Source: Balanoglossus misakiensis
Lineage: Eukaryota > Animalia > Hemichordata
Assembly: GCA_040954595.2 (NCBI GenBank)
Contig: CM082579.2
Coordinates: 5,693,625 to 5,757,624, forward strand
Reading direction: 5' to 3'
DNA length: 64,000 nt
In this document: one piece after another, positions 1 to 64,000 of the stretch
How positions within the stretch are numbered: the stretch's first letter is position 1
How the letters are laid out: each line of letters starts with the position of its first letter
Made by a program: the position numbers and the translations under genes
The notes under the pieces: generated by a model
The model's database searches: none
Told to the model about the DNA's origin: nothing
What the model saw: only the letters and a program-made list of their open reading frames with translations

Positions 1-972
1 GTCCTTTTGTATACATTGGGTCGAAACATCAGCGTTCCATGTATCTGTGGCTTGTGTCTGAGACACGCACTATGTCAACAGTCAACTAGTCACAATAAGA
101 CGTCAGTTTACAAATCACTAGGCAACAACCACTATGACAACATCGTACCCACAGTTGTCATGGCAACTTGATAGAATGGAAAGAGAGAAAGTTATTATAT
201 TATTTTTTTAGGCACTAATCGATGGACATTATTTCATTTTAAGTATAACACATAACAGTATTTCTCCCTTAAGAAGGGGGTGACTTCAGAGCTTTTGAGC
301 ACATGGGTAACAAAACAGATTATATAAAGATTTTGATTTTTAAAAGGTGTTACAACAGTAGAGTGCTATCAGTACAACAGTGAACTCTCTTTGGATCTTA
401 TCAACACTTCTTACAGCCGACACTCATTGCATGACATGACTTCAGGTTGTTTGTCATTTCCCTCATAGCCTTCTGGTGGTTACAGGTGTTCAGATGCTAA
501 CATATTTTTCTGTCCATCATTCATCAGGATATATTTCACACACAACAGTTGCTGCTAAAAACCATTTCAAACTTTGGCGACTACCTTTGGTAATGACTCG
601 CAGTCACACTGCTAATAGCCACACAGAAGTCTCTCACAGTTCGAAAGGCAGCTGTGACGTGACCGAACACTGCGCTGACAACGTCATGCATGTCACAATC
701 TTTGATGCCAGCTGCAAAGTGCTGATAATTTCCATCGACACAAGCAGGGGATCGACCCAGGTTGGAAGATACCTCACAATTGGATTATGCAAAACTTGCA
801 TCAATCTCGTCAATTCTTTGCCTTGCAAAATACAGATTTTAACATGTTATACGTTATCTCAACACACATTTCAAATATATCCACATCATTTTCTTTTCAG
901 AAACTTTTTGAAATCATTATTTTTGCAATACTTCAACTGGTGTTTTGACATGTAAGGTACCCTCTGTATTGG

Positions 973-1042
973 TTCAACCCTCATCTGCTGAGAAAAAAAT
1001 GTCTGGTTTCGATGGGTACACAGACTAACAGGGGTTGAGAGG
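973..1042. repeat. Degenerate copy of the short palindromic element
   Basis: Inverted ends tcaaccc...ggggttga. Shares tttcgatggg and acaga..aacaggggtt with the copy near 48800. Confidence 0.4.
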
Positions 1043-1753
1043 TCCTAAAACTATTCTCAGCCACTATGCATTTGTGACCAGTGTGCGCTGATAGACCCCT
1101 GTATATCTGTCACTGTTGTCATAGCAACACAAGGACTCAATCATAACCGTCCCCTTAAAAGTCAGTTAAACTCTGAGTTCATTCAGTGAAGCAAGATCAG
1201 CTTGTTCAAACCAACCCGGCCATTTTCATGACCCGATTTGCACTCATTATAATAAACCTTTTCGGAGAACTTTACCCCCCTCAAACCCTTCGCAAAGTCC
1301 ATACCCTTTCCGTAAGTGATTTACAAAAAATCCTGGAAACACCTGACCCGACTACAACATATAAAGTCCCCACGAACTTTGAAATGTCAATGATTACACT
1401 GAGGTGCACACACTTCAATATTGAACGCACTGCATAGCACACAACGGACACTTTTTTTTTCTCAAAATACTGGTAATAATTTTGTGTGTGAGCTCCACTG
1501 GAACGCCCCTCACAAAATAAAAACACCTCCAGAGTAGAATTTACAGTGAAAAATTGCACATTATTTCATCAAATATCTTGCTTTGTACAGAACATGGAAT
1601 TCAACTATAGACAATGCGTGATGAATAATCACAGAAAGCATCTTATAATTACACAAGTTAGAACTGCCTTCCAATTTCTACATTTACAACATTAACAAAA
1701 GAACATTCTTTACAATTCCATAAAAGTCCTATCCAAAACATTCTTTCTTGCAT

Positions 1754-1759
1754 TTTATT
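1754..1759 (-). terminator. Candidate polyadenylation signal AATAAA (would give a 3'-UTR of about 1.7 kb)
   Basis: AATAAA on the minus strand followed by GU/U-rich tgttttgg and tgttcttttgtt. The true 3' end is not verifiable and the UTR could be longer. Confidence 0.3.
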
Positions 1760-2213
1760 TTTTTCAATTAAAAACAAACATTTCCTGCTTTTGCTTTAGA
1801 ATTCCTGTCCCTGCCAAACGTTACTAAAATATCTTTTCCCTTCCGAGGCAGACACAAAACTCCTAAAGCAAATGTCAATTTTCAGTCGCACAAAAATCCT
1901 GCATCTGCAGTCCTATGATATATATTTTTTTCCTGGTTGTTCAGGAAAGGACCGCACAATTTTCCAGATCACAACTCAATCTCTTTTTTTTTCTCTCACT
2001 CTCAAATTTATGCATAAAACTCTGTACCAACACGACAAAGTTTCAACGGCCAACAACCACAAAAACTTTGATTTTAGCACCATTTCACAATATGGAAAGT
2101 TATCGTTTGTGTTAATTTTTCTCTCGAAAAGATATGCTTCAAACCACGCCATTTGTTCTTCCTGTCCGCCTCCATCCCCCAGTTTTCATCTGCACGCCTC
2201 GGCCTTCAAATCA

Positions 2214-2318
2214 GAACCCTTCACACCCCTATTTTGTCTGATACTTTGGTCTAGTCCTATTGAAATCTATAGGTGGGCCACGTAACGCTACACAGACAAA
2301 TAGGGGTTGAAAGGATTC
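2214..2318. mobile_element. Short palindromic MITE-like element (imperfect ~25-bp terminal inverted repeats, central cctat-N8-atagg)
   Basis: The left arm gaacccttcacacccctattttgtctg pairs with the right arm cagacaaataggggttgaaaggattc. Related sequences occur at about 973-1042, 27241-27310 and 48753-48855. Confidence 0.55.
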
Positions 2319-3240
2319 GCTTGCTTGGGTTTCTGCTTTGGAAACTCTAAAGTCTGCACAAGTCTGCCATGTCTGCATGATGTCCCCAAAAATTGAGTAT
2401 CCAAAGCAGAAAACACTCTCACATCTACTATAAACCTAAACCTTTGGAAGGCAAGTTCCATTACAGTATAAAATTACATGTCTTGTTTAGAAATTACGAA
2501 AAAGAAAAAGAGATAAAACAGAGCTGTGCAAATACTTCAGAGATACCATCATTCACACAAATTGTACATTTGCAAACAGATAACATAGTATATTATCACA
2601 TTGATAAAGCTGAAAATTACGATGGTTTCTCTTTTTTTTTCTAATTTGGTTTGAAAATGGTAACCTGAGCAACTATTTCCACGACAACCAGGGATATACC
2701 CCCACCCATCTCTCTCTGTGTGAGCAGAACCAGAACAATTATACTACATGTATATTTGGTTTGTTTGATAAGTGTATAGATAACCATGTTATGTCCTGTA
2801 GGTTTTGGTGTGTATTTTACATTTTGTGACTTTTTATCCCACATGACAACGAATACTAAATAGATGAGTGTGCAGCAATGACTGTTTGTGATGAGTTTCA
2901 CTGTGGTTTAAATACCATAACTACTTTGTTTTACGTGATAAATACCTAGAATATATCATGATTATATTTAATAATGATTATAGTGTCCATCTACAACCAA
3001 TTTCTACATAAAATGTTCAAATATCTCTCTACACTCAGGTACGCACTGTGTCTTTTTTTTTGCATCCAAGAAAGAATATGAAGTCTACCAGAGAAGTGTA
3101 CAAAACATGCACAGTACACAGGTTCCACAGCACAGCCCATATCTTTGGCAAATTATTTGGAAAACATGATTTCTGTTGCTACAATGTATCTCTGCTCTAC
3201 CTCCCCACCCCCAACACACATACAATGCTAACATCCACTG

Positions 3241-3268
3241 GTTGCCATGGTAACAGTTGCTAGGAAAC
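3241..3268. promoter_or_regulatory. Tandem RFX X-box-like motifs (gttgccatggtaac-a-gttgctaggaaac)
   Basis: Both fit the GTNRCC/YN(0-3)RGYAAC-type palindrome. Function is untested. Confidence 0.4.
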
Positions 3269-3472
3269 CAAAGTATGGAAGAGTTAGATGATGAAGTTGC
3301 CTTTTCTACGCAACTTGGTGAGCTCATAAGCAGCCTTCTAGTATTTCTGGATATAATTTTTTTTTTCATGTCAACTAACACTACTGCTTTTAATACCGTC
3401 CTTTATACACTGTTCTACGACCTGATATCTTTTGTGATTCTTTTTTTTTTCTCTCTCTCTGAAAGTGTCTCA

Positions 3473-3592
3473 TTAACCATCGGCTCGGATGGTTTGGTCC
3501 TTCTTCGTCTTGTTGTTCTGGTTGCGTTTGATGCTACCAAATTTACCGAAGAGACTGTGTACGCTGTTCATGATAGGGCCCAGACTCCAGTT
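3473..3592 (-). CDS. APBB2: Last coding exon ([39 protein letters not shown])
   Basis: Acceptor ttttttgtgtgtatcacag|AAC, then 39 codons and TAA TGA. An amphipathic stretch followed by a basic tail resembles Fe65 C-termini. Confidence 0.85.
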   Translation of the reverse strand, partial: NWSLGPIMNSVHSLFGKFGSIKRNQNNKTKKDQTIRADG

Positions 3593-6500
3593 CTGTGATA
3601 CACACAAAAAATACAAAAACACAACATGGATTACAGACAAACGATTATGATGTATGATCAGATTTTGGTAACAGTAACAACAGCAAAAATATCCTCAGCT
3701 CAATGTTATTTGGAAGAGCTCATCTTTCCTTACCTTATTGTCCTGGCCGTGTGATTTGTTAGAATTGATGGGTTTTGAGTCCAGACACTTCTGGTATCTC
3801 AGTTTACACGCAGCTTCTATGGTTTTGGCTAGGCCGCCAGCCGAGTGCTCACAATGGAAAACGTGACAACAGAATTGACTTTTACCAGCACACATGATGT
3901 AGGCAAATTGTCTAGAAAGGAGACACAACAGGAAAAGTGGTTAGTTTGGTAGCTTTTCACAAGTGAACTTCAACACTTTTAATTAATGACACAAAGATAT
4001 TTTTAATTAATGACTGTCCTAGATCAGAGATTGCAAAGTGTTTCTTTTACCTGATGTCTGGTCCAATCCCAAGGAATGATAAGAACCTGACTCTGTGCTC
4101 TGCTAAAACTTCTTTTGTCTGTCAAAAAAACACACACAAAAACAGGTCAGTGAAAACAAATTCCAATCGGTGATGTGATGATTCTAATACGAGCATGTGC
4201 ATACCATGATAGTTGTGTACTTTTGCATTCATGGGAGGCCAAATAAATAGGTGTGGCACTCATTTATTATGGGAATATGTAAATTAGATACCTTGATATC
4301 AGTGACAGTGATGGTTGACGTGGCCACTTCCACCCTGCACAGGGCAAACTCTTCTAAAGGCTTCGTTGCCAGTTTAGCTATGGAGGCATTAAGCGTGTCC
4401 ATTCCTGGAAAAAGAAATCACAGACAAAAAGCATAAATCAGATTAACAATCAAACAAAAATGAAGAGATGAACCACTGGCGCATACAGTTAAAACCACAT
4501 ACACAAGTGACTGAATGCACAAAATGATTATCCTCTATTAGAAAAGTCAGACGAGCGTAAATGTGAGGTGTAACTCAGTTGTATACATTGAAAAGTTAAT
4601 TTTAGGGTCAAACGAAGCCATCAACATTACACAGCCAACATATAATGGGAATGATACGTTCCCCAACCGACGAAAGTCACAGATGCAATCATGTGGTCAG
4701 GATATTCAAACTGTAATCAGGGTATGGCCAAATGAGCAAGGAGAACTACGAAGACTCCCTGCTAATGACAAATTTAATCAGCAGCGATGGACTGATCAGC
4801 TATAAATCAGTCGAGGTAGCCTAATAGCTGTATCACTCCTGGACATCAATTGACGTCACTGAGAAAAAAATACATCAGACTCTACTGGGGTCTAGTCAGT
4901 TGGTTAAAAGCTAATAACACTTCATCCAAATGATTGCGAGAGAAACCACAAATACTGTACTGTCAAGTACAACCAGATTCTTTTTCTACATCTCGTCTCG
5001 TTTCCCTGTAAACTGACTGAAGACAATCAGTGACATTGAAATCACCTTGCCACAGAAGCGATTACGAAACACAGTCACATAGCCAGGCCATGCAACATTG
5101 ATCACGCACACACACTCATACCCAGGGTATGCAACACTAATTACATGCTACATGTAACTGCCTGAAGGATTCAAGCCCTCATGTTTCATTAATGAACCAT
5201 CGCATCAGATGTGTATAGGACAGGGCCCCAAATGACCAACCCAAGTTTCACCCCCACATTCCATCCCTGGATATAATGTAGGTTTAACCAGGTGAACACA
5301 AAATAAAAACAATAAAGCATGCATAGTGAAATGTAGAAGGAGATAAAACACTAAATATTCCCTTCACATTTCTTCCCCAAACCCACAGACGGACGTGGCA
5401 AACGACACGTCTACCTTTATCTCTACAAACTAATGAACTTTAAATATGCATAAGCAAGATCTCATCACAGCTGAGTAAGTGTTTGCCGTTTCCAGCCCGC
5501 ATTTACTAACATGATTTAGGAGCGCAGCACAGAGAGATATTGATTTGATAAGGAGCGATGTACAGGTAATGATGACAGCTTTTACTGACAAACACGAAAG
5601 AATTACAGTTGAATCGAGTGTGACACAACACAATATTCATTGTTAATTTAACGCTAAATATTCGGTATGCTCCAGGAATATGTTAATTTATGAACGTCTG
5701 TTTATATAACTATGCATTTATTCATACAAATCAACAGCCATTTTGGTGCATCACCTCGGTGGAAAATTGCTGACCGGAGCCGGTCAAAACCAGAACAGAC
5801 TAGAATGGAGAAGAGCAGTTAACGTTATCAACTCACCATTTGCCCTGTTGACGTCGGTGCCGCCGACATAATACGCTCTGAACACGGTGGTGGGTTCGGC
5901 TTTGGGTGTTGGGAAGTCCACGACTGAAGAGAGAAAAATCTTTTGTAAGACAGGTTGCAGGTACACGGCGGCCTGGGAGCAGTACGCTGCATTGAGGTTT
6001 TCCCGCTCGGGGCTATAAATGCAGTTTTGGTTCAGATCCGCGCGGTTGGCCTGCTGCAACGTCGTCGAACAGTGTGTCAAAAAGGGCTCGACTCTTGCCA
6101 TAGCCAGACACTGCGCTCTCACTGCAGACGGAGAACCGTCGGACGCTCACGTTGAATACTAATCAAGGTCATTTGCGGAGAGGGACTGAAATTTACGGTC
6201 AGTACATGACAGTCGCACATAATTACGGGCTCCGGGCTACGACGCGACCTGCACTGACTGAGAAGAAGCAACGAGAGACGCTTTCTTGAATCGCTAATGA
6301 GCTGCTTTTAGGAGAAGAAAAAAAAATAGAGAGACTATAAAACATCTTGCAGCATCAGCGCAAATCTCTTCGGCACAACCACCATGGCAACAGGCGGTAA
6401 TAAATGTCAGACAACCGCATCCAGACAGTAATCTACAAACACTTGTCATCAATTCTTCATAATTTTATGCCTCAGATTAAATGAAGGAGGCACCATATGA

Positions 6501-9500
6501 TGACAGCACTGATACAAAATGCAAGCGACTGAATTTTTTATGAAGCGGAATAAAATCAAAGACATTTTTTCTTTCACATTTAATTAAGAAAATTGACCAG
6601 TCTGATGAGATGAGTAAAAACCCAAACACATGATGCTCTAATGAAATGTTTTGATACCATAGAAAGAACGCATTCCCTGTTTTGTTTGGTGACATTAAAG
6701 AAAAATAGAGGACAAATTGACAGATGGGCTTTTCAGAAGGGGGCATTGAGGACACGAGATAGCCACATTAAAGTGGGACTACTAATTCCCCAGGAGAGGC
6801 CTGCCAATGCATGTCTTTGCTGCAGATTGTCTGCGCGCAGGATAATTATTCGCAGAGGTGATAACATTCAGGTGACTTCACACGTAGGCTGAACACTACT
6901 TTCGCTTCCATTCCTCTCACTCAGACACCTTCGCAAAATTTGTCGCGTCAGCTGATGTATATTGAGCGCTGTTTGTTGCAAGAGAAATGATGGGGGTGTG
7001 GGCACTTCTATGAGGTGTGCATTGAAAGAAAAATGGACGTGGTGGAGCGGTGTTGTATAGTGCCCTCTACTGGCCAAAATCACCGCAAAAGTGTGCGTCA
7101 CAGGACACTTTGCACTTCAGTTCAATGGACCCAGGTGGTGAGCGAAATCAAAAATGTTCACAATGCAACATTTAGAATGATTATTAAATCATTATGCGTA
7201 TGTACATGTACATGTATGTCTGCGTGTGTGTGTGTGTGTGTGTGCACGTGTGCTTGTATGTGCATGCATACATTCATGTCTGTCTGCCGCAGCCTGCCTA
7301 TGGGGGCTGCTGAGCTCTGGTGATTTTTGCATGTACCAGTGTGTGAATGACAATGAGACCTGGCACTACTTATTAACAAAACACCCGCCATTTCCAAATC
7401 AGCAACTGTGTAAAACCTCTTGACATCGTCGCCGGCAAACTGTACCATCTTGCCACACACACACACTTTAACACTTTATGAAAACTGACACGTCAAAAAA
7501 TTCAATTATTTTCTTCATTTGGAAGTTTGTCCCAGCTAATCTGCGGTCGCTATGCTCTGTCACAGGCTGTCACAGCGCCTAATGAAATCTATCACTTATC
7601 TGCCGGGCACTTCATACTTTTCAACTGACAAACTGGAGGCGAAAAGATGAATTTTAGCATCCGTGTCGGTTCTGTCGCGCACAGAGAGCAAGCGGCACCC
7701 ACTAAAAACTGATCCAATAAATTAAGGCTCTAACGATCAATTATGCTTGGAAAACAAAACGTGCAGAAATCTGACAGTTGCAGATTTCTTTTCAATTTTT
7801 TGTTCAATCATAGACTGTTGGAGGAGAATATTAGAAGAGCATTGCAATCCTTGTGACAAATCTGGAAATTGTCATTCATGGAATGTTGGATGAAATGATT
7901 TGACGGCTCAGATGAAATGTCACCATCTGATGCTCTATTTCCAAATTTTTATCAGGTCTATCATTCATAACTGCTGAACATACATGTTCTTTCTATGACT
8001 GTGTTGTTTCTGTGTTCATGTGTGTTACAGTCATTTCACTTTGCACTATAAATCCCCCAGACTGCGCTAATCGGGGTCAGATAGCTATATGCTTTGTTGT
8101 TATTAGTGTTCGCACAGTGGATTATTCCAAGATATGACAAACTTAATCCCGTGCGCAGGTATGCCTAGTGCCATGACTGGACTTAATTTGTGGTTTTACC
8201 AAGTACCGATACATGACTTGTGCAAATCCATATCAAGTGTTCCTATTCAGGTTTGACTCATGCTTTTGTGGGAAAAAACATTGATATTCTATGCTAGTGA
8301 GTTGCTTCAATAAAACTTGGTGGGAGAATGATGCACCTACCTTGAGTTGGTAAAGATTCAATCTTCTCTAAATCTCTCTTGGTGGTTGCAGGACGCGCCG
8401 ACTGCGGGATATGGGTGGTATGGGGATGCACGACCTGCCCCTGCGTTACCATGGAAATAGCATTGGTTTTCCTCCTCTCTGTCATGACTTTGGAGCAGAT
8501 CTCGTGGAGTGCGTTCGCAATAGCCTTGGCAGGGATGTCGCATCGGAAAACATGACATTTGAATTTTGTGGTTCCTTTGTCTTTGGCGACGTAGGCAAAA
8601 TCCCTGAAAGTTGGCGGGAAGAAAAAGAAAGAAAGCTAAGACCGGAAGTTTTGCATTTCAAGAACACTGCAGCTAATATAAAATGACAAAACATATTGCC
8701 AGAACTGACTCCAACTGGTTTGTTGGTGTAAAAGGCGTGTCCAGTCTATCGAGAGTGTATGACTGATCACAAAACTGAGAGAGCAGTAGTCAACTCACAG
8801 TATACACCAAACAGCCAGGAACACAAAAACCAAACTTATGACATGCAGCGCAAGCAGTTTCATGACATTTGCACAGCAATACAAAACCCTCACTGTCAAT
8901 TCTACAAGAATCTAAGAACCAGACAGTCTGTAAAAAATGTGACGAAGTAGACGATCTTCAACAAATTGTCAGTGTTTTCTTTGCTTTCCTGAATATTAAC
9001 ACCAAACACAGATTTAAGTGGCACATGCAGCCATGGTCATTTATTCACTACAGACGACGAGATCCACTCTTTAACAATGGATCATTCTCCACGGCTTCTG
9101 AGCAGAATTCCCATCAGGATTAGGCTCTCATTTTTTTTCCTCTCTCCAAAATTGGTGTCAAATATTTCTTTTTATCTTTCGATATAGCTAAAGGGTAATG
9201 ATGAGGCGATCAAGAGAAATTGTCGTTTGGCTGGTCGCTTGGTTGCCAAAATGATTAAATGGTGATAAGGCAAATAGACGGCATAAGGGCCGTTCAACTG
9301 GGAATTTGCGAGAGGTTTTTTCCCCCGCTGAAGAAAGGTTGTAAATCGACACCAGGAAGGAAGATGGATAAACGTGAAAGACTTGTGATCACGATGAAAG
9401 GTGCCGAAAAGGTCACAAAGCCTTAGCCTTGGGGGTGGATATAGTCTGCGCTGAACAATTACCCAGTCGGGGGTGCTTCACCAGATTTCAACGAGGAAAC

Positions 9501-12500
9501 CAAACGCGCGCAAAGTTGCTAAGCCGCTGACAGCAAACACTCTCCATTGATTGATATCATCCCACGGAATAATGTCGATTTTCAGACCTGACGTCTAGGA
9601 AAAAAGTGGCCACTTTAGAGAGTCAACATCTAATACTTCAGTAGACTCCCTCCCCCCCCCCCCCCCACCAAACTAAAATGTACGGATGTTACATATTACA
9701 CTGGTAATTTCAAGATAGGGCAACGTACCAATATAGTGCCCAATTTCACTCAATTCACTGCACTGTGTGTTTTGCACATCACCCGGAGGCTGAAATGCAA
9801 ATGAACCCTCATTACTTATTCGCGTCTCCCCCGCATTTCCTTCCTCGTCGCAACTCTACAGCCTCCAATAACCAATCTGTCTGCATCTCTTATTGAACAT
9901 GCTCCTCCCTCACACACAGACATCCACAAGCAACCAGATGACAGGGCAAATAGGGCACAAATATCTTGACCCAAATGTTACGAATTACTGCGCGATATAT
10001 TGAGCAAGACGACAGACAGTCTTGGCACTGTCTAGACATATTTAGAAGGAGCTGAACACACAGAGAACTTAGCCAGGGGCACCTCGATCTGCATAAATAA
10101 TCCAATTTTATAACACAGCTATGATGTACCATGACCTCCGTACAATTTGTCGAGATGTCTATCGGCGGGCATTGGCACGGCTAGATAAAATACTAATCAA
10201 ATAATGTAACTGCAGGCTGAGCTTTATATCCCGACCACCCTTCATTACCTGAAGAGAATTCCAATCCCCCCAACTCCCAATTATACCACAGTTTAGGTCT
10301 CGAACAATTCCAAGTGCTTGTCCCTGGTGAAAATGAAACTGGAACTTTATACAGAGTGTTGGCTTATCTAGGCTAAACATTAGGAATTCCAGTCATAATG
10401 AAACAGCGCTGCGTTTCCTGTTCTTGGAATTTTTTATCGGTGTCACGCCAATTCATTTGTTACACTGGAGATGCATGTCTTATCTCTGTGTGTGTACCCC
10501 ATGAGATCTAAATTTCAAATGAGTAAAGACTCTAGTCGACATATTCATCTCATCCATCTAACAAGACACATCGCTTCTTGCACTCTGTATTGCTGATACT
10601 CCCACTCACAAACCTGTTTTTTTGATAAATTGCAAATAACCTCGCCCGCTTGAAAATAAGCATTAATTCACTTGCCAAAAACACATAAAACCAGGGGCAG
10701 GGTTTAATGGCGATCTAACCCTAAACGCCAAATCTAGAACTTTTTTACAACTCTTGTGAAATATCGATTGGATCGTGAGAATCTGCGACGCAGCCAATTG
10801 GTGTCCTGAAATCACCTTTCTGCTACAGACACACCCAAGTAAATCCCCCCTCAACTTGCAAGAGTAAATTCCCACCGCACCGCCGTCTGCAAATTAATTT
10901 GTGAGCACCACAGGATATGGCCAATTTGCACCTCAGCTGCTGGGACAGCACAAGGATTGATGGAAAAGCCGGCCATTGGAGGCTCTGGCGGTAAGACCCT
11001 ATCCATCATAATCACGGAAATTACTGACAAAACTGGTGTTGATGGATTGATAGGGGTACATGCATGGGGGAAAAGTCTATACGACATTTACAGGGTATCA
11101 TCTGTATTCTCGTTCATCTTGGGATGGTCCTATGGGAGGTACAATACTGAAATTTGCTTCTTTAAACATAATCTTCAACTCTGACAGACTTTGGGGGGAC
11201 AATTGATTTCACCTCTCTGTTTCATTCACCTTTCGCTCACTGGCATTTGATGTTGTTATTCTGAAGTTCCCTGACATACAGGGATGATGCATTGATAGCA
11301 AGAGTTACGTCAGAGGAAATGGGGAAAAATCCACTTGGTACGGCTGTTTTATGATAAACGGTGAAGGGTTCAAAAGTTCGGGAAGCGAGAGCAAGGAGTC
11401 AAGACAAATCCAACTGTTTGATGACGTCACAACTGACGAAAATGGATGATGGAGAAGTCACGCTGAAACCCCACTTTTTTATCAGTGGGACACATTCTCT
11501 GCTAGAGGTGAACAAAAAAAGAAGAAAGGAGATCTTGACGGATCAGCCAGACTGTGAGGGCATTTAACACCAGACAAAATCAACCGAGGCATCCGTTTAC
11601 TTGATTCAGATTAAAAGCACGGTCCATGATTGCGAAAGGACACGGGTTGGGAAAAAAGAGAGAGAGACAAGTGAGAGAATTCTCCTTTTTTGAAAATGTT
11701 AATCTGTCTCTGGGGATGTGCTTGCCATTTCAAAGTATGGCTTGTAACTGCACTACAGACATCTGTTGGAGAATTCTGATTCGGCGACATTACACCATAT
11801 CTATTCACGGCCACAGCTGGGGCCGGCAAAGGTTTTAGAGACACCACGAAAAACAACTTCCTGGTTGAAATAATCGCGCTCAATATTTATCAAGGGATTA
11901 AACTATTTATATCACATCAAAATAACCATCTGCATGAGCTAATATGCAATTCATGAAAATTATAAACCAATACATTAGGATCAATTAGGGCCCACCACAA
12001 TGGCACCTGAGTTAGTTTTGATGGCAGTGATGAATGGACAGCCAGAAGCTGTCGGAGCTTGTTGCTGAACCTCCGGTGCTAATGGATCAGTTTTCAAGGC
12101 ATCATATCTGTGGCGTCCATCTTAATTGTGACAAAACTCTCGGTAATTCCCGGCAAATATGGTTTGACAGCAAGACCCGGTCTTGACAGAACTCCTTTTG
12201 ACATCTCTGACGGTTACAACTAAAGTTGATAAATGCACGACAGTGGCAACAGCTGCACTGATCAAGCCACAAATAATCCAATTAAATCTACATTTGAACT
12301 TTGAGATTAATACGAGCGTTTCTTGATAACGCGCGATATATTTCATTGTTATGCAAACGTTAACAAGATCTGTTAAAAATAAAAACCGTTATCTGGACAC
12401 TCCTCTCACACAAGAGCCCTCTTGACATGATGACTCCATAACTAGTAGATCAGATAATTTTATGGACGTCGATAACAGAGCCATGGTAATATCTGAGATT

Positions 12501-15500
12501 AAGTACCCTGATCACCCGAGTCAAAGTTTCACTGACAGTGGCAACAGCTAGTATATCATTCCACTTTTATTACATGCAAAACTACCATGGCTTGACTTTC
12601 TGGGAATGAACACAAATTTCCTGTGTCATCAGAGGCTCAGTGAGGACATAGTTGTACATTTGGTGCCACACACACATTTCAGACGACTGCTTGCACTCAC
12701 TGAAGAGTGAAAATGAAAACGAAAAGACAGTGACATGATCTACGTGTATACAAATACAGATACATAAAACATGCTACAAACATCCAAATGAGATCATATT
12801 CAAATTGGTTTACCTTTCCCTGTGTTATACATGACGGCAGGAGGAAGAAGAAGGAGAAGGGATAGAAAGATGACGTGTTGTTAGTATACAGCTAGGAGAC
12901 AAAACAGTGACCGTTATTCAGACTGTGTGCTCGACTTCAGTTGGTGCAATGAAGTCCAGATCACATGACACGACAAAGGTTTCATGATCACCTTGGCTTG
13001 GGATGAACACATGTATTAAAGAGGGAACTACAAGAATTTAGCACAGACACAGTATGATTACATGATGTTCCTTTACATAGCTCATGTTTGTACAGTTTCA
13101 AATAAAAAATTCTGATTCCTTGCAACAGAAACACTCATACTCTCTTCTCTCATACTAACCATCACACAAATTCCATTTCTGTCACCCTAAAAAATCAACA
13201 ATCAGTACATTTATTAAGAACTATACTTCAGAATTCTTGTGTAATTATTTGGACTGCGAACACAGTCATATGTTGAGGGTGTGGACAGTATGAATGCAGA
13301 TCCACGAGATCATATACTGTCCTGAAGCCAACAAGAAAGATTGCTTCAATTGGTTTGGGCACAGATCCTTAATCAACAAGTACCAATTTCCTGAGTCGAA
13401 AGTAAATTTATCCCGGTAAGACATAAAACTAGTTATTACCATTCAGAATTTTGATGCACTATATAATTTTACATTGTGCGTTCAATGCTTAGGGATGCCT
13501 CTTAACGGCCATGGCAATAGCTTTATTTCTTACCTTATATGGTAACACATGCACCCAACCTTCTGAATATGTACTAGCAAATTTTATGGCCAAACGAAAG
13601 CTCCTGACTATGTATTAGGCTCTTGGCCAATCGGAGTATGCATCAGTTTTGCATAAATCAATAATTACTGATGATACAAAATTTACTATGTTGGAAAATG
13701 AGGCAGTTGGAATAGGCCTTTTTGCCTTTCAATCTTCGGAAAGTTTTCGTATGGAATAAAAAAAATAGATTTAAACTGTCCCTGTCATGAGACTATACTT
13801 ATCAAACTAAAATGTCAACCTTTAATATCATCTTGTTGCAGGACAAATTTGCTGCCTCCCTCGCTGATGAAAATTGTCACCTTCTGGGAGAAGTACTCCT
13901 AGTATCAAACACAGAGACATTTCGCAAGCACCATCTAACAATTCGCTTTTCATCCCTCCCCAATTCCATTTCATTAGTGCTCTGAATGCGCTTTCAAAGG
14001 AGTTTGGTGTTGAACAACAACAATAAAAGAAAGGTTGGAATTGTACTCGGGATGACTATGGATTGCTTCTTGCAGAAGAAATGAATGCTATCTGATTAAC
14101 ACCACGTAATTGTGTGAACTCCCTACTGGGGCTGGAACAGTGAGAATGTTATCTACTGCTGACAGTCTGGACAGGACTTCATACATATTCCACCTGCCTA
14201 CTGGGACATAGCTACATGTATGTACGGCCAGTATTTTTTTGTTTAATTTCCTGAACCTGAGCCTCAACCTACCTACTTGTTCTTATCCACAATCGGCAAC
14301 ATCGTGAATTTTTTTATCTTACCTCCAGTCGATAGCTAAAGATTAGGTCAAACAGCTTTGCAATCCAAGTTTCATTATGTTCAAAAGTACACCATACCTT
14401 TTATTATTAGGTACAGATACTAGGTACAGAGTACTGAATGATTTTAATATTTTGCAATGGGCAACTCTATAATCTACTTTGGTGAATTAAAATCTATCCA
14501 AATCTACCTGTGTGTGTATATATACTTGTGTTAATACCACAAACATAGCTCCTCAAAGAGGAACGTGCCATACTGGTTCCATTTTCAATTTGTCTCTTTG
14601 TCACAAATTTAAAGCCCAATGGCAAACTAAGAAGTTTGACAACGTGATTGGGCAGCAAGCATTCATGCCTGCAAAACACCAAGGAAACTCCAACCCTCAG
14701 AGCCCTTCCTTTATGTTTTTGTTTCATTTGATTGGTTTTTTACAACGGCAGAAAAATCACGCTTTCAGAGTCATCTCAATGCAAAGACTCCACTAATGAA
14801 GGCTTATAGGCGATAATGGAATTTGAATTGGAGCGTCATAAAAAGGGGATATCAGGACTGGTGAAAGGAACTCAAATATTACACTACGAGTTAATAATTT
14901 CCAGTTGGTGCATTTATAGTAATATCTTGGGAGGAGAAACCCACAATAATTCCATGCAGTTTCGCATAAGAAATGTATACTGACACTTTAAATACTTATA
15001 ACTACCCTTTCTCTTTGCGGCAAATCTCTTGGTTCAAACACACAAACCCCAGAGTGGACAGTTTTCAAATCTGTCTGTCACACAGAATGCGACATTTTTT
15101 TTCTTTTCTCTTAATAAAGCCTACATGGCGGTGCAGAAAACGCAGTGAATTTATTGCGTCAAGTTCCAGACACTGCGGATGTGCTGGGATTGTTAAGTGG
15201 GCACATGTGACAACCCAAATGAATTCCCTCGTTTATTCTGCCTCAGCTCAAAAGATACAGAACACGTAATTACCAATCTTATTCCGTGACTTGACCGGAA
15301 TGGCAATTTCGCGGAATTGCCAAAACACTATTTTTTTCTCTCCAAGAGACCTGTGGGCGTAGGAATCCTAACAGCAAATGTGGCACTCTCTCTGTTCTGC
15401 ATTAAATTTTTACTGCGGCTACACCTGGTGCGTGTTATTCACTTTTCCGTCGCTGATTAATGCGGCTTAATATTACATCTTTAAGTCAGACTCGCGAGGT

Positions 15501-18500
15501 GGCGATCTGGTTGTTACGGCAACTGCATCTTACGTAATAGCAAGATAATACACCATCACATCTGGAATTACCCTATTGCACATTTTAAGTAGATTCAATT
15601 ATGTCTAATGCTCTCTCTCACATCTGATGTAAACACTGATTTACAAAAAAATTGCTTGAATGTACAAATAAACATCCAAAAAAGAACACGCAATATGGCC
15701 TCACACTGGGAACTGCCGTTCGCCGGAATCATGTCATGAAAAGATGTCCCAGTTTACATCACGCAAGCATAACTCTCTCAGACAATCAAATGTGATTTTC
15801 GTCATACAATCGCATCTATTTTCGCAAACCGGTTCATTGAAAGATGCCGTGATTGGAAGATGTCTGGCTGTGAAAGAACTGCACAGCCTTATTACAAGAA
15901 CACATACATGTAGCGAGCATGACAACATACTGTGTCATGGAACTGTACTATACATGAAAGGATGGAAATGTACAGACACATGAACGAAGAATTTCAATTA
16001 CACAGGCAGGGATGGACTGACAAAACAAACCAAGCATTAAATTCTTTTCTCACCTTCCGTTGTCTCTACCAACGCCCCACACTCTGATTTCACACACGGG
16101 TTGTGAGTTGAGTACGCTGCTGTCTGACACATCCACTAACTTCAAAAAGTCTTCCTCAAGTACCATGTACATATCTTTGCCCTGGATAAAGCACGCGGAA
16201 AAACAAATATCAACTACTCATGAAAACAAATTTTTCTGTAATAATATTGCTCTTATTTTGTCATTTTCATCCCTCAAAATTATAGACTAATTATCTTTCC
16301 GTCACTTTTTCCATTACAAAGAATCGCAAAATACTTACCTCTCCCCAAATACCAGCTGTGTCTCTAATGTCGTTTTTTCTATACGATAGTTGTCTGATGC
16401 AATTATTTACAGCTACGCTACTCTTTCCTGGGGACAGATCCACTTCGTCCATTTCAACCCATCCCAACGAACGCACGTGGAATCGGATAGCCTGCCACGG
16501 AAAAACGTAAAACAATACATGATCAGTAGACTTTTCCCAACATTTGTAACACTGTGTGGTACTCATACAATTTGAACGTCGGCTCCTAGGTCAGTTGAAA
16601 AACAAAACACGCTACAATTTCAAAATGTCAAAAAATTGTCTCTCGGCAGTACCTTTCTTCCGGCATGACTGGGGCTGTGGTGTGGTTTGCCAGACGGTAT
16701 GTTGAGCGAGGCGTATCTGAGAGTGGATTCCTGGAAATCCTTGAGACTGGAGTCTGGATCTGAGTTTGTGCCTCCACCAGGCTGGCCAACATGGAGATGA
16801 GAATAGTTCTGTAAAGTGGCAGACAAAAACAGTAATAGTTATTTTCCACACGAGTAAAAGTGTTGCAATACAAAGCAGAATACAATCGGTTTCAATAAAA
16901 CATGTACTTATCTATGATAGTTACACTGTGTTGTAAGTTGTTTTGTGTGGTTTGATAGAGTTGGCCATATTCTGGTTGCAACCAATTTATCATTTTTGGT
17001 TCAATTTATTTATTTGTATGTTCCCTGTAAATGTGGAGAACTGGCTGATAATTGCCCTTCGGTAAGCATGTAGTCCATTTTTCATATTTGATATTTGAAT
17101 GTATGCTTCATTTATTCTTAGCATCTTGTACCAACAAATTCTTTAATAACCTAGTCCTTTTTTTGCCCCAGGACCCAAACACAACAGAGCCAAAATATCA
17201 CCTGGTGGGGAAAAATCTGTGGCGACACGAGACAATCTAAATTTAAATCTTACGAAATCAAATCAATTTGCGATTCCATTCATGAAGACAAACTCATCAT
17301 CTACCATGAACCGTCGGGTCATTTCACAATCTTCATTTGGGTGAGCTGTCTTATTATCCACGCCAGTCCTATCATTTCACATCATTAATATTCATGCACC
17401 AAGTTAATTACATATGGAGAAGACTTTAAATATTCAGCGATTCAAAGTGAGTAGGGGGATATATTCAACGAGGCCATGCCCCACATATCGTTTGTCAAAG
17501 TACTGACACAGTAGCTACAAAAGTTCTTACTGCCCTAAACTTGCAGTGCACCCATCAATATATTTTTCTCAGAAAAAATATCTTGGTGTATCAGATTGTT
17601 ATATCTCGTTCACAAACGTCATGTTTAGAGTCAATTTCAGCAGTTAAAAGTTCGGTAACGATAATCTCCTGATACATGTATGTTCTGGCATGTGCCCATA
17701 CCGACTGCAAAATACACACACATACATGTACACCATATATTTTCTTTTTCTGAAGACATCTGATCAACCGCACACTCAACTCTGATATTTGTTCTCTGCC
17801 AAGGCTCAGAAGGAGCAGGGTATGACTGATTGGTATGCAGCCCCAGCGAGTCCAGAGACGATAAGACAATATGCAGTGGACCAACACTACACACAAAATG
17901 CAGCAGCTTGTAAAATGTCATTTGAACAGCAGCAGCTGCGCTGAATACTGATTCCGCACTCCAACGTGCGAGCAAAAAAGAAACTTTCGTAGCCGGGGTT
18001 TTGAGCCCTGACTAATGATGTGAATAGCAAACAACCGCGTGTCACTCACGTCTCGTGAAAGACAAGGTTTGCGTCTCACTCGCCTTTAAAGCGCCTCATC
18101 AGCCAAGCACTTCACTTTTAACTGTTTGTATTAGTAGTTACGTTTTCTTTTTTCAAAAATTGAGTCTCTGACAGGTAAATATATGACAGCTGGGCAGACA
18201 TTTCATTGTGTGGCCTTCTAGCTCTGCCGGATCGTTTTATAAAGAGCTCTGGTGTGCGTGTGAAGTGTAAGCTGGTTCACAGCATCCACTCTGCCCAGCT
18301 ATGCGTGTGCGTCTGCACCGCAGCGGGCAGCCACAGGAAATTGGTGGTACCAGCATTCAAGTGTGATAGAACCTGCCCCAGCTCAGGTGAAGATTTCAGA
18401 CACAGGCACTGGCAGAATATGATATTCTTCAGTGAAGCCTGTGGAATTGACTGTAACCGTGCCAACCTGGCACTATGGATGCAAAGATCGTACATGTATG

Positions 18501-21500
18501 TTTGCAAATTCTTTCCTGAACACACTGCATGTGAAATCAATGTCCCTGGCAGGTGACTGGCAAAATCATTTCAAGGGAATTTCTTTATTGCGTGAATGAA
18601 CCAGATGCATATTTTACCAGTGAGGCATTTTGACATCATCTTTGGAATTCTCTCTTTCTCTCTCTCTCAAGGAATGTCTCTGTCGGTCTAGTCAGGCATG
18701 AATGAAATAAATCGATTTTCAAGGTTGCTGTCACCATTCTGCATTTCAGGCCGCTGCTGTCTTCATTTAAGATAGCCTAGTGTTTTGCAAGATTTTATTT
18801 CAGGCATTTGCGTTTTGTGTCATTGGGACCCCCAGTGCAGATGAGTGTAACAGATATCTCACTGTCCCAGATTTGAAATTTTTTGCTTGCTGGTCATTAT
18901 GTATCAATATCTGATTGTCAAACACTCTATTCTTCCAGATTGATCCTTGCCACTTCGGTTGAACTGTGACAGTTATTTAAGTTTATACTTTCCTCAAATC
19001 TGTCTCATTCTGCTGGATAAGCTCTGATCCAACACAGGCTGATCTACATGGACACACAATACCAGCTGTGACCCAGACCGCTCTTGAACTCAAGACATGT
19101 GATTGCAACGGCAGCCGTGGAGACAAGGTTTACAGGATATACAGCTTGGATAGCCCAGATTTACACAGGGAATCCACCGGGGGGAAGTCTGTCCCGACGC
19201 TGTTTATTCTCGCATCAATCACGACCAGGTTGCCGCGCGCCGCTCGGGAGAACTCCCCAAACTCAAACTGACAACCCTAATCCAATAAGAGGTTCATTTT
19301 TAAAACAACACACAGGCATGCACCATACACGCACACAGCCTGCGCTGCGACAGAGACGTTGGCACACACGCCTCGCTGCCCGGGTTAATTCCATCGCGGT
19401 CCCAGCATTAAAGTTTGGCGCCTCGCAAAATTGGCAAAATCGAGCACGCGTTCCCGCCGTCTGCCAGGGGATTTCCGTAGCTTTTCCCTCTGACATCACC
19501 ACTCCGGATTCCAACGCAGCAGGAGCCGGACCAATTGACTGGGAAAGCCAAAATCGAATAAGTCTTGGCGAATCCCCCGGGTCAATATCTGAAGGACCCT
19601 AAGCGCTGTACTTCTGTCATAATTTTAAAATATGGTTATTCTATTCTGCAGCGTCTAAGGACTCTCAATTGAGGAAGCAGATCAATTGCCTGAGATCATT
19701 ACAGCCGCACTGATACTAGACTATTGCCTCCCAATTCATGTTTATCTTTACATATTTTGTAACAGAGATTGTCGAGATTTACATCTCTCTCTTCACATCT
19801 AAACAAACTAAAAAAAGGGACTGAGTCCATACTTTGTTCGGTGAATTTAGGGCACGATAATTCCATACCCCTCAAACAATTATGATGAGGTACGTGAAGC
19901 GGAACTAAAATGTGATCAATATTCCACCGTCGTATATACCCGATCTTTATTCCATGTCAGTAAATGGAACTTAACCACGCTAAGTACCGTCATTTAAGGA
20001 AAACATCAGATGAAAACTAAACATCTCTCTCGCCCCTCTCAGGAAAAAAAATTAAAACGTGGATTTTTCTGTTGACGGATAATGAGAGTGTGAAGGCTAT
20101 AATTTGTTAATGGATCGCCTGGCAATAACACTGGAAGTGGATTATGGCCTGAGCTTGTTAGAGGAACTGGAGAAGTAAAATGTGAATTGACTATCAATTC
20201 CGTCAGACAGTCTGTGTCTACAGAGACATTGGCAAACACTGGAGAATAAAGTCGTGCTGCTCTAGAAAATCTACACTGTCCCTGGTGCACGTTCATGAGA
20301 ATGGCACGGTTGGCTTTTGTGCAAACTTTCGTCATTTTCCCCCAAAGAAAACTTCTTGAGAAATTTTCCATGTTGTCTGATAATCAAAATGTGCTGAATT
20401 AGTCATATCTGAGAACATTTATATATGTTATGCATTGTTTGTATGAATGTACATGTATTTCTCTGATGACCAATAATTCAATGTAATTCAGTTTTTCGGG
20501 GAACAACAAAATAAATACCAGAACCAAAAAGAATATCAAAGGTGAGAGGATAAAATGCCATACATCCTTCAGCAGCACAGACCTGAACAAAGTATTTTTT
20601 TTAACATACAGGAATGCAGGATTACATTTTGCTATTCCCATATGTTACATTCACTGTACGGAACGGCAGGATTATCAGACTCTCGAGTTTTCAATACAGT
20701 TCTGGAAATACTCTTAACCAGTGCAGGAATTTTTATGATGCTTTCCACAGGTAAATCATGAAGCGCATCCAACTGACACTCTTGAGAGGTCATGCCGGTG
20801 CCATGGGAGGTCACACCCAGTCAATGCGTATGATTCATGGCCATGCTGCAAGTACGCATAAATATGCATATGTACACGGTCGGTTTTCAATCAAATGGAA
20901 ATCAGTCGCATATCCTTAACGGGCCCGATGCTTCGCAAGATTCTAACTGAAGACAGAGAGACCTGTATCAGTCACTAAGAACGGTAACCTTTGCAGTCTT
21001 ATCGACTTTCCACTGAGCATTCACAGGCAATTAAAGTATTGCCCGAGTACGCTTAAAAATCGAGGGGACTCTTTCGTCGAATCAATGGCAAACGCTTGCA
21101 GACAACGCGCGAGTGAAAGTCTGGCAAATTTTTGATGCGTACGTTCCACCACTTGATATACTGACCACTTTGCGTGAATTGTTGGAAATAATCTGCTTTT
21201 AATACACCTATCTGACATACATGTACGTACAAAGGATTCATGGGAGAAGCATGCATGCACATGCATGCATACACACACAGACACACAGACACAAGAAAAT
21301 AATCATCATGCTTTGCTTGCAAACACAATATAATATAGACAGGACTTTGGGACAAAAAAACTGCTATGCCCTATAGATACATCAATATTGCAGAAATATG
21401 CGAGTCGAAACAGCAAGCAGCCCAAGGACCCAATCAGACGTACGTAATGATAACACCACTGAGGTACCCACTGCTTTGGGGATTCCACTGCTCTATGCTT

Positions 21501-24500
21501 TCAATTCCTGGAACTGTACCTACTTGTCCACATGAATCATGCGTGTACACTCGAGTTTAATCAAGAAACTCTCTTTCCGGGCAGAATCTCGCTCAACAAA
21601 ATTTACAATAATTCAACAACCGTGTACCTGCAGGAATTGACAACCCTCATTCGGCTATATTCCATTTCATCGCATGCCGAGGTGTCAATTTCAAATCATT
21701 TTTCCCCAGATAATGGTGGAATTTGGAAACTACCGCAAGCTTGTTATTACTCTGATAGGTGAAGTGAAAAAGCCACCTGCTTCCAAACAGTGAGAGGTTT
21801 AATACACAACATAACTATAAGCAAATGAAGAGCTTACAATAGAAACACAATATCTCTTCCAAAAACCCATTGATTTGTTGATTAAAGCAACCAACTGAGG
21901 GCCACAAACAGATACATGTATGTCCATGCTAAGAATTATTTCCTGAACATTTCTTTCCTCTGTTGGGCAGAGCCTACTGACGATCCAAACATCCAGGAGT
22001 AAATTTAACCTCTATCAAACGTGTACATGTACATATTCAGTCGTACATATTTAATCTGGCATTTCAATACTGTGTCTTGGCATTGCTGAGATAATTAAAC
22101 ATATGTACGATGAAATTGTCATTCTTATACCTATGGGGAAAATATGTATTTTTCCTCTGGAGAGAACTGAATGCCTATATATCTGACCCCCCTAAAAGCA
22201 TTTCCCTGGGTTTTTATAGCAAACATGTAATCAGAATTCCAGAGGCCAGATTGAACTCTAGTTAGTATTCGCATCTACCCTTCTACATGCTGGGGCCGAG
22301 ATTAAATCAATTGCTATCGACTGAAAATGTCAGGAGTTAAAGCAATCACATGAAGGTAGAATACGTAATCCTGTTAAAACAAGTCACACAATTCATCTAG
22401 CCCAGTAATCACACAGGGACAAGTACTCTGTCTGAATATGGAAATTGATCGTCTTGGCTTTATGGTTCTGTTTCACATTTTGCTTTTCTCTGAATTTCTT
22501 CCCTTTTAGTGGTGTCTGGTCTGGAGTCGGACCGGATCAGCAAAGTGGTGGAATTTCTGATAGGCTAATTATTTTTGTCATAAATTTTCTGCGCACAGAG
22601 GGCTTGCATGTTCACCAACAACAAGAACTCTCCCAGCTAACAACTTTCATCTTTAAACAGAGCATGTCTTTTGGGAGCTACATGTACTGATCACATTTCT
22701 GTGTTTCCGTGATGAATATGATAGCAAGGGATTAGCGTGACAGGACTGGGTATAAACAATGTTCATTATGAACTAACCAGCTATTCTGAAGACCATTTGC
22801 CTTCCCCCATCTCTACCTTTCGTACCTTAACAGTCAGGTGACCATTTTCTGTGAATTCACTGAGTCATAAACATCACAACTTCTCCAACCTGCTTTATTT
22901 TTCTTTCTTTTTTTTGTTTTTGTCGAGGTTGGGATGACTCAGCTTGTTGCTATATGAATCAGCCCATTCAAAATTCATACCGTTAGGTGTACTCCAGTCT
23001 TTTACATTGATTGGCAAATTTCCTTGTTAACGATGATGTACACACACTCTGTTTTCGTCCTTCTCCCCGTGGGCCACCCAAAGCAAACACAGTGAACCAT
23101 TTCATCAGAGCCATCGCTTAGCTAACATGTACAAGCCATTACCTAGATACACAGCAAACAGAGTCGCTGGCTAAACTCTCGAATCACTGAATTAAATCCT
23201 TGAATTGTCGTCAACAAAGTTTGAAATACTTCTGCCAGCCATGATAAGTATCAACATTTAATTAAAATGCAAATGTTCGGATATTGCAAGTTCCTCAATG
23301 GGAGGCAACTCATAGGATTTCATATCTTTAAAATCAAATCACCAGTACATGTACACAGTTTCATAATCCTCTGAATTTCTCAGAACGATATTTTGTTCAT
23401 GTAACAAGACTTTGAAAATAACTTTCCCAAGCCCCCATTCACTCACTTCATAGCAGAGACCATTTTCCATGATAGGTCAGAAACATACATGTCCATATGA
23501 ACCATAGGCTAACAGAGTTTGATATTTCTGTAATGGTCACATGATTAAAAAGTTAATAAATGTCACTTGCAGAAGCGAAAATTCAATTTATAGAAGATGG
23601 AAGATATGACAACACCAGTGGGGTCTCGGATGACGTGGGCATGTTAAGACAGTCTGCGCCGTAAAACTTGTTAAAAATCATAAATGCCTGGCCCTTCCTG
23701 TGCGCTGATACTCGCAAGACATCGCTAATGCAGTTTCTTGCATGTCATGAATATCAATGAAGCCACTTCAAGTGGTGCATCTCATCCTGTCCAGACTGTT
23801 CTGATGTCTCGCGTTTGTTTTGAGCAGGGGCTGTACTTGTTGGAAAAAATCCACTGTTTGGGCTGTCATGCTTCTATATTAAATAAGGTTTAGATTTCAT
23901 TTTAATCTATCAAATATTGTCAAGTGACAGATTTTTACAAAATTTCTAGCTCCTCAGTGGGAGAAAAATCCCTTCTTTTGTAAGATGCTGTTAACTGCGT
24001 TTTCTGTCTATTCTTTCAACTTTGGTAACTTTTCCCTACTATTACTTGACTTATTAATAGATACCGTTCATTTGTTCTGTTCATTAAGTCAATATTCCGC
24101 ACACACAAAATTAACACCGGTTTAATTTTTTAATGCGAGTCTGATTGGTTTCCTTCTCCTGATACAATACTTCTAAGACAAACAAATTAAAAGCTGTCAA
24201 ATGGTGACTCACACCTATCAAGTTCAATATTGTCTGCTCTCCGGTACGTATTCAGTTAAAATGATGTTTCTATTTTTAGAGTTAAGCCGTAAACATGTCT
24301 GAGGTTGAAAGTGGTCACCGCGCAAGGTCACTGAGGAAGCAATAACAGGTCCTGTCCAATCAAGCCTCCTGACGTTTATCTCCATCAATCTCTAAATTCA
24401 GACGATGAAAAATCAGTAATCTTCAGGCTAACTCCAGAGGGGGAATGTAATATAACAGAAGGAACTTAAATTCTGCCAATTTTGTCTTAAGTTGGCAGCT

Positions 24501-27500
24501 ATGACTCAAAAAGGAAATGAAATGGTAAAAAAAAAGTAATGAGACATTAACCGTTGATGAATCTTAGTTCGTTAGCTAATTGGCGTTTTTTTTTTTTTGA
24601 GGCTGGAATTTTTGCACCAGTTGGGTAAACTGAATTAGTTCATCACAGATAATTGATTGCATTAAATTCTCCGTTTGAACTTTCAGACAGCCGCAATAGC
24701 CCATCACCCAAAATGCGGCTGATTTTCATGCGTTATTTCCTGATTGTGTTCTTCGGGAGTGGACCACCCCTGCGACAATTTCATGTGTGTTTAAACTCAC
24801 TAAATCGCCAATATCCATCTGATTGTCTCTCCAATATAACCGTCCCCCCTCTAAAACTCAATGTAAATGCATTGATCAATCACACTGAAGTTAATAACAT
24901 GCCACACTGTTTGATACCAATTCTAGATCAGCATCCCTCCATCGCTCACTCTGTCAACCAATTTAACCCGTCAGTCAATCCTCGGGTAATCGCCGCGCCT
25001 GTTAAAAATGAGGACTTCGGCATGAAATCGTCCGAGAGTGCACAATGAAAATGACATGACAGCTTTATCAGGCGGTGAAGATTAAGGCGATTTCTGATTC
25101 TCATCGACACAATCGCCAAACATGTGCAAGCCCCTGTCCACAGCCATCAGATAAGAAACCTGCAACAAAATCCCATCATGTCAGCTTGCGACATCGGGAT
25201 GTCTTGTGAATGTTTTCTGACAAAGACCCCTTTCTGACGAAAAACCTAAGTCCCACTGAAGATTACACTCCGCTGCTTCTGAGTCACAAAAGAGTTGCTG
25301 GTAGCTATCTGAAAATCCATCTACTTAAAAACTCACTAGTAACGTGCAGTAAAACCAATAAAGTCGCATCGAACGCAATCATCCGGTAGCGCACTTTACA
25401 CGGATAAAATGACCTTGGAAGAACAGAATACAGCGTGCGTAATGTATCTACCAACAGAAGATGAACACTGATCTATATCATTTGCCTTTGGAGTGTGACA
25501 ATTGTTTTGAAATTAAAAGTCCGCATGGAAAAAAGGGATGACTGGATCTCTCCCTCTGTGGATTACATGAAAGCTGAAGGGCACTGTTTTTGGCTTCACA
25601 ATGAAGATGCAACTGCGCAAGTTTGATATCATTACTCAATTAATTTCCAACAGAGCAAAATTTATCCCTCGGGGGAATCTGCCAAAGGCATGGATATTAA
25701 CGACATTGATGTTTGCACAGGAGACTTCAAAGGGCATACAATTTTGAAAATGAGAATACTCTGCCACTTTCACATTCTGTCCATCAGATGATCAATGATG
25801 CGCTGATCACATGAACACAAGTACAGAAGGTTGGGATGATGATTTGCAAATGTTTTGTTGATTGGCAGATTATCTGCATTTCCAGGTTCAATCTATACAA
25901 TGTGTAAAGTGCAATGCTATTGCTGACATTTGAACTTTCGGCCAGACTAAAAGTCAAGTGTCTTCCAAGAACATTGCAAGTTATATGCATATAGGCTGTG
26001 GACAAGCTCGGCATGTCAACATGAAATGTGTCAGAATGAAAGCAGGATTCTGGGAAATGTGTCAATGCAGAAGAATAGTACCACAGCCACTCCCTGAATG
26101 AACACATCCCCTGAACAACACCAGGACATGCACTTCCCAGATATTTGCCGAGCGTAATAATGGCGGCGGAGGACAAGACACACTCTTGCAATTTACCTGG
26201 GCTTTTTAATCATTCTGGTATCATCAGGGAAGAGGCTGATATCATTAGAGCTAAAAAGCACCGCAGGAAAACAGATTAGGCCACAGTGAAGGCAATCAAA
26301 TTTCCATGTTTGCGGCTGTCACTCACAGCGGGCCAGCCACTTACACCCGAATTGGCTACAAAATGCCAGTTAATATCACACAAGACTAAAGCCACCATCT
26401 CAGTGTACACACAGGGAGCAATAAATCCTGTTTGTATTCTACCTGATGTGTGTATTCAACTTCCATTTTTTTGTGCTTAACCATTCACGGTTCAGCGATC
26501 CAGCGTACAATTTCATGTAACAGCCATTTAGTGTTTGCCAAGTGCTCATTATTAAATTTGAGAAACTTCAATTTTGACCTTGGCAAGAACCTGGCCCTTG
26601 ACCTTAATCTGACAGAAATCGTTCAGCCTGCAAATAACACAATTTGTTCATGAAGCATTTCAGGGAGATTTTCTCGGCAAAACACAAACCAACACACTCC
26701 TGAATTCAGTTGAATTTTAAATCAGAATCACAGAAGATGACAGATTTTGGCTTAATATTCAAGGAAAGGGATTCGTAGAAATGCATGAATATAATACAAC
26801 GAAGACATAAATATAGACAAGCACACTCTCAGAGAGCAAGAAAGGTGAGGCGGGGGTAGATGTATTATTTATACAACTGCCCATGCATAATGTAGGAGTG
26901 TCTCATTTCAGCTGACAATACATGGCTACCGTGCTTTTAATGCCAATTATCTGGGGAATATGACTCCAAATTTGTTGACCGATTATCTGCAGGCATTCGC
27001 CAATCAATAGAAATGGTCAATGGAAGCACAGTTCCACAGGGTATACGAGACACTTCTCTGGAACAGCGAATCCATGGTTGTTTCAAGTAATTCATTATAC
27101 GCTCAAACTGCAAAGTCCAAATACATCACAACACTTGCCAGCTACTCTACGAAGCAACACATGAACATCACGTTTTGACATTTTACACGAACATTTCACA
27201 AAACACACCACAGTTAATGAAGAAATATGCAACCTTGCCTTTAACCCTGTATGTTCGTTCAACCCTAATTGAAATTTATTGGGTTGAACGTGTTTATTAC
27301 ACAGAGTTCATTTTCACAAACTATCACGACAAGAGCACACATTACAACTGATCGATGGTTATAGCTAAGCCTCACCTGTCCAGTGGACCATCGTTTTGGA
27401 ACAGCGGCAAGATTTTTGGGTTTGGTCTGCGGAACTGGCGACGGCGGACTCCACTGAGTTGTACCACTAGGCACGTGCCAGTAATAGGTTCCGGAACTGT

Positions 27501-30500
27501 CCGTCACCTCGCGCCACCCTGGGGGCAAGGACAAGCTCTTGGACACGCCCTTCCCTTGCGCGGCTGTGTTCGTAGTGACGGAGGCCGAGGCACCACCGTG
27601 TTGGGTTTGTCCCACACCGGACTGTTTATTGGGTATGGCATACAGATCGTCGGTGACCGGCCCCTTGTAATACTTTGTGCCGGTGATCGACATATCTCCG
27701 GGTGTCTTCTCGTCGTACGACGTCTCGCTGGCGTAGCCGTAGTCGGGCTGCCCCTCGTACGGCGACAGCATTCGGCCGTGGTACATTTGTTCTTTTTCGC
27801 GTTCGTGTTCTTGGCGCATGCTGAAACTTTTGTACAGCATTTCGTAGGTGGACTCACAGTCTGTGCTGGTGTCGCTCGTCTGCTGCTCGGAGTTGTAGGG
27901 TGTGGCGTGCTGCAAAGGTTCATAGGCAACACCTTTAGCGTCCACCTCGGAGTCGGAGTACACACTCTGCACGCTTTCAGAGGCCGGGCTCTCTCCGCAC
28001 CCGACTCCTGTATACCGGGCGGCGGACGACTCCAGGCTCGCATAGTAACTCAAAAATCCCCTCCCGGACCCCGTGGTCATGATGCTCTCTGGGTCCTCGC
28101 CCTGAGACTCGGTCCCAGCGCCGAAACTCTCGGTTTCACTGTCTCTGTCAGTTTCAAAGTCCTGTTTCTCATCGTGCGTGCCCTCGTCACTGTCACATTC
28201 CGCTCCATCGTCCTCTTCGATTTCATCCGTCTCTTCGTCGGTCTCGTCTTCCTCCTCCTCTTCTTCCTCCTCCTCCTCCTCAGTATCCTCTTCCACCTCC
28301 TCTACCCCGTCATCGATGAAGTCGATGTCAGCGAAGAGGTCTGGCTTCTTCTTCTTCTTCTCCGTGTCGTCCGCACTGTCATCTTCGGTCGCCGAGCTGC
28401 TCTCTCCGTCCGGGGAGCTGAACACCTCGCTCGGGTCCTTGCTCAAATCAATTCCCATCGCCGAGAAATCGGTGGTGGCGTACTTCTTTCGGCTCTTGTT
28501 GCGCTTTGCGCTCGAGTTTTCCAGATTGTACAGGTTGGGGAAGTCCAAGTCGGGCCCCACAATTTGCTCCAGGGCCAAAATTCTAATGTCGTTCTCCAGC
28601 GAGGCATAGTGTTCTTTAGCTGACGAGGAGTAATTTCTGTTGGCATCGTCTGTGGAGGTGGCCATGGTAGTGGGCCTTTCTCCATTGGTCTGTTGCCTGT
28701 TCGCCTCTAGGTCATAGGTACCGACGTATGTTGGATTATTCACAGTTGTCACTGGGCCTTGGTTGGCTGTGGATGAAGACAAGAAGACAGAAAACAAACT
28801 GAGAATGAGCATTTAATTCATTTAGGCTGAAAGTATACAAAGAAAATGAACAGAAAGACAGTAAATTTGCCTGCATGTTTTTTTTAATCTACATGCAGTA
28901 CTCGTCGCCTCTAATGTCAATGCCTGACCTTTTCATGTTTAAGTTCAAGGAAGTTCAACGTCAAGGAAAAATTCATGACGTAGGCGGACATCAATCAAAC
29001 AGCCAACGCTGTGACAGTGAATCAGGCCTCACTGACTGTTGATCAGAACAAGTGTTGATGGTGAAAGAAAGGGGGGGGGGGGCGTAATTAACAATGCGTA
29101 CTAGGAATTACATATTACATCGAGAGAGAAATAGAATCACACTATGGACATCATATTTCACATAAGACATCGATGCCGGTCCCCTGCTGTGGGCTCACGA
29201 TGCCTAACACATGCCAAGGTGCACAGTCATTACATCATGTAGGAGACCATATTGAAGATATCTAGGCTAATATAAATGCAAAGATTTTCACGAACACACC
29301 AATTATAAGCATGTACATGTGGTATATTGGAAGGTGTCATAAAAACTTTGTAATAATATGTTCAATGACAAACAAAATAAACTACGTATACTTCAATATG
29401 ATATTTTCCATTGCAATACCTGATAACCCCGACAGGATGCTTCCCTCATTTATCAGTAAATCAGACCTTGTCAAATCGTTCTTTCCAAATCGGTCAGATA
29501 AACTGAAGCCTCTGTAATGTCCTCACTCGAATGAAACATTTCGATCCCACGTTCGTTGTTTTCATCAAAACCATCAAAGCCGAACTTCAGGTTGCATCAG
29601 ATCTTACAATTAGTTTTTAAGCGTAAAACTGACATCAATTATTCCACTAATTACGTAACTGCAGAGCCACGACAAAAAGAATGTTCCCTAATTTCCATTC
29701 ATTTTTTGCCTAATCTAATAGTTCCTCACTGAAATCATCAGTTCAGAAAACAAAATTAATGAGCTATTATCATTAATTTACGTACTCCATTATTTGATTA
29801 CATAAACATGAACTGCAGCTTCCCTTTATAGCTGCCCCACTCCCGAGATTTACAAAGAAGAAGTCTTTAAAATGTCTCTCCCACTGACATTCTCATCCTT
29901 CACACAAATCTTGGGCTAATTTAGAAACTACATATCCCCATTCTGTCTGGGTCGCAAGTACTTACAATCCACTTTGGTCTCTTACACATCTGCAAGAAGC
30001 ACTTTCTAAGACCCAACAACATTATTAACATTGCATTTGTCCCATAAAAAAGGAGTGCCTGTTTCACATTGCTGATTAATTAATAACTGGGCAGGTGCTT
30101 CAAGAATCTAGTAGTCATAAAAATGTTTCCCATACAGCAGTACCATGCCCTCTATATCCCCCCCCCCTACATATGTTAATTATTACTTGTGAGTTAGTTC
30201 AGGTATTAAGTAGCCCAGGAAATTGGCCACAAATTTGGCTGTCAGGGATTTCTTGATAGCTTTTGATAGTAATTTCCGAGTAAATAGCCCATCACTTTTC
30301 CTTTTACATCACTTGAATACCCGACATGCCTGATTGGTTGTCGCCATGACAGAAAGAAACATGTCTTTGTATGATTGGCTGACTCAAATTTACTAGTATC
30401 GATACGACTGGCTATTGGCTGTTGCCATGAAGAGGACAATGTCTGCTTTGCCTGGTTCCCTGATGATGCCAAATTTACGAAGCATCAGTGTCTGATAGTC

Positions 30501-33500
30501 TCTCACTTGAAAGATAATGCACTCTGACAGAGAAAACACATTGTGAGATCTAGCTGACCAGATTCGCTTCAGAGGATGGAACTGCTTGTGCCATTGTCAC
30601 GTGACTTATTCTGCGTCTGCTGTCTGTCTGTCACACACTGCCAATACTAAGCGTGCCACATTTCACTCCAGAGTAGGACCTCACTGCAGACAGGTGAAAT
30701 TCATCAGCCAAGGGGAAAGCAATTGCCCACTGGACTGACATGGAATCACTTACCATTGATTGAAATTAAAAACACCACCGACCGATTGTAATTTGTATAT
30801 TTTATGGCTTAATGCATTCGTATAATAAGGTGTGATAGCAGCAACTTGTGCCGAAGTAGTGAAATGGAAACTGTTGCAAATGGCAGTGTCGGATAATTTT
30901 AGGGGATCACGTTCGCTTCACTGAAGAAGTTCAAATATCACGCCAAGATATCACCCAGAAGGTCAGACATGGAAATGTAAAAATTATGATGATCATGACT
31001 ATCACGCTTAATATGGTTATGAGATATAAATAATATGCAAAGCAGCAGAGATGATTTTGTGCTTTTTTCTCTCTCTCTCTCGCACACAAGTGTCTGCGTC
31101 TTGTTACATAGCTGTCTGGAAAAAGCTGATTACACCGACAGGATTGTTATGACAAAATTAGCAATCAATGAATGGGTCTATACAGCCAACAACCTACACT
31201 ACAAAGCTGTACAACTTAAAGTGCCACGCCCACTCCGGTTTACACAGGAACAAACATCAAAGCCGAGATAAAAAAACGTGTCAACATTTCAATAATACTG
31301 AACAAGGCAGCTTCTGATTAGAGACTTTTTAATAGATCACTGTTGTTGACAAATTCTATACCAACACATCCAGATTCTGTTTGACAGGACGGGTCGGGGA
31401 AAGCGAGATAAGCAATGACACATTACAGTGTTTTAATAATCTACCCTAGTAGTCTATGTCCCTTGTAATGACAGTCAGTGTCATGACAGGCATGGTAAAC
31501 CTTGCTGATCCAGCAGACAGATAACACCTTCTGCCTGAGAATAAAATGCCCGGCTGTAAAATTCCCCCCACATTAGCTCACAATGATAATTCAAAACGAA
31601 AAATATTACATTATTTTTACACAGCCATATTATAAGTTGCCGCCTCAATGTACTAAGATCAAACGGTGAAAAATACTATAGTCCCAGTGTACAGGTTGCC
31701 AACAAAATTTATTACATGTACATGTTGTCTAGACAGGCCCCACCTAGCTAACTACAGCAGGAAATTTTCAGACTGAGAGTCAATCCAACCGTGGATACGG
31801 ACTCAGGATAGTTAGGAAATCATACTCACAGTGCAAGCTGCATGTAAACCTAATTGAGACAAAATAATTTAATAAATTCATCCAAATCAGCTTGACTTAG
31901 ATTCTTCAACAACAAATTTCCACATTTTTCACTGTATATCGCAAAGCTTTCATTGAAAAATAAAGTTAATCCTCTCGACAGCAGAAAACACGACTAATAA
32001 AGCCTTATTTTCATTGTTAGTGGAATAACAGTTGGCATGCCAGCTATGAGAACTCAAAGAGCATTACTGGAGATGTTAGGTTTGTAGCAAAAATATCATG
32101 CCAATCTGCAGGGTGTTCCTAATGGCCGTGTTGAGATGTACTTTTTAGTCTGGCCATCCAAGTGAAATTCTGTGATTGGCTAGATCTCAATTTTCCATGG
32201 CAACTGTAATTAAATATATGTTGGTGACTGTATGCCTTTAATTACAATATTTTTTTTTCTTTTAGCAAATACAAAGTGGGTTTCACCCACTATGTTATAA
32301 TTTATCGAACCATGACACAGGGTTAAGGCACCATTACTGACTGAGTGTGATTATACTGCTTGAAATAACAGAAATATAAACATTCTCTTATTACGAGAAA
32401 AATCTATGTCACGACCAATCCAATTATGAGTATAGTTTGATATATTAAAATGCAAACATACAAATGTGCCGAATATAAAAGGCTGGGTAATATTTGTGCT
32501 CTCGTAAATGAACTAGGTGCCCAGAAATGACACTGCAATTGCTATTTCTCTTATTTCAGAGCAGAACACAATGTCCCCTTGACATAAATCACCACTGACT
32601 GCAGATGCTGAGTGCTCAAAAACTGCTGCGCCCGGATACGACACACAGCCGACATATGAATATACATATCTCAGTGTTAAAATTAGAAAAATCCTTTTAT
32701 TGTGTTAGGTAGGCTGCACAAAAGCGAGAGTGGGCTAAAATTGATATTAATCCCATTAAAAACAAACCGCAGCTTCAATGCGAGAGCATTTTGCGTCTAA
32801 AGTGAATTCACATCAGCGTCTGGGTTTGAGGCAATTTGTCAAAACGGCAGACTATTAGTATCGACGGAGTGTACATTTGCCGGGCCCCGTGTTTGTCAAA
32901 TGCTGAAGCTGTCAAAATAATGACTTGACCTCAAACGGAGGGCAATTTAAATTACATGGGTGTTAATTACCCAGGTATGAAGTAGCGTGAAATATAGGCT
33001 AAACTCGCAGATGGGTGGGAAAAATGAAATATTACCGGGTTGAGCGCGGAGACTAGGGGGAAAATTTGCATACACGTATTTGCTTCAGTCTGTCTCCCCG
33101 ATCCAAAGCCCTCCACTGTTGTTAAGTTTGTCTTCTTGAATTAGCATGGACATCAAGGTCAACAGCATTTCAAAATAAAAGGACATTCAAACATTGAGAC
33201 TGGAGAAAAAAAAGGAAGGACTATGCGAGAAATCCACTGTCTGTGTTTTAATAGAAAAAACATCAAGGACTACCGAAGGCAGTGCACTGTGTGTAGCAAT
33301 CTTACCATTATCAAGCTCACGCAACAATCCCATCCCAAATGCTCTTCCGTTGTCACTCTACCAGACTTCTAGACTCCAGAAACCACCATACACATATCCT
33401 GTCGGCAGGGCTTTCAGAATCATAGACAACCCGGCGAAGCAAAAGAACTCAAGAGAGGAAGTCGGGGGGAAAAGGAAAAGAAAATTTGTATAGCACCAAT

Positions 33501-36500
33501 ACGCGGGGTATATTTTTTGTGATCAGCCGCCGCTCGCTCGTCTCAAGTCCGGGAGAACAGACGTAGATGTGAAGCAGAAGAGAAGCCGGCTATTCTGAAA
33601 ATGGGCAGGGCTAGGGATGTTCAGCTGACTATCACTCTGCTTATGCGGCCGTCTGCAGGGCCAATCAGAGGCGGGCTAACAAGAGGTCAGGGTATGAATA
33701 CTGATTCTAATTGCCCGAGGCAAGCAGTGGGATTCCTATATCCACGCACGCAGACACAGTACACACGCATGCACTGCAGTGGAACCGTCACCGGCAATCC
33801 AATATACTCCATAAAAAGTTCCACACAACACACACCGCATACAAATAGGCTCTCTCAAGAGAGTGCGCGGCGTAGAAACAGTTCTTCCGCGTTGTGTGAG
33901 AGAATGTGTATGCTCTTTCCCCTGAACGCAATCAGGTTTTCTAGGCATGTACTATCCAGTGTGACAGACAGTTGTAATCACCTCTGGGTTTTCTTCCTTG
34001 GCAGGTTCTGACACACTCTCGGACTGTGATGGAGGAAAAAAGAGAGCAGATCTTGACACCTTCTCGGTGTTTCCACGGCAACTGTAATTTCTCTTTCTCT
34101 CTCCACTGTGTTTTTCTAATAGAAAGAAGGCCACTCGATGAGGCCTCCTTGAATTCAAATTTAGAATACGTGCATCTCGGGATATAATTGCAGTTTTTCC
34201 CCAGATGTCATGTTTATTTTATATGACACCACAATTTATGGGGTTTATGGTCAAATAATGTCTGTAATACTGCAACTAATTTTCCTCTGATCAATTTCAG
34301 TGACTTTCACGAGTAACAATATAATTCAAACAGAATTTATATCATTTTATATTGTTGGTTTTTTACGGGGGGAATTTATCATTGACAAATGAAATTTTTT
34401 TGTGTTTAAACATCTGTTGATAAAAATTTGACAGAAAATCTGGTTTTGGGACCTGACTTACATTGTATGGTCTATTTATTTTTTACAATAATGCACATAA
34501 TTTTTTCACTTTTTCTTTTCTGCCCATACAAAGTGTACCTGACAACCACAGTTTCAAGACATACGGTAATTTATATATCAATTCCCAGGTCAGCCTCCAC
34601 AAGAAGGTTGTTCTTCGCTCGCTGTGAATATTTAATTTGAGTAAAATATTCATGTTTTACGTCTACAAACATCAATCTCCCAACTAACATGTACAACTTT
34701 AATTTTAAAGCACTGAATAATTAACCCACACGCACATGTGCTCTCTAAACAAAATGTTAATTTCCTTCCCTTCTCTTAATTATTAATAAAAGCTGCTTTC
34801 GCCAATCGGCATTTGAGCAATTAACTCTTTTTTCTTTGAGTGCTCGCCTTACAACCACCTCGAGCTTGAACCGTGATAATTCTCGCGCTTCGTAGTACGG
34901 CCTCTCCGTAGACAAAGAGCCAATCAGATTCGTCCCGGCGTGACGTGGATACCGGGCGCGAGGCTGATATGGTTTCATTGACTGTGTTCTTTCCTGTGCA
35001 TTGTGGGGGCAATCTCACCTGTGAGAAGTGGATGTGAAAAGCTATAAAGCCAGCTGGCATTGGGCTATGCCCGGCAGTGCTCAATGGAGCCCTGGTTGGG
35101 TGGTTTACACGGCCTGCTGTGATCGAGCGATTCACTTTATTAAGCAGTCGCTACACTTGATATTTGCGTCGTATAAGCTGTGATGAGGCTTTTCTGCCCT
35201 ACAGAACAAGGTCTGCAGCAGTTTCATTTTATTTCTCTGTACCAAAGACTTTTCTATTAGTACAGACAAAGTCGCTACCTTTTAACATTATTTAGGTTAT
35301 TTCTGTTTCATTTGATAGGCTATTTACTGTATGTTGTTCTACTCACTGAAACATGCTAAATGACCAGTTGTTACAACAACTTTTTATCTTATTGGACAAC
35401 GCGCCTCTCAGCAGCCTCTGATATCAAATGTAACCAACAAAATCTAAACATTTACACTAGGAACAGCATCCAATCTTCTGTTGTTTAGAATTCAGACCAA
35501 ATCATTGAAATCAGACCCAGTTTTACCATAACAATCATTATATTTGTACACACGGGGTGGTTAGTTAATTCCATAGGTCAATTTGCCTGACACCCTGAGG
35601 ATGGCCGATAAGCAATTTGTAGAAAATTGGAAGATCCCTGAGTCTACACTCCTCAATCACATACAGAAAGCTAGTCTACAGACCCTGCCTGTTTATTTTT
35701 AAAGAAACATAAAGTACTTTACCTTCTGGAGATATTTTTTTATGGATGAGAAGTTACTATTATCTACAACTGTTGTTCTGTCCACTGAAACACACAGAAA
35801 TCTTCATCTCCATGGAAACGAACGTTCACAAGATCTTGTCTACACGGATTCTGATCATTTCTGATCAGCTGCTGCAATGCCATCCAATCTCCCCCTCTGC
35901 CAACCTACCCTTGAGAGAAACCATCTCCCCGCCATCTCGGTCTCCTTCAAAAACACAAGGCCTCCCCTGATTTATCAAATCCAATCCTGCTATTACCGGT
36001 GCTTTACAATCACACGGCTGGGTGTGTCTTCGGATTTAGATCACTCAAGCCCAATGACAACACTCATAAAAAAAATTCTTACCGAGAAAGTAATTTTGGT
36101 TTCACGCCAGCTTAGGCTCGTCCTTCAAAATGCTATTTTTTTTAAAGCTAATTGACTGCCTATTTCCTCAACATCCAACTGAGCCTGCCTTGAGGGTGTT
36201 TCCAAGCCTACAAAGAGAACGCTCAGCCACATGCTCGGTTGTCGATGAGGGTATATTTTCTTTTTCATAATCTCAACAAATCTGAAATTAGAAATTAAGC
36301 AGCAGATCGAATTTGAAAACTGACTTAATTACTGATAACTTACCATGGCAACAGATTAATTCATTTAGTTCAGGATCTTTAGAAAATCAATTGTGTCATC
36401 ATTCAATGGAACAGTTGTCTTTGTAGACAGAAATCCTTGCATAAATATTTTGAAAAGGGGATCAGGCTATTTGATACCGGAAAAATATCTGTACAAATTT

Positions 36501-39500
36501 GCAGATTGTTGTAAAACCATTAATATCACACAAATTTTCTGTCAAATTCACGCGATTCCTCTTTCTCTTTCTAAAGCACATAATTAAGAATTGACCTTCT
36601 CATGGCTGTACTTTAACTAAATATTGATGATCTCTCTTCTTTTATCCAATAAAACATTCAATGACTTCTCTCTATTTAATACCTTTTCCCGATACCACAG
36701 AGTCTTCCGCAAGAGATTCTGTTCCTGTCATCACTTGGCAGACCAATCAATATCGATATGGGAGTACTATTTGCACATCCCTGTCAATACTCAACTAGTT
36801 GTATGGAAATCACCAAAATAAGTGTGTGTGTTTTTCACACCTGCAAATAATACAATCATTGTATTTGAAGACAGTCATCGTCACACAGTCAAGTTAACAC
36901 TGGGGGTAAAAATATCCCTCTTGTTATTAACGTCAAGTGATGGAGAGAAAGAAAAGGTTAAAGATCTACACACTTGCTTCATCTTCCCACGCTTTCACGA
37001 TCACATTAATTACGAGATTTAATCAGATTCATGTTAAAGTTGAAATTCAAATGAAAGACAGAACACGTAATTATACCCTCAAATTGCCTAGATTACCTGA
37101 CTTGGAAAATGAATGGTAAATCCGAAATTTTCAGTTATATTTAATAGAAACACAGAAATTCAACTGTGAAGGGTTTTACGGGGGGGAAATGGAGAAAGTG
37201 TCGCGTGTGTTGTATATTATCCAAAGAGGGGGCATTAGCCTTGTAAAATGTTAGATCAGTAGTAAAAATATCCCTATAAACCACTGAATATGCTAAATAC
37301 TCCCAAGTAACAAGCGTTTACGAGCGAGCATAATTTAACCACGTGATCAAGCCATTTCCGGCCAAGTGGATGATTTAGCTTGCTCTCTATGAAGGGATTC
37401 CTATTCATCTGTCAAATGCCAGCTTTAAGACCAATCTCACTTTAATCTTCGTATGAAAGAGGAGTAACTCTACACAAACTCTGAATGAGCACCTGCTTTG
37501 TGAACTTTGACCTCGTACTCCTAACAAAATGGCACCAAAATTATGGAACATGATAGCCATCAACTGGGGAAATACTGTACTGAGGAGGATTACATAATAC
37601 AATAATTATAAATTATAATTTTACACTGAAGAGGGGGTGGGTGGGTAGAAGATGATGTATTGATACAGATGAGAGTCAATGTCCTCTTCCCTTCAGAGAC
37701 CTGAACTCAGGTACTGGCCGTCAAGTATATAGTTACGGCAAACTGATTTAATCACGGCATACCGAGGTCTCTCTTTCAAGTGAAAATTGCATTTCTCTCG
37801 GCGAGCATTTGCGCCGCTTTTGAAATTCTGTAATTTAAGGTTTTCCGTACGAAATGAATGATTACAAGCAATAATACAGGTCATGCACGCGTGCAGTCGC
37901 ACTGTGTATTAAAGAGAGTGTATGCACGAATTCTCAAATGAAACATACTCCACAACCATAGAAACGCATATCATCAGTCGCACCCGAAGTTACCGTAACC
38001 TATTTTTTGTCCCCTTTTCGCAGACAGAGTTCTTGAGCCAAATCGAATGAACACAGACGAACGCACAGCACTGTAAATTGGTTATTAAGGTTTGATGGAA
38101 TGTTACAGCAATTTTACGTAAAAAACCACTGGATATAACCTTTCGATAAAATATCTTTCAATTTCTCACACTAATACATCATGGGTACTTTGGGGAATCC
38201 AATTTGCCATTACCAGTCAGGATTAGTCTGTGGTCTGCCATGAAAATTTGACACGCTCAGTTTCTTACGGTGCAAATGGTAGGCTTCCTATAATCGGATT
38301 GCATTCCCCCCAAAACCCCTGTTGAGAAATACAGCACATTAGGTTAATTAATTAATTAAAAGCTTAAAACATGGCCCGTGAGTATTATTTTTTTTACCGA
38401 ACAATAAACCTTGTAAAGTACTTTTCGGGTTATTTTCAAAATATTTCTTTTTTTCCTCTTATTTGAATTATAGTCTGGAGTAAAATTGTCAACAATAACA
38501 TTGCTGGTTGTGCGAATATAGGATGACAAGCTGAATTATGGGTATGTTCACATGTTGTAGGGAGCAGAATAAAATCCTGAAAATATCATGAAAAGTTTCA
38601 TACAGCATTGTCCCTTTAACATGTTTAAGCACACAATCTTAAGAGTCTTCTTGTGTGTTTCAACCAAGCACTGTTTCTGTTGACGAACAAATTAAAGTCT
38701 CAGAATTTCACCACAACACATCAGTGGGATGTCTGAGCTGGCTAACAAACTCCAATAGACGTCTGAACTGCACCACTCCTGAAGGCCGCAGTTCCAATAC
38801 AACCTCTGATACCCAATCAGTGTGGGAAGCCCCGGGGCCAGCGATGGAATTAAACAATCCGACAAAACCGGGAAACTGCTGCAGCCTAATTTAATCGGGA
38901 GTGAGGGCATTATACAGTCACCCAAACAAAAACAGCGACAGTTACCATGGAAAGTTGAGATATACCCAATCACAGATTTTCAGTGGGTTGCCACGCGAAT
39001 GATCATTTACAGACACACCATTTTGAACATCCATATATGGGTTTTGTTCTTTTATGCTTACTCCTTGTCTGGCTTGATCACAAGAAAACATACATGTTTT
39101 TTTTAAAGTCAATCTGACCAGATGACACGATTTACGCATCAACAATTTTAACAAGGTGTGAAAATGCCATGCTTGTTTTGAGGCAAAAACATCTGATCTG
39201 CTCAAAATTCTCCTTCTGACACTTTTTTCTGCAAATCAAATATTTATGAAATGATGATTGGCCAGTTGCGTTGTATCAACAACATGCAGAAAATGTCACC
39301 GAGTTCATTCCTTGGACAGGGCTAATTGAACAGAGACAAGAGGTTCCGGTCATCCTGCATTGGTATTGAAAACTAAAATTGCTCTCGAAGAGCCAAACAG
39401 AAGAAGAAAGAAAAACACTTTGAAGTCATTTGCATTATACCGTAGCTCCCTCAAAACAAACATCTCAGCTTCAACTTTGACATTTCAGAATTCAGTCTTT

Positions 39501-40757
39501 TTTTGTTCGAAGCTCAGGAGATGGTCTGTGCAGAGATAATCACCAGATCGACAAATTGAGAATTTGCCAGTGAAAAATTATTGAATATTAAATTTATGGG
39601 CGATAAAATAGGCTTCACAGGCCAATTTCAGTTTTTCATTACATTTTAGGAGTTTCCCTCTATTTTCTCAGCCGAGAGAGTGTTCTGATTTACAATACTT
39701 CAATCAAGCAATTTGATCCATTTATTCTTGCCAATCATAAATTTTGCACCAGGCAGTTTATGAAGTAACAGACATAGTTTTATCAGTCGTTGGTTTAATG
39801 ATTTTTTCCCCTCCCCTTATCTTGCAATGGCATCTCTCTCAATCAGCTGGCCCCTGACACACACAAGTCTGGCTCACGGAATGAATTTGTCCGCTTCAAA
39901 ATGGCGACTTATTGCTTTTTTGTTATCTGCCGCAGTGAAATTCTCCGATCTAGAGATTATGAAGCAAAATATCAGGTAACACACGAGTAATAATTTAATG
40001 TGCTGCGTGTATGAATTTTGAATGATATGGGAATCTGAACGAAAAATCTCAGTTTTTTTAAAAGTGAACAAATTTCATTCCATATGCAAAACTTTCCTTC
40101 CTAACTATCATTAGAAAACTCTAACTTTTATTAATTTCTGTTTCCATATATAGTGATTGGATAGAGAGAGCTTTATGATTTAAATATTCAGTATTCTCCC
40201 CAGAGCCATTGAAGAATATTGGTCTTGTTATTGCATTGGTGGTGTTTCCAAGTGTACTGACTTCAGTTAATATTCTTTTTAGGTTTGTTTGGTACAAAAC
40301 ATCCAAATTTCAACTTACTACGACCCACACTCATGTCCAGAAAGTTTACAGAGCATGTGTTTCCTGCTATGACAATGCGATTATAGCTGGTTTGTGGGAT
40401 AGATGTTTCATTGATGGAGCACAGTCCCAGCATGTTCACAGAAGAATGCCGCAAAGCTGGTTAAGCTCGCTTAATGCAGACAGGAACCACAGTCAGCAAA
40501 CGGAAAGATAAATAGGAATTAAACTGAAGCAACTGTGGTATGATTTCAAATAAACAATCCTGTGGACAAGAGTGGTAACTTATATGCATGAAAAAAATAT
40601 TTCAAAACATCAGCAACCCAGAGCTCAGCATCCCTGGATCAGGGCTGTCTAATCCGTGACCAGGGACTGCACTGCAACTTTAAAAAAAGAAAACAGGAAA
40701 TCACTTACCTATCACTTGGACTTCGTGATCATTGTACTTGCTCCAGTCAGTAGCCAT
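3473..40757 (-). CDS. APBB2: Fe65/APBB-family adaptor (APBB2-like; WW-PTB1-PTB2), spliced CDS join of complement(40709..40757, 27376..28766, 16653..16808, 16339..16491, 16054..16181, [12814..12819 optional], 8341..8603, 5837..5923, 4292..4404, 4051..4118, 3734..3911, 3473..3592); 901 aa, or 903 aa with the microexon
   Basis: All introns are GT-AG and the exon phases chain without a frameshift (2706 nt = 902 codons including the stop). Recognisable Fe65-family motifs: [19 protein letters not shown] (WW), [53 protein letters not shown]|[15 protein letters not shown] (PTB1), [36 protein letters not shown] (PTB2). The paralog label APBB2 rests on remembered motif similarity; the gene may be a single pro-ortholog of APBB1/2/3. 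Confidence 0.93.
3734..3911 (-). CDS. APBB2: PTB2 exon d ([44 protein letters not shown]...GQDNK)
   Basis: Acceptor cctttctag|A, donor AAG|gtaagg, 178 nt, phase 2/0. Lies within ORF 3695..3928. Confidence 0.94.
4051..4118 (-). CDS. APBB2: PTB2 exon c ([22 protein letters not shown] + AG)
   Basis: Acceptor ttttttgacag|ACA, donor CAG|gtaaaa, 68 nt, phase 0/2. RVRFLSFL is the Fe65 PTB2 signature. Confidence 0.93.
4292..4404 (-). CDS. APBB2: PTB2 exon b ([11 protein letters not shown]...[14 protein letters not shown])
   Basis: Acceptor tttctttttccag|GA, donor AAG|gtatct, 113 nt, phase 1/0. Confidence 0.9.
5837..5923 (-). CDS. APBB2: PTB2 exon a ([28 protein letters not shown])
   Basis: Acceptor tttttctctcttcag|TC, donor G|gtgagt, 87 nt, phase 1/1. 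Matches the Fe65 V(D/E)FPxPK..YYLG segment. Confidence 0.92.
7196..7275. repeat. (TG)n microsatellite with degenerate alternating purine-pyrimidine flanks
   Basis: About 10 uninterrupted GT units at 7224-7244, inside tgcgtatgtacatgtacatgtatg...tgtgcatgcata. Confidence 0.85.
8341..8603 (-). CDS. APBB2: PTB1 exon c plus linker ([45 protein letters not shown]...LPTQ)
   Basis: Acceptor ctttcag|G GAT, donor CAAG|gtaggt, 263 nt, phase 2/1. The 3' part corresponds to ORF 8294..8485. Confidence 0.93.
12814..12819 (-). CDS. APBB2: 6-nt microexon GGAAAG in PTB1 (GR-DFAY becomes GRER-DFAY)
   Basis: The minus strand reads tactaac...tctttctatcccttctccttcttcttcctcctgccgtcatgtataacacag|GGAAAG|gtaaac. AG+GGAAAG+G GAT gives AGG GAA AGG GAT (R-E-R-D), matching the known vertebrate Fe65 neural microexon isoform. 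Confidence 0.85.
12820..12886 (-). promoter_or_regulatory. Microexon 3' splice-site region: branch point TACTAAC (12880-12886), displaced polypyrimidine tract (about 12840-12870), UGC motif (12837-12839)
   Basis: Read directly from the sequence. The layout matches that described for SRRM3/4 (eMIC)-dependent microexons. Confidence 0.7.
16054..16181 (-). CDS. APBB2: PTB1 exon b ([10 protein letters not shown]...[11 protein letters not shown] + AG)
   Basis: Acceptor ctttatccag|GGC, donor AG|gtgaga, 128 nt, phase 0/2. Absent from the ORF track and translated by hand. Confidence 0.95.
16339..16491 (-). CDS. APBB2: PTB1 exon a ([14 protein letters not shown]...[10 protein letters not shown])
   Basis: Acceptor ttttccgtggcag|GCT, donor GAG|gtaagt, 153 nt. 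Highly conserved PTB1 N-terminal sequence. Confidence 0.95.
16653..16808 (-). CDS. APBB2: Exon for the WW-PTB1 linker (NYSHLHVG...[17 protein letters not shown]...AGRK)
   Basis: Acceptor ctttacag|AAC, donor AAG|gtactg, 156 nt, phase 0/0. Carries the APBB-type LKxFxxxTLRYASL motif. Confidence 0.88.
27241..27310. repeat. Hairpin element, probably of the same palindromic family
   Basis: Perfect 10-bp inverted pair cgttcaaccc / gggttgaacg around taattgaaatttatt, with an outer aaccctgt / acagagtt pair. Confidence 0.5.
27376..28766 (-). CDS. APBB2: Large 1391-nt exon: acidic, Tyr-rich disordered N-terminal region plus WW domain (WW about 27442-27528)
   Basis: Lies within the 515-aa ORF 27265..28812. 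Acceptor tcttcttgtcttcatccacag|CC, donor CAG|gtgagg. Contains a poly-Glu acidic cluster as in Fe65 and the WW consensus [29 protein letters not shown]. Confidence 0.93.
28232..28310 (-). repeat. Coding (GAG/GAA/GAC) low-complexity repeat encoding the Glu/Asp cluster
   Basis: Encodes [26 protein letters not shown]. Confidence 0.85.
38566..38619 (-). repeat. Partial copy of the TTAAAGGGACA-ended MITE family
   Basis: The reverse complement ttaaagggacaatgctgtatgaaacttttcatgatattttcaggattttattctg aligns by eye with 54669-54721. Confidence 0.45.
40709..40757 (-). CDS. APBB2: First coding exon portion, [16 protein letters not shown] + G (phase 1)
   Basis: Good start context (ccaagATGG), an in-frame upstream TAG at 40782-40784 and a strong donor G|gtaagt. 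The phase-1 end matches the CC overhang of the next exon (G+CC = Ala). Confidence 0.78.
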
Positions 40758-40894
40758 CTTGGAATGTAGAAAAAAAGCCCCCTAATCTAATAAAGATCTC
40801 AATGCAGCAGGTTCACTGGCCTACGACTACGATGCGCTGCCTACTGCAGTCTGAGAGTTGGGCCAGGATTGGCTACCTCGCGTCTTGTTGTCTC
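40758..40894 (-). other. 5'-UTR part of the ATG-containing exon
   Basis: A strong acceptor (tttctgtttctccctgcag|GAGA) lies at 40895-40896 and there is no ATG before 40757. This implies at least one further non-coding exon upstream. Confidence 0.62.
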
Positions 40895-43800
40895 CTGCAG
40901 GGAGAAACAGAAATAGACACAGATTTGTTATTTTTTTTCTCTCTCTCTCTCTTCTGTTCTTAAAGTGATCGCGAAGCGCACTTTGCAGAGGTTGCTGAAC
41001 AAGCTAATGGCTGTATGATGGCTTAGAAAAGAAGAAGTCCTGGTTTTTCCTTCAGGGCATCGGAGATGGGCAGTCGGCAATGCAACGAGCACGTATGTCG
41101 GATTAGTAACATTCAAACATGTGCAACCTTTACACATGAAAGGAATTAGTTCCCAGCATGAGGGAGGGGACCTCCATGTGCTCTGGAATTATCCGGGCAC
41201 CGGTGATACCCTTTCCCATGCATTGGCGAGATGGAGATGGAGAGAGGAGGAGGTGGGATATCGCAGCCAGCATCTCCAGGGAGAGAGGCGGCGGTTTGAT
41301 GTAAACCTGAAAACTGCTTGATTTTCTTTCCTGACGAACTCAGCTGAACCAAGGTGTGACAGGCCAGCTGGAAATTGGAAAACTGTATGCAACGGAAGCG
41401 TACGCTGGAATTTTTTGTCCTTTTAAATTTACCGCATTAGTGCCGGAGAAATGATTTTTACTAAAACTGTGCAGGAAGTGCCTGGTCAAAGAACGCAAAG
41501 TGCTCGGGTCGAAAAATAATGAGGGATTGGTGTAGTTTCAAAATTGTGATCGGAAAAGTGCAAGGGAAACAGATTTTATTCAATGAATTGGCCACCGCTG
41601 ATCACTTGGAAATCCGCTAGGCAGTAAGGATCAACTAAACGTACATGTACTAGCTAACAAATGGATAGATACATATAAATATTTCAGCTTGATAATCATG
41701 ACTGCCATAAAGCACATAGAACACATCACCATTTTAATTTAACTCATAGTAAACTTCACACATGATGAACTGGAAGAGTACATGTACATTTGTACTGAAA
41801 GTTGTCGCATAAATACGTAATAGTCTGCACAGTGCCACTTGAACAATTGGGACATCGAGTACGTACACCATTTCCCTGCAAAGTTCACTCCAAAAATATG
41901 CGCCTATTTTTTTCTTAACACAATTCCTGTGTGTACAGAGAAAGTTCGTATTACACACTGCACAGCGACATTTGAACAATTTAATTTCAGAACACAATTC
42001 CCATGCGTGGAGAGAAAGTTCACATTTCAGCCTATGTATAGACAGTGACAGGTGAGACGGTAGACCCCGCTGTGTTTGTGTTATGGTGAGGATAGCAAGC
42101 AGACCTTCTAACAGATTGATACACATACACAAACACTTGAAAAGCACAAGTGTTGTTGGTATGTCCTGTGTTTGTACATCGTCCCAGCTTGTTTGAGGGT
42201 TTGGCACAACAGATGGGAATGCTAATAGTTCTTTGGGATTACAGCACTGATGCGGCCCTCCACCCCTGCTGGGTCCCTATTTACTCTGGCTCATTTGGTA
42301 ATTAACGTCTTAATTACAAACAAATTAGGAGCAATCTGAGCGGAAAATTAATTTAACCCCTGTGTGAGTGCCTAAACCATGAGGGCTGCCATGGTGGTCT
42401 GGGAAGGAAGGTGGTGAATGTTTGTATCCTGGAGGTTAGAGATAACGGTACACAAACTGATAAAATTTAACAGATTGTTTTTTGTGTCTTATGAGTCACA
42501 GAAGTCAATTATTCCTAGGGCCACATGAGGACCGGGGGTTTTGTTAAAGATCAAATTGGCTCAAAATTCCAGGATTTCCCATGGTTTTCCAGGAGTATTG
42601 AAAATCAAAATGCAATCCCCCAAGTGATTACATGCAGTATTTTGAAAATTGACATTTTATGGCAATACATGTAATGATACATGTGTATGTGTGCAGCAGA
42701 ATCAATTTTTCAGGACTTTCCTGGGGTAAATTTCACTTTTCAAGGATTTTTAAGAACTTCCCAATAGGTGGTTTCAAGTTCAAGATTCAGTAGCAGTTCA
42801 ACAGAAACCAATATGTATACAAAGCACTTTCTTTAATAGTCCCTTGCAATATTATCACATGAACAGGGACACAGCCTAGATATGTTAAAGTTGCCAGAAC
42901 ACTTTTTTCCAGAACTGAAGCCACATTTCAATATTTCCCACCAGTATTTGGTTTCAACAGTCTTTCTATCAATCTTCACCAAATATGAAACCTTGTAAAC
43001 TGCAAAATTTCAGCGCATCTGTTATTGTGAAGAAAGACAGAAACAACCCGGCTTGTGTCAAGCGCACATGCACAGTAACACTGTGAGAAGAACCAGTGCA
43101 GGCATAGATGGTAGGGTTTCCTTGGCTTCAGAAGCCATTGGTGACAGCCAAAAGACACGTGGGTTCATTTCAGGATCTAATTTCTCCTTCTTTGATAACA
43201 GTACTGATGGTTCTTCTCACATAAACTGAGGTCCAACCCTCTGACAGGGATCATACGAAAAATTGCACATTCAAGTCAAACGTATCATTCCTTAACATCC
43301 ACTGGGCTCTCCAGAATGTCACCCCTGAACCAGGTCAGCAATAGGCCTCTAATGTGCATGTGTGTTCATCATAGAGGCAAATTCTGTACCTTCTAACATG
43401 TACCTGAATATTAGAGCAGAAACTGCTTCGGGCTCAGTAAAGTACGTTCCACGGAAGGTGACTCTTAAAGACCGTTCCCACATTCAGAACAGCACCAAGC
43501 CTGCCCGACAGCCAGCTTTAGCCAATCCCAAGGCCACACTTTACTCCCAAGCACAAAAAATTAAATCAACTGTTTACTTTGTAACAATTGCGTGATTGTG
43601 TGTACCCTTTAACAAGATACAAATGGGGAGGGAAAATAAACACCCCACTTGTGGCTTTCACTACGCGCATACAAACAATCGCAGACTTTTTTTTTCAAAA
43701 CAGTCAAAAGGTCTGCCATCTTGAGGCACTACCGATCGACTGGAGGCCGTCACCACAATGTAAACTTTAGTGTGTGGAAGAATGCAGTGGGCCAGACCAG

Positions 43801-44776
43801 CCACACAGTTATGCGCCGTCTCAGTTTTCCTTTAAGTGAATGTTTGGGCAGGGTTGTTGGGGCTGCCGTGATGCGGTTGACAAGAGCCGGAACCATTTAG
43901 ACCCCATTTGAAGGGAAATTCTCTCTGCTTGTACAAGTGCTGCCAATGTAAACACTTCAAACCATCAACAAATTCCCACTGTTGCCTAAGAGTATACATC
44001 AACAAGATCAGCTTTGGTTTCTTGCCCAGTCGGTCTTGATTGAATCATTCTTGAGTACCAGGTAATATTAATTTTTCGAATACAAATGTACGATTATGAA
44101 TGATAAACAAAGTCTTTTACAGTGCTATTGCTGACCCTGTACACTGGCATCTGTATACAACAGGGAAGTTACCACACCAATGTAACAAAACTACAGTTCT
44201 GTGAAGGAGCCTATAGCCCAGGGGCAAGGCTGAGAAGACTTCAGTCCCGAAGACTGGCATATCACAAACACTGCAGTGCTTGCCAAGTCTTTTAGAGTGA
44301 CGAATCGGCTTCCCATATTGGCTTACACTGGACAACTGCGGTGTTCAAATCACCCTAAATACCAGAACACCATCAACATTACCACATCTAACCGTACCCG
44401 ATTACCTCAGAATGAAATAATCCCACTTGTGCCAGGTGACCCCTTTATTTCAAAACCAACCCTGCGAGGCTGGCACAGTCGAGAGTTCAGGGTATCTGTG
44501 ACCAATAATTGTGGCGTTACTTTGCCAGTTTTGTTTTCTCAGGTGCAGTGTTTACAACTGTCTAAAGTCACTAGAATAACACCAATCACAGTAAACATTT
44601 ACCCTCACAGATACTTTTTTTCCAATTTCTTACAAGCTAGCTTTGTTTCGTGCCAAAACTGTTTGTAACCATATCACACATTAGCCAAGGAATACATCTC
44701 AGCAGTATTTTCATCAAAGAACTGATGCAGTTGCTTGACCAATGTACTGGTAAACGATGAAATTAAAGAAAGTATT

Positions 44777-44804
44777 GATACATCACAGAAGATACATCAC
44801 AGAA
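44777..44804. repeat. 14-bp tandem duplication (gatacatcacagaa)x2
   Basis: Exact direct tandem repeat. Confidence 0.85.
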
Positions 44805-47800
44805 CAAAATGTACATGAACCGAAGTTTGTAATGTAAGTGATCATTGATAAAATCGGTCCTGTTTATCCAATATTCTATGCATGTGCTGAGGGAACGTAC
44901 AGCAGCGATCACATTACTCTTCAAAAAGAACCATACGTCTGGTGTTACATAGTGCTATGGTCTGTTGGTCAATGGCCCTACAGGCGATGGCAAATGAGTT
45001 TCTGAGTGGAACTGCAGTATCCACTCATGATGTGGAATCCATACATGTATATACTTCTAAACCTATGTTTCGGGTATTTTTTGTGCCACTTTCTGACCCC
45101 TCAGGCATATATAATATGACTGAAAACATTGTCTAGTTGTGGTTTGACTGAAATGAGGCCCTTGTCTGTACCTAATCCCTGAAACTGCCACCCACCACCT
45201 CTAAGCCAAACAGATAGAGAAACAGGTCCAACTCGGGCAACTAACCATAATTATATACCAATTAATGGCGTTTATCCACAGATAGCAGTGTTACACAGGT
45301 TTTATCCGAGAGGGCATTATTGAACTGTAACACCCACAAGAAATACATCAATAATGTCACAGTAATATCAATATATTGATACACCACACGCAAAGGTTAC
45401 ATCAATAAATAATACACACGCAGGACAAGCTTTGTGGCAGAGCTGTGATTGAAACGATCGGAATCTTAAAAGTGCAATGTATTCTTGCAAACAGTTATAG
45501 CCCGTGTCAGACATTTATGATTTTCAAAGGAAAGTGATTTATATGGTAATATACATGATCCTGAAATGAGTTGCACCGGATAGCCTGCAGCTATCACATT
45601 CTGATATGATTGGCCGGCTCAGCTACCGTGCCAGATGTTTATGGGAAAATACTTAAAATATATTACCAGTAATGAATTGTGCATACATGAGTGTGTGTGT
45701 GTATGTCTGTCTGTCTTCTGTGTTTGTCTGCATGTCTCTATGAGTACATGTTATATATGCACATCTGAGTACCTTGCCAAACTTATACATGTACCAGTAT
45801 GTGGTGTTTATAAAATGAAACTGATCGCCATCATCTTCTATGTATGCAAACCTGGTTTGGGAAACTTTGAGTCAATTTTACAAACTGCTAATGTCTCTTT
45901 GCCATTGTATTTTTCCATAAATGAACAAGTTTCTTGTACCATGATAAGTTTTTGGTGTCAGTGACGGGTTCATACGGGTTCAGAGAGAACATGGTGGCCC
46001 TGCAGGTTGTGTCTCAGATGTTTATCCAGGATTGGCTTTTACACAGGTTTCCCTGCAATATTAAAGAACCTGAAATGATTACTGGCCAACGTTCCAGTTC
46101 CTGACACCCTGATAAACGCATGTAATTGCATTTTGACCACACTCGCAATGATTTACGTCTCAGCATCACCAAAACACACAATGCACAGGACACCTGTGCA
46201 TGCAGTCAGTGACTAACAGATAATCCCCACACAGCTGCACTTCGCTGGACTAAGCCCTTATTTCCAGCAGAAAAAAACAGGAAATTCTCAGAGCAATTTG
46301 TTGCTCGGCTTAAAGCTTCTGCATCATCACTTCCAAGATTAATTTCACCGAAACAAAGAGTTCAGGGCCTTGTTTCCAAGAAAATCAATGTTTTTAACAG
46401 TTTGCCCTGAGGGTTAACCCTGAGCTTGACAGTACAAGTAACTGAATGCACAGATCTGGGTATCAATACAAAACAAACCAAATCAAGAAACGATAGCAAA
46501 ACCACACAAACCTTGAAACTGCAGGCTTTTTTGTCAGTGTACCTCTTGTATCCTACTGACTCGTAATCCATCAAACAGATGGTAAACAAAATGGTACCAA
46601 AGTAGAGGAAGATTATTGTGCCTAATGATGAGAGAAAAAAGGCTCAAACAACCCAAGCCATGGGAAGATAGCGGGCAAACACTGGTTTTGTGACCGAGTG
46701 TACTGACTACTAACTACACATACACACACGCTGGGGTCATGGAGAGTCTAGATGTCACCACCCTTCTGGTTGGATACCACTGTTTTATAAACACGTACCG
46801 GGTCTCCACACACTGCCCGGTCTCTGCTGGGGTCAATGCCCTCCGCTCCGACGAAAAGGGACCCGGCTCCAACAACATCAAATCTGAACCAAAGATCAAC
46901 ATGTTAAAGATTGGCACAATTGGTACTAAACAAGATGACATGTTGTAGGGTCTTGATTTCTTTTATGCTCTTTAAGTGTAGTACCATACCGCAAAACGAA
47001 TCTAATTAGAAACCATATCCATCTAACAAAATATGAATCGACTCTAGACTAACAATAACAACATGCATACAAAGAAAAATTTCACGTCTAATTTGAAACT
47101 GTTGGTTGGCTATGTGACTGTTTCTACGGCTGGTTTCAAAGACACACAAAAAATGCCATCATATTATGTGACCAAATCATCACCAGCAAATAAAGGCAGC
47201 AATGATAGACTCCATTTTATCGAACCCGAACATCTACGAGGAAATACTGCAGACACCAAACCTTCCCCCTGGAAGCAACCAACCGTCTGCATCGATTCAA
47301 CAAACTCCGGCATATTTCCTGAACACACAGAGCGCAGCAAAGTGTCTGTTCAGATGACCTCCTTGCACATTCAAGCACTTTAATGGACCCGCTCGAGTTT
47401 CCTCGAGCCTGGACAAAATCAAATTTGCTCAGAGAGATGTGCTGGGGAAGCTATTACTGGCATTACCAATTCATGATATGATGGCTGGGGTTCATTAGCA
47501 TAGCCGTCACCTAGACACCTTGTCTGTTAAACACACTGTTGTTGTCCGGTCTTTGGTGCCAAGGTGACTCTGCCTCAGTAAGCTGAATTATCTCATACTA
47601 CATGTAGTATCATATCTGTGGTGTGTGTATTGTGTGTGTGCATCAGCTAACCCCACCTCCCGAATCTCCCAAATGATTCAAGCACTGGCCAGGAGACTTA
47701 ACATTCTGTGCCTCGACAGTGATACACACATTGAGATCAATTGAATGAAACATGCGCCGAAAAAAACACAATTAATTCTCGCCAGTAAATCTAACTAGAG

Positions 47801-48752
47801 CGAAGTGAATCAAATCTGTGTCAAGGGTCAAGTTGACGTCAATGTCACACTGACAACTATCTGATGCACGTACGTCCCGCCGAGACATCCCCATTTGACA
47901 TTTCAGCTACACTGCCGCAAAATGCCAGCCCTTTCAAAATTAAGCCACTCTTTCAATCAATGCACTTCGTAGCAACAGAATCCCACGTTCCGTATACGTA
48001 CATCTGGGTATTAAATGTGGTCGCTATAGCCTCTTGAGCGAATGCGCAGTATTTTCTCTTATCTAAACATAAAGACATGGAAATCCATTTCAGTTTGAAT
48101 GAAAGGCCTAACACGTACAATCTGCCCTGTGATATACATTGACGCTAGGAGATGATTTGGGTCTGACGTGTCAGGTTTTTCCGTGCTTGGGTACTTCAGA
48201 AATCGGATTTGCGATTCAAATGAATGCAGTGCTGAATACAATTGCTGAAGCATGTTTATCCCGGGGAGTTGAAATTTTTCCATGGAACTCTAGAAAATCG
48301 TCAGTCGGCAATAACTGTTCACTTCTGGAGGATAGTCAAATTTATTGAGCAAACTAAAAGCTACATATTGTGTAGCTAGCAAGCGAGCAATCAAAGCACA
48401 ATCTACATTAATGAGCACACAGCGAACACGGCGGATGACTGTGCCTCTATCAACCTCAAAGTACAAAGTCATTCACAAACATCTTCTAACAAACAAGACA
48501 GAAGATGTCAAGTAGGTAGGCTACTTCAAACAACGGCAATATTGGCCCCCATCCAGATGCCTGTATCTCTTTTTTCTTTTATACTTCAATTACACCGCGT
48601 ATCATTTATACAAAACGCGCAAAATTGGTGGCATTCGTACACTCTGCAGTGCACCTGATCAAACAGACGTTGGATTGGAAATTACAGAGACATGATTGAT
48701 TGTGATATCCACGGGTCCGATATCTCAAACAGGGCAGTCCAGATGGTTCACA

Positions 48753-48855
48753 ATTCAACACCTCCCCCCCCCTCCCTCTCACTAAGATCTTGGACTGACC
48801 CTATTGTTTCGATGGGGCGGCTGAATCCACAATACAGAGAAACAGGGGTTAAGGG
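48753..48855. repeat. Degenerate copy of the short palindromic element
   Basis: tggactgaccctattgtttcgatgggg...acagagaaacaggggttaaggg resembles the core and right arm of 2214-2318 and 973-1042. Confidence 0.4.
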
Positions 48856-51284
48856 CTGGTAGCCAGAAAAAAACAACTGGGTACTTGGCATTTTCATATC
48901 ATATTCCACACAGTCAGGTCAGCTTGTGTCATTTAGCAATGTGTGATTAATTCATCGGTCAAATGAACTTTCTTGCACGTTGTAAAACACAAAATTACGG
49001 CCCCAGGTGCTATTGGTTTTCTTCTGACATATTGACTTTTCAATGATACGCTGACTGATGTAGTCCGCACATAGCCTCTAGCATGCATCAATGCTTGAAC
49101 AGTGTGGTGTGTGTGTGTGAAGGTAAAGAAATAAGTAAGAAATGATCTATGTGGTGTAAACCTGAAGAAATGTGTCTTCAACATATAAGTTAATATTTTA
49201 TTAAGGAAATTTTGAGCAATTTCTTCCATCTTACAATCATCCTGAACTAGATTTAGAAACAACAGCCATACTTTAGCTGCTGTCATGTTTATACACATCA
49301 CTGAGCATTCGATACTTGGCTCCCATAATGCACTGCAACAGTTGCTATGGAAATGATCAGATCACAAGTTCTTGTCGTAGTACCCATGGAGACTCCAACT
49401 TTCCATATTGATGATATATTTGACCTATGCAGTTATGTTCTGCTATTTATTTCAACAACACAACAACAAACACCTTTAGCTCTCCCCTTAATAGCGTAAC
49501 GTCATTATGAAAGCTGGCACGGTTCCAAACTACCTAAGAACATTACTTCAGCGCTCATAATTATGATTCTCCAATAAAAATATATTTCTTCTGTCAATTT
49601 TGACCTACTTCCAGTCAATACACCTGATAGATGAATTTATCATCATGGAAATATATATAGTCCAAATGAAACGCTAATTAAAATTCCAACTTTTATAAGG
49701 CACTGACATTCCTCATAATTATGCGGTATACATTTTTCGACATTTATCTTTATTTTGCTCACAGAAATTTCATAATCCCGGTAAAATGACTAGTTAACCT
49801 GTCGGTGATTACCTGTAGCTATTTGATTACAATACAGTTAGTTTTCCTTGATAAACTTATTTTTATTTTTCTTGACGGTTAGCAACATCATAGCGCTGCG
49901 ATGGCAATTCAGTTGACTCAGCAAGTCGTCCGTGCCGTTTGCAAAATCTTCACTCTCCGCCACTGACTGTGGGAGTACACCATCTGTGGCAGAACAACAA
50001 CAATTACCGAGAGAGCATCCGCGAAACAACTCTCTCTCCCTCATCAGATTTCTGCACCAACAGCCCTAATCCCGATTGCTCATTTGACGGAGTAATGGCA
50101 ACCCAGGCTTGTTTCTGCCTACAGCTAGAAATCAAGCTCGCCCGTTTGACGATACTTCATTGATGCGCCGACTGGTCTGTATTTTCTGCCGGAATTAATT
50201 CTTGCGTGGTGTGATAACTGTTGCCCCTTAGGCGGGGTCAGGTGTGGGAGCTGGGCCGACTCCAGTGATACGATGGAGTAATTTTCGCATGTAATTTGCG
50301 GCCATCACAATCCAAGCATAATATACAAACTGACACATTTCTGGGGAAATTAGGAGTTCCCTTCATACGGGTGGCAGGCAGAAGGAAAATACAGACACCG
50401 AGCTGCCTACATAATAGCTGTTTTTGAAAGGAAAAACATGCAGGGCGTATCTGCTATTAAACTAGCTCTGACTGATTCCACTAAACTCATTACGGACTTG
50501 AGATTTGTGTAACAACCACACGAAAGTGCTATGACCCCGCCTGTCAATCACCAAAGCCCTACATTGATAATGACCCCATTGGTGGCCCGCCGTTCTGGAG
50601 AAATTCAAATACAGCGAGGCGTTTTGATTGACTGACTGTGTGAAATGCTCCCAATTTGTCGACATTGAAACCATCAGCTGTGTACACACGAGGTGTGGAA
50701 ACGTGTGGACACAGGAAGCTAGACAAGTGACAGTCCTTTTAAAAAGGCGAAAATTCAAAACTGTCAGTGTCAATTCAAAGCTTCGCACCAGGTTTCAGAA
50801 ATGCATACAAAGATGCCATGATTGACACCACTGAATCCATACCTATATTAAGCATGTCGATAAACAAGATTATGCTTGCATAATGAGTATTAAAAGATGA
50901 TGCAAATTAGTTTTGATAAAATTACTAAAATTACTGCAAATCAATTTTAAAGACGAGTCAACTGACCAATCACATCACTGTCTTCTCAATAAATGTCAAC
51001 CCACTTGCTTTTTTTTATTATAATGCAAAAAAGAAATACATCAGTATGTTCGCCTTTCTGAAGTCAATCTCTCTGACCTGTACAGCAAGATGTATAGACG
51101 GACAGACAGAGAATGGAAACCAGTATGCACCTTGCAAGAAAGCAATCATCCCATTCATGCCTGAAGCAAGAAAGAGCCAATGGGAGGCGTCTAGACAAGG
51201 GGAATACTAACTAGTATATATTTAAGAATGATGCATAACCATGGTAACAGCTCACCATCATCCTCAGTCTCAAAACTGAGCATT

Positions 51285-51314
51285 TCGCAAAACCTTTGAT
51301 CGCAAAACCTTTGA
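51285..51314. repeat. 15-bp tandem duplication (tcgcaaaacctttga)x2
   Basis: Exact direct tandem repeat. Confidence 0.85.
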
Positions 51315-54300
51315 ATTGGTAAATACCATGATTTACCATCAACATCATTTAGGATTACACCCTTCACCAGATAAATATTATAATTTAAATTTTATTAACA
51401 CTACTCTTATTTTCCTTGTCTCCCCCACAATCAATACCAGAAAATCAGTCAAGCAAAATAAAATCACACATCTCCGTCCTTCATGGTAGTGTGAAACAGT
51501 CAATCTAATTCACTTCACACTCTGCAGCATTACTTTCAAAAGTAATTAAATTCCTCGCTCTGCAGTCTGCGAGGCACAGAGAGCTGGAAGTGAGACTCAA
51601 TTTGCTGGCATTACTTTTGCGCCATTCCTCCTGCGTGTCAGAAGGCTTTCATTATCTTGGGTGTATCGCATTAGGTTGGGGGGATCTGATGTGACATATG
51701 CTGGCAGGAGTTCTCGCTCATTAGCGCCTCGCTCGCGCTGGAAATGTATGCATACATGTTAATTTCCTCCCTTCCAAAGGGGTTAAAAGGTTCCCCCCAG
51801 TCGGCAAACATGTCGGAAGTGTGGTCGAGTAGACCGAAAACGTAATTACCAGACAATGTGCCAGCGCGACTGGGTATAACATATAACACACACCGGTGGT
51901 GGTGTACCGTTGCAACCAATTACGGGGGAATTTCCCACCAACAATGGGGAAAATAATGCCCAATTTCACGCCTGGAATGCACACATATATCCCCGCATTC
52001 CCCCATGGCACGCCCAAGAGCACCCCTTGGCACACACGGTGGTTTTCTATAAAAGCCCCGGCTAAGATGAATACAGCTTCACACCTCGTAATTCAATTAG
52101 TTATTGGTTTAACCGCTCCCAATGTCATCCAAGAGAAGAAGTGTCTAAAGGTAATGACAGTTATATTGCTACTCGAATACCTCTAATGTAATGCTTCACG
52201 CAAATTCCAACCACCGGGCCCTGATTCTATTTTCCCCCAGGGACATTTTCTCTCGAAATTTTTCCAAAACATAGGGCACACAAGAACAATGAAATCTGAC
52301 TTATCTATTGCCTTTGCTCGAATAACTCTTTCTTTTTAATACCTTTTCCAACTGAAATGATTTGAATACAGACAGTCTGTACACATTATATCAATAATGT
52401 ATCACAATGGTCGCTTTACAATAAATCAACCCCAAAAATCCAATCAGAGCCACATAAAATCCCTGGCTGTACATACTACACAAAAATCAAACTGTCTGCC
52501 TTCAAAATTTTGATTAATTATTCCTGACTAATCAGCCGTGAAAGGTAGGCTTTCACACGATGCATAATTAGGAACAAATAGCTACAAAATTGACACCTAC
52601 AGTGGTTTCTAACAAAAAAGATATTGCACTCAAATGAAAACTGTGTGTGCTGAATTAGCGGGATTGCAGATTATGTAACAGTTATATTTTTATTAAATGT
52701 GTATCTGTAGAGTGTTATGTGGATGTATTCGGTGTATTATAAAATAAACTCGCCCAACATTTGTATTCAACACCGACACACACAAACTCACACGAATTAC
52801 CGGTACCTCATGTCTGGCTGAAAGCCCACAACACAAACCCATCAACTGACAACACAAATGCACAGACATATGCAGTATTACACCTACTATGTTCATACAC
52901 ATAAGATTCCATTAATCAGTTGTGTGTTTTTGTTCAGAGACGAGACACGACACATCTAACTCACCCACCCCTACGCACAACATTCATGTACGTGTTTATG
53001 TCAGTCTATAAAATCACGACAAATCACAAGAAGCGTGGCTGTCCAGACTATAAAACCAACATGTACTAGTCTATCAGACGGTGATAAAATCTCAGTGGCT
53101 GTGTGTCCTGACTGATGTCTGGGTTAAGTCTAACGATGCCATTACTAACGTCAGCCATATGCAGATGCTGACCATTGACCCTTTAGGATAAATATTATTT
53201 TAATAAATATGACCTGAAGTTTCAATTTTTCTCTTTTCTGGTGTGTTACTTTTCTGAGATAGAATAAAACAAATAATACAGCAGTTTTTTATTTGTTTAT
53301 CATATCCTTCATAAAATATATTCTTTAAATTCCCATGGTTCTTATCAAACGTGTATTCGGCATTTGATGATAATCTATCATTTTCTTAGTCAGTTTTGCT
53401 TGATTTACTTGCCAAGTTGACATACTTTTTCGATGTTGTTAAATCCCCATGACTAAACAAGCTGCACACCCCTACGACACAATACAGACTCCCTCCTCTG
53501 AACCCCGACCTTCTCGCAGGAGAAAGCGCTTACATCAGCAAAATGACTAAACCCAGCTTTTCCGTGCTGCGTCCACACAGACTATAATTCTCGTCGTCAA
53601 CACCACTCTAAAGAGGCTGACAAAGCACACAGTGATAAGATTTCCAACTAGATTGCATGACTCAATGCCATGAATCTACCGCACAATCATCAAATCCAGG
53701 GAAAAGAAAATTTGATTATAATTATTATACACACAATCTCTGATACCAGCCCAGTTTCCACAAAAAGACGTTTGTATATAATCCTCTGACTCATGATACC
53801 TGTCTCGTCTAGCATATTAAACATTATGTTTTTCATGTCCATATATCATATCATATCTTTCAAACAAAACATACACCTGCTTTTTTTCTTTCTAATATTT
53901 CATTGCCTTTTTAATCAAAACCTGAAGAAGAAAAAGACAGGCTATATACTCTGCTTTATGTTGGAAATAAAATTTACTGGGTGTCAATAAATCAACAAAT
54001 ACATTCATGGGTAATATATTATATAAACAGAGATGATTATCATCAACAACAGTGAGCTCTATTACTGTACTTTTTCAGCTCTATATGATTGCGAATTTGG
54101 TAAGACGCCCAAATACATGTAGCAATTGTCTGCAAGACAGTAGAAAAAATATTTGCCACAACTCAAACAGAACTGATGACAGCATGTACACATACAGAGA
54201 TACTAGCCGGCGTACTAGCCTATAAAATTTTAAATCCATCATCTCACAATACTCGGGTATAAAGTCACCTGAGAGATGTACTGAGTATACATCTGATGTA

Positions 54301-54668
54301 AACGGATATGGAAATCAGAGCAGTTAATGGTGTTGCTTCAGACACACCTGTCAAGTCATCAAACACATCAAATCAAACTGGGCAACATGAACAAAGCGCA
54401 GTTGAAATGACCTAACACAATTCCATACAGAGTCTTACACTGCGAATAATTTTACACCGAGACAAGAAAGCTTGTAACAAACATTACAATTAAGCACATC
54501 ACCTAGACATTATCAGCATGTCAGATGGCACAACAATCATGAATGATACATTGCACAACACTATACTGACAGCAGCACACAATAAAAGATCACATACTAT
54601 TCAAAGACTTTCTGTCTCTCTGTCGGGTATCTGTCTAGCATTTGAACAACAATTTGTAAGCTCATCCT

Positions 54669-54842
54669 TTAAAGGGACATTAGCTATATCTTTTGGCTTC
54701 ATTTTCAGTATTTTTGTTCTGTGTACCAAATACAGTTTCTTATTCTACTCCAAATAGCATGCTAACACATGCTAAAATACCCAGTACTCATGTGTATTAC
54801 TGCCATTGTTATTGCCAAAAGTTACACCTAATAGAGCTTGAA
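54669..54842. mobile_element. ~174-bp non-autonomous DNA transposon (MITE) with TTAA-like ends and imperfect ~29-bp TIRs
   Basis: Left end ttaaagggacattagctatatcttttggc; reverse complement of the right end ttcaagctctattaggtgtaacttttggc. A related end occurs at 38566-38619. Confidence 0.5.
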
Positions 54843-55810
54843 CTGCTCTTCACCACATTATTTTAAACACAAGAGATGTCACACAAAACAATACATTAAC
54901 ACATCTCATAAACATAACACCCAACCCACACAAGGCCACTTGTGACATAATACACCTCATCAAGCTTTTAAATCAATCATTTCCCGTTCTGAATCAAGGG
55001 CTTACCTTCTGTTAATTACAACCTTCACTACATAATTAACTAAATTAATGCACACAAAAAACAAATTCTGATAATCTGAATACGTCAATTATTACACACA
55101 TACACTTCACACACAAATGCTCTGATTGCAAAGCTGCTATCAACAAAGCCCTTGTGTACAACATTGTTTTTAAGATAGCGTGACTGTTTTTCGCGGTCAG
55201 GAAACATGACACGAAGACACAATTTAAGTCAAAATAATTTTTAGCCTATCCATCACTTGCGACCAGTAACAAAAGACGGTGATGTGGAGTCTCTGGTTAC
55301 CAGCCAAGCCATAATAGATAAGAAATCAATTTTTCATTGCTTGTATGAAAATTTTCAATTCCATCTTCTGCCAGATAACCTTGAGCAGTTACTTCACTCA
55401 ACACAAAACAAGTAAAATTTAATTTTTCAGGAGAAAACTTGATTAAGAAAAGCAACGTGGTTTCAAGCAAACATGAAAATTCTATGAAAGGAACCAATGC
55501 AAATTAAATTTTGAAGATGGCACAACTAGTTCAAAAAGTCATGTTTTTGAATGGTACATCACAAAGTTGTATCTGTGCCTTAGATTGGACACAATATTTT
55601 CTTAAAGTAACTTTACAATATTCAGACATTACTGTCACTCTTAAAATCATACAAATGTACATGTATTAAATTTGATGATTTTAGAGTGACGTTCAAAATG
55701 AACAGAGTTCTCTCCTGTAGACGATTTCCAGCAAGGAAACTTGTCATGATTGCGAGCAATCTTTCACAAATAGCAATTCTGACTCAAAGATTTTTTCAGA
55801 AAGTCCAGAC

Positions 55811-55839
55811 GTTCACCTTGGCAACTGTTGCTTAGCAAC
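55811..55839. promoter_or_regulatory. Tandem RFX X-box-like motifs (gttcaccttggcaac-t-gttgcttagcaac)
   Basis: Two adjacent X-box-like palindromes with a 1-nt spacer, the same layout as 3241-3268. Confidence 0.35.
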
Positions 55840-58800
55840 CAAAGCCATCTTGGATCAGCAACTTTTGCAAGAGCACATGATCAAATGTCCACACAAACTA
55901 ACGCACAAATCGATTTTTCCGCCATAAATCTGTCTAGACTATCAAATTACAATCACCACAGTCCTCCCTCCATCCTTGGAAGGTTGGCCTCACCAGCAGC
56001 TGAAACATCACAATTCAGTGGAAAGACAAACGGGATTCCACAAGCAGCCTCAGATTGCAAACATCGACATCCAACAAAAACAAATTATCATGAGCTGGTG
56101 ATCTTTCAAGCTCCTACCACAAGCCTAATGTTCTGCAACAGCTGTTTCTGTCAGATTTCCTAAAAGTAAAACTGTAAAAGAGAATAATTTATTTCATACA
56201 TATCTGGTTTTATGGCCACTCAAAATCAACGGGGAAAGGGGGGCCTTTGACTCAGACATGAGCCAGACTTGACAGCTCCAAGTGTTGACCTCAAACGGTA
56301 CTGTTTACAAAGTCTGTAGGCATCACCAATTGGCGTTGATGTGTTGAAGTATGACCCTAACCACAGCCATGCCACAAATACTTATCATAACTTTCTCTTG
56401 TGTCACCTGACTTCTATGTTTACAAGATGGTTGCCAAACCTTGAACCTGTCATTGTGGCTGACACACTTGCAATATTTCCCTGCCACATCTGAAACAAAG
56501 CCAGATATTCTGATATTGACAGTAAACAGTATCGGACAGTCAATGCCTGATGTGGCCAAAGTGATGTACAAGTATATTTAGAATGTGACTGTGATTCAAC
56601 CGCTCTGTTACAATACACCCATGATTCCGGCACAAAATATGAACGGAATGCATGTTTCGATATTTCATTTTCAGATGTTTCCTGTTTGAACCGTGACTGC
56701 ATGTCAGGAAATTCAGGGAGGATTTTGCACACACACTGCAAAATAAAATGGCAAAATAGCAGAGTGTTATATATGTAGCCCAGGGAACTCGAAAGCAAGC
56801 TCCTGGTCATGGAACGAGAACCGATACTTGTTATTGTATGCTTGACGTCAACCACTGCACTCAGTCTTTTCTATGGCTGTCTTCGCAGCGAATCCATCAA
56901 AACAGACTGCTCTGTCGTGACTTGAGATGAAGAAAGCAGACTCGCGAAGCCACATAAAGACGCTAAAGGTTGCACCCAGCATGCATTCTCGTCACTCTGG
57001 GTACTACTAGTATAAAATGGCCTTTAATGCATCACAGCCCACACGGCACAGTCCACTGCAAAGTACATGTACGTGCGGGTAATCCATCCCAAACGTAATT
57101 ACACCAATGAATTATGTAATTCTAGATTCTACCCTTTTTAGCATACTTTAGCTAATCACACACACATAATGGAGTTCCGATTCCACGATTTAAAAGCACT
57201 ACAAAAGTACATCTGATGTTAAACATCATCAGTATAACCAGGGAAAAGCCAATGCATTGGTGAATAAGTCTGGTTAGTTTACAATTAAAAAGATCAACTC
57301 CGACGGGACCATTTATAACGCAAGTTCAAGATCAACTTTTAAAACCAAGGAGATAAAACATCAAAGCAGGTGTTCTGAATGACAGTCAGGAAGTTGGCAA
57401 AGAGAACACATGAAAAATGCACACACAGCACGATCGACTCGACTGCTGTGGTGAAACTACGCAAGTCAGTCAGGGGGCCAGATTTAGCGGTCAGGGTGAA
57501 AACCACAAACGAGATGATAAATGCCCCCATCAAAGCGAAAACAGCCAAGTCGTTGAGTAATCGCGGAGACATAAACTTGACGCGGTAGAACGCAAGACGC
57601 TTACCTTATTTGGCAGGACAGACTGCTTTACATATGAAATTCCATCAGTGAAAACAGAAGAGAAACATACAGCGCTTGCATGAAATGGATACAATCTTCA
57701 GCCTAGGTAGTTGTACACACCATGAACCAACTCGGGCCCCTAACGCAACTTACGCTGGATCTCAAGACTTATTTTGCATAGCGTTAAAAGAATAGACACG
57801 CATAGCTGAATACATAAGACTGTGTCGCATTTAAATTAGTTCAGGGCTCAGATGTCTTCTTCATTCTACTGTTTATTAAATTGCAACAATCATGTGACGG
57901 GCATAATAAGTTTGGACGATTCCATTTCACTTAAAGTGCTGCCAACAGAAGGGACCAAAGCGTTGGACGGCTGCCGTGAACTAAGCAGCATGTTATCAAA
58001 TCCATCGGAATAATATTACTTTCAATGTCAATACATTATGTAATATCAAATGTATTGTATTGATTTTTTCGCTCAGTGAACCATGATATATATCAAAAAA
58101 TTTATCAGATATAAATGAAAATCGTCTTTTTTTCTACACAAAATTATTTTTTTATATGTAAACAGTCATTGTGAACTTTTTTCAAACTAGTCAGGGTAAT
58201 AGGTAAGTCTACTGTAGCTACTGGCAAAATTAACATTTCCCAGTAACACAAAATGCACTGATCACTGCTATACCGATAGAGCCAGTACACTGCATGCCTT
58301 CAGTTCAAGTTGCGAGCACTCCGTTGGCTGATGGCATATTTCTGTAAAAATTATGACTCCTTGAAACCAGACCGGCCCACTACTTTTCTTGAAATCACTC
58401 TCTGAGAATGCGGGTTCCTTCAAGTGAAGTACCCGTAGAACTTTGGCTTCAGAGACGTTCCACAGTGAGTGCATGCATTTACGTACGGCTTTCAAAGAAA
58501 TGCCTCATCAAGTTATCATACAAATGGATGGTGCCTATCTTCTTTGGGTTGAAATATCACTCTGCAGTACATGCATTAATATGGGTAAAAAGTTGGACTT
58601 GAGTAAAAGAGCCCTATATTCTCAGATGATGTGTACCACTACTTATCACAGCACTGAAGAATCCATTAGTGAGAATACGACTAATGTCGTGACAGTTTAC
58701 CAGCAGTGCTTGTTGTATACCTTTAATGCTCTTGCTCTGGGCCTGACATGGGAGGTGCGTACATTCACAAGCCATAATATCAGAAAGCTGCTACAAGACC

Positions 58801-61800
58801 GGATTTCAGAATTTCCAAATTCTGCCTGCACCTTAAAGCTCGGCTTCAGACCTCAGATGGTACACTGTACTAACAGTATAAGAGTCAAATATTACTCTTC
58901 AAGCCAGTGACACTGAAAATTGTTAAGATATACCCTTGCCCAGCAATGATGATACTCTTAAACAGCTCCCCTATGGACCTTGACAATTCTATATCAGAAA
59001 AGGCAACAAGGTGCTAAAGGAACAGTGGGAAACACGTCATAACATCTACATGTAGAAACAAAGACAAATTTTGAAGCTACTACCAATTTTGGATTTGTGA
59101 GCATCCACCAGTCCACTCTACTCAGCAGGCTCACTTAATAACATAGCAACATCAGGCGCATAAGATCAACAGAAATAGAAAGTCAGCGTGACTTGTACAG
59201 TTATTTGACCAGCACCAAAGCGTAACGCAACTATAATTCATAAACTGCAAATTTCCTCATCAAAGCCATCTAGTGATTACATCTCACAAACATCCAAACC
59301 AAACAGTGTATACACACACGGCACGCCGATTCCAAAGGCAAACCCTTCAGGTAGCTTCAAATTTCCTGTTCTATTTGCGGAACCTAAGCAGCCTACAAAG
59401 AAGTGTGTCTGCGATATTCATGGGAGAGAAAATTGCGTTCGCAGTCGAAGCTTGGTCATAATCAAGTCTAATCAAACACCGCCTGAAGAAACGCCTTTTG
59501 CGGGAAAGCTGTTACAAATGAACAAACTAAAGAAATCTATGTCACGGTGACATGTCTTACGCACAATCATTTGGCAGACACTGGACATGATAATTATTTT
59601 TTCAGCCCGCATTTACCAACTCCAAAATCTAATAGCCTGATTTTCCTTTTGCCTGAGCTGTACTTTTCTAGCTGATTTAATTACGTTTGATTTGAACATC
59701 TCTCGTGGCATGGACAGCTGAACAGGATAAATACCAATGCATGGAAAAAGTACAGGTGCACTCCCATACATGTATGTGCATCTGTCACTTACTCACGTCA
59801 ATCGTCACAATTTCAAGTTAAATAACTATGGACTATTTCGCGTTTCATGAAAGCGTGTTCTAAAGAACTCATACATATTGTATGGCAAAACAGAAAAAGG
59901 ACAATTAATGTTTCATGAAATACACTCAAACTTACTAAAGATAGGCATGTGTGAACCTTTTCAACACTTAGATTGCAGACATATGCCTGCAAATGCTAGA
60001 GGTCATTCAGAATGGGGAAAAAACATTCCATGTATGTGAATGTCTACTCTAATAGGAGTGCAATGTTAAGTGCAGGAATGTATTTTGCATGCACAACCGT
60101 CTCAGGCACTTTTTGAGCAATAATATTCATTTGCAGTTCCCGAATTGAACACTTTCAACATGTCCATACATTAACCCCAACCAGCCAGTACAGACATCAA
60201 ATATCAAAGTTTGTAAGACTAATTAATATGACAGACACAGCAATCAATAAGCACCCCTTGTGGTCCATTTTATGCATAAACAGTGCATGAGAGCCAGCCT
60301 GAAGTAGGTCATCATATAGGCATCATTCAAATCTCCAAGATCTGAACAGAACATCTCCATCTAATTTTAGAAACATCATCATTCAACATCTGATACAGAT
60401 CTGCAATGAGACGACTGAACTTCAATTTGATAAATGGAAATAGCATCTCTTCCGATGGGTGCGCGCATCTTTCGATAATGATTAAACGTACTGAGAGAAA
60501 AAATTAATAAAACACAAGCACACTACTTCCAGGGGAACGATTTACGACAACAGGTACGAAGGAAGTGCCCCGGCGCGATGATTTACTGTTCACTTGGTAA
60601 AAATCATGGGGTCCATCATGGGGTTGTTGTAACGCAGGAGGTTGCCTTGGGATTTTCTTGTTTTCTAATTGGTCGGCTTGTCACAAAGGCTTCTGCCATA
60701 CTGAGCGATGACACTGCACGACCCCCGCTACATGGATCGGTTTTCCCGGTGTGGGCGGAATAAAGTTCACCCGGGTGCCCTGAATTGTTCGGTCGCATAA
60801 CAGTACTGGTACACTCAGTGACTTGGAGATAACGCACAGCTGCGGGAAGAACTGTCACAGTTCCATCACAATGACTCTTATTTTCGGGATTCTAACCACA
60901 TGTGGTGCTTTACAGAGCAAAACAAAACACCGCTCTCAACGCTAAGATAAAAGCCAGTCATCATTCTGAGAAATTAATACATTCAGACAAGACTTGCCAA
61001 GCGGTGAGAATATCGCAAACTCAGACAATATTTATGAAAATCCGTGGGAGGGGATTGTAAATTTTACATGTAGGTGGATACAGCAACCAGATCGTTTTAA
61101 TACCTGAAGTTATTTTACTGCAGCGCAATGATAAATTTCTCAGTCTGAACTTATTGCACAATTTCCATGTTTTATTGCCTTGACACGACCTACTTTTAGC
61201 TAAATTTGCAGATGAGAAAAATTCAGGCGTCTGTTCTGAATGACCTACTTCTAGTTATAAAATCTGTATGTCATCAGAGTTTTGAGTGGGGGGGGGTTGA
61301 CGTGAGGAACCAGTCCTATCTAAAAAAGTGTCAAGGACACTGTGCTACCATTTGATCAAAATCGGTGAATTTATAAACTGTAACATATATAGCAATTATA
61401 TTTGAACTCAAACTGATCAACTTCCAACACAGTGCACGTATTGCATTTCAACATTTGCTTACAGCTTGGTAGGGAAGATCAATTACTGAGTTCAGTTGCA
61501 CAATCTGTCCCAATATTGACTCTCCAGTCGTTGAAAGCATGATATGCTGAAATGACGTGTATCTCGCAATCGGTCAGGGTAACCTTATTCTCGATAATGG
61601 CGTTTTTGTCTTCATTTTCAAACTCTCCGTACTGTCCCTGGATATAGTGTATGATACATCCACTGTATGTCAAATACAAATACAATGTGATACTTTGTAT
61701 GCTAATTGCACAAGCTCGGAAAGGGGGGAAACATTACAAACAAAAAGTGCAATGTTCCAGAAACAAATAGCGGCGAGGACACTGTGCTGGCATTTGATCA

Positions 61801-64000
61801 GAAAATCAAAGTGACACATACACTGTATCAATTGTAATGTTTTGTCTCAGACCAGTCATTCTCTTTTTTCCACCACAAGCCCACTCCATGAAGTCGACAA
61901 GTAAATTGGATGGAGAATATTACTAGGACCCTGCAAATCAAAGTTCAGAGGAAGAAGTTTTTTTTGAATGACACAAACAGACAGACAGACATACACTGTA
62001 AGCTCCCACTGGCATACATACCAAATGGGAGCTAATTAGAAACTGGTGCTTCAGAAAAGTACCTAAAAACATAAAGGCAGCCTAAGGAGCATGTAGAACT
62101 GCTGATTGACGCAGCAAATTTCCATATATAAGAGACACTATCATTTAACATGATGACAACATTACACGCACTGTCAAAATGACTCTGAGCTGGAGAGCAA
62201 AATGAGCCCAAACAGGGCACACAAAAGAAATCCTGCCAACTATTGAAAATGAAACTAATCATAATCGACAATTACAGCTAAATTCTTGACAACTGCGTGT
62301 AACACTAACCGACACAATTTAAGAAGCCATTTAATGTATCGCTGACGAGCCACTACAGCACAGCGTAGGCACTGCGTAAAACAGCAAAGTGGGCTGCCAT
62401 GGATTAGCTTTGACACAGATCACGCAGTAAATTTTTCATACACCCAAGAATTAAAACTAATGGCCTGGAAAGTCAGGAACCACCCAAATTTCTTCTTATC
62501 AGTTACATGGTCTGCAAAGATCGTCATTTCTGATAAAAACCACCCTGTGCACGACAGAAAATCATTCTTCACATCCCCAGGCTAAAATGTTTCATCAAGT
62601 CCGTAGTTACATATTCAACTAGTCAATTTGAAAATGACGTGAGGGAAGTAAAAGCAATCCGGCACGCGGTTTGAAAGACAAACCCCAACACTGCTCATCT
62701 ACAGAGATTATATTAAGAGATAATGGCACAAATGCACGAGAGTGTGGGAGGCTTTTAACATCTAATTTCTAACAGGATAAACGAGAAACTAATGAGAATA
62801 TTGAGTAATAACAGAATCGCATGCAGATTATGCTCGCTCGTGCTAGCTCACTGTGTCCCATATTTTGTGCTGGCTCCTAGAAACTTCAGCACTGGAGGGG
62901 AAAAACTGAAAACCTGGTTAAATATTCATGTCAGAAATAAGCACTCAGTACATGTACATGTATATCCCTTTCCAGCCTGATTTTATGTCATCAATCTTTG
63001 ACAATAGAAATACACAATCCACACAACGCTCCGACAGACTTGAATCATGCACCAGATCCCGACAGCAAAAACCAATGCACCTGCCACACGAGATGAAATT
63101 TTATCTTTCTTTCATTATTTTCTATATTTTTTTGTCTTTGAGATATTACATTTTCACTCAAAACACGCAAAGAACGTTTAAGAGCAACTCAATTCTGCAA
63201 CACTAGAAGCAGTAAACACCCAGCGTCAATGAAACTTTTCACAACGCATTACACAAAGTCTAATTCATCTGTCATCCAATTTTCTCAGGAATGACTTACA
63301 TTTTAGTACTTTGCCCCTGTTATTTGGGCGAGCCATATAAAATAACCTATTTACCCAATTTTATGACTGCTTTCATGCATAAATCTCAGAATAAACCTTG
63401 CGCCATCAGTGGTCACTATTCAGCAGGCACTGAGTGAAACAAACATATATATTTCACGCTTTTTATGCAAATGACCTGAACAGAATTCTCAGCACTGCAA
63501 GACAACATAATTATGCCACTTTCTGATTTCTGAATTGGTAAATACATAGTCTAGTGCTTGGATGAGAGAATCTGTCGTTTCCACCAACTATTAGTTTCTT
63601 GAGGTCTGACTGTTCGCTGGAAGTTTCAGATGAGCCTCTGCATCGTTCAATTTCTTGGAAATCAAAGTAATTTAATTCTCATGAATCTAGTCTGTCACAA
63701 GCATTTTCCTGATGTGTAGCTGTGTATAATAATCACCTTGTCACATTCACGCTCATCAGTGACTCCAGCCAAGGCGATGACAGAACAGGACACAAAAAGC
63801 CAGACAACATCTACTCTAGCCCTGTCACTTCAAATCAGCATCGCATGACCTGAGCAAAACAACTCCTGCAGAAAGCGAGAGCATCACACACACATAATCT
63901 CTCTCCCCACTCCAACTTCCAAGGTTACAAATTTTACCTTCTTTAATAATCACAATAATTGCAACACAAACGGCAGCAATCAGGGTGAACTACGACGGCA

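What the first reader, a model, noticed from the sequence alone, without database searches (positions are those of the whole stretch)
12814..12819. Hidden 6-nt microexon in PTB1 equivalent to the neuron-specific vertebrate Fe65 Arg-Glu microexon
Seen: the intron between ...GRDNG-AG and G-DFAY... (8604-16053) is 7.45 kb, whereas the upstream PTB1 introns are only about 160 bp. In its middle lies cag|GGAAAG|gtaaac, which is frame-preserving and yields GRDNGRERDFAY. Established: vertebrate APBB1 has a 6-nt neural microexon at this position in PTB1 that modulates partner binding (e.g. KAT5/Tip60). Inference: this apparently invertebrate gene keeps the same two-residue switch, implying deep ancestry of the microexon. 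Standard annotation would probably miss it.
Basis: partly seen in the sequence, partly recalled or inferred. Interest (0 to 1): 0.85.

Follow-up and report, generated by a model that had tools for sequence, protein, structure and literature searches.

The report
Ancient six-base Fe65 microexon, acorn worm
An acorn-worm Fe65/APBB adaptor gene holds, inside a 7.45-kb intron, six bases between splice signals that likely form the nerve-cell mini-exon adding Arg-Glu to the protein; the same mini-exon is already reported as ancestral to bilaterian animals, so this is an expected copy, not a discovery.

Summary
In detail: cag|GGAAAG|gtaaac lies at 12814-12819 (minus strand) in intron 8604-16053 of an APBB/Fe65 gene and turns GRDNGRDFAY into GRDNGRERDFAY. 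The gene is from an acorn worm close to Ptychodera flava (839 of 894 aligned residues identical). Upstream of the site are a TACTAAC branch point, a 33-of-35 pyrimidine tract, a TGC and a 70-nt AG-free zone, the layout of SRRM3/4 (eMIC) target microexons; 18 of 1000 intron shuffles give an RE-coding site and 1 of 1000 that layout. The identical RE insert is in database isoforms of Saccoglossus, echinoderms, insects, spiders, horseshoe crab, crab and vertebrates, and in the human PTB1 crystal construct. A 2026 preprint (10.64898/2026.09.05.749416) names the 6-nt APBB1/2/3 microexon as one of two neural exons ancestral to bilaterians, so the deep ancestry is already in print. This scan also found the exon earlier in another genome (e1-7145913). 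Inclusion, neuron specificity and any effect on Tip60 binding in this animal were not tested: no RNA reads were available. Very likely real, already known; interest low.

The parts
12814..12819 (-). 6-nt microexon GGAAAG (phase 2/2), net insertion of Arg-Glu in PTB1
   Evidence: sequence and translation; same insert in homologues
12820..12822 (-). acceptor CAG; no other AG for 70 nt upstream; in-frame TAA two codons upstream of the exon's first codon
12808..12813 (-). donor GTAAAC (AAG|GTAAAC; +5 is A, not the consensus G)
12837..12839 (-). TGC (UGC) motif at -20, the motif linked to SRRM3/4 (eMIC) response
   Evidence: motif role from papers
12839..12873 (-). polypyrimidine tract, 33 of 35 bases C/T, set back from the AG (-54 to -20)
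12880..12886 (-). TACTAAC branch-point consensus; predicted branch A at 12881 (-62)
8604..16053 (-). host intron 5, 7450 nt
16054..16181 (-). upstream exon 5 (PTB1, ends ...GRDNG-AG)
8341..8603 (-). downstream exon 6 (G-DFAY..., end of PTB1 and linker)
3473..40757 (-). whole APBB/Fe65 coding span, 11 constitutive coding exons (40709-40757, 27376-28766, 16653-16808, 16339-16491, 16054-16181, 8341-8603, 5837-5923, 4292-4404, 4051-4118, 3734-3911, 3473-3592), 901 aa without the microexon; WW-PTB1-PTB2

Best explanation
The six bases are likely a real cassette microexon of the acorn-worm APBB/Fe65 gene, inferred to be the orthologue of vertebrate Fe65 mini-exon 9, likely skipped by default and likely included in neurons, where it would add Arg-Glu to a loop of PTB1 and is predicted to tune partner binding. 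Shown by sequence: the site, its frame, and the set-back branch point, pyrimidine tract, UGC and AG-free zone. Shown by homologues: the same RE insert at the same place in isoform pairs from Saccoglossus to insects and man. Predicted: the insert lies in the loop between the strands IRVWGV and DFAYVAK (model of the Saccoglossus protein). Inferred from known systems: the short exon and the distant 3' signals make it poorly recognised, and a neural eMIC-domain isoform of Srrm234 acting through the UGC promotes inclusion. Least certain: that the affected partner is KAT5/Tip60 as in mammals.
For: Site and frame. Branch point at -62, 33/35 pyrimidines, TGC at -20, AG-free zone 70 nt; none of the gene's 10 ordinary acceptors has this combination, and the site is the only minus-strand hit of a 3-27-nt scan of the window. 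The layout matches published eMIC targets (PMC8797185; 10.1101/2024.09.17.613571). RE-coding site in 18 of 1000 shuffles. Isoform pairs that differ only by RE in Asterias rubens, Acanthaster, Anneissia and Strongylocentrotus; RE in one of two Saccoglossus models. Human APBB1 PTB1 (3d8d) reads GRDSGRERDFAY without a gap at this place. RE in insects, spiders, Limulus, Scylla, Culex. Preprint: the 6-nt APBB1/2/3 exon is one of two neural exons inferred as bilaterian-ancestral. Loop position in the model: strands 626-631 and 640-646 of P0123, RE at 637-638, pLDDT 71 for 631-640.
Against: No transcript evidence from this species. The closest annotated relatives lack the RE form in the sequences seen: P. 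flava 0 of 2, Glandiceps 0 of 2, and the newer Saccoglossus model also lacks it. The donor has a non-consensus +5. My layout thresholds were set after seeing the site, and the same scan gives one unrelated plus-strand hit (3257-3272). No RE form was seen in the three mollusc, one rotifer, one priapulid, one centipede, three nematode, two nematomorph or five Apostichopus sequences examined. In zebrafish none of 18 microexon deletions, apbb1 among them, gave gross morphological or size defects (PMC12626424), so the function may be subtle.
Confidence: 0.8

Rival explanations
1. The microexon is real and spliced but is not neuron-restricted in this animal (low-level or broad inclusion, or another tissue), so the sequence is conserved and the regulation has drifted.
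For: Hemichordates are not among the 20 species of the preprint. Conservation of the microexon programme drops fast outside vertebrates (PMC8797185). No tissue data here.
Against: The intact eMIC-type 3' layout. The preprint's rule required neural specificity in vertebrates, insects, amphioxus or sea urchin, and centipede or octopus. Absence from P. flava and Glandiceps models fits rare, tissue-limited inclusion.
Confidence: 0.12
2. The site is a silent relic or a chance look-alike that is not spliced.
For: YAG-N6-GT is common (15 in this intron); RE is missing from all four P. flava and Glandiceps sequences; no reads were seen.
Against: It encodes exactly the RE kept across bilaterians, in the one intron where it must lie (18 of 1000 shuffles), with a perfect branch point and long pyrimidine tract (1 of 1000); a Saccoglossus model has it.
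Confidence: 0.05
3. The RE microexon arose more than once at this intron (convergence), so it would not show common ancestry.
For: The preprint reports many neural exons arising independently at equivalent positions. Presence in database isoforms is patchy (no named lophotrochozoan or nematode with RE in my sample), and two arthropod models read RL or RLF here.
Against: Same length and residues in vertebrates, a hemichordate, sea urchins, sea stars, a crinoid, chelicerates, a crustacean and insects; the preprint's exon-orthology analysis calls it ancestral. Absence from gene models is expected for a 6-nt tissue-limited exon.
Confidence: 0.03

Closest known systems
Vertebrate APBB1/Fe65 mini-exon 9 (6 nt; E462-R463) and the matching APBB2 exon
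   Same: Length, position in PTB1 and residues: GRDSGRERDFAY in human APBB1 (3d8d), GRDNGRERDFAY in human and mouse APBB2 isoforms. Isoforms lacking it are mainly non-neuronal (PMC8304848); inclusion enhances Kat5/Tip60 binding (review PMC8911335 citing Irimia 2014).
   Different: Here it sits in a single invertebrate APBB gene; tissue pattern and partner effect are untested.
Bilaterian-ancestral neural APBB1/2/3 microexon (bioRxiv 10.64898/2026.09.05.749416)
   Same: The same 6-nt exon, inferred ancestral from 20 species.
   Different: That species list has amphioxus and sea urchin but no hemichordate; this adds one taxon. I read text and legends only, not Extended Data Fig. 7 or the supplementary datasets.
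Saccoglossus kowalevskii APBB model UniRef100_A0ABM0MY55 (P0123)
   Same: Hemichordate protein with [17 protein letters not shown], identical to the inclusion product here across the junction.
   Different: Another family of acorn worm; the newer model XP_077861866.1 lacks RE.
SRRM3/4 (eMIC, Srrm234)-dependent neural microexons
   Same: Long AG-exclusion zone, UGC near the 3' site, long set-back pyrimidine tract, strong CUAAY branch point.
   Different: eMIC dependence itself was not tested; the Srrm234 gene of this animal could not be looked up.

Membership tests
APBB/Fe65 family | WW domain followed by two PTB/PID domains | tested here: met
   WW in window exon 2, PID in exon 6; closest relative P0121 has WW and two PID stretches, and the window encodes it along its length
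APBB/Fe65 family | Best matches are APBB/Fe65 proteins | tested here: met
   839 of 894 aligned residues identical to P. flava XP_070552994
APBB RE microexon (Fe65 mini-exon 9 orthologues) | 6 nt, frame-preserving, flanked by AG and GT | tested here: met
APBB RE microexon (Fe65 mini-exon 9 orthologues) | Inserts RE at the W-G-V-G-x4-R^DFAY position of PTB1 | tested here: met
APBB RE microexon (Fe65 mini-exon 9 orthologues) | Same intron position and flanks conserved at DNA level in relatives | not testable with these tools
   no genome held for the window and no animal genomes to search; only protein isoforms were compared
APBB RE microexon (Fe65 mini-exon 9 orthologues) | Included in mRNA, alternatively | not testable with these tools
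   no RNA holder listed; both forms are annotated in relatives
eMIC/SRRM3-4-dependent neural microexons | Long AG-free zone, set-back branch point and pyrimidine tract, UGC between branch point and AG | tested here: met
   AG-free zone 70 nt, branch A at -62, 33/35 pyrimidines, TGC at -20
eMIC/SRRM3-4-dependent neural microexons | Neuron-specific inclusion | not testable with these tools
   needs tissue RNA
eMIC/SRRM3-4-dependent neural microexons | Inclusion depends on an eMIC protein | not testable with these tools
   needs minigene or knockdown

The most novel reading that the evidence does not exclude
The whole switch, not just the six bases, has been kept since the bilaterian ancestor: a neural eMIC protein includes the exon in the acorn worm's nerve net and cords, and the RE loop strengthens the same Fe65-Tip60 contact as in mammals. 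The junction would then be a splice-level neuron marker in a phylum not covered by the published comparison.
Probability: 0.35. Interest if true: 0.35.

Novelty: already known. Interest (0 to 1): 0.17.

Why it matters
It fills the hemichordate gap for one of only two neural microexons inferred to date from the bilaterian ancestor, gives a natural eMIC-type 3' splice site for minigene work, and points to an isoform absent from the P. flava and Glandiceps protein models seen here. It does not change the known picture: the exon, its ancestry and its mammalian function are already described.

Tried and rejected
RNA runs for window 8300-16700: no RNA holder listed, which is no evidence either way; no reads were laid. 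Torres-Mendez 2019 (PubMed 30833759) is not held, so I could not check whether it already lists this exon. Paper searches with no hit: Fe65+microexon+invertebrate; Fe65+PTB1+neuron-specific+exon 9. microexon+hemichordate gave 3 papers, seen as listings only and none evidently on this exon. Intron size as evidence: rejected, two larger introns in the gene hold no candidate. TACTAAC alone as evidence: rejected, 8 in the window against 6.0 expected. A 5'-extended exon like the amphioxus models: rejected, an in-frame TAA lies just upstream. Other AG-N(3-27)-GT sites in the intron: none passes the layout scan. Search for RE outside deuterostomes and arthropods: none among the few named lophotrochozoan, nematode, priapulid, nematomorph or ctenophore sequences; only 10 of the 139 new representatives were looked up for names and no cnidarian was identified. 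No family tree and no complex prediction were run. Earlier notes near this place: none.

Full report
Observation. On the minus strand the window reads cag|GGAAAG|gtaaac with the six bases at 12814-12819. The upstream exon (16054-16181) ends in GGA AG and the downstream exon (8341-8603) begins G GAT, so skipping gives GRDNGRDFAY and inclusion gives GRDNGRERDFAY, both open through the two exons. The host intron is 7450 nt and the two introns before it are 157 and 161 nt.

The gene. The exon after the intron matches APBB/Fe65 proteins, best Ptychodera flava (97%), then Glandiceps (89%) and Saccoglossus (86%). Using the P. flava protein as a guide I built 11 coding exons from 40757 to 3473 with canonical splice sites and a single terminal stop; the product is identical to P. 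flava XP_070552994 at 839 of 894 aligned positions, to Glandiceps at 751 of 889, to Saccoglossus at 580 of 731. The animal is therefore an acorn worm close to P. flava (inference from similarity; no tree was built). WW and PID domains are confirmed by Pfam and by the human Fe65 PTB1 structure 3d8d.

More than chance? The bare pattern YAG-N6-GT is not: 15 in the intron, mean 15.1 in 1000 dinucleotide shuffles. A site that also encodes R-E-R across the junctions appears in 18 of 1000 shuffles. Over the whole window that pattern occurs once, against 0.21 expected, with 18 of 100 shuffles reaching one, so its place matters, not its rarity. A filter for this layout passes 1 of 1000 shuffles and, run over all 3-27-nt candidates of the window, returns this site alone on the gene's strand plus one plus-strand hit at 3257-3272. 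I chose the thresholds after seeing the site, so the figure is indicative. None of the 10 ordinary acceptors of the gene combines these features. Intron size is weak evidence, since introns 1 and 2 are 11,942 and 10,567 nt and hold no candidate.

Relatives. Of 120 proteins, 50 have RE at this place, 60 lack it, 3 have another insert and 7 lack the motif. Isoform pairs that differ only by RE are annotated for Asterias rubens, Acanthaster planci, Anneissia japonica and Strongylocentrotus purpuratus; Lytechinus variegatus has both forms too, and one of two Saccoglossus models has RE. RE forms are also present in bees, ants, wasps, a damselfly, a planthopper and spiders, beetles and sawflies (11 of 92 new hits), Limulus (3 of 4 sequences), Scylla and Culex. 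105 of 106 new, mostly vertebrate APBB2 hits have it (the query held RE, so this is biased). Over all 565 proteins fetched: 199 RE, 264 without, 14 other, 88 without the motif; these are redundant database entries, not independent events. Against: neither of 2 P. flava nor of 2 Glandiceps sequences has RE, nor 5 Apostichopus sequences, nor the single sequences seen for three molluscs, a rotifer, a priapulid, a centipede, three nematodes and the ctenophore Mnemiopsis. Among amphioxus sequences most lack it and two carry a 17-residue insert ending in RE. Gene models show presence, not absence.

Where the residues fall. An AlphaFold2 model of the Saccoglossus RE isoform (48-sequence alignment; mean pLDDT 53 because of the long acidic N-terminal part, 87-91 in most PTB1 blocks) puts residues 632-639 (GRDNGRER) in a loop between strands 626-631 and 640-646, pLDDT 71. 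From my own knowledge of PTB folds, the first of these strands borders the peptide-binding groove; that is recalled, not tested. A surface loop fits an insert that tunes binding without disturbing the fold.

[quoted passage not shown] Its species list has no hemichordate. PMC8304848 (passages) describes Fe65 mini-exon 9, E462-R463, with the skipped forms mainly non-neuronal. PMC8911335 and PMC4387716 (passages) report, citing Irimia 2014 which I did not read, that inclusion enhances binding to Kat5/Tip60 and less to APP. PMC8797185 and 10.1101/2024.09.17.613571 (passages) give the eMIC target layout: long AG-exclusion zone, UGC near the 3' site, long pyrimidine tract, strong CUAAY branch point. 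PMC12626424 (passages and section 6) lists apbb1 among conserved srrm3/4-regulated zebrafish microexons and found no gross defects for 18 deletions. I found no paper on this exon in hemichordates, but the library lacks most subscription papers, Torres-Mendez 2019 among them.

Mechanism. Shown: sequence, frame, splice layout, matching isoforms in relatives. Predicted: loop position. Inferred: default skipping because the exon is too short to be defined and its 3' signals lie far from the AG; inclusion where a neural eMIC-bearing Srrm234 isoform acts through the UGC; two added charges in the PTB1 loop alter partner binding. I put about 0.95 on the exon being real, 0.8 on neural, eMIC-type inclusion, and well under that on Tip60 being the partner affected. 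Rivals are broad or drifted regulation (0.12), a silent look-alike (0.05) and convergence (0.03).

What could not be done. No genome and no RNA run were available, so inclusion, tissue pattern and DNA-level conservation of the intron remain open.

Verdict. A good catch from raw sequence and very likely a real exon, but it is the expected hemichordate copy of a microexon whose bilaterian ancestry is in print and whose RE isoform is already in databases for another acorn worm. Already known; interest 0.17.

Noticed in passing
proteins P0019 (Branchiostoma lanceolatum XP_066285889.1) and P0163 (B. floridae XP_035680979.1): Both models carry a 17-residue insert (RDALSICLFVAPYLCRE) at this junction. 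It ends in the microexon's RE and may be the microexon extended 45 nt into its upstream intron, by an alternative acceptor or an annotation artefact; the same residues in two species suggest a conserved flank.
   Followed up: partly
proteins P0084 (Larinioides), P0068 (Xylocopa), P0415, P0409, P0411: Other short inserts at the same junction (GRLR, RLFR, GRDRD, GSIR, GRCQ): variant microexons, paralogue-specific forms or mispredicted borders.
   Followed up: no
window 40709-40757 (-): The first coding exon ends ...DHEVQVI; P. flava and Glandiceps isoforms X1 and X2 differ by exactly these 7 residues, which suggests a conserved alternative donor 21 nt upstream.
   Followed up: partly
protein P0481 (Mnemiopsis leidyi KAL5270925.1): A ctenophore protein matches the Fe65 query over WW-to-PTB1 range (E 2e-28) with the short, RE-less loop, so the gene family may predate bilaterians.
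   Followed up: partly
[quoted passage not shown]
   Followed up: no
window 3257-3272 (+): A 16-nt AG...GT site passing the same layout filter on the opposite strand, just past the stop codon; not frame-preserving and probably chance.
   Followed up: no
window 27376-28766 (-): Large 1391-nt exon encoding a long Asp/Glu-rich, predicted disordered region and the WW domain; holds most of the window's tandem repeats (28243-28303).
   Followed up: partly
window 40758-64000: No other gene was evident from ORFs of 150 aa or more; P. flava X1 has three accessions for one protein, so this may hold 5' untranslated exons and long introns of the same gene.
   Followed up: no
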